NCBI GenBank assembly: GCA_041651195.1
Contig: JBAZJR010000002.1
Location: 53,857-117,856, forward strand
From: Patescibacteria group bacterium
Lineage (GTDB): Bacteria; Patescibacteriota; Patescibacteriia; Patescibacteriales; UBA12465
Direction: 5' to 3'
Length of the DNA: 64,000 nucleotides
Position numbers and translations under genes: made by a program. How positions within the stretch are numbered: position 1 is the first letter of the stretch; each line of letters starts with the position of its first letter. Of the stretch, positions 1 through 64,000 are shown one piece after another. The notes under the pieces are model-generated. The model was given only the letters and a program-made list of their open reading frames with translations, had not been told where the DNA came from and did no database searches.

Positions 1-33
1 TGCCCGAACCGCCGGATAAGATGATGCCTCGCA
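1..33 (-). CDS. rmlA: N-terminal fragment of a sugar-nucleotidyltransferase, probably glucose-1-phosphate thymidylyltransferase (gene runs off the window start)
   Basis: Not in the ORF track. The minus-strand ATG at 33..31 reads MRGIILSGGSG, the Gly-rich N-terminus typical of RmlA-type enzymes. It lies 40 nt downstream of rmlD in the same orientation. Confidence 0.4.
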
Positions 34-73
34 TATTTTTTAGGCGCGCCAACTGAAAGAGGCGCTTGATCGT

Positions 74-931
74 TTAATCGTTTAAATATTCTTTAAGGGC
101 CAGTTTCCAGGAACGCAGTTTCTTCACTTTCGTATTCAGGAGGACTGAGAATTTTGGCCGCCGCGCGGCGCGCTGGAGATTTTCACCACGGATAGCGCGG
201 ATCGGCACCTCTAAACGGCAGAGGCGAAATAATTCCAAAACCGCGTCATACCAAGTGCAGGGACCGTCGTTAACCAGGTGATAGATGCCGAAAGGCACCT
301 CCAATTCCCATAAACGTTTAGTCGCTTCGGCCAAGTCGGGCGTATAAGTAAAACAACTCAACTCTTCGTTGACGACCGTCAGTTCTTTCTTATCTTGCGC
401 TAATTCCAGCATTATGTCAAAAAAGCTGGGTTTTGCCTGGGGACTGGCACCGCGGGGGCCGAAAAGCTTGGAAGTCCGGATCAGATAGTGTTTCAATCCG
501 GCTGGCGCCCGCTTCAAGATCTCTCTCTCGCCCCAAGCCTTGCTATCGCCATACTTATTGATCGGATTCGGCGTTTCATCTTCCTGGAATGACTGCTTAG
601 AACCCGTACCATTAAAGACATAATCGGAGGAATAATGGATTAAGACGGCTCCCTGCTCTAGGGCGAGGTCGGCCAAGACGCCCGGGAGTTCGCCGTTTAA
701 TTTCTGGGCGACGCTATACTGAGCGGGCTCCTCACATTTATCAACAGCATTATAGGCGACGCAATTGATGATCAGATCCGGTTTCAGGGCCCGGATCTTT
801 TCGGCGAGCAAAACAAAATCCAGGACATCCAGATCATCGCGATCCCAGGAAATCACTTCATAGTCGGTATTGAGAACCTTGGTCAATTGCGTGCCGAGGT
901 TCCCTTGGCCGCCGAGGATGAGGATAGACAT
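74..931 (-). CDS. rmlD: dTDP-4-dehydrorhamnose reductase
   Basis: ORF 74..964. The likely start is the internal ATG at 931 (MSILILGGQGNLG Rossmann motif). YSSDYVFNG and YGDSKAWGE (YxxxK) are typical of RmlD. Confidence 0.85.
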   Translation of the reverse strand: MSILILGGQGNLGTQLTKVLNTDYEVISWDRDDLDVLDFVLLAEKIRALKPDLIINCVAYNAVDKCEEPAQYSVAQKLNGELPGVLADLALEQGAVLIHYSSDYVFNGTGSKQSFQEDETPNPINKYGDSKAWGEREILKRAPAGLKHYLIRTSKLFGPRGASPQAKPSFFDIMLELAQDKKELTVVNEELSCFTYTPDLAEATKRLWELEVPFGIYHLVNDGPCTWYDAVLELFRLCRLEVPIRAIRGENLQRAARRPKFSVLLNTKVKKLRSWKLALKEYLND

Positions 932-1044
932 ATATTCCATTATAGCAAATTTTCCAAATATCAACGACGCCTGCCCCGATGCCAGGCTTAAGCTGATAAA
1001 AGAGCTCCTCGGATAACGTTACGATTCAAAAATTAATACCGATG

Positions 1045-1073
1045 TTGACACCAATGAAATTTTTAAGTAAAGT
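1045..1073 (+). promoter_or_regulatory. candidate sigma70-type promoter for pyrD-like operon
   Basis: TTGACA (1045..1050), a 17-nt spacer, then TAAAGT (1068..1073). An AAGGAG RBS at 1131..1136 precedes the ATG at 1142. Confidence 0.3.
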
Positions 1074-1141
1074 TTGAGGAAGTAGTTTCTTTAACAACAT
1101 TAAGAAAATAACAGAAAAAACCAATAAATTAAGGAGTTAAG

Positions 1142-2116
1142 ATGATACTCAGGAACATTTATTTTAGTAATTGCTGGGTCGCCTCGGGCGCCTTGAGCTT
1201 TTTCGGCGAAGGTTACTGGCACCACGACCTCTTAAGGCGTTTAGTGCACGAATTCAAAAATGTAGATAACTGCACTTTCGTAGCCAAAACAGTTACTTTA
1301 GATTCGCGCCAAGGCAATATGCCTTTGGACAAGCACTTCCAACCCAGAGAGCTGAAACCGAAATGCATCAAGATCAAACCTTTCAAGGGTATTGTCTTGA
1401 ATTCAGTGGGATTAAGTAATCCGGGCACGATAGCGATACTTAAAACCGGACACTGGCAAGGCATCACTCAGCCATTCTTTATTTCTTTTATGGCTATCGG
1501 CTACAATTTGATCGGCCGCCTAGATGAGACAAAGAGATTCGTAGAGCTATTAGCCGCCAACCTCTCGGAATTCCGCGCACCAATCGGACTACAAATAAAC
1601 ATATCTTGTCCGAATATCCAGCATAACACGCAAGAACTCGTTAACGAGGCTATCAAAATGCTGCAAATAGCTTCCGAGTTAAATATCCCGCTGGATTTGA
1701 AAGCTAATATCTTCCTGCCTGACCGCCTCGCCCAAGAAATAGACGCTAGCGGCTTATGCGATATCCTGACCCTTTCCAACACGATCCCCTACGGCACGGA
1801 AAACCTGGGCTTGGATTGGAAAAGATTATTCGGTGAAACATCGCCGCTCAAAAAATACGGTTATGGTAACGGCGGACTATCTGGAAAACCAGTTTTGCCA
1901 TTAGTTCTTAAAAAAATCGAAGAACTGAGAATGGCTGGTGTCACGATGCCCATCAAAGGGAGTGGCGGCATCCTGAAGTCGGCTGATGTCTATGCCATGA
2001 AAAAAGCCGGCGCGAACGCTATCGAAATCGGCAGCGTACTCATGCTCCGGCCCTGGCGAGTCAAGGAAATCGTCGATCGGGCTAATTTTCTGTTCATCGG
2101 ACAAATTTACAAGTAA
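1142..2116 (+). CDS. pyrD: dihydroorotate dehydrogenase, class-1-like
   Basis: NSVGLSNPG, INISCPN (class-1 catalytic Cys motif), GGLSGKP and GSGGI motifs. A strong RBS is present. Confidence 0.75.
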   Translation: MILRNIYFSNCWVASGALSFFGEGYWHHDLLRRLVHEFKNVDNCTFVAKTVTLDSRQGNMPLDKHFQPRELKPKCIKIKPFKGIVLNSVGLSNPGTIAILKTGHWQGITQPFFISFMAIGYNLIGRLDETKRFVELLAANLSEFRAPIGLQINISCPNIQHNTQELVNEAIKMLQIASELNIPLDLKANIFLPDRLAQEIDASGLCDILTLSNTIPYGTENLGLDWKRLFGETSPLKKYGYGNGGLSGKPVLPLVLKKIEELRMAGVTMPIKGSGGILKSADVYAMKKAGANAIEIGSVLMLRPWRVKEIVDRANFLFIGQIYK

Positions 2117-2175
2117 CCGCTCATCATAACTAACAATAACCATATTTCTTAACAAACAATGTAACGGAGGTACTA

Positions 2176-3726
2176 ATGAACAGTAAAAAAATCTTTATCC
2201 TACCGGTAGACGGCTATGCTAACGGCGCAACCTGCGTTTCGACCGTCCAATCACTTTTTACGGAACCGGATTTCCCCGGATTTATTTCCCATATCAAGCT
2301 GAACGATGCCCTGCATAACACTGATGTTGGCGGACCGGTATTGAATAAGACTATCAGCGGACTGGTAGCCGAACAGGAAACTAAAATGTTCCTGGACTTC
2401 AAGATATTCGATGTTTCAGCGACCATGGTAAACTATCTCAAAAAATATCTTGACTGTCCGCCAGATATTTTAACCGTCAGCTCGCAATGTGGCATTAAAG
2501 GAATATTGGAACTCAGGAGACTGCTGCCAGCAACCAAATTAGCTATGGTCAGCGTGCCCACCGATATTTCTGATGATGAATGCAACGACCGTTTCGGGCA
2601 AGCACCGGCTGTTAAAATCTATAATGACCTGCAAAACCTACGCCGATCCTACCAGAAGAAAGCCAAACCGGAAGATAATCTAGAGCCTTTCGATCTGGTG
2701 GTCTGCTCGGCATATGAACTACCATTTCTGAAAAAGAACCTGCCGGCCAATTATAAATTCATCGTACCGGCTATCCGCGACGAATGGATGAGAAACCCGA
2801 ATGAACACCAGGAACGTAAGGTCGGGGTCTTGGAAGCGATGAATCTAGGTGCTGATTTTATCGTCATGGGCGCCCAGCTGACCAAGGGCAACCCGTCGAT
2901 GAATATCAGCCCGGCTAAAAGTCGCGAATTGACCATGGCAGAAGTAAATAAGTTCTACAATCCAAAACTAGCTATTTCCTTTGATTCGTCTGATACGCTC
3001 GAGTCTAAAACTCCGCTGATGGTACTCGAATCCTGCCACGGCTATTACAAAAGCTCGGCACTTGAAGAAGGCAAGCGTCTGGTAGCGTATGCCGGCACCT
3101 ATGATGCTTACGACGGAGCGGCTGTCCAACATGTACCGATGATCAAGAATTTCGTGGGATTTGAATACTTTAACTTTGCGAAAGCGGAGGAAGATCCTGA
3201 TATCCTGGATTACTTCGGTAAGATGGTAGCAGACCAAATCAAAGCGGCTGGCGTAAAATGCGACGTAGTAGTCGGCGCGCCAATGGGCGGAATATGCTTA
3301 GCGACGGCAGTCGGCCGTCATCTGCATTGCCGCCATATATTTGCGGAAAAGAAAACTATTTCCCTAGCTAACGAAAGCGGCGGCAAAGAAAAAAGCAAGC
3401 TAGTCATCAGTCGCCACGATATCAGGCCAGGCGATAACGTAATCCTGATCGAAGATGTCTGTAATAATTTCTCCACTACGGAGAAACTGCAGGCGGAGAT
3501 TATCGGACAAAACGGCGTTCTAAATATGATCGCTTGTGCTTTCAACCGTTCCGGCAAACACGAATGGAATAGTATCCCGGTTGCCGAAAGCTATTTTATC
3601 CCTACAGAACAGTACAAACAGGAAGACCCCTTGGTAGCGGATCTGATCGCTGCCGGCAAAATAAGCTGGAATCCAAAACCGGAATGGGGAGCCTTGATGG
3701 CATGGCGCTCCTCTTTCCCAAAATAA
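2176..3726 (+). CDS. fused OMP decarboxylase (N-terminal) / orotate phosphoribosyltransferase-like (C-terminal) protein
   Basis: N-terminal half has HIKLND and DFKIFDVSAT (DxKxxDIxxT-like ODCase motif). C-terminal half has VVVGAPMGG and VILIEDVCNNFSTT (type-I PRTase PRPP loop). GGAGG RBS at 2167..2171. Confidence 0.7.
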   Translation: MNSKKIFILPVDGYANGATCVSTVQSLFTEPDFPGFISHIKLNDALHNTDVGGPVLNKTISGLVAEQETKMFLDFKIFDVSATMVNYLKKYLDCPPDILTVSSQCGIKGILELRRLLPATKLAMVSVPTDISDDECNDRFGQAPAVKIYNDLQNLRRSYQKKAKPEDNLEPFDLVVCSAYELPFLKKNLPANYKFIVPAIRDEWMRNPNEHQERKVGVLEAMNLGADFIVMGAQLTKGNPSMNISPAKSRELTMAEVNKFYNPKLAISFDSSDTLESKTPLMVLESCHGYYKSSALEEGKRLVAYAGTYDAYDGAAVQHVPMIKNFVGFEYFNFAKAEEDPDILDYFGKMVADQIKAAGVKCDVVVGAPMGGICLATAVGRHLHCRHIFAEKKTISLANESGGKEKSKLVISRHDIRPGDNVILIEDVCNNFSTTEKLQAEIIGQNGVLNMIACAFNRSGKHEWNSIPVAESYFIPTEQYKQEDPLVADLIAAGKISWNPKPEWGALMAWRSSFPK

Positions 3727-3753
3727 TCAAAGATAACCAACAAAAATATCAAT

Positions 3754-3785
3754 CAAAAAAAGAGTATCGCCAGATACTCTTTTTC
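3754..3785. terminator. bidirectional rho-independent terminator between pyrFE (+) and murF (-)
   Basis: A-run, stem AGAGTATC (3761..3768), loop GCCA, stem GATACTCT (3773..3780), T-run. Confidence 0.6.
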
Positions 3786-3863
3786 ATTTCTCTCACCATT
3801 ATCTATTTCGATTTAACCGTTATCTATTTCATGGTTCTCGCCGGCCTGATCGTCCGATTCTAT

Positions 3864-5177
3864 TTACCCGGCCACTCCTCGCCCTTGCCTGACTAAAAGC
3901 TCTCCCGCCCGTTCCGGCTCGGCCATTATTTCCTTGACAATCCGCTCCAGCCGCGCTCCTTGGGAACCCTTGACCAGAACAATGTCGCCTGCCTTGAGCC
4001 GGTTCTGCAAAAATCGCCCGGCTTCTTCCGTCCGATCGAAATAAAAGATATAGTCGTCGGCCATCCCCGCCTCGGTCGCGCCGCGAATGATATCGCGCGC
4101 TTTCTCGCCCACGGCAATCAACCCATCGATGCCGCTCGCCGCCAATTTCGCGCCGACGGCGCGATGCCCCTCCTCCGTATACGAACCTAATTCCAACATC
4201 TCGCCTAAGACCGCATATTTTCGAGCCGTTTCTTCGACTTTTATCCGACCTAGGATATCCAGAGCGGACATCGCCGCTTCCGGCGAGGAATTATAAGTAT
4301 CATCGATGATGAAAGTATGCTTGATGCCCGGCAAGATATTCATCCGTCCCGGCGGCAAGGAGAAATCGCGCAAAGCGGCAGCAATCTCTACCAAATTTAG
4401 GTCGAAATAAAGCCCGACGGCGACAGCGGCGAGCGCCGCGGAAAGAGCGCCTTCCGTCAAAACATTATCTAGGAACAATGGAACGACCGCGCCCTGGCGG
4501 TTCAATTTGCAATTCAAGCCAGCTAGCTCATAACTGCCCTTAGTAAAATTGAAAACCAAATCTTGCGCTTGCAGATCAGCGCCTGGTTTCAAGCCGTAAG
4601 TCAGGACTCGGGCGCGGCTCGCCGCCGCCATCTGCCGCGTCGCTTCATTATCATGATTAAGGACGACTAAGCCTTGACGATCGACATTCTCCACTAAAAC
4701 CTGTTTTTCTTTCTGGACCTCGGCGACGCTCCCGAAATATTCGAGATGAGCGGGACTGACATTGGTGACGAGCGCGACCATCGGTGTCGCGATCCGAGTC
4801 AAATAAGCTAAATCGCCCGGGCGGTCTGCGCCCATCTCCAGGATCAAGACGCGCGGATAATCCGGATCTCTAAATAAGAGCCGACGCCCGGCCAGCCAGA
4901 ATATCTGGAACCAGCCGCCGAGATCGCGTCCGGGAGACGCGGCGCCGATGATCGTGAGCGGCACGCCGAATTCATTATTATAATTCTTCCGGCTCATCCG
5001 GACGCTTAATTTCTCGCGCAAGACGTGATAGATCGCCTCTCTGGCGCTGGTCTTGCCGATCGAACCGGTAACCGCAACAATCGTCGGCTGATATTTCTTA
5101 AGGATCAGCCGCGCTAAAAATTTTAATTTTAACCTTATCAATCGACGCATATCTATCTGATCGCCTAAGCGGCGCAT
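3864..5177 (-). CDS. murF: UDP-N-acetylmuramoyl-tripeptide--D-alanyl-D-alanine ligase
   Basis: VTGSIGKTS P-loop and Mur ligase layout. The start lies 3 nt after the ftsI stop, at the last position of the dcw block. Confidence 0.85.
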   Translation of the reverse strand: MRRLGDQIDMRRLIRLKLKFLARLILKKYQPTIVAVTGSIGKTSAREAIYHVLREKLSVRMSRKNYNNEFGVPLTIIGAASPGRDLGGWFQIFWLAGRRLLFRDPDYPRVLILEMGADRPGDLAYLTRIATPMVALVTNVSPAHLEYFGSVAEVQKEKQVLVENVDRQGLVVLNHDNEATRQMAAASRARVLTYGLKPGADLQAQDLVFNFTKGSYELAGLNCKLNRQGAVVPLFLDNVLTEGALSAALAAVAVGLYFDLNLVEIAAALRDFSLPPGRMNILPGIKHTFIIDDTYNSSPEAAMSALDILGRIKVEETARKYAVLGEMLELGSYTEEGHRAVGAKLAASGIDGLIAVGEKARDIIRGATEAGMADDYIFYFDRTEEAGRFLQNRLKAGDIVLVKGSQGARLERIVKEIMAEPERAGELLVRQGRGVAG

Positions 5178-5179
5178 GA

Positions 5180-7129
5180 TTATTTCCTAGTCTTCGGCAC
5201 CTGATAATATTTCAGCATGAAATCCGCGATCTCGGACCAGAGAGGCAGGGCCGAACCTTCCGCGTATTGGACGTCTTTGGGATCATTGATCTTAGTCAGC
5301 ATGACGAAAGCCGGATTATCGATGGGCGCGATGCCGACGAAAGTATGGATGTATCGATCCTTGCTATAACCGCCGCTATCAGCGACCTGAGCCGTGCCCG
5401 TCTTGCCGCCGACATAATAACCATTGATATAGGCGCGCTTGGCGTGGCCGAGCTCCACGACGTTGACGAGCATCGCGGAAACGGTCGCCGCGGTCTTAGC
5501 GCTGATCACCCGACCGAGTTGCTTCGGCATGATCTCTTCCCTCTGGCCATCATGGATGACCGCTTTGACGATATAAGGCTTCATCAGGATGCCGTGGTTA
5601 GCGATCACTTGGTAAGGCATCAGCATCTGGAGCGGGGTGGCCGCGATACCCTGCCCGAAAGAGGCGGTTGCCGCGTCAATTTCCTTGACCTTGCTGCCCA
5701 AGAGGTTGCCGATATTGCCGCTGGCTTCCGCGCCGAGCTCGATGCCGGTCTTTTCGCCGAAGCCGTATCTCTTCACGTAGTCGGCAAAATCTTTCGGCCC
5801 GACCTGCCGCATGGCAAAAATCGCGCCGGTATTCAAAGAATATTCTAAGACCGTATTCATATCGACGACGCCGTGCGGACCATGCGTGGTAAAATCTGAA
5901 TTCCGGATCGGCTTAGACCAGCCCTTGATCATCATTTCTCCGGTATCATTATAGGTTGTGGACGGCACGACCTTGCCCTGGTCCAGGGCAATCGACATCG
6001 TGACGGTCTTAAAAACCGAGCCAGGCTCGTATTGGTCGAGGACGGCCGGATTCTTGAAAACGCCCAGATCCTTCACCGCCTGGAAATCATTCGGGTCGAA
6101 ATCCGGCACTGAACACATCGCGATGATGCCGCCCGTCGCCGGATTCATGACCACGACCGAACCGCCGCTCGCGCCATGCTTCTTGACCGCTTCTTTTAAT
6201 TTCTCACAGGCGGTAAACTCCACATTACGGTCGATCGTCAAAACCAGATCAGCGCCGGCGACCGGCTTGATATATTCCCGGTCATTGACGATGATGACAT
6301 TAGCTTTAGCGCCTTTTTCTGATTTAAGCGAACCGTATTGGCCGAACAGTTCTTCATTAAAAAATTCTTCCAAACCATATTTTCCGGCTCCTTCGCCGCT
6401 CGCGTAACTGACGAATCCTAAAAGATGCGCGCCGATCTCTTTCTCCGGGTAATAGCGCAGATTCTCAATATTAAAATCCAAGCCCGGTATCTTCAAAGTC
6501 GTAGCCGGCGTCCCGCTCGCGCTCTTGCGGACGACCTGATAATTAACCAAAGCTAGATCGGAAGCCGAAACCGGCGTCGAACTGGCGCTAGCCAGATAAG
6601 CATAAAAATCCAGGAGCCCATCGATGTCTAATTTCTTATTGTCTAAAGGCTCATAGAGGTCGTCTGGCCGATCCAGGCGCTTCAAATAGCCGCCGATCAG
6701 CTCCTCCTTAGTGCTGGTGGCGATGACCAGAGGCGTGCCGCTCGCCGTCTTTTTCAATTCTTCCTCCAAGCGCGGCCGGTCGAAATATTCATAAAACCGC
6801 TCCGCCAAAGCCCGCGGATCCGGGACGTCTTTCGGAATCGCGTACAAGACTGCGAAATCCTTATTAGTCGCGACCGGATAAAGCTTCTCTTGATTATTGA
6901 TATTCTCTGTGAAATAAATCTTCCCGCGCTCCGGCTTCAAGCGGCTAGAGACTTGCTGCTGGCCGGCGGCCATCGCGGTATACATATCGCATTGCTTGAT
7001 CTGCAGATTGAATAATTTATAGACGATCGCGCCGGCAAATAAAAAAATAATCGCTACGACTAAGCGCCAGCGACTAAGGCTAATACGGGTTCTCTCCGGC
7101 CGGGAGCCAGTTTGCGGGTTACGCCACAT
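5180..7129 (-). CDS. ftsI: class B penicillin-binding protein / septal transpeptidase
   Basis: N-terminal TM helix. SVFK (SxxK), SLN (SxN) and KTGTAQ (KTG) transpeptidase motifs. dcw context. Confidence 0.85.
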   Translation of the reverse strand: MWRNPQTGSRPERTRISLSRWRLVVAIIFLFAGAIVYKLFNLQIKQCDMYTAMAAGQQQVSSRLKPERGKIYFTENINNQEKLYPVATNKDFAVLYAIPKDVPDPRALAERFYEYFDRPRLEEELKKTASGTPLVIATSTKEELIGGYLKRLDRPDDLYEPLDNKKLDIDGLLDFYAYLASASSTPVSASDLALVNYQVVRKSASGTPATTLKIPGLDFNIENLRYYPEKEIGAHLLGFVSYASGEGAGKYGLEEFFNEELFGQYGSLKSEKGAKANVIIVNDREYIKPVAGADLVLTIDRNVEFTACEKLKEAVKKHGASGGSVVVMNPATGGIIAMCSVPDFDPNDFQAVKDLGVFKNPAVLDQYEPGSVFKTVTMSIALDQGKVVPSTTYNDTGEMMIKGWSKPIRNSDFTTHGPHGVVDMNTVLEYSLNTGAIFAMRQVGPKDFADYVKRYGFGEKTGIELGAEASGNIGNLLGSKVKEIDAATASFGQGIAATPLQMLMPYQVIANHGILMKPYIVKAVIHDGQREEIMPKQLGRVISAKTAATVSAMLVNVVELGHAKRAYINGYYVGGKTGTAQVADSGGYSKDRYIHTFVGIAPIDNPAFVMLTKINDPKDVQYAEGSALPLWSEIADFMLKYYQVPKTRK

Positions 7130-7176
7130 AAAGATAAGGTAAATTGCCTAGGATAAATTGCCAAATAGCGGACTGA

Positions 7177-7518
7177 TCACCGGGCTAAAGCGACCGCCGC
7201 GGTCATGCTGATATACTCGACGTCTCCGACCGAAACCATATTCAAATTCTTGGTCCGGGCATTCAGGGAATAATAAGATTGGGCGGCATTGACCGCTTCT
7301 TCATATTCCAGGTTCGCGCTGGCGAGCGTCGCCGCTTGCGATTTCAGGTCGCGCAAAGCGAAACCGAGAACGGTCAGATCGCTGATATTGACCAGATACA
7401 GGACGCCGACGACGGAAATTAGCGCACCCAGGCCGAAGTTGAAATATTTTAGATTAAAACGTCTGCTCTGCGCCGATTGGTTGGCAGCGGCGGCATAGCC
7501 GTTGATGATCTTAGTCAT
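7177..7518 (-). CDS. small bitopic cell-division protein, FtsL-like
   Basis: 113 aa with a single TM (FGLGALISVVGVLYLV) followed by a helical segment. It sits between rsmH and ftsI, as ftsL does. Confidence 0.5.
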   Translation of the reverse strand: MTKIINGYAAAANQSAQSRRFNLKYFNFGLGALISVVGVLYLVNISDLTVLGFALRDLKSQAATLASANLEYEEAVNAAQSYYSLNARTKNLNMVSVGDVEYISMTAAVALAR

Positions 7519-7565
7519 AATTTCAGGCGAACCCGAGAACGGGCATATCTTAATTTAAAAATTAT

Positions 7566-8453
7566 CTAAATTTTGGCCGCGGCGCGGAGCTTGGCGCTCC
7601 GAGCGCGGGGATTGGCGGCGATTTCCGCCGGCGTCGGGACAAGCGGGCGCTTCGTAAGTATCTGCAGATCGGCCGCGGCTTTGAAAAATCTTTTCACGAT
7701 CCGGTCTTCACCGCTATGGAAGGATATGACAACCAATCTTCCTTGCGGTTTCAGCAATCTGACCGCCTGCGGCAAAACCTCTTCGATCGCCTTCAGTTCT
7801 TCGTTAGTCTCCATCCTTAAAGCTTGGAAGACCCGGGTGGCAGGATGGATCTTGGTCCGGAAACGGATCGGAACAACGCTTTCGATGATCGCGACCAGAT
7901 CGGCCGTCGTTTTCAGCCGCTTCTCGCGGCGAACGGCCACGATCGCTTTGGCAATCTGGTAAGCGCGACGCTCCTCGCCATATTCCCGGAAAATCCTAGT
8001 CAGTTCCAAAAGCGGGTACTGATTGACGATGTCCGCGGTAGACCCACGATTAACCGGTCCGAAAGCCATATCTAGCGGCCGCTCGCCCTGGAAGGAAAAG
8101 CCGCGCGCTTCATCAGCCAACTGGGCCGAAGATAAACCGAGATCGAAGACTATCCCGTCGAACTGAGTGCCGACTGGATAGCGCGCCGCGACGATACTGC
8201 TTAAATTTTTAAAATTATCCTGGACTAAAACTATATTTGATAAACCTTGCGATTTAATGATGGTCGCGGCGTTCTCGATCGCCAATCCGTCAAGATCGAT
8301 CCCGATTACTCCGCCTTGCGGTCCGACTTTTTCCGCCAGAGCGATAGTGTATCCGGCGCCGCCTAAAGTCCCATCGATGAATTTCTGTCCCGAGCGAGGC
8401 TTAAGATATTCCAGAACTTCAGCCAACATGACCGGGATATGCAGATAAGGCAT
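7566..8453 (-). CDS. rsmH: 16S rRNA (cytosine1402-N4)-methyltransferase
   Basis: ORF 7566..8540. The likely start is the ATG at 8453 (MPYLHIPVML), 2 nt after the mraZ stop. DGTLGGAGY and FDLGLSSAQL motifs. Confidence 0.9.
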   Translation of the reverse strand: MPYLHIPVMLAEVLEYLKPRSGQKFIDGTLGGAGYTIALAEKVGPQGGVIGIDLDGLAIENAATIIKSQGLSNIVLVQDNFKNLSSIVAARYPVGTQFDGIVFDLGLSSAQLADEARGFSFQGERPLDMAFGPVNRGSTADIVNQYPLLELTRIFREYGEERRAYQIAKAIVAVRREKRLKTTADLVAIIESVVPIRFRTKIHPATRVFQALRMETNEELKAIEEVLPQAVRLLKPQGRLVVISFHSGEDRIVKRFFKAAADLQILTKRPLVPTPAEIAANPRARSAKLRAAAKI

Positions 8454-8454
8454 A

Positions 8455-8886
8455 TCAGATGCCGAGATCCCCCAATTCTTCAGCGATAGAATTACTATTG
8501 CGATCGGCCTCCGCCTTGTACTGCGACCAAGCTCCCTCATCCCAGACCTCCAAGTGATTATACAGGCCGGCGATGATCACGCTCTTTTTTAAACTGGAAA
8601 AAGTCCGCAGATATTCCGGCAGAGTGACCCGACCCTGATTATCAAATTCCACATCCATGGCGCCCGCTAGCATATGCCGCGTAAAAGCGCGCGCCTTAGA
8701 CTGGCTGATCGGCAGAGCCGCCAAATTCTTGGCGATCTTCTCGAACTGCTCTTTTGAATACAAAAATAAGCAGTTGTCCAAACCCTTGGTCACGACTGCT
8801 CCTTTCTTTAAGATGGCACGGAACTTGGCCGGTATAGCCAAACGTCCCTTGTCATCCAGGTTGTGATTGTATTCGCCGATAAACAT
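8455..8886 (-). CDS. mraZ: transcriptional regulator MraZ
   Basis: Two DxxxR repeats (DDKGRLAIPAKFR, DNQGRVTLPEYLR). First gene of the dcw block. Confidence 0.9.
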   Translation of the reverse strand: MFIGEYNHNLDDKGRLAIPAKFRAILKKGAVVTKGLDNCLFLYSKEQFEKIAKNLAALPISQSKARAFTRHMLAGAMDVEFDNQGRVTLPEYLRTFSSLKKSVIIAGLYNHLEVWDEGAWSQYKAEADRNSNSIAEELGDLGI

Positions 8887-8929
8887 AATTAAGGGTGTCA
8901 GCGAGGATTCATGGTGATGACAAGCAAAG

Positions 8930-8988
8930 TTTCACCTTAATTCCCCACATTTCACCTTACAAGTTTTATTATACACCACATATCACCT
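8930..8988 (-). promoter_or_regulatory. direct repeats in mraZ leader/promoter (candidate MraZ boxes)
   Basis: Minus-strand 13-mer AGGTGA(A/T)ATGTGG at 8945..8957 and 8976..8988 (31-nt period). The exact 10-mer tttcacctta (plus strand) occurs at 8930..8939 and 8950..8959. Confidence 0.45.
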
Positions 8989-8996
8989 AGGGTCAA
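8968..8996 (-). promoter_or_regulatory. candidate sigma70-type promoter of the mraZ/dcw operon
   Basis: On the minus strand: TTGACC (8996..8991), a 17-nt spacer, TATAAT (8973..8968) preceded by GTG. Confidence 0.5.
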
Positions 8997-9022
8997 CCTT
9001 AATCTTTTATTGTAAATCAGCC

Positions 9023-9058
9023 AAAAAACCAAACAAAAAACCACTTATCAACAAGTGG
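9023..9058 (-). terminator. rho-independent terminator after tsaB-like gene
   Basis: Minus strand: CCACTT-GTTGAT-AAGTGG hairpin followed by TTTTTTGTTTGGTTTTTT. Confidence 0.6.
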
Positions 9059-9139
9059 CCATTGAAAATAAAAATAATTTGCCAAAAATGTCTAAAAGTT
9101 TTCAACAACTAGTACACAAGCGCTAAATTTTATATTTTG

Positions 9140-9526
9140 CTAATCCAGGGGAGATCTTTTAGCCGCCCCGATGTTCGGCGCGCGGTCATAGAGCGGTTCG
9201 ACAATGCTATATTTCCCGAATTTTTTATTCTTTTTTTTCGTTTTCGGTTCGGCTTCGACGGGAATCTGCAAAGCATAGGCCAAGACGTTGGCGGTGATGA
9301 CGCCGATCCGAAGCGAAGTGAAACTCCCGCCCTGGTTGGCGACGACAATTTTTTTTAGCGCATTAAGTGTTAGCTTGCGCGCTTTGAGTAAAGCTTCTAT
9401 GGCTGGGACTAATCTTTCAGCCTGCTGCCGCGGCGCCAAAAATCTTTTCTGTGCTACAGTCTTCGCTCCGTCTTTCAAGGCGATGATTATCTCTTCGTGG
9501 CTCGCGGTATTGATATATAAAGTCAT
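9140..9526 (-). CDS. tsaB: short TsaB-like protein (t6A biosynthesis partner / M22 peptidase homologue, N-terminal half only)
   Basis: MTLYINTAS and GGSFTSLRIGVITANVLAYALQIPV match the TsaB N-domain. It is 128 aa, against about 230 aa for typical TsaB. Confidence 0.6.
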   Translation of the reverse strand: MTLYINTASHEEIIIALKDGAKTVAQKRFLAPRQQAERLVPAIEALLKARKLTLNALKKIVVANQGGSFTSLRIGVITANVLAYALQIPVEAEPKTKKKNKKFGKYSIVEPLYDRAPNIGAAKRSPLD

Positions 9527-10074
9527 ATAGTATTTTTATTTAACCAGAGCGACCAGTCGATCCGACTAACATAATTTAGCACTGCCGGGATGAAACGTGA
9601 TTTTTCTTCGTCCGCCAGCTTACTTAAACGGTCTAACGGATAAGCGACGAAGCCCAGCGCTTTTCCGGCTTCCAGCCGCAGGGCGGACAAAGCGCCGGCA
9701 TAAACATAGACATAACAGGCATTGAACACGCGATTCAGCTTGCCGGTCGCCGGATCAAATGTATCTTCCCTGACCTTGTCGATCAGCTTTAGCTCGGCCG
9801 GCGCCAACTTAAGGCCGGTTTCTTCTTCGGTTTCCTTGACGGCGGCCGCGATATAGCTTTCGCCGATTTCCACATGACCGCCGACCGCCACGTCCAGCAG
9901 ATCGGGAAACGTATCCTTGTCCTTAGCCCGATGCTGGAAAATCATTTCCCCGTTGGGCGTTAAAAAATAAACATGGATCTCGCGGTGCACTAATCCGCGG
10001 CGATGGATCTCTTCCCTGCTTTCCTGGCCGATGACCTGATCATTTTCATCGACGATATTTAAAATGTCTGCCAT
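9523..10074 (-). CDS. NUDIX hydrolase
   Basis: Nudix box GGHVEIGESYIAAAVKETEEETGL. 4-nt overlap with the downstream gene. Confidence 0.8.
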   Translation of the reverse strand: MADILNIVDENDQVIGQESREEIHRRGLVHREIHVYFLTPNGEMIFQHRAKDKDTFPDLLDVAVGGHVEIGESYIAAAVKETEEETGLKLAPAELKLIDKVREDTFDPATGKLNRVFNACYVYVYAGALSALRLEAGKALGFVAYPLDRLSKLADEEKSRFIPAVLNYVSRIDWSLWLNKNTI

Positions 10075-10122
10075 ATATATGATTACACTATCTGATTGCT
10101 GGTTATCCGTCTAGCCTGGCGC

Positions 10123-11142
10123 TTAGCCTAAAATTTTCTTTATTTCCGCCAAGCTGCTCACTTGCACCAGCCGCGCACGCAATTTCGCCGCCCCGGGTAA
10201 GCCTTGCACATACCAAACCAAATGCTTACGAAATTCAATAATGCCGGCCTCGCCTTTCTGGCGCTGTTCCATAGATGCTTGCTTAAGAGCAATCTGAAAA
10301 ATTTGCCTCGACTTCAAGTCTATCGCCTTATCTGTTTTTATTTCCTTGAATAGCCAAGGACGGCCCAAGACGCCGCGCGCCAAACCAAGGCCATCCGCTC
10401 TGGTTTCTTTTAAAGCTTGCCTAGCCGCCGATAGGCTGCTGATTCCGCCATTAGCCAATAATACGCCGGGGAAAATCCGTCCCGCCTTATCAACCGAACG
10501 CCAATCCGGTTCGCCGCTAAAACCTTGACTCAAGCTCCGGCCATGAATCATTAAAGCGGCGATTGGCAGATCGGCAATATTTTTTACGAAATCGAAAGCC
10601 TCGACAATACCAACCTTTGTCCTGATCTTAATGGAAACGGGAAGATGAGTATTGGCGAGAACGGCTTCGATCACGGCGCGCGATCGCCTTAGATCTTTCA
10701 TCAGCCCGGAACCGGCGCTCTGTCTAACAATCTTCGGCACCGGACAGCCGAAATTAATATCGATCCCGTCCGGCTTAATCCGACTGGTGATGATACGCGC
10801 GGCCGCGGCAAAATGTGCCGGTTCGGCGCCAAAGAGCTGAACCACATAATGCCTTTCCTTAGTTCGGTTGAATTTTAACAATTCCAAGGTGGCATTAGCT
10901 TCTTTCCTGCTCGCCGTACGCCGACTTTTTGCCGATGCAGATGAAGCGCCGGCCAAAGGCGCAGATGAATCTAGGCCGCTATAATACAGAGCGGTCGCGG
11001 AAGCCATTTCGCTATATAAAACGTCCGCGCCATAACTTTTGCAAATTTGACGAAAGGCGGAATCGGTAAATCCGGCCATGGGCGCGAGCGCTAGGATCGG
11101 CCAGCCGCGCTTCTTCAATTTTTGCCAAAAATTTAAAGGCAT
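10123..11142 (-). CDS. tRNA-dihydrouridine synthase
   Basis: LAPMAGFTDSAFR and INFGCPVPK (catalytic Cys) motifs. Contains a low-complexity Ser/Ala insertion. Confidence 0.85.
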   Translation of the reverse strand: MPLNFWQKLKKRGWPILALAPMAGFTDSAFRQICKSYGADVLYSEMASATALYYSGLDSSAPLAGASSASAKSRRTASRKEANATLELLKFNRTKERHYVVQLFGAEPAHFAAAARIITSRIKPDGIDINFGCPVPKIVRQSAGSGLMKDLRRSRAVIEAVLANTHLPVSIKIRTKVGIVEAFDFVKNIADLPIAALMIHGRSLSQGFSGEPDWRSVDKAGRIFPGVLLANGGISSLSAARQALKETRADGLGLARGVLGRPWLFKEIKTDKAIDLKSRQIFQIALKQASMEQRQKGEAGIIEFRKHLVWYVQGLPGAAKLRARLVQVSSLAEIKKILG

Positions 11143-12569
11143 TACGCTATATTTAAATAGATCTTAGTACCATCTTTAGTGTCTTCCACGATATACCCCT
11201 CAGCTTCAATTTTTTTCCTTATCGCGTCCGCCTTTTCATAATCTTTATTTCTTTTGGCTGGATCCCTCTGTTCGACTAATTTCCGGACTGCTTCCGGCAA
11301 ATCTTCGATCGATATATTTTTTTTAGTTAACGGGAAATTATTGAAATTTAATCCTAATACTTTATCAAAATCCAAAATAGTAGCTAATTGATCAACTTCA
11401 CTCAATTCTGAATCTAGAACCGAAAATACTACCGATAGGGCGCGCGGCATATTCAAATCATCATTGATGGCCTCTAAAAATTTTAATTGATATTCTTTGC
11501 TAATTCTGCCCTCTCCTTTAAATCCTTTCAAATAAAATACTCGGCTGCCCAAACTTATCAACCCTTCCTCGGCTTGTCTCAAACTGGCTTCGCTATATTC
11601 CATCGGCTTACGGTAATGAACCTGCAAGGCGGCGAATCGATAGGCGAGGGGATCGATTCCCTTCCTGGTAAAAGCATTTTCCAGGGTTAAAAAATTCTCT
11701 TCGCTTTTCGCCATCTTTTTCCCGCCTCTGATATTCAAGAAAGCCCCGTGCAGCCAATAATTAAAGAATTTTTTTTCGGTCGCGGCCTCCGACTGGGCGA
11801 TCTCGTTGGTATGGTGGATATTGATATGGTCGATGCCGCCGCAATGGATATCGAGCTGCTCGCCCAAGAACTGGATACTCATGGCCGAACATTCGATATG
11901 CCAACCCGGGAACCCGATGCCCCAAGGCGATTCCCATTCCATCTGCCGTTTCGCCTCTCCTGACTTAAGCGCTGGCGAAAATTTCCATAAGGCAAAATCG
12001 GTTGGATTCTTTTTTTCCGCATTGATTTCCACGCGCGCGCCTTCTCTTAATTCATCAAGAGGCAAATGGCTTAGCTTATTATAATCCTTGATCTTCGCGG
12101 TATCGAAGTAAATGCCGTCGCTTGTCTGATAAGTATAACCCTTGCCTGCTAAAGCCTTGATCATCGCGATCTGCTCTGGGATACTGTCCGTTGCCTTGCA
12201 CCAGATAGTCGGTTCTTTGATATTCAAGGATGATAAATCCCGACGAAAAGCCTGCCAATAAAAATCCGCGATCTCCCAGGCGTTTTTCCCTTCCCGGGCG
12301 GCGCCCTTTTCCATCTTGTCCTCCCCCATGTCCATATCGCCGGTGAGATGGCCGACGTCGGTGATATTCATGACATGATTCACGCTGTAACCGTTATATT
12401 CTAGGACGCGGACCAAAAAATCTTCGAAGAGGTAGGTCCGCAAATTGCCGATATGGGCGAAATTATAAACGGTCGGCCCGCAAGTATAAAGGCCGACGGC
12501 ACCGGGCTTGATCGGCTTAAATTCTTCCTTCTTCCGGCTCAGGGTATTATATAAAAATAATGGGCTCAT
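11142..12569 (-). CDS. cysS: cysteine--tRNA ligase
   Basis: HIGNLRTY (HIGH) and KMAKS (KMSKS) motifs, plus the WHIECS zinc/cysteine-site motif. Confidence 0.95.
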
Positions 12570-12614
12570 AGATCAAATAAAGTAAACAAATAAATAAGAT
12601 ACCTGCGATTTTAA

Positions 12615-12643
12615 ATACTAACCGATATTCAACTCTTTGACAA
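12615..12643 (-). promoter_or_regulatory. candidate promoter for cysS
   Basis: Minus strand: TTGTCA (12643..12638), 17 nt, TAGTAT (12620..12615). Confidence 0.35.
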
Positions 12644-12647
12644 ACTG

Positions 12648-13532
12648 CTACAGTTTTTCCGCATAAGCGTCTTTTTCGAGATGGGAATAAGCAGACATCC
12701 GATCTAGGGACGGGCGGAAATTCCTCAGATTATCCTGGAGACGGGGGTGCAAACGCGCATCATACATGAAATGATCGGATTGCTCCTGCAACGAAGAGAC
12801 GAGCTTAACGTAGACGGCTTTCTCCGCCGGGCTCGGTTCATCATCGCCCGCCGCGGCCGTCAAAGATCTTAAAAGTCCGTTCAATTCTTCTTTGCTCAAA
12901 GAAAAATAAAATAAAGGAATATGCGATAATTCTTGTTTTACTAACTTCCCCGCCTTAACCGTCGCGCCATATTTGATTTTCGCGCCGCCCGCGGCCATTT
13001 TCCGCTTAATCTTCTCCGGCTTCTTGTCGTCGCGGTCATCACTCAGATGGCCGATTACATCGTCCAAGCCGCAAACGACCGCGCCCGTAGCTTTATCGAT
13101 GATCAATTGGTCGGCACCATTTTCATAATCGTCATAAATCGAAGCGCGCACGATGATAAAATTTTCCCCTAAGATCTTATCGAACAATAAAGTCGTCGCG
13201 ATTTCCGTGATATTGGAGGGGTTCTTTTCTCGCCTGGCCAGCCACTCTGTCGGCGTCTGGGCCTCGTCTGCCGCCCAGTCTTGGACTTTTTCCGACATCA
13301 AAACGCGGTCATAATCAGCTTCGGAACCCGACATCTGCATCTGCCCGTCACTGGTCAAGAAATCACCATGCTCGGAATTCAAGCGATCCGCCAAAGCAGC
13401 GAGTCTTATTTTCAATTGCGGCAAATAGCTTTCCGGCTTAGGAAATTCCTTTTTCTTATCCGCATACTTCGGATCATTAAGATCGATCTTATCCCCGACC
13501 TTGATTCCCGGTAGATACTCGATATTACTCAT
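12648..13532 (-). CDS. hypothetical acidic protein, no recognised domain
   Basis: Long ORF at backbone GC. The first ATG is at 13532 (MSNIEYL); the track start at 13541 is a TTG. Confidence 0.6.
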   Translation of the reverse strand: MSNIEYLPGIKVGDKIDLNDPKYADKKKEFPKPESYLPQLKIRLAALADRLNSEHGDFLTSDGQMQMSGSEADYDRVLMSEKVQDWAADEAQTPTEWLARREKNPSNITEIATTLLFDKILGENFIIVRASIYDDYENGADQLIIDKATGAVVCGLDDVIGHLSDDRDDKKPEKIKRKMAAGGAKIKYGATVKAGKLVKQELSHIPLFYFSLSKEELNGLLRSLTAAAGDDEPSPAEKAVYVKLVSSLQEQSDHFMYDARLHPRLQDNLRNFRPSLDRMSAYSHLEKDAYAEKL

Positions 13533-13560
13533 AATAAACAAAATATTAAAATAAACGGAT

Positions 13561-14016
13561 TTAAAAATTAACGGGAATCTTCACGGCGGCGTCGTTCTCC
13601 GGCAAGCCGGACGGATTATCCTTGGCGATGACGAGATACCCGCCGCCAACGGGCGCGATAAAGTCTAAAGTCGCCTTAAACGGCACTAAATTATCGGTCA
13701 TCCATTCGCTCTGCGCTTGTCCGGGAGCAATGGCGATGATATTCCCCTTCGTATCCTCCAAACGAACCGGCAAGATCGCCTCGAAGAACCAATAGCCTTT
13801 AGCCTGCCCGACGACGGTGAGCGGCGATCTGACGATCTCATTAGCCAAGGGCTGGCTGACGATCACTTCGCCGGCTCGAGCCTCATTCCCAGCGGCCGAT
13901 CCGGAGAAGAGCGCAACCTCAGTCTGTGATTTATCCGCCGGCGCCGTGCAACGCAAAAAGATCATGCTGATAATCATGGCGATGATGATAAATCCGAAAA
14001 AATAAACTTTATTCAT
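13561..14016 (-). CDS. secreted/anchored protein with Gmad2-type immunoglobulin-like domain
   Basis: N-terminal hydrophobic anchor. PLANEIVRSPLTVVGQAKGYWFFEAILPVRLEDTKGNII resembles the Gmad2 Ig-like domain. Confidence 0.6.
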   Translation of the reverse strand: MNKVYFFGFIIIAMIISMIFLRCTAPADKSQTEVALFSGSAAGNEARAGEVIVSQPLANEIVRSPLTVVGQAKGYWFFEAILPVRLEDTKGNIIAIAPGQAQSEWMTDNLVPFKATLDFIAPVGGGYLVIAKDNPSGLPENDAAVKIPVNF

Positions 14017-14044
14017 AACCTCAGGCGCTAAAATATTAAGATTC

Positions 14045-14221
14045 TTATTCCGGCGCGATAAAGGACGGCTTATGCCGCGGCCGCTTGTGCTTCGGCAAAA
14101 TATGGATCTGTTCCCTAACCGCGCGCGTTTTCTTAGCCTCCCAAGCGGCGCGACCCAAACCGCGGACTAAAGCCTGATCAAGGTCGGTTTTTTTTAATTT
14201 GATAATCTGATTACCCGGCAT
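14045..14221 (-). CDS. possible 58-aa basic small protein
   Basis: Below the ORF-track cutoff. The ATG at 14221 is 3 nt after the nitroreductase stop. It reads MPGNQIIKLKKTDLDQALVRGLGRAAWEAKKTRAVREQIHILPKHKRPRHKPSFIAPE. No homology recognised. Confidence 0.3.
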   Translation of the reverse strand: MPGNQIIKLKKTDLDQALVRGLGRAAWEAKKTRAVREQIHILPKHKRPRHKPSFIAPE

Positions 14222-14223
14222 AT

Positions 14224-14823
14224 TCAGAACCTAAATTCGCCCTCGCTGATCAGTTCGCTTAATCGCTTGCGATCCGAAGGCGTCTCCCGCGCCTGGAGGG
14301 CAGCCGGCAGATCTTCTTTATCTCCCGGCCGGCCGAAAGCGATCATGATCTCAGCCTTATAGTCATCCGGTATGCTTAATTCTTTCTTAGCCCGGTCATA
14401 ATCAAAGCCGGCCATCGCGTGCGCGATTAGGCCACGACTGGCTGCTTCCAGGGCCAAATTTTCCCAAGCCGAACCAGTATCGAAGCTGGCGGTCGGATTA
14501 GGCTTGCCGTTATGGGCAAAAGTCTGGCGGGAAAGCACGAGCACCAGGACAGCCGCTCGCTGGGCCCAAGACTGATTGAACTCAATGAGCAAAGAAAATA
14601 ATTTCGGCCACTGGTCGGTGCCGTTCTTAACATAGATAAAGCGCCAAGGCTGATTATTGGAAGATGAGGGCGCCCATTTCGCCGCTTCAAAGAGCGATAA
14701 CAATTCTTCTTCACTTAAGGCTTCTCCGCTCAGGGCGCGCGGCGACCAACGCTGCAAGATCAAGGGATTGATTTCTTGCTCCGGTTCCCGGAAGTCACGG
14801 ATGTTAATATCGGTAATCATCAT
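14224..14823 (-). CDS. nitroreductase family protein
   Basis: RWSPRA, AAKWAPSSSNNQPWRF and the size are typical of the NfsA/NfsB-like nitroreductase fold. Confidence 0.85.
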   Translation of the reverse strand: MMITDINIRDFREPEQEINPLILQRWSPRALSGEALSEEELLSLFEAAKWAPSSSNNQPWRFIYVKNGTDQWPKLFSLLIEFNQSWAQRAAVLVLVLSRQTFAHNGKPNPTASFDTGSAWENLALEAASRGLIAHAMAGFDYDRAKKELSIPDDYKAEIMIAFGRPGDKEDLPAALQARETPSDRKRLSELISEGEFRF

Positions 14824-14874
14824 AAATTTTCCAATCGAGATTGTCTAATCATTAAGACAATCTAATAAATAAAG

Positions 14875-15231
14875 CTAGCGAGAAACCGGCGGCTCATCTT
14901 TGACCAAAGCGTTGCTCAGCCAAGAACCGACCCAAAGCCAGATTGACAGCCAGATCGCCGTCCAGAGGCCATCGACCGAAAAGCCTTGGACGATGCTGGA
15001 AACTAAAAGCACGAGTAAGCCGTTGATGACCAGTGTAAAGAGGCCGAGGGTCAAAATATTGATCGGCAGGGTTAATAAGATAATGAGCGGACGGATGACG
15101 GCGTTAATCAAGCCCAAGATTATAGCGGTAACCAGGGCCGCCCACCAACCGGACACGGCCACGCCGCTGATGATGAAGGGGGCGAGCAATAGAAACAGGA
15201 CGTTGATAACCAGGCGGATGATAAATTTCAT
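14875..15231 (-). CDS. four-TM membrane protein, Phage_holin_4_2 / DUF360 (YvlD-like) family
   Basis: 118 aa. LINAVIRPLIILLTLPINILTLGLFTLVINGLLVLL is the characteristic DUF360 core. Confidence 0.7.
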   Translation of the reverse strand: MKFIIRLVINVLFLLLAPFIISGVAVSGWWAALVTAIILGLINAVIRPLIILLTLPINILTLGLFTLVINGLLVLLVSSIVQGFSVDGLWTAIWLSIWLWVGSWLSNALVKDEPPVSR

Positions 15232-15311
15232 ATGGTTAAATTATTAAATTATATCTTTATTTTATCATATTTCCCCCAAAAAATCACCCCGACCGGCATT
15301 AACGATTCCCA

Positions 15312-15343
15312 TTGACTATTACGAATTTTTTAGGTATTATAAT
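15312..15343 (+). promoter_or_regulatory. candidate promoter for xylose-isomerase-like gene
   Basis: TTGACT (15312..15317), 17 nt, TATTAT (15335..15340), overlapping TATAAT (15338..15343). Confidence 0.4.
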
Positions 15344-15410
15344 AAATTATTTGTTCTTAAACAAAGCCTTAAAATACAGGGCGATCATTTAACAAACGCA
15401 GGAGGTGCTT

Positions 15411-16562
15411 ATGGCACTATTAAAATCAGGCGCTCTCTGGACAGTGCGCTACAGAGGAGCCGACCCGTTCGGCGGACCGGTTCTCAACGGTCTTTCAGCA
15501 ATAGAGGGGCTTAATATTCTGGGCGAAGCAAAAATAAGAGGGATAATCGACTTATTTTCCGCCCACGATGACGATTTAGTAGATTATGACCCGGACGATC
15601 CATCCGACTACTTAAACCCCAAAAGCAAAATTCACGAACAAATCGCGGAAATTAAAAAGGCGATGGCCAATTATGCTCTACCGATGCATATGATAACCTG
15701 TTCTTTGCATGGACACCCAATATTTACGGCCGGCGGATTTACAAACCGCAATCCTAAAATCAGGGCTCTAGCCAAACAAAAAGCCGCTCGCTGCGCTTGG
15801 ATCGGCAATGAACTCGGCGCCACTATGGTAACCTATTGGGTGGCGAGAGATGGACTCGAACTTCCAATAACCGTCAATCCCGATCCTGGCAACTGTCCTT
15901 ACACCTGGCTGCAAGAAGGATTGAATTCAATCAGCCAGGAATGTATTAATAAAAATTACTCGATCATAGGCGGCACGATCGAGCCGAAATGCAACGAACC
16001 GCGCGGCATATCTTATTTACCGTTAGTCGGCTCGGCTATCGCTTTCATCGACCGCTTGAGACATCCTGATTTCTGGGGGGTAAACCCGGAAGTGCCGCAA
16101 CATAGCTCAATGGGCAACCAATCGCCCTATCTGGAAATCCTACAAGCAGCCTGGATGGGAAAATTGAGCTTCCTCCATGTCGGAGGTCAGATCCCCGGCC
16201 AATTCGATAATGACTTCCCGCTATTAGTCGGCCCAGGGAAAGAAGAGATGGTGCATATCATGTATTACCTCGACCGGATCGGCTGGGACGGCGTCATCGA
16301 ATTCGATTGCCATCCGCTCAGGAGCGACTTGATCGCTAATCCCGAATGCCAATTGGACATATTCCATCAATTTTTATCCTATAATTCCCGGATGTTAAAA
16401 CTGCTGGAAATAGTCGTTGAAAGATTAAAAAAGAATGAGGCTTTACAAGCGGCTTTAACCGAGCTAAATAGTAATGAATACTACAAGCCGCAGAATCATC
16501 TCCAGGTCGAAGAAGCTTTTAACATGGCGCTATTTAATGTCAGTTTCAAAGACTTAATATGA
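15411..16562 (+). CDS. divergent xylose-isomerase-family (XylA-like TIM barrel) protein
   Basis: FSAHDDD, IEPKCNEPRG, NPEVPQHSSMG and GKLSFLHVGGQ parallel the XylA motifs FHDxD, EPKPxEP, NxExxH and GKLFHIDLN. The ATG at 15411 lies 5 nt after GGAGG; the track start at 15405 is a GTG. Confidence 0.65.
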   Translation: MALLKSGALWTVRYRGADPFGGPVLNGLSAIEGLNILGEAKIRGIIDLFSAHDDDLVDYDPDDPSDYLNPKSKIHEQIAEIKKAMANYALPMHMITCSLHGHPIFTAGGFTNRNPKIRALAKQKAARCAWIGNELGATMVTYWVARDGLELPITVNPDPGNCPYTWLQEGLNSISQECINKNYSIIGGTIEPKCNEPRGISYLPLVGSAIAFIDRLRHPDFWGVNPEVPQHSSMGNQSPYLEILQAAWMGKLSFLHVGGQIPGQFDNDFPLLVGPGKEEMVHIMYYLDRIGWDGVIEFDCHPLRSDLIANPECQLDIFHQFLSYNSRMLKLLEIVVERLKKNEALQAALTELNSNEYYKPQNHLQVEEAFNMALFNVSFKDLI

Positions 16563-16586
16563 TCGACCAAGATTAAATTAAAATAA

Positions 16587-16616
16587 AGCAGGACGAAACA
16601 TAATCCTGCTTTTTTA
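16587..16616 (+). terminator. rho-independent terminator
   Basis: AGCAGGA (16587..16593), 10-nt loop, TCCTGCT (16604..16610), TTTTTT. Confidence 0.7.
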
Positions 16617-16679
16617 TTACTTAAATTTAAAATATGATACAATATAATAAATATATCTCTAAAGAACAGGCTAATAAAT

Positions 16680-17288
16680 ATGCTCAAAATCATCATCGGC
16701 ACTAAAAACCCGGCTAAATTCGGACAGGTCCAAGGCGCGCTCGGCCCGCTTGAGCTAGAAATCGCCAAGCCGGACCGGGATCTGCCGGAAGTCTTGGAGG
16801 ACGGCGCGACGATCCAGGATAATGCTCGAAAAAAAGCCCTGATTTACGCGCGCCATTTAAACGCCAAGGTCTTATCAATGGACAATGCCCTATACCTAGA
16901 AGGCTTGCCTGATGATCTCCAGCCTGGCCAGAATGTCCGCCGCATCAAAGGCCGCACGGATCGGCCGAGCGATGAAGAGGTCTTAGAATATTACCAAGAT
17001 CTGATCGCCCGACACGGCGGAGAAATAAGCGGCCGCTGGGAATACGCTATCTGCCTGGCCAATCCAGACGGCTCTTATCAAGAAACGACTGTCAGCCGGA
17101 ACGGCATCTTCAAGGATCGCCTATCCGATCAACGGACGGACGGCTATCCCCTGGAATCACTAAACATCGATCCGCTCAGCGGACGCTATATCGCCGACCT
17201 GGATCCGTTAGAAAAAGAGGTTTTCTGGCAAACCGGTATCGGCGTACCGCTCCAAAAATTCATCAAACAGGCTTTAGGGCTGGACTAG
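16680..17288 (+). CDS. Ham1/RdgB-like non-canonical purine NTP pyrophosphatase
   Basis: IIIGTKNPAKF N-terminus and SMDNALYLEGLPDDLQPGQNVRR resemble the ITPase family motifs. Preceded by the extended -10 TGATACAAT (16635..16643). Confidence 0.6.
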   Translation: MLKIIIGTKNPAKFGQVQGALGPLELEIAKPDRDLPEVLEDGATIQDNARKKALIYARHLNAKVLSMDNALYLEGLPDDLQPGQNVRRIKGRTDRPSDEEVLEYYQDLIARHGGEISGRWEYAICLANPDGSYQETTVSRNGIFKDRLSDQRTDGYPLESLNIDPLSGRYIADLDPLEKEVFWQTGIGVPLQKFIKQALGLD

Positions 17289-17354
17289 CACCCTGCTTTC
17301 ACCAATAGCAATTTATAAAAACAATAAAAAAAAGGCCGCTCGGCCATTTTTAGA

Positions 17355-17431
17355 TGGTGGTCGTTAGTGGATTCGAACCACTGACCTCCGCGATGTGAAC
17401 GCGGCGCTCTAACCAGCTGAGCCAAACGACC
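17355..17431 (-). tRNA. tRNA-Val (anticodon CAC), CCA encoded
   Basis: Minus strand GGTCGTTTGGCTCAGCTGGTTAGAGCGCCGCGTTCACATCGCGGAGGTCAGTGGTTCGAATCCACTAACGACCACCA. Acceptor GGTCGTT/AACGACC, anticodon loop TTCACAT, GTTCGAATC T-loop. Confidence 0.9.
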
Positions 17432-17439
17432 GATAAAGA

Positions 17440-17467
17440 CCCGCCTAAGCCTGATGGCTTAAGCGGG
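17440..17467 (-). terminator. hairpin between the Cys-rich ORF and tRNA-Val (possible terminator or processing signal)
   Basis: 12-bp stem with one mismatch (CCCGCCTAAGCC / GGCTTAAGCGGG) and a 4-nt loop. Only a weak T-run follows on the minus strand. Confidence 0.35.
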
Positions 17468-17521
17468 AATGCTAACATAATACGAAAAGAAGATTTTCGC
17501 GGGATCAAGGAAGGAAAAAAA

Positions 17522-18028
17522 TTAATCCTGGGCCAATAGATAATTTTTCTTTAAAATATCATAGATCATCATCGGTTCGGGATGATCCGATAGATTAAAG
17601 GTGCTTTTAAAGACTTGCCTTAATTGTTTCTGCCCTTCCGGAAACTGGAAATCCGGATGCTTGAATGTTTCGAAAGACAGAGGATAAGTCTCTACGCCGC
17701 ATTTAGACTTACATTTTTCGCAACAAATAACCGGACGGCCGTCTTTGATCCTAAAATAGGTGGCCCGATGCTTATGGCAACAGGGGCAGGTATTCCCGAC
17801 CAGCGACCGAGAACTGGCCTGCAGAATAAAATTGATATGTTCCAATCTGACCGCATTGCCATTCGTGTGCCGATTAAAAGTGCAGACCTGAGCCTTCCGT
17901 TCTAGAGCTGAAAAATTGCAGAAAACTAAGGAATAAACATCATCGTAAGCCGGGTTATAATCCGGCACGATAATTTTCTTCTGAGTACTATTAGAGCCGC
18001 TACTACTAGATCCGTTACGCTTCTTCAT
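17522..18028 (-). CDS. hypothetical Cys-rich (putative zinc-binding) protein
   Basis: 168 aa with a Ser-rich N-terminus. Cys clusters CPCCH and CCEKCKSKC. Sits between two tRNA genes. No family recognised. Confidence 0.55.
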   Translation of the reverse strand: MKKRNGSSSSGSNSTQKKIIVPDYNPAYDDVYSLVFCNFSALERKAQVCTFNRHTNGNAVRLEHINFILQASSRSLVGNTCPCCHKHRATYFRIKDGRPVICCEKCKSKCGVETYPLSFETFKHPDFQFPEGQKQLRQVFKSTFNLSDHPEPMMIYDILKKNYLLAQD

Positions 18029-18098
18029 GCTACTCTCCAGAAATTATTGATAGATATTTTATTTATGACTGATAATATTTTGTAAGGAACAAGAACGG

Positions 18099-18182
18099 TG
18101 CCCGAGGGGGGATTTGAACCCCCATGGGATTGCTCCCGCAGCGTTCTGAACACTGTGTGTCTACCAATTTCACCACCCGGGC
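18099..18182 (-). tRNA. tRNA-Leu (anticodon CAG), class II with long variable arm
   Basis: Minus strand GCCCGGGTGGTGAAATTGGTAGACACACAGTGTTCAGAACGCTGCGGGAGCAATCCCATGGGGGTTCAAATCCCCCCTCGGGCA. Anticodon loop TTCAGAA. CCA is not fully encoded. Confidence 0.85.
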
Positions 18183-18283
18183 TAAAACTCATTATAGTTT
18201 GCCATAGAGTTTTTAGTTTGTAAATAGCTGATTTTCCGCCATAATCCGCGCACCGAACGGGCTTTCTGTGATATAATGAGAGC

Positions 18284-18910
18284 ATGCTAAATCTAGAGAC
18301 GGAAAGAAAATTTTTTGACCTCGGCTACCGGCTCATCGGCGGCGTGGATGAGGCTGGCCGGGGACCCTTAGCCGGACCGGTCGTAGCCGCCTGCGTCGTC
18401 ATCGGACCGGATTTTAAGATTGATCACCCTGACCTGGAGCTGATCGCTGATTCTAAAGCTTTAAGCGCCAAGAAACGAGAACGCCTTTTCGGCATCATCA
18501 AAGAAAAGGTCCTAGCGGTCGAGATCGGCGTCGTGGATAATCTGACTATAGATAAAATAAATATCCTCCAGGCCAGCTTCCTGGCTATGCGCCGGGCGAT
18601 CCGGAAGCTCGCGGTGAGCCCGGACTATATCTTACTCGACGGCGGCTTCAAGATCCCTAAGTTAGATAAACCGCAAACCGCGATCGTGAAAGGCGACGGC
18701 ACGGTCTGGGCTATCGCCGCCGCCTCCATCATCGCTAAAGTCAGCCGCGACTGGCTGATGGCCGAGATCGACAAGGAGTATCCGCAATACGAGTTTGCGA
18801 AACATAAGGGATATGGAACAAAACTGCATTTTTCCAAGATCCAGGAGCTCGGCCCCTGCCCGCTCCACCGCCTCAGCTTCAGTCCGATGAAAGAGAATGT
18901 CAAAAAATAA
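18284..18910 (+). CDS. rnhB: ribonuclease HII
   Basis: GVDEAGRGPLAGPVV active-site motif; about 200 aa. Confidence 0.9.
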   Translation: MLNLETERKFFDLGYRLIGGVDEAGRGPLAGPVVAACVVIGPDFKIDHPDLELIADSKALSAKKRERLFGIIKEKVLAVEIGVVDNLTIDKINILQASFLAMRRAIRKLAVSPDYILLDGGFKIPKLDKPQTAIVKGDGTVWAIAAASIIAKVSRDWLMAEIDKEYPQYEFAKHKGYGTKLHFSKIQELGPCPLHRLSFSPMKENVKK

Positions 18911-18931
18911 GCGCCGGACGGCGCTTATTTT
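18909..18931. terminator. terminator shared by rnhB (+) and the convergent antitoxin gene (-)
   Basis: AAGCGCC-GGAC-GGCGCTT hairpin overlapping the rnhB stop. An A-run lies upstream and ATTTT downstream. Confidence 0.65.
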
Positions 18932-18953
18932 CATAGCCTGATCCAAGGAGATG

Positions 18954-19247
18954 CTAACTGAGCTTGATTTCCAGCTTACCGCCCAAGGCGGTTACCACTT
19001 TATCTAAAAAATTTACCGTAAAATTCTGCTGGCCACGTTCCAGTCGGGCGATATTGCTCTGGGTCGTACCGATTTTTTTTGCTAGAGCAGCTTGGCTAAT
19101 CTTACGACGCTTACGAAGCTGTAAAAGGCTATAGGCTAACTCTAGTTGCCGGCCATACTCATCAAAAAGACGTTTGGATTCGGGATTTTTCAGTTCTTCA
19201 GCCAAAATTTCGTCAAAATCGTCCGGCCTAAATATTTTCTTCTTCAT
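18954..19247 (-). CDS. XRE-family HTH antitoxin (HigA-like)
   Basis: ISQAALAKKIGTTQSNIARLERGQ helix-turn-helix. The likely start is MKKKIF at 19247. It overlaps the 3' end of the upstream toxin gene. Confidence 0.75.
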   Translation of the reverse strand: MKKKIFRPDDFDEILAEELKNPESKRLFDEYGRQLELAYSLLQLRKRRKISQAALAKKIGTTQSNIARLERGQQNFTVNFLDKVVTALGGKLEIKLS

Positions 19248-19614
19248 ATAATTCAGAATTATGGTTAATAATTTCATAATAGCGATTAAGTGCGATATTG
19301 ATTTCTCGTCGCGGCGTTTTGGCCGTCTTCTTCAAAAAAGCATGAATCATTACTATGGTCTTGCCGATAAAACAAAAATATAGGATACGATGATGATTAT
19401 TAGAAAAATCTACTCGTAACTCCCTGATTCCGCTAGTTATATGCCGGCTATACGGCTCATCCAAATATCCGCCGCGATCGCGCAAGTATCCGATATATTT
19501 ATATATCTTATTTCTCTGGCTGCGATCGAGATTATAGATGTAATCTCGGACCGGCCTTTTCCCGTTACTACAGTTCCGATAAAACTTAATCTTATACATT
19601 TCATTATATATCAT
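19228..19614 (-). CDS. Gp49/DUF891 (RelE/HigB-superfamily) toxin
   Basis: About 125 aa; KFYRN..GKRPVRDYI..L and IRELRV..HHRILYF fit the Gp49-like family. Toxin-first order with an XRE partner. An alternative start is the ATG at 19599. The inverted repeat TATATC-N6-GATATA (19607..19624) overlaps the start region. Confidence 0.7.
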   Translation of the reverse strand: MIYNEMYKIKFYRNCSNGKRPVRDYIYNLDRSQRNKIYKYIGYLRDRGGYLDEPYSRHITSGIRELRVDFSNNHHRILYFCFIGKTIVMIHAFLKKTAKTPRREINIALNRYYEIINHNSELYEEENI

Positions 19615-19763
19615 ATACGATATATGTCAATATTAATAAATGCCCGGATTAGCGGCCTGGCTTAAGACACGAACCCGCTTCCCGACTCTAACAAAAACAT
19701 TATTAAAAAAATCTGAAAATTTTATAAATACAAAAAGAGCCCGGATCAGGACTTTTCCTCAAT

Positions 19764-19797
19764 AATAAAAGACGGGTTTACGATACCCGTCTTTTAT
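19764..19797. terminator. rho-independent terminator after the GY-repeat protein gene
   Basis: Perfect 10-bp stem AAAGACGGGT / ACCCGTCTTT with a 7-nt loop, flanked by A/T runs. Confidence 0.65.
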
Positions 19798-19814
19798 CTA
19801 TAGTCAAATCTTAA

Positions 19815-21257
19815 CTATTTCACTTCTCCGACGCCAAGCTGGCGCAGGTTAGTATTATTGACACCGAGACCGAACTTCCGCATCAAAGCAAAAGCATCGG
19901 CCGGACGGCCCATATAATACAGCTTATGATCAAGCGGATTGACATAATACGCTTCACCGTGAGACTTCACTCGCAAGAGGATGCGGCCATATAAACGGGC
20001 CGGAGCACCACTCTTAGAGAAGGTGGCATAATCTTTCTCGCTGATACCGAGACCGAGCTGGCGCATGATCGCGAAAGCATCGGCTGGCCGGCCCAAGAAA
20101 TATCTCAGACCATTGAGCGGATTCATATACCAGGACTCACCATGCCCCTCAACCTGCAGCAAGATGCGGCCGGCTAAGCGGCTGGTCAAAGCCTTATTGA
20201 TCTTGCCGACCAAGGATTTCTCCATGGTGACAAAATCAATCATCGTCGATTCGCTCGGAGTCCAGGCGCTACCCGGCACCGTAGTGCAGGCGCGTCGGGA
20301 ATCATCCAGCTGCTGCGCCGTCAAAGCGCAACCGGACGGAGTGCGGGAAGTTACGTTGCGATACTGGTAACCGTTGTAGCAAGCCGCGGCATACGGACCG
20401 TAGACCACGCTCGTACAGACCGGGGTGCTCACGATACCGCCACCGCCACCGCCGCTAGAACTGCCGCCGCCGGAACCGGAATAAGCTGTGCCGGTCGCAA
20501 ACGATGACAGATGGGTAGTGGTGAAGGAACAGACGCCGCCGGAAACGACGCAAGTCGTTCCGGTGCTATTCCAAGCACCAGCCGCGTCTTTGCGGTAGAT
20601 AGTCAGGGTGTTGCCGTTATAGCTGGTCCCGACCGTAATCGCGATCGTGACGCCCGGCGCAGAAATGGTCAGGTCAAGATCCGGGATGCCGAAAGACATC
20701 GCTGAACCGACAACCACTACGTTACTGATACCGGAAGTAGAGACGCCGTTAGCCGCTGCTAAATTAGCAAAGTTAGCTGCGGATCCGGAAGTAAAAGTCG
20801 TCCCGGCAGGAATAGTCACGGTAACACCGCTCGCGACCGTCATCGTTACCTTATTGGTAAACTCGACTTCAGTCGTACTATTGATATTGGCGCCACTAGG
20901 CACCATCACGCCGCTCTGGACTAAACTGCCCATGCTAGCCGGAGTAACCTCATAACCATTAGCGGCATCATAAGTTACGCCGCTGGCAATATAACCATAG
21001 CCATACCCATAATCGTAGACAGTCGGATCAGCATCGCCAGTCGTACGATAACCAGCGATCGTGCCGCCATCAAAACCGCCGCCATAGCCATAACCATAGC
21101 CATAACCATAGCCCCAACCGGTAGAGCCGGTCTGTCTAGCGAATTGCGCGTAGATGTTCGGACCGAAGACGAGCGCAAAAGCGGCGATGGCTAAGAAGCC
21201 AAAAACCGCTCCGGCCAAACGCTTCTCCGAAAAAATAAAACCTTTTATTTTGTTCAT
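19815..21257 (-). CDS. secreted/anchored surface protein with Gly-Tyr repeats, Thr/Ser/Val-rich beta-region, poly-Gly/Ser linker, 4-Cys module and duplicated 61-aa C-terminal module
   Basis: N-terminal hydrophobic segment, then GWGYGYGYGYGYGGG and DYGYGYGY, then SGSGGGSSSGGGGGG. The two C-terminal repeats are GRILLQVEGHGESWYMNP..GRPADAFAIMRQLGLGI and GRILLRVKSHGEAYYVNP..GRPADAFALMRKFGLGV. Confidence 0.75.
   Translation of the reverse strand: MNKIKGFIFSEKRLAGAVFGFLAIAAFALVFGPNIYAQFARQTGSTGWGYGYGYGYGYGGGFDGGTIAGYRTTGDADPTVYDYGYGYGYIASGVTYDAANGYEVTPASMGSLVQSGVMVPSGANINSTTEVEFTNKVTMTVASGVTVTIPAGTTFTSGSAANFANLAAANGVSTSGISNVVVVGSAMSFGIPDLDLTISAPGVTIAITVGTSYNGNTLTIYRKDAAGAWNSTGTTCVVSGGVCSFTTTHLSSFATGTAYSGSGGGSSSGGGGGGIVSTPVCTSVVYGPYAAACYNGYQYRNVTSRTPSGCALTAQQLDDSRRACTTVPGSAWTPSESTMIDFVTMEKSLVGKINKALTSRLAGRILLQVEGHGESWYMNPLNGLRYFLGRPADAFAIMRQLGLGISEKDYATFSKSGAPARLYGRILLRVKSHGEAYYVNPLDHKLYYMGRPADAFALMRKFGLGVNNTNLRQLGVGEVK
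19860..20171 (-). repeat. intragenic tandem duplication (2 x ~183 nt) encoding the 61-aa C-terminal module
   Basis: Protein residues about 363-423 and 424-466+ align. The similarity is also visible in DNA (ACCGAGACCGA..GCATCGGC). Confidence 0.7.
21075..21113 (-). repeat. hexanucleotide microsatellite-like tract encoding (Gly-Tyr)n
   Basis: The plus strand reads ccatagccataaccatagccataaccatagcc. Confidence 0.7.
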
Positions 21258-21347
21258 TGTTTTAGAAACGTAAAATAATTATAAAATTACGTAGTTTTTA
21301 TAATCATTTTAAATATTGTTTATTTTTAAGTCGACCTTTATGTTTAC

Positions 21348-21376
21348 ATTATACAACTTATCCTTGTCAACAACAA
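21348..21376 (-). promoter_or_regulatory. candidate promoter of the GY-repeat protein gene
   Basis: Minus strand: TTGTTG (21376..21371), 17 nt, TATAAT (21353..21348) preceded by TG. Confidence 0.4.
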
Positions 21377-21412
21377 TGAAATTATGGCCAAGTTATACAC
21401 AGATTAAAAAAC

Positions 21413-22033
21413 TCATTTTTGTAAAGACTGATTAGCGGCTTTTTTTTCACGCATTAACTCCCGGATCTGAGTCAAAACCGTAATTACCAAGAAATAATAA
21501 GCGTAAATAGCGGTAATTTCGGCCCAAGTGTCTTTCTTCGACATCAGGAAGACTGGGCAAGCGGCCAAAAGAACCAAGGCCGCTCCAGCGGCATAGCGGC
21601 TATCCCAAATAAAAATTATAGAAATCAGGGCGTAGGCTAAGACTAAAAAATCAATCACGCCGATTCCCTTGAATAAAGCAAAGGCTAAGATAATGATAAG
21701 GAGCGATAGGCGCGTCCCTTGGCGACGGATAAAATACGCTAAGTGAGGCCGAGCAGCTTTAGCGAGTAGAATTATGTGCCGGGCGGCGGTCAACGCTATC
21801 TGCCGCCAGCTATGCCGGACCGCTAAATCAGCAGAAAAAGATAGGAGATAAAGTAAAGTAAAAAATATGATGGAACCATGGAAGGCCGGCCAATAGAAGA
21901 AAGTCCGCCAAGTCGCGGAAAAGATAGCAACAATAATAGATAGGAGGTAAAAACCTAAATAATAAGGATAGAAGCTCTTAACCCGCCCCCTTAATTCCGT
22001 CCACCAGATTTTCCAATCAATTTTTTCCGACAT
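21413..22033 (-). CDS. hypothetical polytopic membrane protein
   Basis: 206 aa with several hydrophobic helices. Overlaps the flippase gene by 17 nt. Confidence 0.55.
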   Translation of the reverse strand: MSEKIDWKIWWTELRGRVKSFYPYYLGFYLLSIIVAIFSATWRTFFYWPAFHGSIIFFTLLYLLSFSADLAVRHSWRQIALTAARHIILLAKAARPHLAYFIRRQGTRLSLLIIILAFALFKGIGVIDFLVLAYALISIIFIWDSRYAAGAALVLLAACPVFLMSKKDTWAEITAIYAYYFLVITVLTQIRELMREKKAANQSLQK

Positions 22034-23306
22034 ATAATTTCTGCTTAGCTGAGAAATAATCTTTAAAGAATAAAGCCAGCAAAGCTAAATTTACCGCAGT
22101 AAACACAGCCAGCAAGGAATAGATGATCGCCCAGAAGTCGGCATGATAAAGACTCAACAGCAGGATCTCGGCTAACGCCCCGCCGCTCAGGATCACTAGG
22201 CCGGCCCGGCGCGATAGGGCCAAGAAATACTGGGAGATGACGGTCATGAGCGTCAGGAGCAGAATGACGACAGCGAAGAACGGCAAGTAAGGAATAAGAC
22301 TGAGGTATTTGGGGCCGACGACGAAGTTAATGGTAAAGCGCGGGAAAAAAATAATAAAAAGTGTCGTCGGGACAGCGAGGAGCGACATCAGCCCCAAGGA
22401 TTTCAGGAAAACACCATACTTCCGCAGGCTCGTATCGTCTTTCAAGCCGGCAATGACCGGGAACATCACGAGCGGGACGGAACCGCCGATAAAATAAATG
22501 ATGCGTCCGATGGTGAGGAGCGCGCCATAGAGACCGGCTTCTTCGGGAGAAAAAAATGATTTGACAAAAAGCATGTCAAAATTATAAAAAAACTGATATA
22601 GCGCCGTGAACCATAAGACTAGCGCCGCATAAGGAGCGAGCGCGCGCAAAGAGACTTTTAAGCCGGCCGCGGCAGACGGCCGATCCAGGTTACGGACCAG
22701 ATAAAAACTGACGGCAAGGGCCAAGAGGCTGGTTAGGCCGAGAGACCAGGCGGCGCCAATAAGATCATAGGGCCAGACGACGACGAGTGCGACGACGAGC
22801 AAGAGGCGAAAAACCGGTTCAGACAGATTAACTATGGACAAAGCGGAAAAACGCTGCAGGCCATTAAGCGTCGCGCGATTAACGGCGACCGGAAAAATAT
22901 AGAGCAGAAGCAAAGATGAAATAACCAGGATGGCCGATTCGCTGATCTTGAAAAGAGCATTGAGCGGCGCGGAAAAGATCAGGACCAGCAAAAAGAGCCC
23001 GCCACCGAGCAGAGATAAGCGCCAAATAGCGCGACGACGTAAGACACTTACCGACGCCGGCTGGCTAGCGGCTAAAACCGAAACTTCCTTCGTCAGGGTC
23101 GTAATGACAACCGCCGTGATTATCCCCAATACCGTCAAAAATGATTGTAAAGCTTGAAAATCGCCATAAGCCGGCACCGACAAGTGGCGGGTCAGGACCG
23201 GATGGACCAGATAATTCAAAGCCGAGCCAAGAAAACTCGCGGCCGTGAGGATAAAGGTGCCGAAGATGAATTTATCGCGCAGTAAAGACTTAAAATTTAA
23301 ATTCAT
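22017..23306 (-). CDS. Wzx/MOP-superfamily oligosaccharide flippase-like protein
   Basis: 429 aa with about 12 TM segments. The N-terminus FGTFILTAASFLGSALNYLVHPVLTRHL is typical of polysaccharide-biosynthesis flippases. Confidence 0.7.
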   Translation of the reverse strand: MNLNFKSLLRDKFIFGTFILTAASFLGSALNYLVHPVLTRHLSVPAYGDFQALQSFLTVLGIITAVVITTLTKEVSVLAASQPASVSVLRRRAIWRLSLLGGGLFLLVLIFSAPLNALFKISESAILVISSLLLLYIFPVAVNRATLNGLQRFSALSIVNLSEPVFRLLLVVALVVVWPYDLIGAAWSLGLTSLLALAVSFYLVRNLDRPSAAAGLKVSLRALAPYAALVLWFTALYQFFYNFDMLFVKSFFSPEEAGLYGALLTIGRIIYFIGGSVPLVMFPVIAGLKDDTSLRKYGVFLKSLGLMSLLAVPTTLFIIFFPRFTINFVVGPKYLSLIPYLPFFAVVILLLTLMTVISQYFLALSRRAGLVILSGGALAEILLLSLYHADFWAIIYSLLAVFTAVNLALLALFFKDYFSAKQKLYVGKN

Positions 23307-23310
23307 AAGG

Positions 23311-24435
23311 TCAGATAAGAAAATCTAGATAATTTTCACGATTAATAAGCTTGACAACGCTTTGCGGATAGGCCCGGGAAAATTCCTTGGGCGGGAAAAA
23401 ATTATTTTTTTGCCACTTAAACTCATAAGCGGATAAGACACCGCCCGCATCTTCGAGATAATCCAGCTCTTTGCCGTTAGTCGTCCGCCAAAAATAAATA
23501 TTCGCCGTCAAACCGAGATTATTATTCCGCTTCAACCTTTCGCTCACCATAAAATTTTCCCAGAGGGCGCCGACATCGGAACGCAAAGCGAGCGGATTAA
23601 GATTATTGATAAGCGCATTGCGCAGGCCGAGATCATAAAAATAAATCTTCCGTTTCTTTTTTAACTCGTTGCGGATATTGCGGGAGAACGGCCCGACACG
23701 GAAAATAATATAGGCCTGCTCCAAGATCCGGATATAACTTTCCACGGTTATCTTATTAGCGCCGACCACCTGCGCCAGCTCGCTATAAGAAACCTCGCTA
23801 CCAATCTGGAGCGCCAGGGCTTGCAAAAGTTTTTCTAAAAGTTCCGGATTACGAATATCCTGATAAGCCAAAACGTCTTTATAGGAGTAACTGGTGGCTA
23901 ATTCTCTGACCCGGCTTTCTTTATCAGAGCTGTTAAGAACCACACCCGGATACATCCCGAAGACTAATCTCTCGGCTAACAAGCGCTCTATTTCCAGGGG
24001 CGAGTATAACTGCTCTAATTCTTTGATGGAAAATGGGGCAAGGAAAAATTCTCTCTTCCGGCCGGTCAGAGGTTCGGAAATCTTACCGGAAAGTTCAAAG
24101 GAGGACGAGCCGGTGGCGATTACCTGCATCGCGGGAAAATTATCGGCAAGCAATTTTAAGGTCAAACCGATATTCTTCACGCGTTGCGCTTCGTCCAAGA
24201 CCACGAGACGGCGCGCGCCGATAAAAGATTTCAATTCCGTCGACGTCTTATCGGTCAAAGCTTCCCGGATATCCGGCTCGTCACAATTCAAATAAAGCGA
24301 ATCGTCCGAATGCTTAGCAAGGATCGCCTTGACCAGAGTCGTTTTCCCAACCTGGCGGGCGCCATAAAGCACGACTATCTTGCCTTTAAATAGCGCTTGC
24401 TCTATATCTCCTTGGATCATCCTAGTAACTGACAT
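23311..24435 (-). CDS. AAA-type ATPase with C-terminal DUF4143-like region (COG1373-type)
   Basis: Walker A GARQVGKTTL and Walker B LVVLDEAQ. The size and C-terminal pattern are as in DUF4143 ATPases. Confidence 0.8.
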   Translation of the reverse strand: MSVTRMIQGDIEQALFKGKIVVLYGARQVGKTTLVKAILAKHSDDSLYLNCDEPDIREALTDKTSTELKSFIGARRLVVLDEAQRVKNIGLTLKLLADNFPAMQVIATGSSSFELSGKISEPLTGRKREFFLAPFSIKELEQLYSPLEIERLLAERLVFGMYPGVVLNSSDKESRVRELATSYSYKDVLAYQDIRNPELLEKLLQALALQIGSEVSYSELAQVVGANKITVESYIRILEQAYIIFRVGPFSRNIRNELKKKRKIYFYDLGLRNALINNLNPLALRSDVGALWENFMVSERLKRNNNLGLTANIYFWRTTNGKELDYLEDAGGVLSAYEFKWQKNNFFPPKEFSRAYPQSVVKLINRENYLDFLI

Positions 24436-24493
24436 ATATATTATTTAGGTTATTATACTGACTTAAATATATATTATTTAGGTCATTATGTCA
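24434..24493 (-). repeat. 33-bp tandem direct repeat spanning the ATPase start codon and promoter
   Basis: Plus strand atatatattatttaggtTattat (24434..) and atatatattatttaggtCattat (24467..): 22 of 23 positions identical. Confidence 0.75.
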
Positions 24494-24494
24494 A
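24466..24494 (-). promoter_or_regulatory. candidate promoter of the ATPase gene
   Basis: Minus strand: TTGACA (24494..24489), 17 nt, TATATT (24471..24466). It lies in the distal repeat copy. Confidence 0.5.
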
Positions 24495-24508
24495 TTATAT
24501 CAATATAA

Positions 24509-24529
24509 ATAGCTAATATTAAATAAAAT
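24509..24529. repeat. cassette-bracketing motif, copy 1 (ATAGCTAATATTAAATAAAAT)
   Basis: The 18-mer GCTAATATTAAATAAAAT recurs exactly at 26429..26446. The 14-mer ATAGCTAATATTAA recurs as a reverse complement at 41016..41029 and 42311..42324. Confidence 0.8.
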
Positions 24530-24531
24530 TA

Positions 24532-25461
24532 TTATAAAAATAAGTTTTTTAAAAAAATATTTTCGAAAGCCACTATTCTTTTATCTTCCCGGCCTCTTAT
24601 TATATAGGATCGCCGACATTCTATTGTTCCGCCCTTAAAATAAAAATTGACTGCGACGATTATCGCTAAATTACTAGCGGGTAGTGAATTTTTGATCCGA
24701 TCTAACTCTTTGGCTATATAATCCAGACTAAAATGATGGGATGAGCCGGACGACAAATCAATGATCAATACGGAAGATCTTTGCGCGGCGGAACGACTAT
24801 TCTTAGCTAATATCAAACTTAAAAGATCTTTTGAGCCCGTTATGAATTCAATTTTCAAGGCGTAATCGACTTTATTACTCAGGCAGACTACTTTCCTCTC
24901 ACCGGGAATAAGCGGCATAGAGACCGAGCCGCCGAATCTAGGTTGCAAATTAAGATCATAAATATTATTGGAGATACTCCTCTTCTCTAACAATAAAAAT
25001 AAGTCTCTCTTTAAGGCCGCTAATATCTCCTTGATCTGGAAGGTTTTCAATCTTATCTCTATTTCGAAATCCTTATAACCGGCCAATGCCGTAGATTCGA
25101 TAAAGTTTTCTATTTTTGATTTTATCAAATCTTCATTGTCGCCTAAGCGAGTTAGCTCAATACCTAAAGAGTCTAATAGTAAAAAATCCAGAGGCGGGTT
25201 TCCCATTTCTAAACTATCTAATATTCCCAGCCTCTTAAATTTATAGGCCAGTAATAACTGGACAAAATTTCGATTGATATCAATCTGCCCTTCCCGAAAA
25301 GATTTAACAAAGTTATCACAAATAATCTTAGCGCCAGGAACATCACTCAGCTCATCAAGACAAGAACATAAAGCATTCATATATCCCGTCTTATTAAAGA
25401 CGGCGCTACTGGCAATAAAATTAAGATCTTCCTTAGAGATTAATTTAAGATTTAAGTTCAT
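24532..25461 (-). CDS. hypothetical 309-aa protein, no recognised domain
   Basis: Uninterrupted ORF in an AT-rich cassette between the Bro-N-like gene and the ATPase gene. Confidence 0.6.
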   Translation of the reverse strand: MNLNLKLISKEDLNFIASSAVFNKTGYMNALCSCLDELSDVPGAKIICDNFVKSFREGQIDINRNFVQLLLAYKFKRLGILDSLEMGNPPLDFLLLDSLGIELTRLGDNEDLIKSKIENFIESTALAGYKDFEIEIRLKTFQIKEILAALKRDLFLLLEKRSISNNIYDLNLQPRFGGSVSMPLIPGERKVVCLSNKVDYALKIEFITGSKDLLSLILAKNSRSAAQRSSVLIIDLSSGSSHHFSLDYIAKELDRIKNSLPASNLAIIVAVNFYFKGGTIECRRSYIIRGREDKRIVAFENIFLKNLFL

Positions 25462-25487
25462 GGAGATACTTGTATTTAACTTTTTTC

Positions 25488-25510
25488 TTAGCCATAAATT
25501 TAGATAATTA
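25488..25510 (-). repeat. 23-nt exact copy of the Bro-N gene leader plus start codon
   Basis: The plus strand ttagccataaatttagataatta is identical to 26362..26384. It includes an ATG (25495) that opens a 16-codon uORF overlapping the 309-aa ORF start. Confidence 0.8.
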
Positions 25511-25532
25511 TTTTGCTCTCGCGAGGCGACGA

Positions 25533-26369
25533 CTACTCAATCTCATGCTTTTTCCGCCCTAAGAAATTATGCGGACTGACAATTTTAGCGCCAGATTGTT
25601 TTTCAATATCTTTCCTGGTTCGTCCGGCGACAGAACCGCCGTCACTAGCGTCTTTTTTAAGAGGCCTAAAACCTTGCGAATCACGAGTTTGAGTCAATTT
25701 AGTCGTCGTCGCTTCGGCCAGCATTGTCAAAATAAGTTCCATATCCTCCATATGGTCGCGTAAATTTTCTCGGTCCAAGCCTTTTAATTTTTTATAATCT
25801 TCAACTTTCAAGCCGAAAGCGCTCTCCATGATTTCGTTGGTTAAAATCGCATATTCTAAACTATTTTTAGCGCCTCTCTCTCGCCATTCGTCAGTCAAGC
25901 TATGACGGACAGCAATACCCCGGCTTCTCTTGTCAATCCAATCCTTAGGATACCCCTTTTTCTCATAAAGCGCCTTCATCCGATCCATGGCTAATTCGGG
26001 ATTTTCAATCTCTTGAAGGCGTTCTTGGCCGACTTTTGCCAACCATTGTTTAAATGGTTCGGCTTTAGGGGAAGGGATTGACTGAATAATACGGAAAATG
26101 CCTTGCAAGCCAGAACAATTTACTTTTTGAATACCGCCGCTAGTTTCAATCGAAAGGGGGGTGGCAATTTGCCCCCACCCTTTTGAAAGTTCTTCGTCTC
26201 TCCGACGCATATCTTTTACATACCCCTCCGGTTGCACGGAATTAGTCAACACTCGAACAACATCAACAATAGCAAAATACCATTGTTCATTATGCCAAAC
26301 ACGACGAACCGGATCATTTTCGAATAAGGCAATATTTTTGCCAGTAGTTTTGTCAGCATTTTTAGCCAT
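25533..26369 (-). CDS. Bro-N / DinD-like (phage antirepressor-type N-terminal domain) protein
   Basis: FENDPVRRVWHNEQWYFAIVDVVRVLTNS and SPKAEPFKQWLAKVGQERL resemble the Bro-N domain pattern. The assignment is by motif resemblance only. Confidence 0.55.
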   Translation of the reverse strand: MAKNADKTTGKNIALFENDPVRRVWHNEQWYFAIVDVVRVLTNSVQPEGYVKDMRRRDEELSKGWGQIATPLSIETSGGIQKVNCSGLQGIFRIIQSIPSPKAEPFKQWLAKVGQERLQEIENPELAMDRMKALYEKKGYPKDWIDKRSRGIAVRHSLTDEWRERGAKNSLEYAILTNEIMESAFGLKVEDYKKLKGLDRENLRDHMEDMELILTMLAEATTTKLTQTRDSQGFRPLKKDASDGGSVAGRTRKDIEKQSGAKIVSPHNFLGRKKHEIE

Positions 26370-26384
26370 AAATTTAGATAATTA
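26362..26384 (-). repeat. 23-nt leader/start repeat, copy 2
   Basis: Identical to 25488..25510. Contains the Bro-N-like gene ATG (26369). Confidence 0.8.
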
Positions 26385-26398
26385 ATCATTATCACCTG

Positions 26399-26407
26399 AT
26401 TATAACA
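26399..26407 (-). promoter_or_regulatory. extended -10 element upstream of Bro-N-like gene
   Basis: Minus strand TGTTATAAT (TGnTATAAT), about 30 nt upstream of the ATG. Confidence 0.4.
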
Positions 26408-26428
26408 GCTTTAATAATCATTATAAAG

Positions 26429-26446
26429 GCTAATATTAAATAAAAT
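26429..26446. repeat. cassette-bracketing motif, copy 2
   Basis: GCTAATATTAAATAAAAT, identical to 24512..24529. Confidence 0.8.
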
Positions 26447-26517
26447 ATTTATAAAGTTATTATAAAGAAAAGATAAAATTAAAAAATGCCTGAAATCGAA
26501 GGGATAAGCTTATCCAC

Positions 26518-28245
26518 TCATTCAATCTCATAAACTAATAAAGTCGGGGTCTCTTTAATCAACTGTAAATAAGGCCGCGTATTAAGCCATAAATAAGAAG
26601 CGAAGTCGACTTCTTTCGCCAAGATGATATAGCGCACCGGCGAACCGGCCAGAAGCGGCGCCCCGCTCCGCCCTTGATCCGCGAGCCAGGCGGCTATAAT
26701 CTGGCCGTCCGCGCTCTGGCTATTGTCATAGATCCCGCCCCATTCCATATTCGTGCCGCTTAAAATCTGGCAAGTGAAAAAATGCGGCGCCGGATTAGCC
26801 ACGATCTTCCCTACCCAATTAAAATGCATATACAGATGCCAGGGTAAAAATAAGATCCGATCATTACAGCCGTAAGACTGCGCGGCGCGGTTGATTAAAA
26901 ACTGATCAGTCTCATACCAATCGGCCGGATAGGGCGTCGGGATAACCTGACGATTAAAACCCCAAAGCAAGGATGGCGCGGCCATGATAATGACCGCGGC
27001 CAGAATAACGCCAGCCACAGCCCGGTTCGCGGACGCTATCTTAGCCTGCCGAAGCTTGGCCGCGCCGATAGTCAGATAATATAGATAAATCGGAATAATG
27101 ACCGCCACCCATTTCTGCGGCTCGCGCAGACCTTTATAGAAAGGCAGGTGATCATAGAGAAAGAGATTTAGGCCACGCACTAAGGGTACTTTAACGCCAA
27201 AAGCAAGCACGACTGCGGCGATAAATATTAAAATCAGGCCGACGCTAAATATTTTTTCCTTCTTGGAGCGGCGCCGAAAACTTATAAATACTCCATAGAT
27301 AATAAGAGGAGCCAGAAAGATAAAACTCCTCTGCCAGCCCGGCGTCGTCGTCAGATCCAGATAACGATACTGATCCTTGCCCCAGAAGCCGCTCATGAGT
27401 AATACATTAGACAAGGTTTCACCCGGCGTCTTACCGGCGGTCTGAAAAGCGGCTAAGTCCTGGGCTGTAATTCCCTGATCAACAAAATTAGCCAAAGGCG
27501 AGGCTTTAAGAGCCAGGGCAATCAGCCAATTAGCGTTGACGATTAAAACAATGAAAAAAGAAAATAATAGCGCTAGCCAGAATTTTTTAGTCTGACCGGC
27601 CGCCTTAATCTCTTGGCGCCTAAAGAATACACTTATCAAGAATAATAAATAAAAAGGGACAAGTAAAAAAATAAAATGGATGGAAAATAATAAGGCAATG
27701 GCGGTAAATAGAGCGGCGCGCCACAAGAGCTTAAAATTAAAAGTCCGACTGGCTTCAAGCAGATAAGCTAAAACGAATAATAAGCAGCCATAGGCGGCCA
27801 GAATGCCAAACTGACCATAGAGAGCGCGATCGTAAACGAAGGGATTAAATAAGGCGAAGAGGCTGAGGATAAAAATTGACCCCCGGGAAGGAAAGGACAA
27901 AACGGCGATGGGCGCTTTCTCTCCTTGATCAGTATCGCGATATTCCAAGATAGCTTTAACTAGTACTCGCCCGCCAAACAAAATTAAAAACAAAACAGCG
28001 GCAATAAATATTTTTTCTAAAATCGCGAAAGAAAAGACAAAAGAAAAACCCTTAATGATTAAATTTAGTAAAAATCCAGAACTAATCCAGTTTAATGGGA
28101 TATTCGTCCCCCAGACCATATCGGTAAAAAAAAGGTGGCCGGACTTTAAAAACCAAGGTGCAACAATCATTAAAATAACCAAAATATAAGCCCAAAATAG
28201 GGATAAGGGGTTATAAAATTTTAATTTATTTAGTAATTTTTTCAT
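26518..28245 (-). CDS. 575-aa polytopic membrane protein, possible GT-C-type glycosyltransferase/polymerase
   Basis: At least 12 predicted hydrophobic helices and a C-terminal soluble region of about 120 aa. ATGA overlap with the upstream 928-aa gene. Backbone-like GC. The function is inferred from context only. Confidence 0.65.
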   Translation of the reverse strand: MKKLLNKLKFYNPLSLFWAYILVILMIVAPWFLKSGHLFFTDMVWGTNIPLNWISSGFLLNLIIKGFSFVFSFAILEKIFIAAVLFLILFGGRVLVKAILEYRDTDQGEKAPIAVLSFPSRGSIFILSLFALFNPFVYDRALYGQFGILAAYGCLLFVLAYLLEASRTFNFKLLWRAALFTAIALLFSIHFIFLLVPFYLLFLISVFFRRQEIKAAGQTKKFWLALLFSFFIVLIVNANWLIALALKASPLANFVDQGITAQDLAAFQTAGKTPGETLSNVLLMSGFWGKDQYRYLDLTTTPGWQRSFIFLAPLIIYGVFISFRRRSKKEKIFSVGLILIFIAAVVLAFGVKVPLVRGLNLFLYDHLPFYKGLREPQKWVAVIIPIYLYYLTIGAAKLRQAKIASANRAVAGVILAAVIIMAAPSLLWGFNRQVIPTPYPADWYETDQFLINRAAQSYGCNDRILFLPWHLYMHFNWVGKIVANPAPHFFTCQILSGTNMEWGGIYDNSQSADGQIIAAWLADQGRSGAPLLAGSPVRYIILAKEVDFASYLWLNTRPYLQLIKETPTLLVYEIE

Positions 28246-31028
28246 TCTGCTATTTGTTTAACCTTATTTTTATTATCTTCTTGTTTTCTTTTTCTTCTCT
28301 TTACAAAGTCATAGCCTAGGTAGATAAAGCAACCAAATAATGTCATCATAGAAACCCCTAAACCTATATAAAAATACTTTTGTGGCTCGAATTCAACATA
28401 AACTGAGAAGTCATAAGTACCGTCTATTTTCTTTTTAATCAAACCTTGCTGTTCTAATTCTCCGACATCAACCCACCAGGAATTAGCAAAACCGTTCATT
28501 ATAAAATGTTCATCATTCAAAACAGGTTTTCTAAACATTAGGTCATAAAATCTTCCGTCATATATATTTTCGTTCTGGATAGTTCCTTGATTATTATTAC
28601 TAATGAATTGCCCCACACCGTGGCCGATTAAATTGGGCTGAACATATATTTTCCAACCGGGGTGAAAACTCTCGGAAAATATTAGGGGAAAAGATTCGCT
28701 TGCCCCGGTAACATTAACAATATATTTTGTCGGATTAATTTGTTTATATTCTAACTGAGGTGTTTTAATCGGCTCACTCAAATTCTCGGCGAAAAAGATA
28801 ACATCGCCGGAATTGATAGAGTCCACTAACATATCTTCAACATAAATCTTAAAATCGTATTCTCCTCTATCTAATTCTATTTGGTCAAAATAAGCCCATC
28901 CCTCCCGGTTCGTCCCTGTCCCATCTTTTCCCAATACTTCATTATTTATTTTAATACTAATATTTATACTATTTGCCAAAACACTGCCTTGCTTGAAATA
29001 TATTTTATAGATTGCTTTAACGGGAATATTTAATCGAAAATCTCTAATGAAGGCGCCGCTAGTATACAAATTTAAATCGCTTTGTAATTTTTTCTTTATC
29101 CCTTGATCCGTTGTATCATCTATGGCCAATTTCATTGTTTCTATTTTATCTCGATTAGCACTTACAAGAATAAAAATACTATTAATATTTTTTGAAATAT
29201 TCTTATTTGATGATTCATCTAATTTTAAATCGGGAAAAATTATTCCAGTTTGTGGATTATAATTATTAAAATAAAAAGGTTGATCAATAAAATTTGAATT
29301 ATTAATTATATAAGAAATGGCAGTCGGGGAATATATCTGCGGTAATAAATAATTTTCATTCATCAAATAAAAATCTAATTTGTCGAATGTCTTTATTTTT
29401 TCATACTTCAATAAAATATCTGACACAACACTGGGGGATTGTGAAATATTATTATAATATAGCCAATCAAAATCGTTTCTCTGGATTATATATTTTACAT
29501 TTAAAATTGTCATTAAATTTTCAAAATTTGGATAATCTTTAGTCAATAAATATTTATAAGCGCTGAGCGCTATTCTATTGTCTTTAGTTTCACTACTGCC
29601 CGGTCTTCTTATAATCAAACTCTTGTCAAATAATGTCTCTGGATTGGCATTTGTCTTGCCCCAGTCAAAAACTGCAAAATACTGGGCTGGCATCAAAAAT
29701 ATTCTAGAAATCTGCTTATCTTTTTTTAGAAAATTCATGGCTTCATAATAATAAGACGGGATTTCTTTTATTTTTATATCTTCTGCAAAACATTTCCACA
29801 TAAAAAATGGGAATGCGTTAATCACAATAAGAACTGACAATAGCGCGGTCACGACATTTCTTAATCTAATGTTTTTTATGTTTATCAATAAATATACAGA
29901 CAGAACGGCCAACCCAAAGATATAAACTTGGATAAATTTATAATTTCCTCTGAACATTGCGAATAAAGGCACATTATAATATGCCCATTCATATAAACGC
30001 GCAAAAATACCTTGATTAGTAGCTACCACCATAGGTATAGACAAAATAATCAAAAAAATCACCCAGAATATCCGTTTGCTATTTTTGATAAAAATTATAC
30101 TTGATAATACTATTAACGGTAAAAGATACAGACTGAAAATCAATAATAAATTTTTTAAATAGACGGAAGAATATCTAAAGTAAGGCTCTCCTTCCCATCC
30201 CTGATCAAAGCTTGCTAGCCCTAAAGTTCTGAATACGTTGAGATACGAGCTGGCCTGATTATGACCATATATTGATTCCGATAAAATAGCTGATATATCT
30301 ACTGGGCCTAAGAAATAAAACAAAATACCAGATATCCAATAAAAATTAATCAATAATACGACGAAGAAAGACAGAATTAATTTCTTTAATATATCCTTAT
30401 ATTGACTCAACAAATGATAATTTGAAAATAAATGGAAAGAATAAATAAGTAATACTATCAAGTTAATAGCTATAAGCGGTGGATTTATTCCGGTCATAAA
30501 CAAAACTACAAAAGCCAATCCGATACTATATCTAAAGTAATTTTTGGTTAATAATATCTTATTTATAAAATAAAGCTGTAAAGGCAAAACAACATAAGGT
30601 AGAAGCAGGATGGAATAACCTTGCGTAAAATTTGTGAGGGTGTATAGATTAAAAATATATAGAAAACCGCCCACATATGTATAAATCGAAGTGTTATTAA
30701 ATTCATTTTGAATAAATTTAATAAAAGAGTAAAAACCAACCCATAAAATCAATGCAAAAAAAATCGTCTGACTAGTGCTAATACTAAAGAACCATGAAAA
30801 AAAATAATATATAAAACAGTATGGGAATATATATGATTGACCCCATACCATGGAGCGCCCAAGTGATAAAATATTATCCCAACTATAAAATAGCTTAAAG
30901 AAAGCTTGGGTGGGATTAATGAGTGAATTAAAATTAGAATCTACAATAAATTCACCATTGGGCTTTAAAAAAATGAGGAACAGAAAGAGAAACAGTAAGG
31001 ACATGATGACATTTTTTTTAAAACGCAT
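28242..31028 (-). CDS. 928-aa polytopic membrane protein with large C-terminal extracytoplasmic domain, possible GT-C-type enzyme
   Basis: The N-terminal ~450 aa are highly hydrophobic and multi-TM. A soluble region of about 430 aa and a final TM plus basic tail follow. Very low GC. The function is inferred from context only. Confidence 0.65.
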   Translation of the reverse strand: MRFKKNVIMSLLFLFLFLIFLKPNGEFIVDSNFNSLINPTQAFFKLFYSWDNILSLGRSMVWGQSYIFPYCFIYYFFSWFFSISTSQTIFFALILWVGFYSFIKFIQNEFNNTSIYTYVGGFLYIFNLYTLTNFTQGYSILLLPYVVLPLQLYFINKILLTKNYFRYSIGLAFVVLFMTGINPPLIAINLIVLLIYSFHLFSNYHLLSQYKDILKKLILSFFVVLLINFYWISGILFYFLGPVDISAILSESIYGHNQASSYLNVFRTLGLASFDQGWEGEPYFRYSSVYLKNLLLIFSLYLLPLIVLSSIIFIKNSKRIFWVIFLIILSIPMVVATNQGIFARLYEWAYYNVPLFAMFRGNYKFIQVYIFGLAVLSVYLLINIKNIRLRNVVTALLSVLIVINAFPFFMWKCFAEDIKIKEIPSYYYEAMNFLKKDKQISRIFLMPAQYFAVFDWGKTNANPETLFDKSLIIRRPGSSETKDNRIALSAYKYLLTKDYPNFENLMTILNVKYIIQRNDFDWLYYNNISQSPSVVSDILLKYEKIKTFDKLDFYLMNENYLLPQIYSPTAISYIINNSNFIDQPFYFNNYNPQTGIIFPDLKLDESSNKNISKNINSIFILVSANRDKIETMKLAIDDTTDQGIKKKLQSDLNLYTSGAFIRDFRLNIPVKAIYKIYFKQGSVLANSINISIKINNEVLGKDGTGTNREGWAYFDQIELDRGEYDFKIYVEDMLVDSINSGDVIFFAENLSEPIKTPQLEYKQINPTKYIVNVTGASESFPLIFSESFHPGWKIYVQPNLIGHGVGQFISNNNQGTIQNENIYDGRFYDLMFRKPVLNDEHFIMNGFANSWWVDVGELEQQGLIKKKIDGTYDFSVYVEFEPQKYFYIGLGVSMMTLFGCFIYLGYDFVKRRKRKQEDNKNKVKQIAE

Positions 31029-31133
31029 ATCAATAATTTACTTATATTTAAGATATAATACTCCTAATAACACTTGGCAAATACCATCGGCATCGGGCTA
31101 TAATTTTTTTCATCTATCTTTAGACGATTATTT

Positions 31134-31790
31134 TTAAATTTGATAATCTATTTCCACTATAATATGGCAAGATTTAAATAAAAGCAAAATCAGCGATTTA
31201 AAAAAACTATATTTATTTTGTTTTATTAAATTTATTTTTGTCCTTACCCCTATATCAAATAAATAATTACTTACTTTAAAAGTATACCCACTATTTTTTA
31301 GCAATTTCTCTATATCTTCCTTGGATCTTAAAATCTCATTTCCAAAATCTTGATTTTTATAAACATCTGATGGTACTGAAAATATCATTTTTTTCGATAG
31401 AGAAGAAAAATTTTTTATTATTTGAATAAATTCAAAATCATTAAAATGTTCCATTAACCCTTGCGAAATTATAAAATCAAATTTTGGCAGCCTCTCTATT
31501 TCATTTCTATCTAAAATATTTATATTAAAAAAATTCTCAATTTTGTCGGAAGTATTTTTTTTTATTCTTTCTAATAATTTTTTATCAGAATCAAGAACTG
31601 ACACCTTTAGTTTTGGTAATATTTTTTTAAGCCACAAAGCATGCTGGGCGGGGCCGCAACCAATTTCTAATAGTTTTTCGGGGTTATAAAAAATTATTTT
31701 TATCAAATAATGGTAATGTAAAAGGATATTTGCCGCTGAAAGGTTCCGTTCAGCGTAATACTCGTTCCATGTTTTATCATTAGTCTGCAT
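31134..31790 (-). CDS. class I SAM-dependent methyltransferase
   Basis: LLEIGCGPAQHALWL (motif I) and FDFIISQGLMEHF (motif II/III). Confidence 0.75.
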   Translation of the reverse strand: MQTNDKTWNEYYAERNLSAANILLHYHYLIKIIFYNPEKLLEIGCGPAQHALWLKKILPKLKVSVLDSDKKLLERIKKNTSDKIENFFNINILDRNEIERLPKFDFIISQGLMEHFNDFEFIQIIKNFSSLSKKMIFSVPSDVYKNQDFGNEILRSKEDIEKLLKNSGYTFKVSNYLFDIGVRTKINLIKQNKYSFFKSLILLLFKSCHIIVEIDYQI

Positions 31791-31808
31791 AACTTTTAAA
31801 ATTAGATT

Positions 31809-32903
31809 CTACAGTAAATCTCTAAATACTTTAATATATGCTTCTGCCGTTTTATCCCAACTAAACTGCTTAGAAAAACTATAATTAGAGCTTATTAATT
31901 CATCTCTTTCCCTCTCTCCAAGTTTAATCATGTTGATCATTTTATCAGAAATATCTTTTAAACTACGGGGGTCAACAAGCCAATTCTTATTAGGTGTGAT
32001 TTCTATCAGCGAACTGTTGCAAGATGTAATAACAGGGCACTCGCATGCCATGGCTTCTAAAACCGGGAAACCGAAACCTTCGTAAAAAGATGGGTAAATA
32101 AAAAATTCTGCATTTTCATAAAAGTTTATTAATTGGTCCTCGTTCGCATATCCCCACAATATAACATCATTAATTAAACCAAGTCTTTCAATTACATCTC
32201 TTAATTCAGCCAGTTGATTCTCATCAATTAGACCTGCGATAAGATATTTATATTTTTTCAATTCTGCATTGTTAGACATTACCTCTAATACACTAATGAT
32301 GTTTTTCCTTTTCGGGCTAGTCGTAATGGAAAAAAAATAATTTTCTTTAACAATCCTTTCTTTTCTAATTTTATTTAAAAAAATACTGTTAATACCCGAA
32401 TAAACAACTTTTATTTTATTGTCTGGAATTTTATAGAATTTTATTATATCCTTCTTTGTACTCTCTGAAACAGAGATAATAATATCAGCGATTCTTAGTG
32501 ATCTTTTTAAAAAATACTTATAATAAAAATTAAATATTTTGTTGTAATGTTTCGGATAAATTAGAAACGCCAAATCATGCACAGTTAAAACATATTTAAC
32601 ATTTTCTCTCTTAAAAAATGGCAAAATATGAGCAGGGCCATGAAAGATGTTAATTTGTTCTTTTCTAATCAATTTATTAACAAAAAAAATGTCAAACAAC
32701 AAAGTGCCTAACAAATTTTTAAATACTTTAATTACCTTGGTATCACCGATTCGTTTCGAACCATCTGTTTGAAAAAATACAAATGATAAATCATTTTGGC
32801 TCTTGACCAAATTGTCATAAAGGCATTTTATATAATAAGGTATGCCCGTATTTTCTTGTTGATAGATTCTTGAATTTATACCTACTTTCACAATATTCGC
32901 CAT
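31809..32903 (-). CDS. GT4-family (GT-B) glycosyltransferase
   Basis: FIYPSFYEGFGFPVLEAMACECPVITS is the EX7E-type motif of Glycos_transf_1. Confidence 0.85.
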   Translation of the reverse strand: MANIVKVGINSRIYQQENTGIPYYIKCLYDNLVKSQNDLSFVFFQTDGSKRIGDTKVIKVFKNLLGTLLFDIFFVNKLIRKEQINIFHGPAHILPFFKRENVKYVLTVHDLAFLIYPKHYNKIFNFYYKYFLKRSLRIADIIISVSESTKKDIIKFYKIPDNKIKVVYSGINSIFLNKIRKERIVKENYFFSITTSPKRKNIISVLEVMSNNAELKKYKYLIAGLIDENQLAELRDVIERLGLINDVILWGYANEDQLINFYENAEFFIYPSFYEGFGFPVLEAMACECPVITSCNSSLIEITPNKNWLVDPRSLKDISDKMINMIKLGERERDELISSNYSFSKQFSWDKTAEAYIKVFRDLL

Positions 32904-32908
32904 ACTTA

Positions 32909-34096
32909 TTATTTGATAAAATTGTTTAGATTTTCTATTAATTCATAAATTCTTTTACTGGAATCTCCATCAATAAATTTATTAAAAAATATTTTGAAAT
33001 CTAAATATTTTTTTTGATATGAAGCATCTAAAAAAATACTATCAATATCTTTAATCATCTGTAAAAGGATATTTTCATTATCTGCAAATGGCCCGGGTAA
33101 AATTTTATAATAATCATGTACCAGCTCCCTATTTCTAGTATAATTTTCATAATCATAGGGATAAAATATTACCGGCCTATTCATCAAACAGAAATCTGAA
33201 ACTACGCTAGAGTAATCTGTGATTAAAATATCTGCAAATATCAAGAGCTCTTGCGGATCATCAATTTCATTCGAAAGATCAACGATATTAGAATAGTTCT
33301 CAAAAATAAATTTATTGGCAAGCAGCGGATGATTTTTTATGACGAATAAATAATTATTTTTAAATAAATAATCATTAATTTTAGCCAAGCCAGAGCCTGA
33401 GAATGGTTTCATTTCATCTAGGCTATCCCTAAAAGTAGGGAGATAGGCGATAACCTTCTCATACCTCTCAAACTCTTTTTTATACTTGAAGCTAATATCT
33501 TCTTTATTTAAAAAAAATATATCGTTTCTTGGATATCCAGTTACAATAATTCTATTATTCTTAAAAAAATTCCTTTGCGCATTCTCAAACTCAACTGAAG
33601 ACGAAATAATAACTTTATATAATTTTGATTCCCTGAACCAAAAAAAATTTAACAACTTATAAAATAAATTTTCTGGTCCAATATTAAAATCTAATTTTTT
33701 TAAGCCCACTCCGTGCCATAAATTAATAATATTAAAGTTTCCCAAAAGAAAAGTTATCCCAGTGATATCTTGAGCTGCTGATTCAATCACTAAATATTTG
33801 GCTCTCAAAATCTGCCACATACCAAAAAATGAGTAGAGATATGCTACTGGTTTTGAGTCTGCTTTTAATAAATCGAGTATTTTTAAACTTCTGGTAATCC
33901 AAACTGGATTATATTTACAATCTTTTTTATTTAATAAATAAAGATAAAAATATTTAGGATTCCCTGTAAATTTACGGCCGAAATAAGAACCAAATATTAT
34001 TAAATTATTTTTCTTTGGAATGATATAAGAAAAAAACCAATAAAAGGGGATGAATAATAAATTTAATAATATTTTTTTAAAATTTATCATAAACAA
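32909..34096 (-). CDS. CDP-polyol phosphotransferase of the TagF/TarL (Glyphos_transf) family
   Basis: N-terminal TM. YLPTFRD and ITDYSSVVSDFCLMNRPVIFYPYDYENY are characteristic of TagB/TagF/TarL enzymes. Confidence 0.8.
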   Translation of the reverse strand: MFMINFKKILLNLLFIPFYWFFSYIIPKKNNLIIFGSYFGRKFTGNPKYFYLYLLNKKDCKYNPVWITRSLKILDLLKADSKPVAYLYSFFGMWQILRAKYLVIESAAQDITGITFLLGNFNIINLWHGVGLKKLDFNIGPENLFYKLLNFFWFRESKLYKVIISSSVEFENAQRNFFKNNRIIVTGYPRNDIFFLNKEDISFKYKKEFERYEKVIAYLPTFRDSLDEMKPFSGSGLAKINDYLFKNNYLFVIKNHPLLANKFIFENYSNIVDLSNEIDDPQELLIFADILITDYSSVVSDFCLMNRPVIFYPYDYENYTRNRELVHDYYKILPGPFADNENILLQMIKDIDSIFLDASYQKKYLDFKIFFNKFIDGDSSKRIYELIENLNNFIK

Positions 34097-34108
34097 TGGT
34101 TGCGCTAG

Positions 34109-35014
34109 TTAACTAAAATAAATGTTCTGATCATTTAAAACTTTTAACTGGTAATCCTTATTAAAAGAAAAAACTATTTTCTCTATTTTTTCTTTTTGTT
34201 TTTTAGAGTGATCAACTGCTACTAATAAAGCTGGCTTCTGCTCTCTTATTATTTTCTCTAAACCAAGTATAGCCTTATATTCATATCCTTCGATATCCAT
34301 TTTTATTAAATCAATCCTTCTATCTTCTAAAAAATCATCTAACTTAACAATACTAATTTTTTGCTTACCTTCTATGCTGACATTCAAATCGAAATCTTTA
34401 CTATTATTTATAGAGTGACACAGTATGTTATTTGAAATAAACATTTCTCCCTCCTCGTTCTTATCTCCAGCCGCTTTTTTAAATAGTTCAATATTTTTAT
34501 AATTTTTAAGATTATTTTTAAGATTTTTAAAATTTTCCTCCTCTGGCTCAAAGGCTAATATTCTCGAATTAGGATATAATTCTTTTATAAACAACGAAAA
34601 AAATCCAATATTTGCACCAAGATCAATAATAGTAGCGTCCTCTGCGAGTTTTAGATTATTGACCTGATAAATATTTTCAAAAAATATTTCATTCAGCACG
34701 GCGAATAGACATCTTATTTTTTCAGGAAAATCAAAAAAATTTAAAAAAATGAACTCATCTTCTTTTTGATATAAATTTTGTAAAATTCTATATTTAGCAC
34801 TATAAATATATTCAATAAATTTATTTTTTTTATCTACCCGTTTAAAGGCAAGAAAAAATTTTTGTTTTAAGTTATATTCTTTAAATTTAATTAATTCCAC
34901 CAAAAGCGCTAATCGCCAAAAAAATCCTAATTTCCCCCTTACATTACTCTCAATTCCTGTCATATAGTTATATATTCCCCCATAATCATATAATTTCTTG
35001 ATTTTTTCGGTCAT
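34109..35014 (-). CDS. FkbM-family methyltransferase
   Basis: IIDLGANIGFFSLF, and IDLIKMDIEGYEY near the C-terminus. Confidence 0.75.
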   Translation of the reverse strand: MTEKIKKLYDYGGIYNYMTGIESNVRGKLGFFWRLALLVELIKFKEYNLKQKFFLAFKRVDKKNKFIEYIYSAKYRILQNLYQKEDEFIFLNFFDFPEKIRCLFAVLNEIFFENIYQVNNLKLAEDATIIDLGANIGFFSLFIKELYPNSRILAFEPEEENFKNLKNNLKNYKNIELFKKAAGDKNEEGEMFISNNILCHSINNSKDFDLNVSIEGKQKISIVKLDDFLEDRRIDLIKMDIEGYEYKAILGLEKIIREQKPALLVAVDHSKKQKEKIEKIVFSFNKDYQLKVLNDQNIYFS

Positions 35015-35018
35015 ATTT

Positions 35019-36386
35019 TTATTTTCTAATACTAATGATCTGACCTGTAAGATCAGAGAGGCATGTTTTTAGGGTTTCTTCAGCTACTTTTTTGGGGTCC
35101 AATAAAAGATTTTTTGGCTCTTTACCGAAATTATTTGTCCGCATTGGCGTATTGGTTCGTGATGGACATATAGCATTTATACTAATATCTCGGCTATACA
35201 ATTCTTCAGAGATGGCCTGGACAAAATTAACTATGGCGGCTTTAGTGGATGAGTATATTGAATATGTTTCCCTACCTCTAGTATAAGAGCTAGAAGTAAA
35301 AAGGGCAATTGAACTTTTTTGTGCCATAAAATCGATAGCATATTTGATTAAATTCACTTGAGCTACATAATTTATATCTATTTGTCGTGCAACCTCTCTC
35401 CTAGAAAAATCTTCTAATTTCTTTCTCTGTAAAATTCCGGCCGTTGATATTAAAAAATCAATTTTACCGTACTTTTTATTAAAATTGTAAAAAGTTTTTT
35501 TCACTTTATCAATATTACAAATATCAACGCCATTACTTAATGAATATCCAGATACATTGGCCTCTGATTTATCACAAATTTTAAATAATTCTCTACCTAT
35601 GCCACTACTATGACCAAATATAATTATATTCTTCCCTTTTAGCTTCTTCTTTGCTAGAGCCAGCCTATCTGTTGAAACGTTTCTCATCTGAAAAAGTTGA
35701 TCAGCGATGTGAATATCTAATGGATAGGTTATTTTTATATTTTCCTCTTCACCGCTAACCACATAAATATCGCCTAATCCATAATGCAAAATTAGACCAC
35801 AATCATCGGTAGATTCATTAAATTTATCGCGCATCGCAAGTTCATGAGCTTTTTTAATAATAGAAAGATGGAAGCCTTGCGGAGTCTGCCCTCTTCGGAA
35901 ATTAGACCGCCTGGGGATATTGGAAATTATGCTATGCTCATTAATTTCGATTAACGTATCAGGGGACGGGACTGCGACATCTACCGAAATAAATTTATCT
36001 AATGCTTTAATTACATCAGAAATTATTCGTTGCGATACAAAAGGTCTAACCGCATCATGAATTAATATTTTTTTTACATCGTCTTCGCGGCAACAAAAAA
36101 TACCTATTCTTGATGATTCTTGTCTGGTTTCCCCACCAGATACTATTTTTGTAACTTTTCTAATTTTTTCTCTTATCACTATTTTTTTACATTCATTTAA
36201 TATATTTTCTTTTGTAACAATAATGATTTCATCAATGTCTGGGTTTTTCTCAAAAATTTTAAGAGTGTGCAGCAAAACCGGTTTTCCTGCTAATTTAGTC
36301 ATCTGCTTTAAGAAACCGTCACTATTAAATCTTGCCCCCAGTCCTGCCGCTAAAATGACCACTACATTTTTTTTATTTCTTTTCAT
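35019..36386 (-). CDS. bifunctional IspD/TarI-like cytidylyltransferase + short-chain dehydrogenase (Bcs1-like CDP-ribitol synthase candidate)
   Basis: N-terminal VVILAAGLGARF...KQMTKLAGKPVL. C-terminal SDR with GHSSGIG, YSSTKAAI (YxxxK) and NAICPS. Confidence 0.8.
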   Translation of the reverse strand: MKRNKKNVVVILAAGLGARFNSDGFLKQMTKLAGKPVLLHTLKIFEKNPDIDEIIIVTKENILNECKKIVIREKIRKVTKIVSGGETRQESSRIGIFCCREDDVKKILIHDAVRPFVSQRIISDVIKALDKFISVDVAVPSPDTLIEINEHSIISNIPRRSNFRRGQTPQGFHLSIIKKAHELAMRDKFNESTDDCGLILHYGLGDIYVVSGEEENIKITYPLDIHIADQLFQMRNVSTDRLALAKKKLKGKNIIIFGHSSGIGRELFKICDKSEANVSGYSLSNGVDICNIDKVKKTFYNFNKKYGKIDFLISTAGILQRKKLEDFSRREVARQIDINYVAQVNLIKYAIDFMAQKSSIALFTSSSYTRGRETYSIYSSTKAAIVNFVQAISEELYSRDISINAICPSRTNTPMRTNNFGKEPKNLLLDPKKVAEETLKTCLSDLTGQIISIRK

Positions 36387-37239
36387 ATTTTTTTATTTTT
36401 CCTAAAAAATATCCTATTCCCCCAAAACCAAATTCAAAAGTTTTCATAAAAATCATTCCGATATAAACTGCTGGATTGGAAAATAAATATTTAATATTTC
36501 TAAAATATATCAAGTATCTATTTAAAATATTAATCTGCCAAGCAAACTCTTGTGAATGCTTTTCTGCAAAAATATTTGCAGTATGTGCGTAATTTAATTT
36601 CTTTTTAATAATTTTTAATAAATGTAATTTACCTTCATTATGCCATAAAAGATTTTTCGTTCTTCCTATTTTGTATCCAGCATCTTTTACTCGTATATCC
36701 AAATCTTTATCTTCAGAAAAAATCATTTCCTCATTATGCCCACCAATTTCCCTGTAAATATCCGCCCTAAGGCATCTGACTGACTCAATTTGTTCGACCC
36801 CTCTATAACATTTTTTTTCCAGCCATTTGCATTTAGCCCAAAACGTTGTCCCGAAAGATTCCTCTGGTATAACTAAGGCGTCAAATCCCTTATTAATTAG
36901 GTCGACACATTCTTCAAGTAATTTATCAGAGGCTTTCATGTCAGAATCCAGATGTAACAAAATTTCTCCGGATGAGAAATCCGCACCCCTATTCCTTCCT
37001 TGGGCCATTGATTGATTTTTTTCTATATATTTAATATTTAAACCTTTTTCTATATACTGTTTGCATAATCTCTCTGGTTCATCGGTACTTCTAGAATCAT
37101 TATTTACTATAACTTCAAATTTTTTATATGAAGAAAATAAAAAAGACTCTAAAAAATCATTTAAATTAATGTAACTATTATAAATTGGAACGATAATTGA
37201 AACTAGGGGATTATATTGTTCTGATATTTTCTTATCCAT
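36373..37239 (-). CDS. GT2-family glycosyltransferase
   Basis: VSIIVPIYNS start of the GT-A fold, NNDSRSTDE, and a LHLDSDM DxD-type motif. 14-nt overlap with the downstream gene. Confidence 0.8.
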   Translation of the reverse strand: MDKKISEQYNPLVSIIVPIYNSYINLNDFLESFLFSSYKKFEVIVNNDSRSTDEPERLCKQYIEKGLNIKYIEKNQSMAQGRNRGADFSSGEILLHLDSDMKASDKLLEECVDLINKGFDALVIPEESFGTTFWAKCKWLEKKCYRGVEQIESVRCLRADIYREIGGHNEEMIFSEDKDLDIRVKDAGYKIGRTKNLLWHNEGKLHLLKIIKKKLNYAHTANIFAEKHSQEFAWQINILNRYLIYFRNIKYLFSNPAVYIGMIFMKTFEFGFGGIGYFLGKIKKYEKK

Positions 37240-37347
37240 AAATAAGCTAAAAATAATATTACTAGTTTTTTATAACTTTTCTCAAAATTTATTTTTTGTC
37301 CCATTACTAGTTATTAACTTTATATTTATTTTGATTACAGTTATATT

Positions 37348-38046
37348 TTAAAATTTTTTAACTTTTTTCATTTTTATAAATATATTTGCTACCCCACTTT
37401 TTTTCGAATATTCCTTATCCGCCATGATATTCATAAAATTATCAAAGAATGGTTTCCTTCTAAATATCCATTTAGCTATATACATATTAATTGCTCCAAA
37501 AATTGTCCAGAAACCACCATTATTAATTATTTCTTTTACCTCAAAACCATTTTCTCCGGCTATTTTTTTAATAAATTTAGTCGAGTAATGTCTATGCCCA
37601 AAATACCATGCGGGATCGAACATGATTGAAAATAAACTATTATAAGGAGTGCTCAAATAAAAGTAACCATTATCAATCAAAACTCTATTAACCTCTTTAA
37701 ACATTTGTTTCTCGGTATTTTTTGGTATATGTTCTATGACCTCGAAAGAGACAACCGTATCGAATCTATTATTTCCAAACGGTATATCTATGGCGCTACC
37801 TATTTTAAAAAATACTTTGTCTGATCTTATACAGTCTTTCGCCGTCTTTAAATCTTTTTCAGATATTTCGATACCAGTAATGCCAGAAAAGCACTTCCTA
37901 AGCATATTAAATTCGAGCCAACCATAACCGCATCCGATATCTAAAATATTTTTATTTATAATATCCTGATCGTTAATAAAATTGATAGAAAAAAGCGTTC
38001 TGCCATGTAGTATATCCGATGGCTTCTCTTTTATTATATTATTCAT
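37348..38046 (-). CDS. class I SAM-dependent methyltransferase
   Basis: ILDIGCGYGWL (motif I) and FDTVVSFEVIEHI. Confidence 0.75.
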   Translation of the reverse strand: MNNIIKEKPSDILHGRTLFSINFINDQDIINKNILDIGCGYGWLEFNMLRKCFSGITGIEISEKDLKTAKDCIRSDKVFFKIGSAIDIPFGNNRFDTVVSFEVIEHIPKNTEKQMFKEVNRVLIDNGYFYLSTPYNSLFSIMFDPAWYFGHRHYSTKFIKKIAGENGFEVKEIINNGGFWTIFGAINMYIAKWIFRRKPFFDNFMNIMADKEYSKKSGVANIFIKMKKVKKF

Positions 38047-38821
38047 ACTTTTTATTTACCAAGAACAGGGTTCTATTTAAAATCTCCGATTTTATTTTAA
38101 AGTTATTATTTAATATGAATTTTTTAAAGCTACCCATGTTATCCATCTGACTTATATCATGAATTTCAACAAAAATATATTTAATATTATTTTTTATAAA
38201 ATCTATGGAATTATAAAAAACATCATACTCTCCACCTTCTATATCCATCTTTAATAAATCAATAATTGATATAGAATTAAGATTACAAAAAGTTTCAAGC
38301 TTTATAACCTCTACTTCTTGTGTGTTTTTATTATCTATATGTTGTCTGTCGTCAAAAACATAAAAAGCATCATAGTCTCCGCCTATATTTAAAAAACTTT
38401 TACCATCTTTCCCGCATAAAGCCATATTAAAAGCTTTGATATTGTTTGCTGAATTGTTAATTATAATATTTCTTTGCAAGATACCGAAGTTTTCAATACT
38501 AGGTTCTATAGAATATATTTTAGGATTTTGGCTAACTAAAATATTATAAGAGTATAGAGAGAATGCACCAATATTGGCACCGACGTCTAATATCACAGAG
38601 TTTATTAAATTTTTAAAATATACTTTAGGATATTCTAAATCTCCGTTTACAATAATCACCTCGGCAGCATCTGTAGATCCGCCTCTTGTTATAAAATTTA
38701 AACCATTTTTTAATTTATACAATATTTCTTCATTATTTAAAAACCCCAAGAAATCCAAAACAAACAAATGTAAATTTCTTATAACTTTTATTGTCAGTAA
38801 TACTTTTTTAAATAAATTCAT
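38039..38821 (-). CDS. FkbM-family methyltransferase
   Basis: ILDVGANIGAFSLY and IDLLKMDIEGGEY. 8-nt overlap with the downstream gene. Confidence 0.75.
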   Translation of the reverse strand: MNLFKKVLLTIKVIRNLHLFVLDFLGFLNNEEILYKLKNGLNFITRGGSTDAAEVIIVNGDLEYPKVYFKNLINSVILDVGANIGAFSLYSYNILVSQNPKIYSIEPSIENFGILQRNIIINNSANNIKAFNMALCGKDGKSFLNIGGDYDAFYVFDDRQHIDNKNTQEVEVIKLETFCNLNSISIIDLLKMDIEGGEYDVFYNSIDFIKNNIKYIFVEIHDISQMDNMGSFKKFILNNNFKIKSEILNRTLFLVNKKYE

Positions 38822-38822
38822 T

Positions 38823-39932
38823 TTATTTATTTTCCCCCGTAACTAAATTTAAAAATTTCTGATAACTCTTGCTAAAATTAATTCCTTTGCTAAGATCCCA
38901 AGCTAATCTTCGCAATTTTTGATATTCAATTTTCTTCTCGAGAATTTCTAGTATACTATTTGTAAAATTAATTATATTATTTTTTTTACACACAACTCCA
39001 GTATTTCCACTTCTAACCACATCTCTCAGCCCATCAACATCATAAACTATTGCTGGAGTCCCCTGACTGGCCGCCTCAGTTACCACTAATCCCCAACCCT
39101 CCTTGACCGATGTCGCACAAAGTATGTGCGATCTCTGTAATAGTTCTAGCTTCTTAGCCACATCTACCCGGCCTAAATATTCTATAGAACCTCTATATGC
39201 ACTCACCTTAATCAGCCGCAAAACTTTCCGACCATAGAGCCCCTCTGCCTCACCAGCTACAATCAACCGTAAATCTGGCAATTTTTTCTTAGCCATTTCA
39301 AAGGCTTGGATAATATGATCCGTCCGTTTCATCGCCCGGATCGAACCTAGAGATAGAATAGTCGGAGCTTCGTATTTTTTAATACTGTCTAAATCTTGGA
39401 CTGGTTCAATCTCTATGCCTTCGCTGATGATATTAATATTATCATCTCTAAAACCGAATCTCATGAGGTCTTTTTTTGTACTCTTCGATATGGTTATAAC
39501 TTCCCTGTCCCGCAATAACCAGAGATACAGCGGCTCTAAAAGATAGCCGACCAGACTGAGGGGAAACCAGATTTGATAAAACCATATCACTCGACATAAC
39601 TGATGGACAAATAATATATTTCTCTCTCTCACATAAAACTTACAAAAAAACGGAATGGTATTTACTTCATCGATGACTAAATCGGCCCAACCGCGCAAGT
39701 TTTTCTTATAATATCTATAAGCCTGCCAATAGACCGTCCAACGATTCCCTAGCCTAATGATTTTAAATCCATCTCGCGTCTCCTCCTCTTTTCCGTCCGT
39801 AAATCCGCCGACTAAGAAAATAACCTCATGCCCGTCAGCGGCCAAACGCTTGGCTAATTCTTCATTGACCGTTTCCGCTCCGCCCGCCTGCGGATGCGAC
39901 TTATCTTTCCAGGTGAACCATAATATCTTCAT
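38823..39932 (-). CDS. GT4-family (GT-B) glycosyltransferase
   Basis: [27 protein letters not shown] motif. N-terminal GGAETV as in Glyco_trans_4. 4-nt overlap with uxs. Confidence 0.85.
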
Positions 39933-40861
39933 ATCTTCCCCCTAAAATACTCAATCGTTTTCTTTAATCCCTCTTCTAATTTAATCTTCGGCTCCCAGCC
40001 AAACTTCTCTTTCGCTAAAGATATGTCCGGTTTCCTCTGCCGCGGATCATCGGCCGGCAGATCTTTATAAACTATTCTGCTCTTACTTTCAGGAATCGCC
40101 TTTAACACTATTTCCGCCAGTTCTTTGATCGTAAATTCGCCCGGATTACCAATATTGACCGGGCCGACAAACTTTTCTTTATTGTTCATCATCTTTATCA
40201 AGCCCTCCACCAAATCATCAACATATTGGAAACTCCGGGTCTGCGAACCATCGCCATAGATCGTGATATCTTGGTTCTTTAAGGCTTGGACAATAAAATT
40301 AGAAACGACCCGGCCGTCGTTTTCCGCCATATTCGGACCATAAGTGTTAAAAATACGGACGACCCGGACATCGGTCTGATACTGACGATAGTAATCAAAG
40401 AACAAAGTTTCGGCGCAACGCTTGCTTTCGTCGTAGCAAGACCGGATGCCGATGCAGTTGACCCGGCCCCAGTAACTTTCCGGCTGGGGATGGACTTCCG
40501 GATCGCCGTAAACCTCGGAAGTTGAGGCCTGAAGAATCAGCGCTTTATTGTCTCTGGCTAGATTTAAAAGATTGATCGCGCCTATCACCGAAGTGACCGT
40601 GGTCTTGACCGGGTCGTGCTGATAATGGACGGGTGAAGCGGGGCAGGCTAGATTATAAATCTGCTCGACCTCCATCTTGATCGGCGCGACGACATCCTGT
40701 TCGATAAACTGGAAATTTTTATCATCCAGTAAACCATCAATATTCCCCCGGCTACCGGTCTGCAGATTATCTAAACAAACAACATGATTACCGTCGGCCA
40801 AGAGGCGCTTGCACAGATGCGAACCGATAAAGCCGGCGCCGCCGGTGACTAGTATTTTCAT
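39929..40861 (-). CDS. uxs: UDP-glucuronate decarboxylase (UDP-xylose synthase)
   Basis: [38 protein letters not shown] and [16 protein letters not shown] match UXS-type SDRs almost motif for motif. Confidence 0.9.
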
Positions 40862-40907
40862 AAATATACTACTTTTTAAACATACAATGCTTAAAAAGAT
40901 ATAACTA

Positions 40908-40915
40908 ATTATACA
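40908..40915 (-). promoter_or_regulatory. TGTATAAT -10-type element upstream of uxs
   Basis: Minus strand GTGTATAAT, 47 nt upstream of the uxs ATG. The same 8-mer occurs at the mraZ and GY-protein promoters. Confidence 0.4.
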
Positions 40916-40925
40916 CTTTGATATG

Positions 40926-40943
40926 TTTTAAGTATACTTAAAA
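40926..40943. promoter_or_regulatory. perfect 18-bp palindrome TTTTAAGTATACTTAAAA (candidate operator)
   Basis: Self-complementary over all 18 nt. It overlaps the -35 position of the uxs promoter candidate. Confidence 0.55.
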
Positions 40944-40965
40944 TTAACAACGATTTTATAATATA

Positions 40966-40983
40966 TTTTAAGTATTCTTAAAA
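40966..40983. promoter_or_regulatory. second copy of the palindrome (TTTTAAGTATTCTTAAAA, one mismatch)
   Basis: Centre-to-centre distance to the first copy is 40 bp. Both copies are preceded by ATATnTTTT. Confidence 0.5.
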
Positions 40984-41015
40984 CTCTTAAAAAAGTAAAA
41001 CATAGATTATTATCA

Positions 41016-41040
41016 TTAATATTAGCTATATAATATTAGC
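41016..41040. repeat. TTAATATTAGCTAT motif plus an adjacent TAATATTAGC copy at the abiEii stop
   Basis: The 14-mer at 41016..41029 is identical to 42311..42324 and is the reverse complement of 24509..24522. The 10-mer core is repeated at 41031..41040. Confidence 0.75.
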
Positions 41041-41773
41041 CTAAACGTTTTATTTCCTCGTTAATAAACATCATAGTTTCTATCTTTAACGTTTTTCTAA
41101 GCTGACGGAAACGTTCATAAGGGATAAGCGGGTTTAAATCCTGATCTAAAACCGTTTCCGTAATATGCTCCTCAATAAATAACCGTAATTTATTAAAAAA
41201 TTCCCGCAGCTCCAGACCGGTCCTTTCGGTGATGACCGCGCCATTGTAAGTATAGCCGTTTAAAAAGAAATGGTGAATATCATAAATATCCCGTCCGGCC
41301 AGCGACCGGTTACGTTCGTAACGGTCGATAACGGCCACTAACTTATTAGCAAACATCGTCTCTATATTCTGGCAGATAACGATGCGCTCAATATCCGTCA
41401 ATTTAGTCGGCTCATAGACATTGGCTTTAGGGGCCGGAAAAGTAATGTCAATTTTCAGAGTATTGCGGCTAGCCGGATCCTTGGTCGGATATTTTAAAAA
41501 GAATTGCGGCACCTTGGCACTCTCGTCTTTTATTTCTAAACCTAAATCGACAAAAACTTTCTTCAGAGCGCGCCGCACTTTAGGTAAATCCTCCGTCTGT
41601 CCAACGTAATCAAAATCCAAATCAACAGAAAAACGATCCAGGTATCCGCTCATCGCGGCGCAAGTTCCGCCTTTAAAATAAAACACCGATAAAAGAGGAT
41701 TATCTACAATCGCCACCAGAACGCGATAAAGCCAAGCTTTATGGACGGCGTCTTGCGGGGTAATGGTAATCAT
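41036..41773 (-). CDS. abiEii: AbiEii/AbiGii-family nucleotidyltransferase toxin (type IV TA)
   Basis: FYFKGGTCAAM...RFSVDLDFDY nucleotidyltransferase motif of DUF1814/AbiEii. 4-nt overlap with the upstream partner. Confidence 0.8.
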   Translation of the reverse strand: MITITPQDAVHKAWLYRVLVAIVDNPLLSVFYFKGGTCAAMSGYLDRFSVDLDFDYVGQTEDLPKVRRALKKVFVDLGLEIKDESAKVPQFFLKYPTKDPASRNTLKIDITFPAPKANVYEPTKLTDIERIVICQNIETMFANKLVAVIDRYERNRSLAGRDIYDIHHFFLNGYTYNGAVITERTGLELREFFNKLRLFIEEHITETVLDQDLNPLIPYERFRQLRKTLKIETMMFINEEIKRLG

Positions 41774-42348
41774 ATATTTTTATTATAAACCGCCCGCTGA
41801 ATCTTTTTAACCTTATTCCAGTCAATGGCCGTCGGATTATCAAAATGGTATCGGGGATTAAAATAAATTATATCGGCCACCGCTCTCTCTAAAGAAGCTT
41901 TATTAAATTGTCCGGTCTTGATAACGCCGGTGTCATTATACAGAAAATCATCTTTAAGCTGACGGCAATAATATTTATAATCCGCTATTTTAAAACGTTT
42001 CGTGCGTCGACCGATAAAAGTAAAATAACTTACTTGCTGAAAAATAATGCCATGTTGTGCCAAGACCGTCTCGCCGCTTAAATAACAATAATCGTTTATC
42101 GCTTTGGCTCCCAGCGCTAAAGGATCGAGATCTTTGGCCTGATTTAAAGAATAAAGACCGCGGTATAATCTATAAATTAAACCAGTGTCGACATAACGCT
42201 TTAAAGTCGTTCGAAGATTATGCCGATTAGCTATACCCCAAACCCTGGCCAAGTCTCCGATATGGAAAACAGACTCTTTTAACTTAGTAATTTTTAAAAA
42301 TCTATTTTGTTTAATATTAGCTATTTTCATATTTTTTAGTTTACTCAT
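41770..42348 (-). CDS. abiEi: AbiEi-like antitoxin / transcriptional regulator
   Basis: About 190 aa, immediately upstream of and overlapping abiEii. The first ATG is at 42348 (MSKLKN). Assigned mainly by context and size. Confidence 0.6.
   Translation of the reverse strand: MSKLKNMKIANIKQNRFLKITKLKESVFHIGDLARVWGIANRHNLRTTLKRYVDTGLIYRLYRGLYSLNQAKDLDPLALGAKAINDYCYLSGETVLAQHGIIFQQVSYFTFIGRRTKRFKIADYKYYCRQLKDDFLYNDTGVIKTGQFNKASLERAVADIIYFNPRYHFDNPTAIDWNKVKKIQRAVYNKNI
42311..42324. repeat. TTAATATTAGCTAT motif inside the 5' end of abiEi
   Basis: Identical to 41016..41029. Encodes KIANIK on the minus strand. Confidence 0.7.
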
Positions 42349-42349
42349 A

Positions 42350-42367
42350 ATACACATATATGTATAT
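42350..42367. promoter_or_regulatory. 18-bp near-palindrome ATACACATATATGTATAT at the abiE transcription start region (candidate AbiEi operator)
   Basis: 8 of 9 base pairs are symmetric. The core ACATATATGT is perfect. It lies between the -10 and the ATG. Confidence 0.45.
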
Positions 42368-42394
42368 TATAAATAAACTAAAAATGCTTGTCAA
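42366..42394 (-). promoter_or_regulatory. consensus sigma70-type promoter of the abiE operon
   Basis: Minus strand: TTGACA (42394..42389), exactly 17 nt, TATAAT (42371..42366). Confidence 0.6.
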
Positions 42395-42406
42395 CTCCTA
42401 TATTTA

Positions 42407-43273
42407 TCAACTTCGCCCATAGACGCCCGTCAATAAATCAAGGTCTTTCTTCGTGTCCAGTAATAATTGATTATTGAATTTAACGACAGCTTTCATCAGA
42501 TCTAGGGCCAGTTTATCTTGCCGGCTAGCGGAACTGGACTCCTGGAACATTTCCAGGAAAGTGGCCATGTCTTTGATAAAACAATGTCCGCCCGCGCCGC
42601 GGCCCGGCTTTTCGCTATGGCCACTGCTATGATGGACGGCTAGGTGGCCGTGGCCGATACGAGAATCGTGACCGACGATTTCGGCCACTTTTTCGTAATC
42701 AATCTTATGATTGCGCGCTAAATTATAGGCGATATTGGCATAAATCACCTTCAAGAACAAGAAATTATTCCCCATATACTTCACCAATTCCGCTTCCCGA
42801 CTGGGTACGATAAAATTATGCGGCGCCTTGGGAAGCAGCTTGAGGACCGCCTTGGCTTTCGCTTTAGATTTCTTGGTATAGCCGACGACATTGCGGGGCG
42901 GGTATTTAGTGTCAGCAACCGCGCTCCTTTCCCGCAAGAATTCCGGGGAATGCAGGATATATTTTTTCGGGTATAGCTTCTGGTATTTTTCCGTACTGCC
43001 GATCTTGATCGTAGATTTGATGATCGCCGTCTTGTTATCGCCCACCAATTTCAAGACTGCCCGCAAAATACTGTCGTCAAAACCTTTCGGCGTGCTCGGC
43101 GTCGGCACGGCGACAAAGACGAAATCGCAGGTCTTAATCAGATCTTTATTGGCAACATATTTCTCGTTGTCATAACGCACGATCTTGAAACCGCGCGCGG
43201 CGAAATCGTCCGCCATATTCTTGCCGATGAAGCCCTGACCGATGAAACCGACCGATATTTTCTGCTTATTCAT
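42407..43273 (-). CDS. short UDP-glucose/GDP-mannose dehydrogenase-family protein (288 aa, lacks the usual C-terminal domain)
   Basis: The likely start is MNKQKISVGFIGQGFIGKNM at 43273 (Rossmann GxGxxG). Catalytic-Cys motif GAGGHCFIKD about 48 aa before the C-terminus. The track ORF start at 43465 is an Arg/Trp-rich extension overlapping another ORF. Confidence 0.65.
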   Translation of the reverse strand: MNKQKISVGFIGQGFIGKNMADDFAARGFKIVRYDNEKYVANKDLIKTCDFVFVAVPTPSTPKGFDDSILRAVLKLVGDNKTAIIKSTIKIGSTEKYQKLYPKKYILHSPEFLRERSAVADTKYPPRNVVGYTKKSKAKAKAVLKLLPKAPHNFIVPSREAELVKYMGNNFLFLKVIYANIAYNLARNHKIDYEKVAEIVGHDSRIGHGHLAVHHSSGHSEKPGRGAGGHCFIKDMATFLEMFQESSSASRQDKLALDLMKAVVKFNNQLLLDTKKDLDLLTGVYGRS

Positions 43274-43304
43274 GTAATGTGAAATTAGTATATGCTCTTG
43301 ACTC

Positions 43305-43634
43305 TTATCTAAACCGCCGATAAGTCTTTTCCATTTCCTCCCGATCCTCTTCCATATTCTTCCGGACCTCCTCTTCTTCCTGCCGGGCCTGCTTATCCAG
43401 GAGATCTTGGAACTGCTTGGCCGCCAGCGCCTTTTCCGCAGCCAGATGGCCTTCGTCCGGATCATCTCTCAGCTTTTCTTGGTCCCGGATCTCGTCATGG
43501 TCGGCTGCCATCGCCTCTTCCTTGATCTCTTCTTTTTCGCGGTCGTCCGGCTTCCGCTCTTGCGGCCACCCGTCAAAATTTTTAAACAAATTTAAGTCTT
43601 TCATAGCGTTAAGATTTATTTTGCCTGATGACAT
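43305..43634 (-). CDS. hypothetical hyper-charged (Glu/Asp/Lys/Arg-rich) protein
   Basis: 109 aa, predicted helical, no family recognised. An alternative start at 43604 would remove the overlap with the upstream GT2 gene. Confidence 0.45.
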   Translation of the reverse strand: MSSGKINLNAMKDLNLFKNFDGWPQERKPDDREKEEIKEEAMAADHDEIRDQEKLRDDPDEGHLAAEKALAAKQFQDLLDKQARQEEEEVRKNMEEDREEMEKTYRRFR

Positions 43635-44604
43635 ATAAAGGCCTCCCTAAAACCTCATTATGGATATGGGCGATATAAAGCGCGACCAGTCCGAGCGAAG
43701 TAAGCACGATGCCGACGAGGAAAGTGATGAGGATCGCCAGCTGGGCCGGCCCGGAAAAACTGGCGGCATACGGCCAAGCGAATATATACTTGCCTAAAAA
43801 AATATATAAGCCGAAAGGTCCGACCGTAAATATGATCAGTAGCCCCAAGTAGCCGGCTAATTTCAGCGGGAAAAGGCTCAGGGAAACGAAGCTATTCATC
43901 GCCAGGCGGATCAACTTGCCGAGGCTATAGCCGGCATGGCCGTCAGCGCGCTCATTGGCCGTAAAAAAGATATATTCGCGCCGGAAACCCAGCCAATCGA
44001 TGAGCGCCCGGGTCATGCGGTTCTTTTCCGGCAAAGCCTTGAAAGCGTCGATAACCGCGCGATCGAGGATCCGGAAATCGGTTTCGCCTGGACGCATATC
44101 GATCTTAGAGATGCTGCGGATGATCCGATAAAATAAAAAAGAACCGGCGCGCTTGGCCCAGCCGGCTTTTCGATTCTTACTCCGCACGCCGATTACGACT
44201 TCCGCGCCGGCAGACCACTTTTCAACTAGCTCCGGTATCATTTCCAGGGGGTGTTGAAAATCCGCATCAACCATCAGGGCGGCCGCGCCGCGCGCTTCCG
44301 ACAACCCGGCCGACAACGCCGCTTCCTTGCCGAAATTACGGGAAAATTCAATCACTCTGACTACTAGGCTACCAGCGCCCGAAAGTTCATGGTTGATCTT
44401 GACTAAGGCCGCGGCGGAATCATCCGTACTGCCGTCGTTCACAAAAATAATCTCCCAGCCGTAGCCGGAAATCGAGCGCAAAACCCGGCTCAAAAACGCG
44501 AAAAAAGCGGAGATGTTAGCCGCCTCATTATAAACTGGAATAATTATGGAAACTAGTCGATCTTTTTCCATCGCGCTTGGGGCTGAAAGATGATAAATTA
44601 TCAT
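43609..44604 (-). CDS. GT2 polyprenyl-phosphate glycosyltransferase (DPM1/GtrB/ArnC-like) with C-terminal TM helices
   Basis: VSIIIPVYNEAANI, VNDGSTDDS and VDADFQHP motifs, with two C-terminal TM helices. An alternative start is the ATG at 44571. Confidence 0.85.
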   Translation of the reverse strand: MIIYHLSAPSAMEKDRLVSIIIPVYNEAANISAFFAFLSRVLRSISGYGWEIIFVNDGSTDDSAAALVKINHELSGAGSLVVRVIEFSRNFGKEAALSAGLSEARGAAALMVDADFQHPLEMIPELVEKWSAGAEVVIGVRSKNRKAGWAKRAGSFLFYRIIRSISKIDMRPGETDFRILDRAVIDAFKALPEKNRMTRALIDWLGFRREYIFFTANERADGHAGYSLGKLIRLAMNSFVSLSLFPLKLAGYLGLLIIFTVGPFGLYIFLGKYIFAWPYAASFSGPAQLAILITFLVGIVLTSLGLVALYIAHIHNEVLGRPLYVIRQNKS

Positions 44605-44636
44605 TAATATTAAACCATTTTTAAAGCACTAAGTCA

Positions 44637-44672
44637 AATAAAAAAGGTACCATGTCTTTTGGACATAGTACC
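44637..44672 (-). terminator. rho-independent terminator
   Basis: Minus strand: 11-bp stem (one mismatch) GGTACTATGTC / GACATGGTACC followed by TTTTTTATTT. Confidence 0.65.
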
Positions 44673-44698
44673 CAGATTGATGAAGAGCGGCGCTAGTA

Positions 44699-45163
44699 TT
44701 AAGCGGGCTCTTTAATTTCTTCGACCCCATACTTTAAGAGCTCCGCCACCTTCGGCAGGACATCGGAAAGATCCTTAACATAATGATTTACACTTTCTCC
44801 GGCCGGAGGATCCTGGCCAACGATGATGAAGCTGAAGCCCTCTGCTTCAAAAGAAACAAATTCCGCTTCATTGCCGCCGATAACGATGGCTTTTTTTATT
44901 TGGATCCGGCGGTGCTGAACTTCCTGCTCTAAAAGAGACAGGGAAATCTTCCCCTTGGCGAGGACTGATTGCGTGTTAATGAAGACCGGACAGCTGAGTT
45001 GGACGATCAGCGTATCGACAAAGCTGTCCGAGCCGTCCAATTCTTCCGGCATAAAGATCGTGCCGTAGCGTTGATCTATGACTTCCCGGAAAAATGCGGA
45101 TTGCTTGGCGACGCTATGTTGGCGCATCAAGGCGTCGGTAAATATTAAGAACGGTTTATCCAT
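44699..45163 (-). CDS. hypothetical protein, paralogue of 45203..45673 (weakly HAD-fold-like)
   Basis: 154 aa. Shares LIF-D-L near the N-terminus, a central I-V/F-I-G/S..E..F/I.....G block and a C-terminal DLSxxLPKV with its neighbour. Confidence 0.55.
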   Translation of the reverse strand: MDKPFLIFTDALMRQHSVAKQSAFFREVIDQRYGTIFMPEELDGSDSFVDTLIVQLSCPVFINTQSVLAKGKISLSLLEQEVQHRRIQIKKAIVIGGNEAEFVSFEAEGFSFIIVGQDPPAGESVNHYVKDLSDVLPKVAELLKYGVEEIKEPA

Positions 45164-45202
45164 TTATATTCTCCTTGGTGTTATTTGGTTTGATTGGGTT
45201 AA

Positions 45203-45673
45203 TTACACTACCTTCGGTAAAAACGAGAGGTCGGACAGCACGGTCGCGATCTCCGGATTATGCCGCAACCCGAGATCAGAATCCGGGAAACGGAATAATA
45301 TGAAATCCAGGCCAGCGGCGGAGACGATGCTTTTGTCTTCTTCCCGATCGCTGATAAAGATCAAACGCTGGCTGCCGGCGAAAAACCAGGAAATCGATTT
45401 AGTCAGGCCGGGACGGTTAAAGACGGCGTCCGGATAAATGATAATGAATGGACGATTAGCGCTCGCTATCTCATCCAGGTGGGGGGCTGATTGGCTAAGA
45501 AAATTCTGTAAGTTATCTTTCTTAACCAAGAAAATTACAAAAAAATTATTTTTTTTCGATAGCTTCAAGAGATCGGTTAAAGCTTGCGGCTCTTTAGCCC
45601 AATACTTGATCACCAAGTCTCCGGGAAAAACCAAGATTTTTCTCTTCGGCTGAGTCTGTTGGGATCGCTCCAT
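45203..45673 (-). CDS. hypothetical protein, paralogue of 44699..45163
   Basis: 156 aa. RLIFISDREEDKSIVSAAGLDFILF resembles HAD motif III/IV, but no DxD nucleophile motif is evident. Confidence 0.55.
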   Translation of the reverse strand: MERSQQTQPKRKILVFPGDLVIKYWAKEPQALTDLLKLSKKNNFFVIFLVKKDNLQNFLSQSAPHLDEIASANRPFIIIYPDAVFNRPGLTKSISWFFAGSQRLIFISDREEDKSIVSAAGLDFILFRFPDSDLGLRHNPEIATVLSDLSFLPKVV

Positions 45674-45740
45674 TTATGGTTCCTTTTTTAATGAACAAAT
45701 CAGTTATTTTTATTATTTTAGTGTTTTTTCACACTTATCA

Positions 45741-45769
45741 ATAATATCTAAATATCGATTAATAGTCAA
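45741..45769 (-). promoter_or_regulatory. candidate promoter for the paralogue pair
   Basis: Minus strand: TTGACT (45769..45764), 17 nt, TATTAT (45746..45741). Confidence 0.4.
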
Positions 45770-45789
45770 GGGGGTGGCAATTATTTTAA

Positions 45790-45820
45790 AATAAAAATGG
45801 CTAATATAAGCCATTTTTAT
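45790..45820. terminator. hairpin terminator downstream of hisS/small ORF
   Basis: AATGGCT-AATATA-AGCCATT perfect 7-bp stem flanked by an A-run and a T-run. Confidence 0.55.
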
Positions 45821-45846
45821 AAAAACTAATTAAAAACTAGGGCTGC

Positions 45847-46002
45847 CTATTTACAAATCATATAAAAGGCTGCCACAAAAAAGATGACCGTTACAAAAAC
45901 CCCGGCGATAAATCCGGACAAAGAGGAGGCGAGATGCTTCCCCAGGCGCCACTTAAAATGGCGGTGCTCATGAGAGATAAACTCGTCTTTGATCTCTGAC
46001 AT
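45847..46002 (-). CDS. possible 51-aa single-TM peptide
   Basis: Below the ORF-track cutoff. It reads MSEIKDEFISHEHRHFKWRLGKHLASSLSGFIAGVFVTVIFFVAAFYMICK and lies directly downstream of hisS. Confidence 0.3.
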   Translation of the reverse strand: MSEIKDEFISHEHRHFKWRLGKHLASSLSGFIAGVFVTVIFFVAAFYMICK

Positions 46003-46041
46003 AGTTTTATGAGATTAATGATTAATTATAATTATAAATTT

Positions 46042-47331
46042 TTAAAATTTTTCCGTCTCCTCCCGGCCGCTCGCCATATCCTTGATCTTATATATCCCTT
46101 GCGACGCCTCGTCTTCACCCATGATTACGACCCGGTCGATCTTTTTCTTATTGGCAAATTCCAAAGCTTTGCCGACTTTCTGCTCTTCTAGGCCGACCAG
46201 GACATTCTTTCCCTGGCCGCGCAGCTCTTTCGCGAGACGATTCAAAGGCGCCGTTAACTTCTCGCTGAGGAGCGGCAGATAATAGCGATCCGCACCTTCG
46301 CCTTTAATCCGATCAAGTAGTCCCCAGGTTTCCAAGAACAGCCGCGTCGTCTCGTCGCCCGGCGCGAAACCGACCGCCGGAAAATTCTTCTCCCCGAAAA
46401 TTTCCGCTAATCCGTTATAGCGGCCGCCGCCGAACATCGCCCGCGAATTCTCAGGATTCTTATCAAAGACTTCAAAAACCAAACCGTCATAATAATCAAA
46501 GCCGCGGATGACGGACGGATTGAATTCCAGCCAGTCGCCGTAACCGAGCTCATTCAAGACTCTTAAGGCCTGGGCCGTTTCTGCCAGGCCGAAATTATCT
46601 TTTAATTCCGGCAGTCTTTCCTCTAGCTTCTCCAGACTATCGGCCGTCATGAAAGAATTTATGACCGCGGCCGCTTTCTTATCTAACCCGGCTTCCTGCA
46701 GGCGTCCATCAATATCTTCCGGGCTCAGTTTCTGCCATTTATCCAGTGTGCGGACGACCAAGGTCTTTTTCTCGACCGAGAGCTCTCCGGCACCGGCCAA
46801 TTCCAGGACGGCGTCTATTAATTTCCGGTTACTGATGGCCAGGATGAAAGATTCTTGCGGCGGATCGAATTCCAACATGATATCCAAAGCTAATTGGAGG
46901 ATCTCGATATCAGCCGCCAAGCTATCGCTCCCGAAGGTATCGCAATTAAGCTGCCAGAATTCCCGGTTGCGGCCGCGCTGCGGCTTTTCGTTGCGCATGA
47001 AGTTGGCGATAGAAAAATATCGCAAGGGCTTCGGGCTGGCGGCATAGATCTTCGTCACCATCCGGGTCACAGACGGCGTCATTTCCGGCCGGATAGACAA
47101 TTCCCGGCCGCCCAGATCGCTAAAAGTCACGAGTTCTTTGCCACCGATATCTTCCCCTGATTTGGCGCGATAAATCTCCGCGCTTTCCACGAGCGGGGTC
47201 AGATACTCTTCAAAGCCGTAGCGGAGACAAACCCGGCGCCAGGTCTCGAAGATATATTTACGGATCGCAAATTCTTCCGGAAGCCAGTCCCGGGTGCCTT
47301 TCGGTTCCTGATTGGATAAAGCGCTGGGCAT
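46042..47331 (-). CDS. hisS: histidine--tRNA ligase
   Basis: KGTRDWLPEE, motif 2 FMRNEKPQRGRNREFWQ and motif 3 GGGRYNGL. The likely start is the ATG at 47331 (MPSALS). Confidence 0.92.
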   Translation of the reverse strand: MPSALSNQEPKGTRDWLPEEFAIRKYIFETWRRVCLRYGFEEYLTPLVESAEIYRAKSGEDIGGKELVTFSDLGGRELSIRPEMTPSVTRMVTKIYAASPKPLRYFSIANFMRNEKPQRGRNREFWQLNCDTFGSDSLAADIEILQLALDIMLEFDPPQESFILAISNRKLIDAVLELAGAGELSVEKKTLVVRTLDKWQKLSPEDIDGRLQEAGLDKKAAAVINSFMTADSLEKLEERLPELKDNFGLAETAQALRVLNELGYGDWLEFNPSVIRGFDYYDGLVFEVFDKNPENSRAMFGGGRYNGLAEIFGEKNFPAVGFAPGDETTRLFLETWGLLDRIKGEGADRYYLPLLSEKLTAPLNRLAKELRGQGKNVLVGLEEQKVGKALEFANKKKIDRVVIMGEDEASQGIYKIKDMASGREETEKF

Positions 47332-47431
47332 AATAGATATTACGGCGGATCTTAAGCCATCCACTATAGTTTAATTTTACTATCTCTAAGTATTTTTAGC
47401 AAATTCCGGCGCTGGCTGGACGGTTTTAAGC

Positions 47432-47465
47432 AATAAAAAACTCTTGCCTTAAAAGCGACAAGAGT
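47432..47465 (-). terminator. rho-independent terminator
   Basis: Minus strand: CTCTTG...CAAGAG hairpin followed by TTTTTTATT. Confidence 0.6.
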
Positions 47466-47482
47466 TTGGAGAAATCGCCTGG

Positions 47483-47878
47483 TCAGCCAGCCGGACTGAC
47501 TTTGGCGAAACCAGCTTTGGCAAAACTTTCCACATTATTGATTTCCGGAAAATGAAAAATGCCCTGGCAGCTCTTTTCGCAGACGAACCAGACTTTAGCC
47601 TGGCCATTGTTTTGCGAAATGCCGGCGCACATCGCGAAATCGCCTTCGGGAAAAAGCAGAAGTTCTTTCGGCTTGAAACCGATACTTTCAAAATCATACT
47701 CGAAATTGACAGTTTCAAAGCCGCAAGAGGCTAATTTCATAAAATATTCTGATTCCGCCGTCTTTCGGCTAGTACAGGCGGCTATCTTCCGATTTAACAA
47801 TTCCGACGCTCTCTTTACTTCTGCGGCGGGAAGAAGTTTTGTTTGGATCCCGGCTGGGGTAATAACTTCCTTCTTCAT
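47483..47878 (-). CDS. hypothetical 131-aa protein
   Basis: ORF with an ATG start and a downstream terminator. Five Cys residues. No family recognised. Confidence 0.5.
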   Translation of the reverse strand: MKKEVITPAGIQTKLLPAAEVKRASELLNRKIAACTSRKTAESEYFMKLASCGFETVNFEYDFESIGFKPKELLLFPEGDFAMCAGISQNNGQAKVWFVCEKSCQGIFHFPEINNVESFAKAGFAKVSPAG

Positions 47879-48097
47879 GATAATATCTCCCTCATTTTAT
47901 TGGAAAAAGTACAAAAAACTTATCTCGAATATATCACGCCGCCCGGCGGATTGTCAATGTTTATTGCCCGCAGCACGACAATGCCTTTAAAGGGCGCTGG
48001 CGGCTTTATTTATTCTTTAAAAAATTTTGAAATTTATTTAAGGCCGGTTTATTTAGAATGGAAAAATATTATAGTTAATTCTTTAATCGACAAAATT

Positions 48098-48808
48098 ATG
48101 AAAATTTTAATCATCGACGACGAAGCGGCCATCACCCAATTCCTGAAAGACGGTTTGGAGGCGAAAATGTATATCGTGGAAACCGCGTCTGACGGCGAGC
48201 GCGGCGCCTTCCTGGGCCGGACCGGCAATTACGACCTGATCATCCTAGATTATAACCTGCCGAAACTGAGCGGCGCCCAGGTCTTAGCCGAGATCCGCCA
48301 AGAAAAGAAACACGTGCCAGTCCTGATGCTCACGGTCCGATCAGAATTACAAGACAAAGCTGATATCTTCGCGCTCGGCGCGGATGATTATTTGACTAAG
48401 CCCTTCTTGTTCGAAGAGCTGCTTCTGCGCGTCCGAGCGCTTTTAAAAAGGCCGGCTAAAACAGCCGGCGATTTTTACAAAATCGATAATTTGACCCTGA
48501 ATGCCGGGAGCCAGATCGTCCGGCGCGGCGGCCGGGAAATCTATCTGACGCGGCGCGAATTCGCCCTGCTCGAATATCTCTTGCGCCAGCGGGGACAGAT
48601 CGTCTCGCGCAACCAGATTTTGGAAAACGTCTGGGACTATAACGCCGACCCCTTCAGCAATTCCGTGGAAACTCATCTGGCCAGCCTGCGGCGCAAGCTG
48701 AATGGCGATAAGAACCGCAACCTGATCCACACTTTTACCGGCCGGGGCTATAAGCTGGCCCTGAGTAAATTAGGCGGTTATGAGCAATCGGCTAATAAAA
48801 CTAACTAG
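48098..48808 (+). CDS. OmpR/PhoB-family response regulator
   Basis: MKILIIDDE...DLIILDYNLPKLSG receiver domain and a winged-helix C-terminus (LTRREFALLEYL, GRGYKL). The track ORF start at 47843 is an upstream extension. Confidence 0.9.
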   Translation: MKILIIDDEAAITQFLKDGLEAKMYIVETASDGERGAFLGRTGNYDLIILDYNLPKLSGAQVLAEIRQEKKHVPVLMLTVRSELQDKADIFALGADDYLTKPFLFEELLLRVRALLKRPAKTAGDFYKIDNLTLNAGSQIVRRGGREIYLTRREFALLEYLLRQRGQIVSRNQILENVWDYNADPFSNSVETHLASLRRKLNGDKNRNLIHTFTGRGYKLALSKLGGYEQSANKTN

Positions 48809-48846
48809 ACTAATTATAACAATATTGTTATAATGTCTTTAGGGCT

Positions 48847-49194
48847 ATGGAAATAGTACATTATGTCAGTCCGAACGGCAAAGTACCGACGCTGGAGTAT
48901 CTAAACGGTTTAATTGACAAGAAACAAAAGAAAAAGATTTATGATGATATCAGCCGTCTGGAGATATTCGGCCAACAAAAATTACTAGCGGCTGGAAAAG
49001 TAGAAAAAATAAAAGGCTATTCTGTAGATATCTGGGAATTGAAAACCAGTTGCGTTAGTAACATGATCTACCGGACATTATTTGGCATTATCAATGATAA
49101 GATAATAATATTAAATATTTTCAATAAAAAAGAGATGCGGATAAGACGGCGAGAAATAGCTAAATCGATTTCCCGTCTCAAACAAAATATATGA
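48847..49194 (+). CDS. Gp49/DUF891 (HigB-like) toxin
   Basis: 115 aa, N-terminal VSPNGKVPTLEYL. ATGA overlap with the XRE partner gene. Confidence 0.7.
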   Translation: MEIVHYVSPNGKVPTLEYLNGLIDKKQKKKIYDDISRLEIFGQQKLLAAGKVEKIKGYSVDIWELKTSCVSNMIYRTLFGIINDKIIILNIFNKKEMRIRRREIAKSISRLKQNI

Positions 49195-49517
49195 CCAGAG
49201 CCAAATATATTACCCACGGACAAGTATTAAAAGAGATGCTAAAAGATAAAAAATTTTCCCGTGAATACTTCCGAGATGATCCTGCTTATGATATCGGCCG
49301 CATGGTAGAAGACTTACGTATCAGAAACGGCCTGACACAGGCCGCCTTAGCAAAGAAAATAAGCACAAAACAATCAAGCATCGCTCGACTGGAAAGCGGG
49401 GATGCCGGACTGCCCAGCCTGAGTTTCCTTAAAAGGATCGCTGACGCAACAGGGACGATTTTAGTGTTACCGAGTTTCGCCGTCAAAGTGCCGCTGAGCA
49501 CAAGGGCAAAAAATTAA
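49191..49517 (+). CDS. XRE-family HTH antitoxin (HigA-like)
   Basis: LTQAALAKKISTKQSSIARLESG helix-turn-helix. Confidence 0.75.
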   Translation: MTRAKYITHGQVLKEMLKDKKFSREYFRDDPAYDIGRMVEDLRIRNGLTQAALAKKISTKQSSIARLESGDAGLPSLSFLKRIADATGTILVLPSFAVKVPLSTRAKN

Positions 49518-49530
49518 ACAGCCTAATTTT

Positions 49531-50703
49531 TTAAATAAACTTCTTCCCTTTGATCTTGTCCGGCAGATATTCCTGATTAGAGTCGTCTTCAAGAGGCGTA
49601 TACTTATAATCTTTCGCGTAGCCCAGGTCTTTCATCAGTCTTGTCGGCGCATTCCGAAGATGGAGCGGCACCGGCAGGTTGCCGGAAGTCTCCACTTCCT
49701 TCTGCACCCTTTGATATGCCACATAGGCGCTGATACTTTTCGGCGATTTCGCGAGATAGATGACGCAATGCGCCAGATTGACGCCGCATTCCGGCAGTCC
49801 CGTCTTCTGGCAGGCCTCATAGGCGGCATTAGCCAGCATCAAGGCGCTGTTATTAGCGAGGCCGACGTCTTCGGAGGCGAACCGGATCAGGCGCCGGGCG
49901 ATATAGAGCGGGTCTTCGCCGGCTTCAATCATCCGGACGAGATAATAGACGGCCGCGTCAGCTTGGCCGCCGCGCATAGACTTATGCAGAGCCGAAATGA
50001 GGTTATAGTGTTCTTCCCCGTCCTTATCATATAAGAGATTCGGCTTATTGATGATATTTTTGATCAATTCCCCGGTGATCTTCGCCTCGGACTCGACCGC
50101 GCTTTCCAAGATATTCAAAGCTTTACGAGCGTCGCCGTTGGAAAATTTAACGATCAGGCCGAGGACTTCGGCATTCAGCTTCACTTTTAATTCTTTCGCC
50201 GCCCGGGCGATTATTTTTTCGAGGTTAGCGGCGGTCAGCGCTTCCAAGACTACGACCTTGGAACGCGACAATAAAGCGCCGTTGACCGCGAAGCTAGGAT
50301 TCTCGGTCGTGGCGCCGATGAGAATGATGGTTCCGTTCTCCACGTGCGGCAAGAGCGCATCCTGCTGCGCCTTATTCCAGCGATGGACTTCATCGATAAA
50401 AAGGATAGTTTTCGTCCCTAACCGCCGGCTTTCTTTGGCCCGGTCCACGACCTTTTTCAGGTCTTTAACGCCGGAACTCGTCGCCGAGAATTCCACGAAC
50501 TCAGCTTTGGTTTCTTTGGCAATGATAAAAGCCAGGGTCGTCTTGCCGCTCCCAGGCGGACCCCAAAAAATAAGCGACGGCACCTTGTCGTTTTTGATCG
50601 CCTGATAAAGCCAGCCGGATTCGCTGATAACTTTTTCCTGGCCGACGAATTCAACCAAAGTTTTCGGCCGAAAATAAGTCGCCAGCGGGATATTTTTGAT
50701 CAT
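49531..50703 (-). CDS. rarA: replication-associated recombination protein A (MgsA/RarA AAA+ ATPase)
   Basis: FWGPPGSGKTTLA, ILFIDEVHRWNKAQQDALLPHVE and the C-terminal MgsA-type region HYNLISALHKSMRG. Confidence 0.9.
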   Translation of the reverse strand: MIKNIPLATYFRPKTLVEFVGQEKVISESGWLYQAIKNDKVPSLIFWGPPGSGKTTLAFIIAKETKAEFVEFSATSSGVKDLKKVVDRAKESRRLGTKTILFIDEVHRWNKAQQDALLPHVENGTIILIGATTENPSFAVNGALLSRSKVVVLEALTAANLEKIIARAAKELKVKLNAEVLGLIVKFSNGDARKALNILESAVESEAKITGELIKNIINKPNLLYDKDGEEHYNLISALHKSMRGGQADAAVYYLVRMIEAGEDPLYIARRLIRFASEDVGLANNSALMLANAAYEACQKTGLPECGVNLAHCVIYLAKSPKSISAYVAYQRVQKEVETSGNLPVPLHLRNAPTRLMKDLGYAKDYKYTPLEDDSNQEYLPDKIKGKKFI

Positions 50704-50745
50704 ACTCTTTTATATTTTAGCGCTTTTTCATTGCTAAGGACATAG

Positions 50746-50774
50746 TTGACATAATTTATGGAAAGTGGTTAAAT
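50746..50774 (+). promoter_or_regulatory. candidate promoter
   Basis: TTGACA (50746..50751), 17 nt, TTAAAT (50769..50774). An AGGAG lies before the ATG at 50825. Confidence 0.35.
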
Positions 50775-50824
50775 AAGCAGTTACCCTAATCGTTCTTACA
50801 ATAAACAAAACCACAGGAGTCGTA

Positions 50825-51166
50825 ATGGAAATCTTATACTTTGTCCTCGCTTTCGTTGTCTACATGATAATCTTCGGATTCATCGTCGCCAGCGAAAAAA
50901 TCGCCTTAGAATCCGCCGCGCTGATATTGTCTGTTCTCCTAGCGATAATCTTATTGGGCGGGTCAATCATCAAATCCAGTCAACGCTTAACGGACATCAC
51001 CGGGCTTGTCCTGCCTGAACCGTTCGGCTGGACAACCTTGATTTGCGGATTAATCCTGGCTATCTGTACATTTTTCGGATACATCGCGCGGAACTCGGAC
51101 CAGCGAGCCGCCGCCCAGCAGCAAAAATGCCGCCAAACGAATCGATTGAAATTAAAAACGAACTGA
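50825..51166 (+). CDS. hypothetical small membrane protein
   Basis: 113 aa, three hydrophobic helices, RBS present. Confidence 0.5.
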   Translation: MEILYFVLAFVVYMIIFGFIVASEKIALESAALILSVLLAIILLGGSIIKSSQRLTDITGLVLPEPFGWTTLICGLILAICTFFGYIARNSDQRAAAQQQKCRQTNRLKLKTN

Positions 51167-51184
51167 AGATTGAAAAAGCGGATT

Positions 51185-51217
51185 AAAAAGCCTTTCTCTG
51201 AATAAGAAAGGCTTTTA
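51185..51217. terminator. bidirectional terminator
   Basis: AGCCTTTC-N9-GAAAGGCT hairpin between an A-run and a T-run, between convergent genes. Confidence 0.65.
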
Positions 51218-51311
51218 AATTTGACGAAGGGTGATCGCGGAAGGCCGATTACTAATTACGGAAGACTGATTACGAAAAAACAGATTCGTAAAACGCTAAG
51301 CGATGAGAGGC

Positions 51312-51980
51312 CTATTTCTTGCCAGCCTTTTCCTGGCGATAAAGATAATAGGAGTAGATCGGCAGGGCGAGGACAAGGATCGCAATAGCCAAGATAAACA
51401 GGACGATCTTCCCGATTCCCGGCGCTAAGACTGTCGCGGCCATCAAGAGGCCGGCGAGCAAGAAAACTTTGCCGCTCGCGGCATGGGTCTTATCCCAAAC
51501 CGTTTCCGAAGACAGGGTCCAGGGCGTCCTGATCCCCATAAACCAATTCATCTTGACCTTATTGAGAAGCCAGCCGATAGCGATAAACAGGGCGCCGATC
51601 AAAAGCGGCGTCCAAAATCCCATATCGACCGTATACCCCAGGCCATTTAGGCCCATCATCACGAATAAAAGGGACAGGAAGCCGACCATCAAGCTCTTGA
51701 ACCGGTGGTAAACAGGAGCGAAAGCGGCGTACTGCTCTTTCTTCGGATCGAAATAAGGGATGACCAGAAAAAGCAGATACATGCCGAGCGCCATGCCGGG
51801 TAAGAGGAAAGCGGCGACGCCGCGCGAGCTATAGCCGTTGACCTGGCCGTCTAAGCCCCAATGCGTCGCGACCCGCTCGGGAAAGCTTTGATAAAAATAG
51901 ATAGCGAGGCCAAAACTCAAGATGAGCAATAAGACCGGAAGCCATTCGGTCTTAAGATCCGGCTTGATCGGGTGAGACAT
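51312..51980 (-). CDS. SdpI/YhfL-family membrane protein (DUF1648 + SdpI)
   Basis: VATHWGLDGQVNGYSSR (DUF1648 signature) followed by multiple TM helices. Confidence 0.7.
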   Translation of the reverse strand: MSHPIKPDLKTEWLPVLLLILSFGLAIYFYQSFPERVATHWGLDGQVNGYSSRGVAAFLLPGMALGMYLLFLVIPYFDPKKEQYAAFAPVYHRFKSLMVGFLSLLFVMMGLNGLGYTVDMGFWTPLLIGALFIAIGWLLNKVKMNWFMGIRTPWTLSSETVWDKTHAASGKVFLLAGLLMAATVLAPGIGKIVLFILAIAILVLALPIYSYYLYRQEKAGKK

Positions 51981-52093
51981 AGATTTGATAATTAATTTTA
52001 CTTAACTCCTCCTTGACGGCGCTCCGTGGCCTTATGGTAGCCATGATTGCCTGTATCTTGATTATAGTCCGGCCGGCCGCGGAAATCAATCTC

Positions 52094-52122
52094 TTGACCG
52101 CTCCGGCGCGGGATGCTAAACT
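52094..52122 (+). promoter_or_regulatory. candidate promoter of the copper operon
   Basis: TTGACC (52094..52099), 17 nt, TAAACT (52117..52122). Confidence 0.5.
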
Positions 52123-52128
52123 TTTAAT

Positions 52129-52149
52129 ACCTATACCTATGGTATAGGT
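52129..52149. promoter_or_regulatory. perfect inverted repeat ACCTATACC-TAT-GGTATAGGT, candidate CsoR operator
   Basis: 9-bp arms with a 3-nt spacer. It starts about 7 nt after the -10 and lies 28 nt upstream of the csoR ATG. Confidence 0.55.
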
Positions 52150-52176
52150 GCTAAAAAACTAATTAAAAGAAACTAT

Positions 52177-52455
52177 ATGACCAAGGGCAAACAAAATATC
52201 TTGATCGCTTTCAAGAAAGCGAAAAGCCTGACCGAAAAGGTCGTCCGGATGACGGAGGACGGCGAATATTGCATCGATATCATGCAACAGAACCTGGCCG
52301 TCATCGGCCTGCTGAAATCTGCCCACCAGCAATTGATGGCTAACCATCTAAATTCTTGCTTCAAGAATGCCATGGCGTCGAAGAATGAGGCGGTCAAACA
52401 GCGGATGGTCGAAGAGATCTTGCGGGTCAACCGGCTAGCCGGCATAAAATTTTAA
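52177..52455 (+). CDS. csoR: CsoR/RcnR-family metal-sensing repressor
   Basis: 92 aa. CIDIMQQ...SAHQQLMANHLNSC carries the C-H-C ligand pattern of the DUF156/CsoR family. Confidence 0.85.
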   Translation: MTKGKQNILIAFKKAKSLTEKVVRMTEDGEYCIDIMQQNLAVIGLLKSAHQQLMANHLNSCFKNAMASKNEAVKQRMVEEILRVNRLAGIKF

Positions 52456-52458
52456 TAT

Positions 52459-53844
52459 ATGTCTCACAAATTGGTCATTTCTATCGCCGGGCTGCATTGC
52501 CGGGCCTGTGAACTTTTAAACGAAAAGAATCTTGGCCGGCTTCCTGGCGTCACCAAGGTCTTGGTCGACCACCGGAGCGGCCGAGCGGAAATATATCATC
52601 AAGGAGAAGCGCCTGATAAAGAAGCGATCCGCCGGATACTGAAAGCGGACGGCTATGATCTGGCGGATGAGGCTGGCCTCAGTGGCACAGATGGAACCGG
52701 GCTTAATTGCGCGCCGGATGCCGGACAACGCGGCCGCACCAACTGGCAGCTGCTGATCCCCTTATTAGCCTTGGCCTATTGGCTGGTCAGCCGCCTGCAC
52801 TTCGGCGACGCGAGCGGCCTGATCCGCGGCGAATTTTCCCTGCCCCTGGCTGTCCTCGTCGGCCTGGTCGCCGGCATTTCTACCTGCCTGGCCCTGGTCG
52901 GCGGCTTGGTCTTGGGCGTCGCCGCTAATTACGCTAAAGAAAATCCGGACGCAAGCCGGATCCAAAAATTCCAACCCCATATCATTTTTAATGCCGGACG
53001 CGTCTTAGGCTTCTTCTTCTTGGGCGGACTTTTAGGGCTTCTCGGCTCCGCTTTCCAGATATCCCCCTTCTTTAACGGCCTCCTGACCATCTTGGTCGGC
53101 GCGGTCGTCCTGGTCTTAGGATTAAAACTCTTAGATATCGCGCCAGCCCTGAATCGGATCGATTTTGCTTTGCCAAAAAGCTGGGGTCGCCGGATCAAGG
53201 CGGACAATCCGCTCCTCCTCGGCGCCCTGACTTTTTTCCTGCCCTGCGGCTTCACCCAGGCGATGCAGATCTACGCTCTCGGAAGCGGCAGCTTCCTGAA
53301 CGGCGGCTTGATCATGGCTTTCTTCGCTCTCGGCACGGCACCCGGACTATTGAGCATCGGCGGCCTGAGCTCCCTGCTGGATCAAAAAAAGTCCCGCCTT
53401 TTCTTCCGCGCGGCCGGCGTGGTCGTCGTTCTATTCGCGATGTTCAACCTGAATAACGGCTGGGCCTTGATCAAAGTTTCCGGATTCGGCGCGGGCAATA
53501 TCATCAATGGCGGTCCAACCGGCGACGCCACCATTCCGAACAGCGGCGCCATAGACAGCGCGGCGGCCGACGAGGGAGTCCAGATCGTCCGCATGGTCGA
53601 ATCGAATCGCGGCTACGCGCCGAATAGTTTCACGGTCGTAAAAAATAAACCGGTTCGCTGGATCATCGATGCCCAAGCGCCCTACTCCTGCGCCAGCAGC
53701 CTGATCGTCCCGAGCCTAGGGATTAGGCGCCAGCTGAAACCGGGCGAGAACGTCATCGAATTTACGCCGACTAAGAGCGGCGACCTGCCCTTCTCTTGCT
53801 CCATGGGCATGTACACCGGAAATTTCCTAGTTTTGGAAGATTAA
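52459..53844 (+). CDS. three-part membrane protein: N-terminal HMA-like domain, TauE/DsbD-like permease core, C-terminal cupredoxin-like domain
   Basis: N-terminal GLHCRACE (CxxC). About 6 TM helices including a FLPCGFTQAM motif. C-terminal about 100 aa with YSCAS...FSCSMGMYTGNF, resembling small blue-copper/EfeO-type folds. Confidence 0.65.
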   Translation: MSHKLVISIAGLHCRACELLNEKNLGRLPGVTKVLVDHRSGRAEIYHQGEAPDKEAIRRILKADGYDLADEAGLSGTDGTGLNCAPDAGQRGRTNWQLLIPLLALAYWLVSRLHFGDASGLIRGEFSLPLAVLVGLVAGISTCLALVGGLVLGVAANYAKENPDASRIQKFQPHIIFNAGRVLGFFFLGGLLGLLGSAFQISPFFNGLLTILVGAVVLVLGLKLLDIAPALNRIDFALPKSWGRRIKADNPLLLGALTFFLPCGFTQAMQIYALGSGSFLNGGLIMAFFALGTAPGLLSIGGLSSLLDQKKSRLFFRAAGVVVVLFAMFNLNNGWALIKVSGFGAGNIINGGPTGDATIPNSGAIDSAAADEGVQIVRMVESNRGYAPNSFTVVKNKPVRWIIDAQAPYSCASSLIVPSLGIRRQLKPGENVIEFTPTKSGDLPFSCSMGMYTGNFLVLED

Positions 53845-53918
53845 GAGGCGATCAGTCCTGAAAGATTGAAAGGCGCGGGAATCGAGACAACAAAAAAATA
53901 AAAATAACTGATTCATAT

Positions 53919-56240
53919 ATGCCTAAAAAAATAAATGTCGGCATCACCGGGATGCACTGCGCTTCTTGCGCTAAGATCATCACTGATGAATTGCAGGATG
54001 AGCCAAATCTGAAGATACTGAATATCAACCCCTTAACCGAACAAGCGGAACTAGAAGTGAATGAGGAGAATCTGCAACCAGATAAAGTCAACCAACGCTT
54101 GAAAAAACTTGGTTATCGCTTAAATTTTCCTGGAGACGCAAAAATAAATGCGGCGATAAAAATGGCTGGAACGGCGGAGAGAGGAACGGCAAGAAATATC
54201 TTTGAGGAATCTAAGGGCCAGAAATTAACGGAACTGCGTGATCAAAAACGGAAACTAATCATCACTCTGCCGATCATGGCCGCGATCCTCAGCGTCTTCT
54301 TCTGGTCCTTGGCCGCCCCCTACCTAAAACTGCAGCCAGCGGAGCTGGTACCGGGAGCGATATTGCTCCCCGTCGTCTTCCTAACTGCGACCTTGGTCTT
54401 ATTCTGGGTCGGCCTCGATTTCCTAAAAGCGACCGGCCGCTTCTTCCGCTATGGCCGGGCGAATATGGATACGCTCATCGGCCTGGGCACTGGCCTCGCT
54501 TATTTCTATTCGACGGCCATCTATCTCTTTCCGGCTATCCGCCTCCAGCTCGGTTTGGCGGAAATGTATTTCTTCGATGTCACGATAGTCGTCATCATCC
54601 TCGTTTCTCTAGGGAAATACTTGGAAAACAAAGCGAAATTACGGACTAATGAAACCATAGAAAAATTGATCAATCTCCAGGTCAAGACCGCCCTCGTCGA
54701 ACGCCAAGGCCGGGAGATCGAGCTGGCGATCAATGAACTCCTCGTCGGCGACATCGTCATCGTCAAGCCGGGCATGAAGATTCCGGCCGACGGCCGGGTT
54801 ATCGAAGGGGGATCGGCGGTCGACGAAGCGATGATCAGCGGTGAGTCGCTGCCGATCGACAAGCAGCCGGGCGACGAGGTAATCGGCGCCACGATCAATA
54901 AGCAAGGCCGGCTTAAAGTACGGATCGATAAAGTCGGTTCGGAAACGGTCTTAGCCGCGATCATCAAAGCGACCCAGGCGGCGCAGAATTCGAAAGCCCC
55001 GATCCAGAAATTAGCCGACACGGTCGCCGGCGTCTTCGTGCCGATTGTCCTCGTTATCGCCGGATTGACCTTAGCCGGTTGGCTGATCATCGGCCCGCGC
55101 TTTACCGCCTGGCCGGAAGCCGTAAGCCTCGGCCTCACCTGCTTCGTGAGCGTCATGGCCATCGCCTGCCCTTGCGCCCTCGGCTTAGCGACTCCGACCG
55201 GCATCACTGTCGGGCTCGGCCTAGCCAGCAAGAACGGGCTGCTCATCAAGAACGCCGCCAGCTTGGAAAAATTCGGCCGGACCGGCGTCATCGTCATGGA
55301 CAAGACCGGAACGATCACGAAGGGCGAACCGACAGTCAGCGATATCCTGCCGCTTAAAGGGACGCGGGGCGATGTCTTGACTCTAGCCGCTTCTTTAGAA
55401 AAAAATTCCGAACATCCGCTCGCGCAAGCCGTGAGCCGTCTGGCAAAAATGGAAAACATTATAGTCCTCCCGGTCAGCGCTTTCCAGGCGATAGCCGGAC
55501 AAGGCGTGAGCGGACAGATCAACGGCCAAGAATATTTCCTCGGCAATCTAAAGATGATATCTGATCTAGGCTTAACCAAGCGGCCTGATTGGCCGGCACG
55601 AGAGATAGAAGCTCTCGCCAAGCAAGGCAAAAGCTTGATGATACTCAGCACTGCCGACCGAGCCTTAGGCATCCTCGCCCTTGCCGATCAGATCAAGGAA
55701 GGAGCGACAACGGCGATTGCCGAACTCAAGCGCCTCGGCGTCAAAACCATAATGCTGAGCGGCGACCGGCAGGAAGCGGCGGATTATATCGCGCAGCAAG
55801 CCGGCGTCGACGAAGTGATCGCCGAAGTTTCGCCGCTTGGGAAAGCCGATAAGATCCGGGAAATAAAAGCGCGCGGCGGCCTGGTCGCGATGGTCGGCGA
55901 CGGTGTCAACGACGCGGTCGCTCTCGTCGCGGCCGATACCGGCATCGCGATGGCGGGCGGCTCGGACGTCGCAATCGAATCCGCCGATATCACGGTCCTG
56001 CACGGCGACCTATCAAAAATAATCAAAGCGCTGAAGATTTCCCGCCTGACGATCCGAAAGATAAAACAGAACCTCTTCTGGGCCTTCTTCTACAATATCA
56101 TCGCCATTCCGATCGCCGCCGGCGCGCTCTACCCGGCCTTCGGCCTCTTGCTCAGCCCGATCATCGCCGCTGGCGCGATGTCTTTCTCTTCGCTCAGTAT
56201 CATCTTCAATACCCTATTGATGCGGCGTACTAGGATTTGA
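53919..56240 (+). CDS. copA: copper-translocating P1B-type ATPase
   Basis: GMHCASCA HMA domain, CPC in ACPCALGLATP, DKTGTIT phosphorylation site, GDGVNDA hinge. Confidence 0.93.
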   Translation: MPKKINVGITGMHCASCAKIITDELQDEPNLKILNINPLTEQAELEVNEENLQPDKVNQRLKKLGYRLNFPGDAKINAAIKMAGTAERGTARNIFEESKGQKLTELRDQKRKLIITLPIMAAILSVFFWSLAAPYLKLQPAELVPGAILLPVVFLTATLVLFWVGLDFLKATGRFFRYGRANMDTLIGLGTGLAYFYSTAIYLFPAIRLQLGLAEMYFFDVTIVVIILVSLGKYLENKAKLRTNETIEKLINLQVKTALVERQGREIELAINELLVGDIVIVKPGMKIPADGRVIEGGSAVDEAMISGESLPIDKQPGDEVIGATINKQGRLKVRIDKVGSETVLAAIIKATQAAQNSKAPIQKLADTVAGVFVPIVLVIAGLTLAGWLIIGPRFTAWPEAVSLGLTCFVSVMAIACPCALGLATPTGITVGLGLASKNGLLIKNAASLEKFGRTGVIVMDKTGTITKGEPTVSDILPLKGTRGDVLTLAASLEKNSEHPLAQAVSRLAKMENIIVLPVSAFQAIAGQGVSGQINGQEYFLGNLKMISDLGLTKRPDWPAREIEALAKQGKSLMILSTADRALGILALADQIKEGATTAIAELKRLGVKTIMLSGDRQEAADYIAQQAGVDEVIAEVSPLGKADKIREIKARGGLVAMVGDGVNDAVALVAADTGIAMAGGSDVAIESADITVLHGDLSKIIKALKISRLTIRKIKQNLFWAFFYNIIAIPIAAGALYPAFGLLLSPIIAAGAMSFSSLSIIFNTLLMRRTRI

Positions 56241-56282
56241 TGCCGGGCGGCAAGGACGGCACAATGAAAAGATAGCCGAACA

Positions 56283-56313
56283 AAAAAACAATCCCCAGCG
56301 GGATTGTTTTTTC
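56283..56313. terminator. bidirectional rho-independent terminator between copA and the ABC permease gene
   Basis: AAAAAAACAATCCC-CAGC-GGGATTGTTTTTT. Confidence 0.75.
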
Positions 56314-56333
56314 AGCGCGGGAAAAAAAATCGT

Positions 56334-57530
56334 TTATTCGCTCCGGAGAGCATCGACCGGATCCAAGCGGCTGGCCTTAAAAGCCGGATAAAAACCGAAG
56401 AAAACGCCGACTAAGACCGAAAAGGTAAAACCGATGACCGGTCCGGTCCAAGAGCTGGCCATCGCGATCAGATTAAAATAAGAGATAAGAGGGATCGCCC
56501 CTTGGCCGATAAGCATGCCGATCAAACCGCCGACCATAGACAGGATTATCGATTCTAACAAGAACTGGACCAGGATATCCGAGCGTTTGCCGCCGATCGC
56601 CTTCGCGATGCCGATCTCCCTGGTCCGCTCGGCGACCGTGACGAACATGACATTCATGATGCCGATGCCGGAAACGAGCAGGGTGATCGCAGCGATCGCC
56701 GTCAAGAGCGCAGTCATAGTCTTAGCCGATTCTTGGGCGGCGGCAACCATGCTGCCGGCATCCATGATCCGGAAATCATCTTCCTGCGTCGCTTTCAAGT
56801 TATGCTCCGCTCTCAGGATGCTCGTGATGCTGGAAGTGGCTAAAGCGGTATTATCGACATTATCGACTGTCGTCGTGATCATCACTTGGCCGCGCGTGCC
56901 GAGGATGCTCTTTTCAGCCGTACTGCTCGGGATCAGGATCGACTCGTCTACGGAAATCATGCCGATCCGCGAACCTAATTTTTTCAAAATGCCGACGACT
57001 TCCAATTTCTTGCCGCCGACCGTGATCACGCTACCGAGCGGTTCGGTCCCATCGGAGAATAAATCGGACACGACCGTCTGGCCGATAACGGCCACTAAGG
57101 CCTTGCCGCTGATATCTTCCTCCTCTAAGCCTCGGCCGCTCGCTACCGTCAAATTGGAGATTCCCAAATAATTCTGATCGACGCCCACCACGCTATAAGT
57201 CTTTTCGACTGAACCGTAAGAAACAGAAGTGCTGCCTTGGATCGCGCCGGCCGCGGAAGAGATATGTTCGGACTCGAGCAATAACTGGGCATCCGCCGTC
57301 GTCAGCTTAGAGCTGCTAGTAAAGCCGCGGCCGCGATTCGGCATGATCAGGATAGAATTAGCGCTCATATTCTGAAATTGCGCGTTCACTGATTCTTGGG
57401 CGCCCTGTCCGACGGCAAAAACCGCGATCACGGTCGCGACGCCGATGATGATCCCGAGCATCGAGAGGAAGGTCCTGGTTTTCTTGGCGAGGAGAGACTC
57501 CAGCGCCATTTTTATAATTTCTAAAAACAT
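56334..57530 (-). CDS. MacB/FtsX-type ABC transporter permease
   Basis: 398 aa: N-terminal TM, a large extracytoplasmic MacB_PCD-like region, and a C-terminal FtsX domain (GIAKAIGGKRSDIL). Confidence 0.85.
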   Translation of the reverse strand: MFLEIIKMALESLLAKKTRTFLSMLGIIIGVATVIAVFAVGQGAQESVNAQFQNMSANSILIMPNRGRGFTSSSKLTTADAQLLLESEHISSAAGAIQGSTSVSYGSVEKTYSVVGVDQNYLGISNLTVASGRGLEEEDISGKALVAVIGQTVVSDLFSDGTEPLGSVITVGGKKLEVVGILKKLGSRIGMISVDESILIPSSTAEKSILGTRGQVMITTTVDNVDNTALATSSITSILRAEHNLKATQEDDFRIMDAGSMVAAAQESAKTMTALLTAIAAITLLVSGIGIMNVMFVTVAERTREIGIAKAIGGKRSDILVQFLLESIILSMVGGLIGMLIGQGAIPLISYFNLIAMASSWTGPVIGFTFSVLVGVFFGFYPAFKASRLDPVDALRSE

Positions 57531-57553
57531 AATCGATAGCTGCCGCCTTATAA

Positions 57554-58264
57554 TTAATAGCTGCCGCCGGTCAATTTATAATCTTCATCCACGACTTGCC
57601 CGTCCCGCAGATAGATGATCCGATCAGCATATTTAGCCACCGCGGAAGTATGCGTTACCATAACGACAGTCCGTCCCTGCTGCTTGAAGCCGGCGAAGAT
57701 GTCCATGACTTCCAGGCCGGATTTTGAATCTAAGGCGCCGGTCGGCTCATCGGCTAAGATAATTTCCGGATCATTGATCAGCGCGCGGCAAATCGCCACC
57801 CGCTGCTGCTGGCCGCCGGAGAGCTCCGTCGGCTTATGGAAGATCCTTTTTTCCATGCCGACTGATTTTAATAGTTCCCGCGCCTTACGCTGCCTCTCTA
57901 GGGCTGGCTGGCCGGCATAGAGCGCCGGCAGAGCGACATTCTGGAGAGCGGAGAAACGGGAAAAAAGGTTGAATTGCTGGAAAATGAAACCCATCTTCTT
58001 ATTCCTGATGAAAGCTAGGGTAAAATCATCCTTAACGCCGCCGATATCTTCGCCATCCAGAAGATACTGGCCTTTGGTGAGCGGATGCAGGCAGCCGATG
58101 ATATTCAATAAAGTCGTCTTACCGCCGCCGGATTCGCCCATGATCGCCACGAACTCTCCCTTCTTGATCATCAAATCAATCCCTCTTAAGACCGGCACTT
58201 CTTCTCCGTTGGCCAGATAATAGGATTTATGGGCGTCTACAAATTTTATAGCGATATCCGTCAT
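57554..58264 (-). CDS. ABC transporter ATP-binding protein (MacB/LolD-like)
   Basis: Walker [11 protein letters not shown], signature [15 protein letters not shown], Walker [12 protein letters not shown]. Confidence 0.9.
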
Positions 58265-58300
58265 ATTTATATACGATAGCGAAACCAGCCATCGCCCGGA

Positions 58301-60169
58301 TTAATAGATAATCACGTTCCCTTCGCTCAGACCGCTAATCACTTCTACTTTCTTGCCGTCGGTAAAGCCAGTCGTAACCTGGGCAATGCTGCCATCTGCC
58401 AATTCCACCGCCGGATGGCCGTTGATGTTGCGGACGGCCGCGACCGGGACGCTTAAGACGCCAAGCGCCTCGGCGGTCACGAATTCGATCGCCGCGGTCA
58501 TCCCTTCGCGGATCTGCGCCTTACCGTCGTTATTCAGGATAACCCGGACGAGATAAGTGACAATACCGTTGGTGCTGGTCGTGGAGGTTAAGGAAATGAA
58601 GCTAATCTCGCCCCGCAGGCTCAACCCGTCAATCGCGTCAAAAGTAACGACAGCCTGATCGCCGACTTTCAGCTTGCTGACATCGGCTTCCTCGATATTG
58701 GCTTCGATGAATAGAGTATCATTGTTGATGATCGTCGCCATCGTCTTGGCGCTATCGCTTAGGATAATGTCACCCTGCTTATAATTCAACATAGCGATCA
58801 CGCCATCGATCGGCGAAATCAAGGTCGCCTGCTCCATATTATATTTGGCCTTGTCGACTGAGATGGCGGCCGAAGTCAGCTGGGCGCGCGCTGAAGCTAG
58901 ATCAGATTCCTTAACCGGCGCGATCAAGTCTTTATAATCGTTCTGCGCGCTGGTCAGTGCGATTTCCCGCGACCGGATAGAAATATTAGCGTTATTAATA
59001 TTCTGCTCCGCTTGCTTTTGCGCCGTGCTTAAGTCGTTGACCGCCTTATCATAAGCGATCTGATACTGGCTGAGATTATTCTTGGCGCTCGCGACCGCCT
59101 GCTGAGCGCTGTTCAGGCTAGCGATAGAGGAGTTGACGCTGCTTCGGTCGGAACTGATCGTCGATTTAAAACCATCTAATTTAGACTGGGAAAGGTTGGC
59201 AAAAGTCATGGTCGCGTCTAAAAGCTTCTGCATATCGGACAAATGATCCTGGAAGACAATCAGGGCTTGTCCGACAGCCGCGGCGGCCGCGTCGCTAGCC
59301 GCATTATCGTTGCCAGTCAGTGCGCTAAGCTGGGCTGAAAAATTAGCGCGCGCCTCCTTCGCGCTCCGATAACTGCTTTTGGCCTCTTCAAAACTGGTCG
59401 CGTCCTTAGCGCCTAAGCCTTCCTTAAAATCAATATTGATCAAAGTGTCATCAACGCCGATGATGCTGTCAGAATCACGGAGCGTCCGTTGCAAGGTCAA
59501 ATCAATAGACTTCAGCGTGGTCACTAAGCTGGCATAGGCGTTGCGGACATTCTCGCTGTCAGTTACGCTGCTATTTAGCTGGAGATTATTCTTGGCGGTC
59601 TGCAGATTGCTCTCCGCGTTGGCGATGCTCTGGTTAGAACTGGATTTAGTCTGCTCCAAACTGATCTTTGCCTGGTCCAAGGAGACCTGCGCCTGCTCGA
59701 TGGCAATCTTTGCCTTATTAATCTCACTTTCCGTCGCGGATTCCTGTTTAGTATTGAAATTAGCCAGGGCCGACTGATAGCTGGAGTAGGCATTTCGCAA
59801 TTCGAATTCCAGGCTTTCCGTCTTGACCGAAGCGATCTTATCGCCTTTCTTGACCTTATCGCCTTCCTTCACGTAGACATTATCGACTTCCAGATTGCCG
59901 GTCACGGGAAAAGACAGCTCCACGCCGTCTTTAGCCACGACCTTGCCGGTCGCTTCCACGGCAATCTTTAAGTCTTCTTTCTTGGCCGTCCATTTTTTTA
60001 TCTGGACTGTGGCCGTCGCATTGTCCGCCGCCCGATAATAAAAGAAGTAGTAGGCGCCGCCGCCTAAAATTATCGCCAGGCCAACGATGATAATAAATTT
60101 CTTACTAAAAATAAAGCCGAAGACTCCCCGTTTGGCTTTTTGGCTTTGCGCCAGGATTGACTCAGACAT
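58301..60169 (-). CDS. HlyD/MacA-type membrane fusion (periplasmic adaptor) protein with very long coiled-coil hairpin
   Basis: N-terminal TM, lipoyl-like GDKVKKGDKIA, about 300 aa of Ala/Ser/Gln/Asn-rich heptad-like sequence, then a beta-barrel C-terminus. 622 aa. Confidence 0.8.
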   Translation of the reverse strand: MSESILAQSQKAKRGVFGFIFSKKFIIIVGLAIILGGGAYYFFYYRAADNATATVQIKKWTAKKEDLKIAVEATGKVVAKDGVELSFPVTGNLEVDNVYVKEGDKVKKGDKIASVKTESLEFELRNAYSSYQSALANFNTKQESATESEINKAKIAIEQAQVSLDQAKISLEQTKSSSNQSIANAESNLQTAKNNLQLNSSVTDSENVRNAYASLVTTLKSIDLTLQRTLRDSDSIIGVDDTLINIDFKEGLGAKDATSFEEAKSSYRSAKEARANFSAQLSALTGNDNAASDAAAAAVGQALIVFQDHLSDMQKLLDATMTFANLSQSKLDGFKSTISSDRSSVNSSIASLNSAQQAVASAKNNLSQYQIAYDKAVNDLSTAQKQAEQNINNANISIRSREIALTSAQNDYKDLIAPVKESDLASARAQLTSAAISVDKAKYNMEQATLISPIDGVIAMLNYKQGDIILSDSAKTMATIINNDTLFIEANIEEADVSKLKVGDQAVVTFDAIDGLSLRGEISFISLTSTTSTNGIVTYLVRVILNNDGKAQIREGMTAAIEFVTAEALGVLSVPVAAVRNINGHPAVELADGSIAQVTTGFTDGKKVEVISGLSEGNVIIY

Positions 60170-60175
60170 AAAAAA

Positions 60176-60787
60176 TTAATTATTAATCAGGACGAAATCC
60201 GCTACTTTCCTATCGCCAGTGCTCGCGTCCAGCCAGATCGTCAGCATCTTATCGGCCGCCACATCGACCAAGGTCGCTTCTATCATCTCTCCGCGGCCAT
60301 TGCTGGCAGCCGACGGCTTTATCATCTTAATGCCAACCGGAATCAGGACTTTTTCCTCGCCGGTGCTCATTTCCTTCAGCTTCGCTAGCATCTCGGCACG
60401 CGCGCCTTCCGTCTGGACGCCGCCAGGACCGCCGCCAAGACCGCGACCGACCGCCATCCCGGACGGAGCATTGGCACCGCTCAAAGAAACGGCCGCCGGA
60501 CCGGAAGCGTTTTTCTCGGGCGAGGCTGCCGGCGTAGAACTGGCCCGACCGGCTGGATCGACCTTCAAGATAGTCACTTCATTACCAACTATCGATTTCA
60601 CGATACCACGGATATCAGCTGGCCTATCTGGTTGGCCGAAATCTGGCCTTTTATCGCGTCCGCGCGCTGACTGATCTAAAGACGCTCCGCCGCCAGCCTG
60701 ATCTTGACCGGACGGTTTCGGGCTGCAAGCGGTCAAGGCCAGCAAAAAAAATACGAGCGCCAGACAAAATAATAATTTTCGCTTCAT
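60176..60787 (-). CDS. hypothetical lipoprotein
   Basis: Signal peptide with the lipobox LALTAC. Gly/Pro/Ala-rich linker. First gene of the efflux block. Confidence 0.6.
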   Translation of the reverse strand: MKRKLLFCLALVFFLLALTACSPKPSGQDQAGGGASLDQSARGRDKRPDFGQPDRPADIRGIVKSIVGNEVTILKVDPAGRASSTPAASPEKNASGPAAVSLSGANAPSGMAVGRGLGGGPGGVQTEGARAEMLAKLKEMSTGEEKVLIPVGIKMIKPSAASNGRGEMIEATLVDVAADKMLTIWLDASTGDRKVADFVLINN

Positions 60788-60915
60788 AATTTTTTTATTA
60801 AAACTATAACTTAATTGGCCGGACCGTCCGGGCCGCCGCCCGGCGCGCCAGCCGCATAATAAAACAAGGCCTTCTTTTGGTTAATACGCCGCCGCGGACA
60901 ATTCCTTCACTATTA

Positions 60916-61722
60916 TTAGTCAATAATTCTCAAGGGGGGCAAGGGGCAATCGCCGTTCGGGCAAGGAGGCTGGTGAAGGTAGTTGGAAGGACGATGCGCC
61001 CGGAGGAAAAAGCTGCGCCCTGGCCGGCCTGCTTTGATCACGACCGCTTCAAACTGATCCTCAGCCACGACCCGGCCAATCAGATCGACCGGTTCTTTTA
61101 AGCGCAGCCAGACCACTGGTCCGGCTTGCGGGCGGGCGGTTATTTGCCAGACTCGGCCAGCAGGATCAACAATCGTAAATACCCGGCTCTCGTCTTTGGC
61201 CGTGACGATACCGACCAAGCGACCCTCCTCCGGCTTAAACCAAAAGTCCAGATGCCGGTTGATCACCTTATCATAGAATGGCGCCTGCTCGCCCAGGATA
61301 TTATCGATCTTCTCGCCTAGGCCGCCTAAGAAAAAAGCGCTGCCGAGGATGACGCTGGACAGGATGGAAGAGGAAACGATAAACCAGACCGGATAGCGGT
61401 AACCGCGCGATGTATGCTTCAGATTATAGTATAAGATAAAGACAAAAAGGGCTAGGAATAAGATCCAAAAATACGGTAAAGTCAAAAGGAAAAACTCCCA
61501 GAACGCTTTATTAGTTTCCGTCCGGATCTCCCAGCCGTTATACTTCAAGAGATAAATCATCACGGAGACCGCACCCGCGCCAATCAGGAGCGAGGCGGTG
61601 CCGGTCGCCCAGATGACCGAATTACGCAACAAAAAATGCCAGCGCGGCCTAGGCGCGATCTTCTCTTCCTTGATCTTAGCGACTAATTTCCGGTCGAAAT
61701 CATCATTGATTAAATCTGACAT
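60916..61722 (-). CDS. polytopic membrane protein downstream of ECF sigma (candidate anti-sigma factor)
   Basis: Starts 2 nt after the sigma gene stop. A cytoplasmic N-terminus of about 35 aa, 3-4 TM helices and a C-terminal domain of about 110 aa. No zf-HC2 motif was seen. Confidence 0.5.
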   Translation of the reverse strand: MSDLINDDFDRKLVAKIKEEKIAPRPRWHFLLRNSVIWATGTASLLIGAGAVSVMIYLLKYNGWEIRTETNKAFWEFFLLTLPYFWILFLALFVFILYYNLKHTSRGYRYPVWFIVSSSILSSVILGSAFFLGGLGEKIDNILGEQAPFYDKVINRHLDFWFKPEEGRLVGIVTAKDESRVFTIVDPAGRVWQITARPQAGPVVWLRLKEPVDLIGRVVAEDQFEAVVIKAGRPGRSFFLRAHRPSNYLHQPPCPNGDCPLPPLRIID

Positions 61723-61723
61723 A

Positions 61724-62311
61724 TTATATTAAGTTTAAATTTTGCCTGGCTAATTCTTTCTTGAACTCCTGCTTCGCCTTATTGATAGTGGAAGCGACCG
61801 TCCCCGGCGGCTTCTTGATGATATCAGAAATCTCCTGATAGCTCTTCTCTTCCCAAAATTTCAAGATAAGCGCTTCTCGATATTTTCCCGCCAACTTATC
61901 CAAAACCTTGGCGATATTAACTTGTAAAATCTGCAAATCGGCGCCGGACGCGATATCGATCTCCGCCGCTAATTTCCGAGCTGCCTGATCATCGATCGAA
62001 ACGGCGTAGCCTTCAGGGCGCGCCTTTAGCTTGCGATGATTGCTGATCACCTGGTTATGGGCAATCCGATAGACCCAGGAAGAAAACTTCAGATCTTTAT
62101 TAAAACCGTTCAAGTTAGAATAAACCTTGATGAAGACCTCCTGCAGAGCATCTTCCGCGTCTTCATTATTAACATTGGTCAGACGGCGGATATAACTGAG
62201 CAGCCGACCCTTATAACGGTCGACCAGATACAAAAAATTATCCTGGTCTTGCAGGGTCAGTTTAACCAGCTCTTCATCGCTGGCGCCTTCGGCGCTTTTA
62301 GCATCGATCAT
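61724..62311 (-). CDS. ECF-type sigma-70 family RNA polymerase sigma factor
   Basis: Region 2 (DAEDALQEVFIKVY, WVYRIAHNQ) and region 4 HTH (SYQEISDIIKKPPGTVASTINKAK). Confidence 0.85.
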   Translation of the reverse strand: MIDAKSAEGASDEELVKLTLQDQDNFLYLVDRYKGRLLSYIRRLTNVNNEDAEDALQEVFIKVYSNLNGFNKDLKFSSWVYRIAHNQVISNHRKLKARPEGYAVSIDDQAARKLAAEIDIASGADLQILQVNIAKVLDKLAGKYREALILKFWEEKSYQEISDIIKKPPGTVASTINKAKQEFKKELARQNLNLI

Positions 62312-62511
62312 GTCTTAAGTATAGCACTAACCAGTTAATCTAATAATACGCCGGCCAGCCGGCTTTCTTCGCTATTATTGACTTATCCTTCTAAAAATGG
62401 CAAAATCAATTGTTAAGATCAGGGGGGTACATTCCGCCCATCCAGCTCATTGACAATCGAAAAAATAAACAAAAAATAAAAATCCAATCTAATAAAAAGG
62501 GAGATAGAATC

Positions 62512-63594
62512 ATGAAAGAATTAATCAAAGACCAGGTCTTGTTTTTTAGCGGCAACGGCAATCACCAGCTAGGGGTGAAGATCCTTGTTAGTCTCGGCGA
62601 ATTCATCGGCGCCGATCTCTATTTCCGACATATTAATTTCGCCCGCTTCGGCGACGCCGAACAAGACGACAAGATACCTAAATACGAAGAGGTCGCCGGC
62701 AAGACGATAGTGCTCTACCAAAGCATGTACACGGCTGAGTTGCAGGAAGAATTCCTGCAATTATGCTGGGCTTTAAAGCACCAGTATCAGGCTCAACATA
62801 TCATCGCCGTCGTCCCCTTCCTAAGGTTCAGGCGCCAAGACCATCATGAAAAAAATGAAGAAATAAACCGCCTGCGCATGCTCATCGATCGTCTAGCCCA
62901 TGCCGGCGTCAACCAACTAGTCGTCGCGACCCCCCATTCCGTAGAAAATATGGAAACAAACTGCCGTGATTTCGGCATCGGATTCTTCCCGATAGATATG
63001 TCGGAAAACTTCGCCCGGACGATCAAGCCTTTCCTGGCCGCGGCCGGAATAACGGAAACGGCGGCCGATAAGGTCATAATCTATGCGCCGGACGAAGGCT
63101 CGATCTATCGCGCTATCATGCTCGCCCGCTTGCTCGGACGAGGCGTCGCTTTCAACCTGAAAAAAAGAGGATTGAATAACGCCGCCGAAATAATCCAGGC
63201 GGAAAAAGAAGAAATTTTAAGATTAACCGAACGCTGCAAAAAAACATTTAATTTCCCCGACCTCTATTACGCCACGCCGGAAAATATCCGAGGCAAGGTC
63301 ATCCTGATGATCGAAGACGAAATCGCTTCCGGCGAAACCGCCAACAAGACCGGCCACCTCCTGAAATCTTTCGGAGCGCAAACGATCTTTTTTGCCGCTA
63401 CTCACGCCGTCTGTACGCCAGGCTGGCAAAGAAAATTATTCTTCGATAATCCGTTTGAAAAGACTTTCATCGCCGACTCGATACCGCGCAGCTACGAGAA
63501 TCGAACCGGCGGGTTGATGCATGACGTGACGGTCAGCGAAACTATCGCGGCGGAATTATTCCAGATACTGCGCCGCCATTTCCATAAGAATTAA
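62512..63594 (+). CDS. prs: divergent ribose-phosphate pyrophosphokinase-like protein
   Basis: The ATG at 62512 follows AAGGGAGA. FSGNGNHQLG, VVPFLRFRRQDH and VILMIEDEIASGET parallel the Prs motifs FSGxxNxxLA, VIPYxxYARQDR and the PRPP loop. The track start at 62410 is an upstream extension. Confidence 0.7.
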   Translation: MKELIKDQVLFFSGNGNHQLGVKILVSLGEFIGADLYFRHINFARFGDAEQDDKIPKYEEVAGKTIVLYQSMYTAELQEEFLQLCWALKHQYQAQHIIAVVPFLRFRRQDHHEKNEEINRLRMLIDRLAHAGVNQLVVATPHSVENMETNCRDFGIGFFPIDMSENFARTIKPFLAAAGITETAADKVIIYAPDEGSIYRAIMLARLLGRGVAFNLKKRGLNNAAEIIQAEKEEILRLTERCKKTFNFPDLYYATPENIRGKVILMIEDEIASGETANKTGHLLKSFGAQTIFFAATHAVCTPGWQRKLFFDNPFEKTFIADSIPRSYENRTGGLMHDVTVSETIAAELFQILRRHFHKN

Positions 63595-63599
63595 AACTC

Positions 63600-63630
63600 A
63601 AAGGGCCGCCTTAAGCGAGCCCTTTTTTTC
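63600..63630 (+). terminator. rho-independent terminator
   Basis: AAGGGC-N12-GCCCTT followed by TTTTT. Confidence 0.65.
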
Positions 63631-63658
63631 TGCGCCTCAAAAAATTTTAGAAATCGCC

Positions 63659-64000
63659 TTACAGCGGGCGGCGCGCCGCCTGATGGATCTGGACCAGGAG
63701 ATCCCTGATCACGAAAGGCTTCTCCAGCACGCCCTTGACTACGCTTAAGCCGCTGAACTTTTCCAAAGAATTATGAAATTCAGCCGGCGGAATCGGCAGG
63801 GCCGAGGACATCAGAAGGACCGGAATATCGCGCAGCTTCCAATCCTTGACCATAGCCTGGCAGACATCCATGCCGCTCACTTTCGGCATCATGATGTCTA
63901 AGATAACCAGGTCGTAGTCCGGGCTGGCCGCCATCTTATCCAAACCTTCCTGGCCGCCGAAGGCGGTGTCGATCTGAAAATTTTCCTGACCGAGCAAGAG
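63659..64000 (-). CDS. response-regulator receiver domain protein (5' end beyond window)
   Basis: DLVILDIMMPKVSGMDV and LLMSS...KPF receiver motifs. The N-terminal acidic pocket is not within the window. Confidence 0.75.
   Translation of the reverse strand, partial: LLLGQENFQIDTAFGGQEGLDKMAASPDYDLVILDIMMPKVSGMDVCQAMVKDWKLRDIPVLLMSSALPIPPAEFHNSLEKFSGLSVVKGVLEKPFVIRDLLVQIHQAARRPL

What the first reader, a model, noticed from the sequence alone, without database searches (positions are those of the whole stretch)
24509..26446. Exact 18-bp direct repeat brackets a two-gene AT-rich cassette
Seen:
- GCTAATATTAAATAAAAT occurs at 24512..24529, immediately after the stop of the 309-aa ORF.
- It occurs again at 26429..26446, just upstream of the Bro-N-like gene promoter. 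Looser similarity continues for about 10 more nt.
- Together the two copies enclose exactly the Bro-N-like gene plus the 309-aa unknown (about 1.9 kb). This segment is of intermediate-low GC and sits between backbone-GC genes.

Inference: the repeats could be a target-site duplication or attL/attR-like cores left by insertion of a small cassette. Alternatively they could be a shared regulatory (UP-element or terminator-proximal) module. No integrase or transposase lies in the window, so mobilisation would have to act in trans.
Basis: seen in the sequence. Interest (0 to 1): 0.6.

Follow-up and report, generated by a model that had tools for sequence, protein, structure and literature searches.

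The report
Reused promoter block, not insertion scar
The repeated 18-mer is real, but it is the conserved upstream block of a promoter that these candidate-phylum bacteria reuse in front of many different accessory (candidate defence) genes, not the scar of a two-gene mobile cassette.

Summary
GCTAATATTAAATAAAAT is exact at 24512 and 26429, extends to 25/27 nt, and is longer than any repeat in 500 local shuffles.

The TSD/att interpretation is not supported. In at least 12 related Patescibacteria the 575-aa gene (M575) is followed directly by the flippase gene, usually overlapping it. So the real insert is the 3.2-kb block Bro-N + 309-aa gene + DUF4143 ATPase, and the empty site lacks the 18-mer.

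All local genes are on the minus strand. Read in that direction, the repeat (TTTATAAAT-ATTTTATTTAATATTAGC) lies at about -37 to -63 of a promoter.

An unbiased scan of 185,579 species genomes found the block 11 times, only in Patescibacteria-type MAGs. Across 17 instances:
- 14 have TTGAYA/TTGAAA starting 1 nt after the 18-mer, a 17-nt spacer and a TATAAT-type -10 (13 with an upstream TG).
- TTTAT tracts are phased every 11 nt.
- Cargo genes differ: Bro-N/DinD, RhuM, NYN, AlbA_2, nucleotidyltransferase.

Module and cargo have uncoupled histories. It is a new family of reused ("mobile") promoter in front of genes embedded in a glycan cluster. Interest is moderate.

The parts
26429..26455 (-). 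R27 copy B (18-mer core 26429-26446). Distal block of the promoter module that drives the Bro-N gene. On the minus strand it reads TTTATAAATATTTTATTTAATATTAGC.
   Evidence: D6. The same 27-nt block occurs in L050, L076, L027, L028 and others.
24512..24538 (-). R27 copy A (18-mer core 24512-24529). The same block overlaps the stop codon of the 309-aa ORF and lies upstream of the ATPase promoters. Only this block is shared with copy B (25/27; best 50-nt window 35/50).
   Evidence: nhmmer gives 27.5 bits, E = 1.4e-6.
26370..26476 (-). Full promoter module B. TTTAT tracts are phased every 11 nt. Then come the 18-mer, -35 TTTATA (26427-26422), a 17-nt spacer, TG-extended -10 TATAAT (26404-26399) and a leader of about 29 nt up to the ATG at 26369.
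   Evidence: promoter scan, 10/12, TG present; nhmmer 62.6 bits; phasing at -31, -20, -9, +2.
24466..24522 (-). Two overlapping promoter-like sites for the ATPase downstream of copy A: TTAATA(24522-24517)-17-TGATATAAT(..24494), and TTGACA(24494-24489)-17-TATATT(24471-24466).
   Evidence: 10/12 with TG, and 11/12.
25533..26369 (-). Bro-N/DinD-like gene (278 aa), in PADLOC candidate-defence family PDC-S13.
   Evidence: PF02498, 1.9e-10; PDLC04920, 3.5e-108; at least 8000 relatives across phyla.
24532..25461 (-). 309-aa gene of unknown function. It is intact. Its few relatives (about 55% identity) sit inside glycan clusters of other Patescibacteria with no adjacent Bro-N gene.
   Evidence: No Pfam, NCBIfam or PADLOC hit. 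The AF2 model has low confidence.
23311..24435 (-). AAA_14/DUF4143 ATPase (374 aa), in PADLOC candidate family PDC-S01. It is the third gene of the inserted block.
   Evidence: (3.7e-153; absent from this junction in relatives).
26359..26384 (-). D7 copy 2: the last 15 nt of the module leader, the ATG and the first codons of Bro-N (TAATTATCTAAATTTATGGCTAAAAA).
   Evidence: (D7). The same leader and MAKN start occur in L050 and L076.
25485..25510 (-). D7 copy 1: an orphan copy of the same leader and ATGGCTAA, 22 nt after the Bro-N stop. It opens a 16-codon mini-ORF that is out of frame with the 309-aa ORF.
   Evidence: The 309-aa N-terminus aligns with its homologues at the annotated ATG.
23307..26517 (-). 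The true inserted block (3.2 kb, three genes) relative to the conserved order AftD-M575-Flip429-U206-U480.
   Evidence: M575 and the flippase are adjacent or overlapping in L018, L019, L021-L024, L029, L059, L060, L026-L028 and L055.
26518..26538 (-). Left copy of the ancestral M575/flippase overlap segment (GTTTATGAGATTGAATGA), now serving as the 3' end of M575.
   Evidence: Relatives read GTTTATGAAATTAAATxTTAA, which serves both genes.
23292..23310 (-). Right copy of the same segment (CCTTATGAATTTAAATTTT), now the flippase start, 4 nt after the ATPase stop. It matches the left copy at 11/17.
   Evidence: The independent L020 insert shows the same duplication at 15/17, with 12 exact.

Best explanation
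The two 18/27-nt copies are two instances of the distal (upstream) block of a promoter module specific to one bacterial lineage. They are not the ends of an inserted element.

Read in the direction of transcription (minus strand), the module is, in order:
- 2-4 TTTAT tracts phased every 11 nt
- ATTTTAT(T/C)TAATATTAGC, which contains the palindromic core (C/T)TAATATTAG centred near -42
- one base
- a -35 hexamer TTGAYA or TTGAAA
- a 17-nt spacer
- a TG-extended TATAAT
- a short leader and the ATG

In Falkowbacteria-like Patescibacteria this module precedes many different accessory genes that sit embedded between conserved genes. These are Bro-N/DinD (PDC-S13), RhuM, NYN, Schlafen/AlbA_2, a nucleotidyltransferase and, in the window, a DUF4143 ATPase (PDC-S01).

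In the window a three-gene block has been embedded between M575 and the flippase gene, which overlap in relatives.
- Module copy B probably drives Bro-N and the 309-aa gene as one transcription unit.
- Copy A consists of the 27-nt block only, joined to different core promoters. It heads the next unit, the ATPase.
- The repeats appear to bracket a cassette only because one transcription unit ends where the next begins.

What is shown:
- the position and conservation of the block
- the promoter architecture
- the diversity of cargo genes
- the empty site
- mosaicism between module and cargo

What is inferred:
- The block works as an UP-element or curved-DNA activator, or as a binding site for a dimeric regulator.
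- The predicted promoters are actually used.
- Bro-N and the 309-aa gene are co-transcribed.
For: 1. Fixed promoter geometry. In 14 of 17 instances a -35 hexamer starts 1 nt after the 18-mer, with a 17-nt spacer and a TATAAT-type -10 scoring 9-11 of 12. TG is present in 13 of these. The window sites were also found independently by the promoter scan.
2. Unbiased ascertainment. The pattern TTTATNNNNATTTTATYTAATATTAGC contains no promoter hexamers. It hit 11 places among 185,579 species genomes, all in Patescibacteria-type MAGs. Ten had an ORF of at least 60 aa starting 30-161 nt downstream on the same strand.
3. Cargo genes are non-homologous: Bro-N, RhuM, NYN, SLFN_AlbA_2 with HATPase_c_4, and a Pol-beta nucleotidyltransferase.
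4. TTTAT tracts lie at -31, -20, -9 and +2. The tract at -20, which the search pattern did not require, is present in 13 of 17 instances.
5. Specificity. An nhmmer profile found only the 6 seed instances plus L011 and L025 in about 740 kb. In L025 the module again precedes a DinD-like gene; L011 is cut by its contig end.
6. Copy B matches modules that drive non-homologous genes at 46/50 (L073), 44/50 (L075) and 43/50 (L028, L072).
7. Empty site. M575 and the flippase are adjacent or overlapping in at least 12 relatives and have no 18-mer at the junction.
8. Bro-N relatives carrying the module have a single upstream copy, not a flanking pair (L050, L079, L071).
9. There is no hairpin potential: fold z-scores are +0.38 and +0.13. 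No Rfam family matches.
Against: - There are no transcription data, so promoter use, UP-element function and regulator binding all rest on sequence.
- Copy A shares only 25/27 nt with the module and its downstream promoter is different. It could be a relic rather than a working element.
- L069 has an exact 18-mer with no recognisable promoter after it.
- A 1-mismatch copy at 42304 lies antisense inside the AbiEi coding start. The block is therefore not always promoter-associated.
- Exact conservation of 18 nt across species whose M575 proteins are only 51-64% identical is stronger than is usual for UP elements. That leaves room for a more specific role, either protein binding or recombination.
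Confidence: 0.8

Rival explanations
1. Recombination handle. The module copies are promoters, but they also serve as portable homology. Genes lying between two directly repeated module pieces are gained or lost by homologous (Campbell-type) recombination or by template switching. On this view the R27 pair, and especially the D7 pair, are junction products of such events.
For: - The D7 pair (23 nt exact) brackets Bro-N alone, and its second copy is an orphan leader and ATG that is out of frame with the next gene.
- Bro-N/DinD relatives elsewhere are flanked by direct repeats of local sequence: L017 55 nt at 89% plus 23 nt; L014 40 nt at 98%; L024 45 nt exact.
- Module and cargo histories are uncoupled: window vs L050 84% module / 55% coding; window vs L071 64% / 79%.
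- L073 is L072-like for 104 nt upstream of the 18-mer and L076-like downstream. L072 and L073 are orthologous loci with swapped cargo.
- Identity between copies A and B stops sharply at the ends of the 27-nt block.
Against: - No polymorphic (deleted) allele was found. The only other assemblies of this organism are identical.
- 27 nt is short for RecA-dependent recombination.
- Mosaic promoters can also arise from ordinary recombination over long times, with no dedicated mechanism.
- The flanking repeats in L017, L014 and L024 are made of different, local sequences, not of the module.
Confidence: 0.25
2. Operator for a regulator. The conserved feature is the near-palindrome (C/T)TAATATTAG centred near -42. 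It would be bound by a dimeric transcription factor, acting as an activator at a class-II-like position or as a repressor overlapping the -35. That would make the accessory or defence genes one regulon. It would not simply be an RNA-polymerase alpha-subunit UP element.
For: - The majority variant contains a perfect 10-bp palindrome, CTAATATTAG.
- The block is conserved exactly while the promoter spacer varies freely.
- The core 10-mer GCTAATATTA occurs 5 times in the window against 0.26 expected. All five lie at the edges of embedded accessory blocks, including AbiEi/AbiEii.
- Divergent modules in L011 and L025 keep CTA-N4-TAG.
Against: - No candidate regulator has been identified.
- The window's own copies have an imperfect palindrome, TTAATATTAG.
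- Invariance of the core among the genome-scan hits is partly built in, because the search pattern required it.
- The phased T-tracts point to curvature or an UP-element function.
Confidence: 0.3
3. One reading: the 18-mer pair is a target-site duplication or attL/attR core produced when a two-gene cassette (Bro-N + 309-aa gene) was inserted by a transposase or integrase acting in trans.
For: - The two copies are in direct orientation and enclose exactly two ORFs and one promoter.
- The segment has lower GC (34-44%) than its flanks.
Against: - The empty site in at least 12 relatives is the M575/flippase overlap, and it has no 18-mer.
- The insert is three genes long.
- The 309-aa gene's relatives never accompany a Bro-N gene.
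- The same block occurs singly upstream of unrelated genes in other genomes.
- No terminal inverted repeats and no recombinase among the inserted genes.
- The real duplicated target at this junction is the overlap segment GTTTATGAAATT..., seen clearly in L020.
Confidence: 0.04
4. A chance repeat in AT-rich intergenic DNA.
For: - The sequence is 89% A+T and lies in intergenic DNA of 21% GC.
- Under that harsh composition model, 7 of 500 shuffles reach 18 nt.
Against: - None of 500 regional shuffles reach 18 nt.
- The repeat extends to 25/27.
- Exact or 1-mismatch copies recur at the same promoter position in many other genomes.
Confidence: 0.01

Closest known systems
Putative mobile promoters / promoter reuse (Matus-Garcia, Nijveen & van Passel, NAR 2012, PMC3488235; Mob Genet Elements 2012, PMC3575422)
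   Same: Highly similar upstream sequence of 50-100 nt lies in front of non-homologous genes and is shared between genomes. Window copy B matches modules that drive AlbA_2, RhuM and NYN genes at 43-46 of 50 nt. The paper's proposed routes include recombination-mediated duplication and HGT.
   Different: - Within this genome the two copies share only 27 nt (35/50), below the paper's intragenomic threshold.
- The family is confined to one Patescibacteria lineage.
- It has a defined architecture: phased T-tracts, a palindromic core and a consensus extended -10 promoter.
- It is associated specifically with embedded accessory or candidate-defence genes.
- No IS or MITE ends are attached.
UP element / phased A-tract curved DNA upstream of strong sigma-70 promoters (for example E. 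coli rrnB P1; from my own knowledge)
   Same: An A/T-rich block sits immediately upstream of the -35, at about -37 to -63. T-tracts are in helical phase. The core promoter is near-consensus.
   Different: - It is exactly conserved over 18-27 nt across species, which is far more than is typical for UP elements.
- It contains a palindrome, which suggests a dimeric protein site.
- Its function is untested, and RNA-polymerase alpha-subunit recognition in Patescibacteria is uncharacterised.
Embedded defence genes ('guilt-by-embedding'; Payne et al., bioRxiv 10.1101/2024.01.29.577857) and defence islands
   Same: - Small accessory genes (PDC-S13 Bro-N, PDC-S01 DUF4143 ATPase, AbiE, HTH-Fic) are inserted between the genes of a conserved multi-gene system, in the same orientation as that system.
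- Different cargo occupies the same junction in different genomes.
   Different: - The host system here is a glycan or cell-envelope biosynthesis cluster, not an RM, BREX, DISARM or Hma system.
- The PDC families are untested candidates.
- The paper does not mention a shared promoter module.
Integron cassette arrays / attC sites (from my own knowledge)
   Same: Co-oriented small accessory genes are separated by a recurring short repeat. Cargo varies at a fixed locus.
   Different: - The repeat lies 5' of its cargo as part of a promoter, not 3' as a recombination site.
- It has no attC-like imperfect hairpin (fold z-scores about 0).
- No integron integrase was seen.
- Each cargo gene has its own promoter.

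Membership tests
Target-site duplication of a transposable element | Related genomes have an empty site that holds one copy of the repeated sequence. | tested here: not met
   The empty site is the M575/flippase overlap in at least 12 loci. No 18-mer with up to 3 mismatches lies at any of these junctions.
Target-site duplication of a transposable element | The repeats abut element ends that carry terminal inverted repeats and/or a transposase. | tested here: not met
   No inverted repeats lie at the inner edges of the two copies. The enclosed genes are a Bro-N protein and an unknown protein with no transposase domain.
Target-site duplication of a transposable element | The duplicated sequence is a local target sequence and is not found elsewhere in the same functional context. 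| tested here: not met
   The same block lies upstream of unrelated genes in at least 13 other loci.
attL/attR core of an integrase-mobilised island | A tyrosine or serine recombinase is encoded in or next to the element. | tested here: not met
   None is present among the three inserted genes or their immediate neighbours. The rest of the window was not screened.
attL/attR core of an integrase-mobilised island | An attB containing the core is present at the unoccupied site. | tested here: not met
   The junction sequence in relatives is GTTTATGAAATTAAATxTTAA, which is unrelated to the 18-mer.
Sigma-70-type promoter with an upstream (UP-like) element | -35 and -10 hexamers with a 16-18 nt spacer lie at a fixed distance downstream of the A/T-rich block. 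| tested here: met
   14 of 17 instances: offset 1 nt, spacer 17, score 9-11 of 12, TG present in 13. Window copy B scores 10/12 with TG.
Sigma-70-type promoter with an upstream (UP-like) element | A gene starts shortly downstream on the same strand. | tested here: met
   10 of the 11 unbiased genome hits have an ORF of at least 60 aa starting 30-161 nt downstream. In the window the genes are Bro-N (26369) and the ATPase (24435).
Sigma-70-type promoter with an upstream (UP-like) element | A mapped transcription start, and dependence of promoter strength on the upstream block or the alpha C-terminal domain. | not testable with these tools
   This needs RNA 5'-end mapping, reporter assays or in-vitro transcription.
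Putative mobile promoters (PMP; PMC3488235) | At least 50 nt at 80% identity or more upstream of non-homologous CDSs, compared between genomes. | tested here: met
   Copy B against L073 (AlbA_2) 46/50, L075 (RhuM) 44/50, L028 and L072 (NYN) 43/50, L027 42/50, L070 41/50, L078 40/50. Criterion quoted.
Putative mobile promoters (PMP; PMC3488235) | The same criterion applied within one genome. | tested here: not met
   Copy A against copy B: best 50-nt window 35/50. Only the 27-nt block is shared. Only 64 kb of the genome was available.
Integron attC site / cassette array | An imperfect palindrome able to fold as a single-stranded hairpin, placed 3' of each cassette ORF. | tested here: not met
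   DNA fold z-scores are +0.38, +0.13 and -0.80, no better than shuffles. The block sits 5' of its cargo at a fixed promoter distance.
PADLOC candidate defence families PDC-S13 and PDC-S01 (the cargo genes) | A full-length match to the family HMM. | tested here: met
   Bro-N protein against PDLC04920: 3.5e-108, profile positions 5-271 of 286. ATPase against PDLC04789: 3.7e-153, positions 1-373 of 375.
PADLOC candidate defence families PDC-S13 and PDC-S01 (the cargo genes) | Demonstrated anti-phage activity. | not testable with these tools
   The PDC systems are described as 145 untested candidates.

The most novel reading that the evidence does not exclude
The module would be more than a reused promoter. 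It would be the standard 5' adaptor of an integrase-free cassette system in Falkowbacteria-like Patescibacteria.

- Accessory or defence genes would be exchanged between genomes, and between junctions of conserved operons, by recombination at the invariant module blocks: the 27-nt block and the leader-ATG block D7.
- Each incoming gene would then be instantly expressed, and possibly co-regulated through the palindromic core.
- Directly repeated module pieces, such as the R27 and D7 pairs in this window, would be the footprints of that process and the substrates for excision.
Probability: 0.2. Interest if true: 0.65.

Novelty: new member of a known kind. Interest (0 to 1): 0.35.

Why it matters
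- Promoter architecture and gene regulation in the uncultivated Patescibacteria (CPR) are almost unknown. This result gives a concrete, testable promoter: phased T-tracts, a conserved 18-27-nt block, TTGAYA, a 17-nt spacer and TGnTATAAT. It is conserved across species and heads a recognisable set of accessory or candidate-defence genes (Bro-N/DinD, RhuM, NYN, AlbA_2, DUF4143 ATPase).
- The module can serve as a sequence tag for finding embedded accessory genes in these genomes, and as a candidate part for expressing genes in or from CPR bacteria.
- It also shows that cell-envelope glycan clusters in these organisms act as insertion sinks, with different cargo at the same gene junction.
- For the scan itself, it is a cautionary case. 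Direct repeats that seem to bracket a cassette can simply be the heads of two consecutive transcription units.

Tried and rejected
- Strain-level empty site. Exact-protein look-ups of Bro-N, the 309-aa protein, the ATPase and M575 returned only the source contig (ERZ27247363 k141_3113987, 185 kb) and identical short contigs from SRR8542065. No alternative allele was found.
- Functional pairing of Bro-N with the 309-aa gene. Rejected, because the 309-aa relatives (P0002-P0005) never neighbour a Bro-N gene.
- Frameshifted N-terminus of the 309-aa ORF as an explanation for D7(1). Rejected, because the annotated ATG aligns with the homologues' N-termini.
- Structure of the 309-aa protein. The AF2 model had mean pLDDT 49.7 and pTM 0.37, too poor for a fold search, so none was run.
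- Known ncRNA. Rfam at E <= 1 on 23000-27000 gave only a spurious viral hit inside the Bro-N coding region.
- Hairpin, terminator or attC reading. Fold z-scores were about 0, and no terminator is predicted at either copy.
- Phage origin. There were no exact hits in 2.9 million viral contigs for the 27-nt pattern, for the 18-mer plus -35, or for the D7 leader.
- Tandem module array in Falkowbacteria contig JAPLVZ010000012. The two hits, L072 and L076, are not adjacent.
- Literature. Nothing was found on 'PDC-S13' or on Patescibacteria promoters with an UP element.
- A sharp recombination breakpoint 2 nt after the 18-mer between L072 and L073 (ungapped measure). Gapped BLAST softened this: similarity continues at lower identity through the -10, and cargo diverges after that.
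Full report
**1. The observation**

GCTAATATTAAATAAAAT is present exactly at 24512-24529 and 26429-26446 on the + strand. The similarity extends to 27 nt with 25 matches: 24512-24538 against 26429-26455 (family D6).

It is more than chance. The longest exact direct repeat in 500 dinucleotide-preserving shuffles of 23000-28500, or of 24400-26520, never exceeded 17 nt. Even 2.1 kb of sequence with the 21%-GC composition of the local spacers reached 18 nt in only 7 of 500 shuffles.

First, every gene in this neighbourhood is on the minus strand. Both copies therefore lie upstream of a gene: the Bro-N gene (26369..25533) and the AAA_14/DUF4143 ATPase (24435..23311). Second, there is a longer repeat, D7, 23 nt exact and 25/26 overall, at 25485-25510 and 26359-26384.

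**2. What the genes are**

- The 278-aa protein has a Bro-N domain and a DinD-like C-terminal part. It matches the PADLOC candidate family PDC-S13 over its full length (3.5e-108).
- The ATPase matches PDC-S01 (3.7e-153). These PDC families are untested "guilt-by-embedding" candidates.
- The Bro-N protein has at least 8000 relatives, with about 70% identity across bacterial phyla and in archaea.
- The 309-aa protein has no family hit. It has only four relatives, at about 55% identity. An AlphaFold model was too poor to use.
- The flanks are cell-envelope glycan genes: a GT-C_AftD protein, a 575-aa MmpA-like membrane protein (M575) and a Polysacc_synt flippase.
- The source is a 185-kb contig of a Patescibacteria MAG.

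**3. The empty site**

A metagenome scan with M575 returned 48 related loci, and tblastn mapping of the window's proteins gave their synteny. In L018, L019, L021-L024, L029, L059 and L060 the M575 gene is followed directly by the flippase gene. The flippase start lies inside the last codons of M575 (GTTTATGAAATTAAATxTTAA). In L026-L028 and L055 the gap is 11-85 nt.

The conserved order is AftD-M575-Flip429-U206-U480. In the window, therefore, the whole segment 26517..23307 is an insertion: Bro-N, the 309-aa gene and the ATPase. The ATPase is not backbone. None of the empty junctions carries the 18-mer.

The same junction is occupied by a different insert, an HTH-Fic pair, in L020 and L051. Neighbouring junctions hold a Bro-N-like gene (L050, L072), a DinD-like gene (L024) or a DUF4143 ATPase (L056).

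The sequence actually duplicated at this junction is the M575/flippase overlap segment. In L020 the insert is flanked by GTTTATGAAATTGAATC and GTTTATGAAATTAAACC (12 exact, 15/17). In the window the two copies are GTTTATGAGATTGAATG (the end of M575) and CCTTATGAATTTAAATT (the flippase start), at 11/17.

The relatives of the 309-aa gene sit in other positions of glycan clusters and never next to a Bro-N gene. There is thus no evidence that the two genes between the repeats form a unit.

**4. What the repeat is**

Exact copies of the 18-mer occur in L024 and L050. One-mismatch copies occur in L013/L014 and in L027/L028.

Read in the gene direction, the block is TTTATAAAT-ATTTTAT(T/C)TAATATTAGC. 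It is followed after one base by TTGATA or TTGAAA, a 17-nt spacer and TG(C/T)TATAAT.

A profile built from six instances found only two more copies in about 740 kb of related DNA: L025, again upstream of a DinD-like gene, and L011, where the contig ends just past the module. The element is therefore specific, not a generic intergenic motif.

For an unbiased test I scanned one genome from each of 185,579 species with TTTATNNNNATTTTATYTAATATTAGC, a pattern that contains no promoter hexamers.
- It gave 11 hits, all in Patescibacteria-type MAGs. These were Falkowbacteria, "Patescibacteria group", and several records titled Gammaproteobacteria that carry the same kind of locus.
- There were no hits in viral contigs.
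- Ten of the 11 have an ORF of at least 60 aa starting 30-161 nt downstream.
- The downstream genes are Bro-N, RhuM, NYN, SLFN_AlbA_2/HATPase_c_4, a Pol-beta nucleotidyltransferase and an unknown protein.

Across all 17 instances:
- 14 have the -35 hexamer exactly 1 nt after the 18-mer, a 17-nt spacer and a -10, scoring 9-11 of 12. TG is present in 13 of them.
- TTTAT tracts recur at -31, -20, -9 and +2, an 11-nt phase.
- The majority variant contains a perfect 10-bp palindrome, CTAATATTAG, centred near -42. The window's copies have TTAATATTAG.

The block cannot fold better than shuffled sequence, and it matches no Rfam family.

**5. Reading of the window**

Module copy B (26476..26370) is a complete module. 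It has three phased T-tracts upstream of the 18-mer, the 27-nt block, TTTATA-17-TGTTATAAT and a leader ending at the Bro-N ATG. No terminator-like site is predicted between Bro-N and the 309-aa gene or after the latter, so the two are probably co-transcribed. That is an inference.

Copy A consists only of the 27-nt block, which overlaps the stop codon of the 309-aa gene. It is followed by different promoter-like sites (TTAATA-17-TGATATAAT and TTGACA-17-TATATT) that head the ATPase. Copies A and B share 25/27 nt, but their best 50-nt window is only 35/50.

The repeats therefore mark the starts of two consecutive transcription units inside a three-gene embedded block.

**6. Mobility of the module**

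Copy B matches modules in front of non-homologous genes in other genomes at 40-46 of 50 nt. That meets the inter-genome criterion for "putative mobile promoters".

Module and cargo have different histories:
- window vs L050: 84% module, 55% coding
- window vs L076: 82% module, 62% coding
- window vs L071, which has the closest Bro-N allele: 64% module, 79% coding

The window, L050 and L076 share the same leader, ATG offset and MAKN start in front of divergent Bro-N proteins.

L072 and L073 are orthologous loci, 86% identical over 913 nt up to the -10. Their cargo differs, NYN against AlbA_2, and both are followed by a shared RhuM fragment. L073's spacer and leader are of the L076/window type.

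The D7 pair in the window consists of the leader, the ATG and the first codons. It is repeated 22 nt after the Bro-N stop as an orphan, out-of-frame 16-codon ORF. Direct repeats of local sequence also flank Bro-N/DinD genes elsewhere: L017 (55 nt at 89%, plus 23 nt), L014 (40 nt at 98%) and L024 (45 nt exact). These suggest that such genes are gained by duplicative or recombinational events. I could not find a polymorphic allele to prove it.

**7. Verdict**

The TSD/att interpretation is not supported.

The best description is a lineage-specific, reused promoter module that heads accessory or candidate-defence genes embedded in a conserved glycan cluster. It is a new member of a known kind (promoter reuse). 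The interest is moderate and lies mainly in CPR promoter biology and in tracing embedded accessory genes.

The more novel possibility is that the invariant module blocks also act as recombination handles for integrase-free cassette exchange. The evidence does not exclude this, but it does not show it either.

Noticed in passing
window 25485-25510 and 26359-26384: A second direct repeat, D7 (23 nt exact, 25/26), made of the module leader, the ATG and the first codons of Bro-N. It brackets the Bro-N gene alone (spacing 874 bp). The downstream copy opens an orphan 16-codon ORF (ATG at 25495) that is out of frame with the 309-aa ORF.
   Followed up: partly
L017 2847-2901/3766-3820 and 2906/3865; L014 3729-3768/4697-4736; L024 3140-3184/4184-4228: Bro-N/DinD-type genes in three other lineages are each flanked by direct repeats of local sequence: 55 nt at 89% plus 23 nt; 40 nt at 98%; 45 nt exact. 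In L017 the repeat covers the promoter, leader, ATG and first codons of the next gene. In L024 it covers the 3' end of the upstream gene. This suggests duplicative insertion of these single genes.
   Followed up: partly
window 41009-41040 and 42304-42321: An AbiEi/AbiEii pair (41036-42357) is embedded between a UDP-glucose dehydrogenase and an epimerase, two genes that are adjacent in L007. The core GCTAATATTA occurs at both of its ends. One copy lies inside the AbiEi 5' coding region (a 1-mismatch 18-mer, antisense, 23/27 to window copy A). Two copies lie just after the AbiEii stop. In total there are 5 core copies in the window against 0.26 expected. This is unexplained.
   Followed up: partly
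window 24412-24477: A tandem duplication of about 33 nt (73% identity; inner unit ACCTAAATAATATATAT exact, twice) covers the leader and start codon of the DUF4143 ATPase. It could be a duplicated initiation region or a pair of operator sites.
   Followed up: no
window 26379 (end of Logan contig L068) and 26181 (start of L003): In sample SRR8542065 the assembly of this organism breaks five or six bases into D7 copy 2 and resumes inside Bro-N. The contigs are otherwise 100% identical to the window. The break could reflect low coverage or strain heterogeneity at the Bro-N junction.
   Followed up: partly
window 28000-39000: About 11 kb of 22-35% GC, against roughly 50% for the backbone, spans glycosyltransferase, methyltransferase and AftD genes. 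It is probably a horizontally exchanged variable part of the glycan cluster.
   Followed up: no
window 42340-42375 and 40900-40990; L007 4300-4340: AT-rich palindromes that may be operators. ATAATACACATATATGTATATTAT lies after a TTGACA-17-TATAAT promoter upstream of AbiEi, and a similar palindrome occurs in L007. TTTTAAGTATACTTAAAA-like palindromes occur twice upstream of the epimerase gene.
   Followed up: no
window 26502-26515: A perfect 14-nt palindrome, GGATAAGCTTATCC, lies immediately after the M575 stop at the left edge of the inserted block.
   Followed up: no
L004 7780-7830; L007 4520-4700; L069; L072 7076-7357; L073 (rc) 7495-7821: Decayed fragments of RhuM-like and YhcG/DUF1016-like genes recur in the spacers of these loci. 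A RhuM fragment forms the conserved 3' flank of the swapped cargo in L072 and L073.
   Followed up: partly
window 18954-19614: A Gp49 (HigB-like) plus HTH pair, probably a toxin-antitoxin module, lies just beyond the conserved U480 gene. It is another small accessory insert near the cluster.
   Followed up: no
L069, L071, L073, L077-L079 (genome contigs records): Several MAG records titled 'uncultured Gammaproteobacteria bacterium' carry Patescibacteria-type loci. CAYMCJ010000018.1 is the same contig as L008, which holds the 321-aa relative of the 309-aa gene. The record titles look mislabelled.
   Followed up: no
L069 3891-3908 (+): An exact copy of the window's 18-mer variant has no recognisable promoter after it. 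It is in inverted orientation to the full module on the same contig (7461-7487). Its downstream bases (TTATTTAATTGA) resemble those after window copy A (TATTTATATTGA).
   Followed up: no

Follow-up and report, generated by a model that had tools for sequence, protein, structure and literature searches.

A low-GC gene block with a proposed ribitol-phosphate module as a likely exchangeable cassette of a surface-glycan locus in Falkowbacteria-type CPR bacteria

What is a block of very GC-poor glycan genes, with a candidate ribitol-phosphate transferase among them, doing in a CPR genome? The initial annotation of this DNA called the genome CPR-like, which agrees with its Falkowbacteria-type host (Patescibacteria), and took the block for an acquired island. 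We favor another reading, with a probability of roughly 70%: the block is a cassette that differs by strain and can be exchanged within a conserved cell-surface glycan locus of Falkowbacteria-type CPR, with ribitol-phosphate transfer, Wzx flipping, and GT-C finishing as proposed below. Sibling genomes hold other low-GC cassettes at this position, and the block would be one allele of a hypervariable cassette rather than an island in a naive genome. The window, i.e., the whole stretch of DNA analyzed, is 64 kb long, and all features given with coordinates are on the minus strand.

The nine genes at 28242-38821 each have a GC content of 25-33% and a GC3 of 21-29%; the other 45 ORFs of the window average 0.488 (sd 0.054, minimum 0.35) and 0.566 (sd 0.089), respectively. 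By 1-kb windows, GC is 25-34% at 28-39 kb vs. 40-60% elsewhere in the window, and in tetranucleotide usage the block lies 0.55-0.63 from the rest of the window, vs. distances of 0.12-0.27 elsewhere. These measures confirm the GC drop described initially, with some details revised. The interval 28242-40861 holds 11 ORFs rather than 12; ftsI and dus have 53% and 51% GC, not 55-60%; and the left edge is not sharp at the ATGA overlap, as low GC takes in the first ∼300 nt of the gene for a 575-aa membrane protein. The apparent fade over 38.8-41 kb is no decaying island; it consists of two conserved genes, a GT4 with 40% GC and UXS with 47% GC. The low-GC block spans about 28.0-39.03 kb, with its right end within the 3′ end of the GT4 gene. 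At this border (∼39030), the GT4 is 70-93% identical to its orthologs through codon 300 and 0-40% identical thereafter, and GC falls from ∼50% to ∼25% past the same codon. The right-hand recombination breakpoint lies inside this 3′ end, an argument weakened a little by the C-terminal tail being variable in all GT4 orthologs. No integrase, tRNA, or flanking repeat was found at the block.

The flanks belong to a conserved frame, which in siblings runs HisS…polyprenyl-phosphate GT2–UGDH-like–UXS–GT4–cassette–575-aa protein–Wzx–small transmembrane (TM) protein–secreted protein; the five genes from HisS to GT4 are syntenic in siblings at 62-87% identity. The frame GT4 (38823..39932) is 68-71% identical to the syntenic sibling genes. 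UXS, a UDP-glucuronate decarboxylase (UDP-xylose synthase; 39929..40861), matches human UXS1 (4gll, 2b69) at an E value of 1e-109 and is syntenic in five siblings at 77-83% identity. The UDP-glucose-dehydrogenase-like (UGDH-like) protein (42407..43273; 288 aa) consists of the UDPG_MGDP_dh_N and central domains only, and has 289-aa orthologs in L002 (87%) and L003 (76%). As it lacks the C-terminal UDP-binding domain, it can count as no more than a possible source of UDP-glucuronate for UXS. The polyprenyl-phosphate GT2 (43609..44604) is GtrB/ArnC/PgfS-like (Glycos_transf_2, E = 2e-27; PgfS, 189 bits; ArnC, 134 bits), with C-terminal TM segments within residues 240-307. It is 62-77% identical to its counterparts in six siblings and 49-52% in L082 and L088, where it adjoins Wzx, and it probably supplies a lipid-linked sugar to a GT-C enzyme. 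On the other side are a Wzx-type (MOP family) lipid-linked-glycan flippase (22017..23306; Polysacc_synt, E = 1.5e-14; about 12-14 TM segments) and, at 19815..22033, two frame genes assigned by TM prediction and sibling order, which encode a 206-aa four-TM protein (overlapping Wzx) and a 480-aa secreted protein. Neither of the two has a Pfam match even at E ≤ 5; the secreted protein is Gly/Tyr- and Ser/Thr-rich and is a possible acceptor or surface protein.

The whole frame is present in L091 and L092, as UXS–(GT4)–7 to 9 low-GC genes of other content–575-aa ortholog–Wzx (429 aa)–∼210-aa TM protein–∼480-aa secreted protein–RNase HII. In L091, cassette GC is 25-35% vs. 46-59% for frame genes. 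The sibling cassettes at the equivalent position contain different low-GC genes (Glf, acetyltransferase, and others), with no polyol-phosphate genes, and none of our nine low-GC genes was found in the sibling genomes (0/9). The initial claim of lateral exchange therefore stands for these genes; UXS, the proposed source of xylose, and one GT4 are frame genes and were not acquired. The helper candidates suggested earlier (Wzx, the polyprenyl-phosphate GT2, and the large membrane proteins) turn out to belong to one conserved locus in siblings.

The enzyme families named initially for the block were all recovered by Pfam, NCBIfam, and PDB searches. The cassette begins with an FkbM-family methyltransferase (38039..38821; Methyltransf_21, E = 4e-19; GC 0.25), followed by a class-I SAM methyltransferase (37348..38046; Methyltransf_11, E = 8e-19) and a GT2 (36373..37239; Glycos_transf_2, E = 1e-19; GC 0.29). 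Next comes a trio: a bifunctional cytidylyltransferase–SDR reductase, Bcs1-like (35019..36386; IspD, E = 3e-45, residues 8-231; adh_short, E = 8e-28); another FkbM methyltransferase (34109..35014; Methyltransf_21, E = 4e-18; TIGR01444, E = 3e-30); and a 395-aa TagF-family CDP-polyol phosphotransferase (32909..34096; Glyphos_transf, E = 4.5e-66, residues 21-388). A GT4 (31809..32903; Glycos_transf_1, E = 1e-28, plus Glyco_transf_4; GC 0.29), a second class-I SAM methyltransferase (31134..31790; Methyltransf_12/25/23; GC 0.25), and a 928-aa polytopic GT-C glycosyltransferase (28242..31028; GT-C_AftD, E = 7e-19; GC 0.30) complete it. The trio recurs in L082 with gene order kept, at 67-70% protein identity (70% for the FkbM protein, which is in a like position) and 74% DNA identity over 3.5 kb, again as a low-GC patch, between Wzx–GT2–GT4 and a 907-aa GT-C. 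L087 has IspD, SDR, and a TagF homolog at 72% identity. On sequence evidence, this module travels between loci. Because it is also low-GC in L082, low GC may be intrinsic to such cassettes, without pointing to a donor.

Two large membrane proteins meet at the left border. For the 928-aa protein, the AF2 model (pTM 0.73) is closest by Foldseek to AftD (6w98; E = 2e-13), then to PglB, STT3, AglB, DPY19, and ArnT. Its membrane core resembles that of AftD, the outer C-terminal half is variable, and a TM anchor closes the C terminus; D30 of the first outer loop is conserved. The protein is cassette-specific and absent from siblings. The 575-aa protein (26518..28245), the left anchor of the cassette, has no Pfam family. 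Its AF2 model (pLDDT 84, pTM 0.87), with about 12-13 TM segments and a small outer C-terminal domain, has GT-C enzymes as 14/14 of its top Foldseek matches (AftD, AglB, STT3, PglB, and AftA). It is a distant paralog of the 928-aa protein (E = 1e-7), with orthologs of 58-64% identity in L091 and L092. Both of these “giant membrane proteins” are thus predicted to have the GT-C fold. Separately, the 575-aa family counts 874 cluster representatives at E ≤ 1e-30; this points to a large GT-C family, as yet unannotated, that goes with Wzx in CPR.

Could the 575-aa protein be an oligosaccharyltransferase? In that case, an oligosaccharide bearing ribitol-phosphate and methyl groups would be moved en bloc to an S-layer-like or pilin protein, as in archaeal Agl or bacterial Pgl/PglL systems, and there would be no wall polymer. 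The protein does have the size and layout of such an enzyme, with matches to AglB, STT3, and PglB that are nearly as good as that to AftD, and in siblings its gene is translationally coupled to the Wzx gene, with a conserved secreted Ser/Thr/Gly-rich protein following. Methylated glycans are typical of archaeal N-glycans, and homologs of cassette genes carry putative archaeal labels in public records, though these labels derive from MAG binning. However, a fold match cannot tell oligosaccharyltransferases from arabinosyltransferases, and the 575-aa protein has no WWDYG-type motif; its conserved motif past the last TM segment is P-W-H-x-Y. We consider protein glycosylation of this kind unlikely, though a credible alternative.

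It is tempting to see a teichoic acid pathway in these genes, as the initial annotation did. On this view there would be a laterally acquired, self-contained wall-teichoic-acid- or capsule-like pathway in which the TagF/TarL-family enzyme polymerizes ribitol-phosphate, the chain is decorated with sugars and methyls, and initiation, export, and anchoring are non-canonical. The TagF-family gene adjoins a CDP-ribitol-synthase-type gene, the block is missing from siblings, and, as stated from the start, no TagO, TagA, TagGH, or LCP protein was detected in the window. The TagF-like protein matches TagF, TarL, and Cps3D in the PDB at E values of 1e-18 to 1e-21, and its H128 aligns with the catalytic H444 of TagF and H300 of TarL. 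However, it is a minimal GT-B module, and among NCBIfam models TarF, not TarL, fits it best. The TarL study describes an extra N-terminal domain in polymerases of the family, which single-addition primases lack. Since the CPR protein is a 395-aa module with the catalytic His and without this domain, a single addition is favored. Moreover, siblings use the same Wzx-type frame with cassettes that lack polyol-phosphate genes, and heteroglycans are ordinarily exported by way of Wzx, so the absence of TagGH gives no reason to call export non-canonical. A poly(ribitol-phosphate) chain therefore seems improbable; the TagF-like enzyme more likely would place ribitol-phosphate on a methylated heteroglycan that is flipped by Wzx. 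The 64-kb window yielded no initiating phosphoglycosyltransferase (WecA/MraY-type or WbaP-type), Wzy_C-type polymerase, or LCP ligase, which leaves the pathway incomplete as far as this sequence goes.

How firmly can the donor be called CDP-ribitol? An IspD/TarI domain fused to an SDR reductase is how Bcs1 enzymes for CDP-ribitol are built, and three of the four best PDB matches of the Bcs1-like protein are TarI-type ribitol-5-phosphate cytidylyltransferases (3f1c, 4jis, and 6xhp). Its motifs GLGAR(15), GHSSGIG(258), and YSSTK(378) are intact. Its score with the NCBIfam ribitol-5-phosphate cytidylyltransferase model, 159.8, is just below the cutoff of 166, and its IspD equivalog score of 179.3 is equally near its own cutoff. 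The donor-site motif of the TagF-like enzyme, VGLK, occurs only in this protein and the two homologs that also adjoin IspD+SDR genes, and it differs from both the published ribitol motif (GAF) and glycerol motif (PL); glycine in place of the proline that constricts the glycerol site is confined to these IspD+SDR-linked homologs. One could therefore suppose that the IspD-SDR protein serves isoprenoid (MEP) metabolism or makes another CDP-alcohol, with the TagF-like enzyme moving glycerol-phosphate or some other group, particularly since the family is donor-flexible and close CPR homologs adjoin other donor genes, e.g., a PEP-mutase phosphonate set. The Bcs1 architecture, the TarI matches, the lost proline, and the failure to find a glycerol-3-phosphate cytidylyltransferase in the window all argue against this, and we think it quite improbable. 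We propose that 35019..36386 is a CDP-ribitol synthase and 32909..34096 a ribitol-phosphate transferase. Because the motif is neither GAF nor PL and the cytidylyltransferase score is below cutoff, the main basis for this assignment is the Bcs1 architecture together with gene adjacency; in all, a ribitol donor appears well supported by gene context but only partly by the donor-site motif.

The idea that a low-GC fragment of another organism was joined chimerically into this short-read metagenome contig would fit the abrupt compositional step and foreign tetranucleotide signature, but it is very improbable and, as far as can be tested here, the sequences point to no assembly artifact: intact ORFs run unbroken or overlap across both junctions (the right one within the full-length GT4 ORF), three contigs, each of another assembly (ENA, 185 kb; NCBI/JGI, 191 kb; Logan), contain the 928-aa/575-aa junction, independent sibling MAGs show an equal GC step at the matching position, and the cassette occupies the very place that the frame reserves for one.

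In the mechanism that we favor, the frame would supply UDP-xylose (UXS), the first GT4, the polyprenyl-phosphate sugar synthase (GT2), the Wzx flippase, and the 575-aa GT-C. One cassette GT2 and one GT4 would assemble a lipid-linked oligosaccharide. The Bcs1-type enzyme would convert ribulose-5-phosphate, NADPH, and CTP to CDP-ribitol, from which the minimal TagF-family transferase would attach ribitol-phosphate to the oligosaccharide as a phosphodiester, and four methyltransferases would O-methylate the glycan. After flipping by Wzx, the AftD-like cassette GT-C and the conserved 575-aa GT-C would complete the product outside the membrane, by adding lipid-carried sugar and/or by polymerization or transfer to the final acceptor. 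Cassettes would be swapped via homologous recombination in the conserved flanks, with one breakpoint in the frame GT4 3′ end.

Such a locus resembles the Wzx/Wzy O-antigen and cps loci of E. coli, Salmonella, and Streptococcus pneumoniae, in which conserved flanks surround a low-GC serotype-specific block that encodes glycosyltransferases, enzymes that modify sugars, and its own specific polytopic membrane enzyme, Wzx is present, and alleles are exchanged by flank recombination without mobile-element signatures. Unlike them, the CPR locus has no recognizable Wzy, chain-length regulator, WaaL, LCP, or initiating transferase; its conserved membrane enzymes have a predicted GT-C(A) fold (the 575-aa family without a Pfam model, and the AftD-like protein); and it is carried by a monoderm-like CPR bacterium whose genome measures about 1 Mb. 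In pneumococcal teichoic acid synthesis (TarI/TarJ, TacF flippase), CDP-ribitol is cytoplasmic and ribitol-phosphate is part of a lipid-linked repeat unit flipped Wzx-style, with no intracellular poly(ribitol-phosphate). The proposed CPR pathway would share the cytoplasmic CDP-ribitol and the flipping, but with a fused SDR-containing Bcs1-type enzyme rather than separate TarI and zinc-ADH-type TarJ, no choline (Lic) genes, no LCP/TacL-type ligase seen, and heavy predicted methylation.

In the Bcs1/Bcs3 capsule system, a bifunctional reductase/cytidylyltransferase likewise feeds CDP-ribitol to a TagF-like GT-B transferase from a serotype-specific region, but Bcs3 is a 1,200-aa multi-enzyme polymerase with ABC transporter export (group 2 capsule), whereas the CPR transferase stands alone in a Wzx-type frame. 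The wall teichoic acid systems of Staphylococcus aureus and Bacillus subtilis W23 (TarO, A, B, F, I, J, L, G, and H) share the Glyphos_transf family, catalytic histidine, and CDP-polyol donor; they differ in having TarO, TarA, TarGH, LCP, the polymerase-type N-terminal domain, and a GAF donor motif in place of GL. As in GtrA/B/C, ArnC/ArnT, and PgfS/PgfM, a polyprenyl-phosphate GT2 is encoded with GT-C membrane enzymes, which would draw on its product on the outer side of the membrane, although no GtrA-like small flippase was recognized. The 928-aa protein matches the membrane core of mycobacterial AftD by sequence and fold, but at 13-15% identity; it is also shorter (AftD has about 1,300-1,400 aa), with different, poorly modeled outer domains.

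Defense genes are interspersed through the glycan locus, as expected for a region of phage contact. An AbiEii/AbiEi toxin-antitoxin (abortive-infection) pair (41036..42357; Pfam, PADLOC) is inserted into the frame, with no match at this position in sibling loci. At 23311..26369, three inserted genes (PDC-S01 ATPase [AAA_14/DUF4143], a 309-aa unknown, and PDC-S13 [Bro-N]; Pfam, PADLOC) split the 575-aa gene from Wzx, which in siblings adjoin and overlap. Phage-driven diversification may be the selective cause of the cassette exchange. If the proposed reading is right, a serotype-like glycan cassette would bring a familiar form of surface variation to this CPR group.

The minus-strand genes between 28242 and 40861 were described in the initial annotation as a low-GC island of twelve genes, acquired for a surface glycopolymer decorated with ribitol-phosphate, xylose and methyl groups. 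We count 11 ORFs there, and profile matches bear out all of the enzyme calls. From left to right, the genes encode a 928-aa polytopic protein (28242-31028; AftD GT-C domain, PF11847, E 7e-19), a class-I methyltransferase (31134-31790), a GT4 glycosyltransferase (31809-32903), a full-length Glyphos_transf protein (32909-34096; E 4.5e-66), an FkbM methyltransferase (34109-35014), an IspD domain fused to adh_short (35019-36386; E 3e-45 and E 8e-28), a GT2 (36373-37239), a second class-I methyltransferase (37348-38046), a second FkbM methyltransferase (38039-38821), a second GT4 (38823-39932) and a UDP-xylose synthase (UXS; 39929-40861). This last protein is similar over its full length to characterized UXS enzymes (370 bits, E 1e-109 to human UXS1) and stands well apart from other extended SDRs, the next family, the epimerases, reaching E 2e-40.

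Nine of these genes stand out from the rest of the window in sliding-window GC and tetranucleotide profiles. GC is 25-34% at 28-39 kb versus 40-60% in all of the remaining window, and the nine consecutive ORFs at 28242-38821 have a GC of 0.25-0.33 and a GC3 of 0.21-0.29, compared to means of 0.488 (sd 0.054, minimum 0.35) and 0.566 (sd 0.089) for the other 45 ORFs. Measured against the remaining sequence of the window, tetranucleotide distances are 0.55-0.63 for the block and 0.12-0.27 elsewhere. The proposed island thus holds for nine genes, whereas its two rightmost members are host-like, with 40% GC in the GT4 gene and 47% in the SDR gene for UXS. On the left, the GC step had been placed exactly at an ATGA overlap; instead, roughly the first 300 nt of the neighboring gene, which encodes a 575-aa protein (26518-28245), are low in GC as well.

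To place the block among relatives, we scanned the HisRS of the window (46042-47364) against one genome per species, which returned 80 loci, and compared all locus proteins with these by tblastn. Many TPA records have titles such as “uncultured Gammaproteobacteria,” and the matches with informative titles come from MAGs of Candidatus Falkowbacteria, Patescibacteria or Parcubacteria. The best match of all is 84% identical, and the CPR-like reading of the host is confirmed. The nearest relatives share a gene order of HisS, a GtrB/ArnC/PgfS-like polyprenyl-phosphate GT2 (62-77% identity), a UGDH-like protein (up to 87%), UXS (77-83%) and the GT4 that starts at 38823 (68-71%). The nine low-GC genes have no counterparts in these relatives by tblastn across the 80 loci. 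Their GC likewise falls to 23-34% right after UXS/GT4, where different genes are found: GT2, methyltransferase and UDP-galactopyranose mutase genes in one sibling (L002), and GT2, GT4, two methyltransferase and hexapeptide acetyltransferase genes in another (L003). The UGDH-like protein is a conserved short form of 288-289 aa, 76-87% identical between siblings (42407-43273 in the window, 5633-6502 in L002, 13355-14224 in L003); the C-terminal UDP-binding domain is missing from it, and the space downstream is too small to hold one.

By fetching orthologs of the 575-aa protein from the same sibling contigs, we recovered the whole conserved frame in two loci, L091 and L092. It runs UXS, (GT4), seven to nine low-GC genes, the 575-aa ortholog, the flippase Wzx, a ∼210-aa TM protein, a ∼480-aa secreted protein and RNase HII, and the Wzx gene overlaps the 575-aa ortholog. 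In L091, the cassette genes have 25-35% GC and the frame genes 46-59%. The window shares this frame and its ends, with RNase HII at 18284, the secreted protein at 19815 and a MOP-family Wzx at 22017-23306 (Polysacc_synt E 1.5e-14) that is conserved in the siblings. What we find, then, is an allele-specific low-GC block between conserved flanks that differs among close relatives. Because the siblings hold other low-GC genes within the same frame, the sequence comparison identifies the “island” as an allele of a hypervariable cassette between conserved anchors, the same architecture as in O-antigen and capsule loci.

How was the cassette exchanged? The frame GT4 is 70-93% identical to its sibling ortholog up to about codon 300 and 0-40% identical beyond, and its GC falls from ∼50% to 23-30% exactly where the identity collapses. 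Because identity and GC collapse together, we place the right breakpoint near 39030, inside this gene, with the caveat that the C-terminal tail is variable in all GT4 orthologs. Homologous recombination in the conserved flanks would be the economical explanation. An integrative island or other mobile-element insertion was rejected: Pfam scans of the ORFs found no integrase or transposase genes within 26-41 kb, no tRNA adjoins the block (those of the window are only at 17.4 and 18.1 kb), and the flanking direct repeats are just AT-rich chance repeats. A chimeric assembly is unlikely given the intact ORFs over both junctions, the presence of the 928-aa/575-aa junction in three contigs of different assemblies, and the same pattern in independent sibling MAGs. 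The window lies within a 185-kb contig of ENA assembly ERZ27247363, and the same proteins occur on a 191-kb NCBI contig from a Patescibacteria MAG.

Relative to the siblings, the frame in the window is interrupted twice, by AbiEi/AbiEii between UXS and the UGDH-like gene (41036-42357), and by PDC-S13 (Bro-N domain; E 3.5e-108), a 309-aa unknown protein and PDC-S01 (AAA_14/DUF4143; E 3.7e-153) between the 575-aa gene and Wzx (23311-26369). Together with a Gp49/HigB-like gene that adjoins the secreted-protein gene (19228-19614), these place anti-phage defense or toxin-antitoxin genes inside the glycan locus at positions where the siblings have none. The 480-aa secreted protein itself (19815-21257; L091 13661-15106; L092 13774-15240) is encoded after Wzx and the small TM protein in each of the three genomes. 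An N-terminal TM/signal segment, GYGYGY repeats and a central part rich in Ser, Thr and Gly are followed by two C-terminal repeats of ∼45 aa, and the protein may be a surface protein or glycan acceptor. At the left edge of the window, beside a mur/ftsI cell-wall cluster, is a gene for RmlD (dTDP-4-dehydrorhamnose reductase; 74-964), a hint that the organism may also make a second polymer, one that contains rhamnose.

Within the cassette, the protein encoded at 35019-36386 resembles Bcs1, the characterized reductase-plus-cytidylyltransferase of H. influenzae b, for which an assay of CDP-ribitol formation from ribulose-5-P, NADPH and CTP has been described (PMC10299916). As proposed from the sequence, it combines IspD and SDR domains with intact motifs: the IspD match covers residues 8-231 and has the GxGxR signature as GLGAR at 15, and the adh_short domain has GHSSGIG at 258 and YSSTK at 378. 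Its four best PDB matches include three ribitol-5-phosphate cytidylyltransferases of the TarI type (3f1c, 4jis and 6xhp; E 1e-29 to 1e-32). It falls narrowly under the cut-offs of both the ribitol-5-phosphate cytidylyltransferase model NF001183 (159.8 versus 166 bits) and the IspD model TIGR00453 (179.3 versus 181.3 bits). We rejected an IspD of the MEP pathway as the main reading, since the protein is fused to an SDR, its best matches are of the TarI type and such genes lie next to TagF-like ones in three loci.

The adjacent protein at 32909-34096, annotated at NCBI as “CDP-glycerol glycerophosphotransferase family protein,” likewise belongs where it had been placed, in the TagF/TarL family. 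It scores 223.7 bits against PF04464 (Glyphos_transf; cut-off 22.1), residues 21-388 spanning profile positions 4-366 of 367, and aligns with TagF, TarL and Cps3D in PDB matches. H128, in LWHGVG, lines up with the TWHGTP of TagF and, in 8va1, with TarL N300, a mutated residue; the histidine at this position (TagF H444, TarL H300) is the catalytic base and is invariant in the family (PMC10901376). We read the ORF from a TTG (395 aa), and the deposited gene begins two codons later (393 aa, MFA5184156.1). Family polymerases (TagF, TarL and TarK) are marked by an extra N-terminal domain, which the single-addition primases TarB and TarF lack (PMC10901376). The TagF-like protein is of primase size, like TarB and TarF, with its catalytic domain starting at residue 21 and no polymerase-type N-terminal domain, and its best NCBIfam match is TarF (131 bits, versus 87 for TarL), both scores being far under the cut-offs. 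A poly(ribitol-phosphate) polymerase was judged unlikely from the missing domain and the best match to TarF.

At the donor site of such enzymes, a G-A-F motif has been reported for ribitol and P-L for glycerol. The TagF-like protein has G131-L132-K133, that is, the site-enlarging glycine and neither proline nor phenylalanine. Among its best 120 homologs, this VGLK variant occurs in only three proteins, all beside IspD+SDR genes; the next relatives carry TPLK, one of them beside a PEP-mutase phosphonate gene set. Because the motif tracks the neighboring donor genes, it supports, without proving, a donor larger than glycerol, most simply ribitol-phosphate. The TPLK homolog with phosphonate genes (L083 6188-11215; 51% identical) lies directly downstream of a cytidylyltransferase–PEP-mutase fusion, a phosphonopyruvate-decarboxylase-like TPP enzyme and an Fe-alcohol dehydrogenase, an arrangement that suggests transfer of phosphonate from a CMP-activated donor.

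The putative ribitol-phosphate module recurs elsewhere. Locus L082 has the Bcs1-like, FkbM and TagF-like genes in the same order at 67%, 70% and 69% protein identity, and its DNA is 74% identical over 3.5 kb. There, too, the module is a low-GC patch (25-28% versus ∼40%), lying between Wzx–GT2–GT4 and a 907-aa homolog of the 928-aa protein. Locus L087 has IspD, SDR and a TagF homolog at 72% identity. When metagenomes were scanned with the Bcs1-like protein, just two loci proved useful: L093, which is the same contig as L082, and L094 (52% identity).

Two large membrane proteins adopt a GT-C fold in structural models. The 928-aa protein, named “alpha-(1->3)-arabinofuranosyltransferase family protein” at NCBI, gave an AlphaFold model with pTM 0.73 and a membrane core mostly above pLDDT 70. 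Its best Foldseek match is mycobacterial AftD (6w98; E 2e-13 over 628 columns), which aligns with the membrane core only, followed by PglB, STT3, AglB, DPY19 and ArnT. D30, the acidic residue of the first outer loop, is conserved. The outer region at ∼570-880, where AftD-type C-terminal carbohydrate-binding modules would be expected, is mostly of low confidence (pLDDT below 50 for 574-754 and 799-831), and among homologs the N-terminal 60% is shared at 55-63% identity, whereas the outer C-terminal part differs. The 575-aa protein (L091 10001-11584; L092 10001-11707) is a distant paralog (E 1e-7) and belongs to a conserved Patescibacteria family, with 874 cluster representatives at E<=1e-30 in a profile search, nearly all ∼550 aa. 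Its model (pLDDT 84, pTM 0.87) has only GT-C proteins among the top 14 Foldseek matches (AftD, AglB, STT3, PglB and AftA), and D42 and D139 are invariant; the GT-C(A) assignment is by fold only. Pfam scans as lax as E<=5 gave no match for it, nor for the 206-aa and 480-aa proteins or the membrane proteins that end the siblings' cassettes. An NCBIfam match to MmpA, a factor in corynebacterial trehalose-lipid transport whose mechanism is unclear, is sub-threshold (88.7 bits against a cut-off of 210) and was not used for function. GT-C enzymes act outside the membrane on lipid-linked sugars. The frame polyprenyl-phosphate GT2 could supply their lipid-linked donor. The 575-aa family may provide the enzyme that is missing for envelope glycans in CPR, be it a ligase, a polymerase or an oligosaccharyltransferase.

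The order Wzx–GT2–GT4 followed at a distance by a GT-C gene recurs in L082 and L088. The latter is on contig k141_653096, which shares its source sample with the window; it has 53-60% GC and is labeled Thermoplasmatota at NCBI. Its frame consists of Wzx, polyprenyl-phosphate GT2 (52% identical), GT4 (57%), a variable block and an AftD-like GT-C (59% over the membrane core), so either the frame is common to two domains or the contig is mis-binned. Archaeal labels on some homologs in public records likewise come from MAG binning. Two loci also encode a ∼400-aa membrane protein with a LytR_C domain and no LCP catalytic domain on record (L082 15077-16273, L086 4825-6069), between the AftD-like GT-C gene and a 575-aa-family homolog; the window has no counterpart.

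Which steps of a glycan pathway can be accounted for? Pfam scans of 50 window ORFs found no TagO/TarO, TagA/TarA, TagGH or LCP proteins (PF00953, PF03808, ABC2_membrane, LytR_cpsA_psr), in line with the absence of these primers, exporter and ligase noted from the sequence, and the only ABC system in the window is MacB/FtsX plus HlyD. Nor did the window yield a Wzy polymerase or an initiating phosphoglycosyltransferase, there being no match to Wzy_C, Bac_transf or Glycos_transf_4; because none was found, the initiating transferase would have to lie outside the window. Profiles often miss Wzy proteins, which tend to diverge too far. At the end of the siblings' cassettes are polytopic proteins without an assignment, of 648 aa (∼16 TM segments) and 574 aa.

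From the observed families, folds and synteny, we infer a pathway, including its substrates and order of steps. In the cytoplasm, UXS would make UDP-xylose and the Bcs1-like enzyme CDP-ribitol; the frame GT4 and the cassette GT2 and GT4 would then build an oligosaccharide on a polyprenyl carrier, to which the TagF-like enzyme would attach ribitol-phosphate as a phosphodiester. The glycan would be O-methylated by the four methyltransferases and the product flipped by Wzx. Outside, the cassette-specific AftD-like and the conserved 575-aa GT-C enzymes would add a lipid-carried sugar, polymerize the product, transfer it to an acceptor (which may be the wall, a lipid or a surface protein), or perform some combination of these. 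A rival reading has the 575-aa GT-C as an oligosaccharyltransferase acting on the adjacent, conserved, Ser/Thr/Gly-rich secreted protein. The proposed pathway shares a serotype-specific low-GC center with Wzx-dependent O-antigen and capsule loci, ribitol-phosphate within a flipped repeat unit with pneumococcal teichoic acid, and the Bcs1-plus-TagF-like gene pair with region 2 of the Hib capsule locus. It differs from the canonical Tag/Tar wall-teichoic-acid pathway, whose primers, exporter and ligase were not found in the window.

A broader reading is that an uncharacterized envelope-glycan assembly line may be common to Patescibacteria and possibly to certain archaea, DPANN or others, with Wzx, a polyprenyl-phosphate GT2 and one or two GT-C enzymes as its constant parts. 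One GT-C would be the ∼550-aa family without a Pfam model, translationally coupled to Wzx, and the GT-C enzymes would stand in for Wzy, WaaL or LCP as polymerase, ligase or oligosaccharyltransferase. Swaps of low-GC cassettes between lineages would alter the glycan, and minimal TagF-family enzymes in these cassettes would serve as plug-in “CDP-X phosphotransferases” (ribitol-phosphate here, phosphonate in L083), the donor being determined by the adjacent gene and by which residue occupies the position of TagF P447. We give this reading as a whole about one chance in four.

Very little has been reported on the surface chemistry of CPR bacteria, which are attached to host cells in their mode of life and face heavy exposure to phages. 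In the literature that we searched, we found no description of ribitol-phosphate or teichoic-acid-type glycans, S-layer glycosylation or glycan islands in CPR, and one paper proposes rhamnose polysaccharides “instead of teichoic acids” for them. Low-GC variable glycan loci are commonplace among bacteria, and public records already carry automatic annotations for the individual enzymes, so the advance lies in context, not kind: a recombination-swapped cassette with a ribitol-phosphate module in Falkowbacteria, where the searched literature describes no such polymer, and the recognition, from modeled structure, of the “hypothetical” 575-aa frame protein as a probable member of a widespread GT-C family coupled to Wzx. 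The genes at 35019-36386 (CDP-ribitol formation) and 32909-34096 (transfer) are clonable targets. Altogether, this Falkowbacteria lineage appears to keep a serotype-like glycan cassette swapped by recombination, with defense genes interleaved and one allele predicted to add ribitol-phosphate and methyl groups, and the widespread, unannotated GT-C family is likely the missing final-step enzyme.
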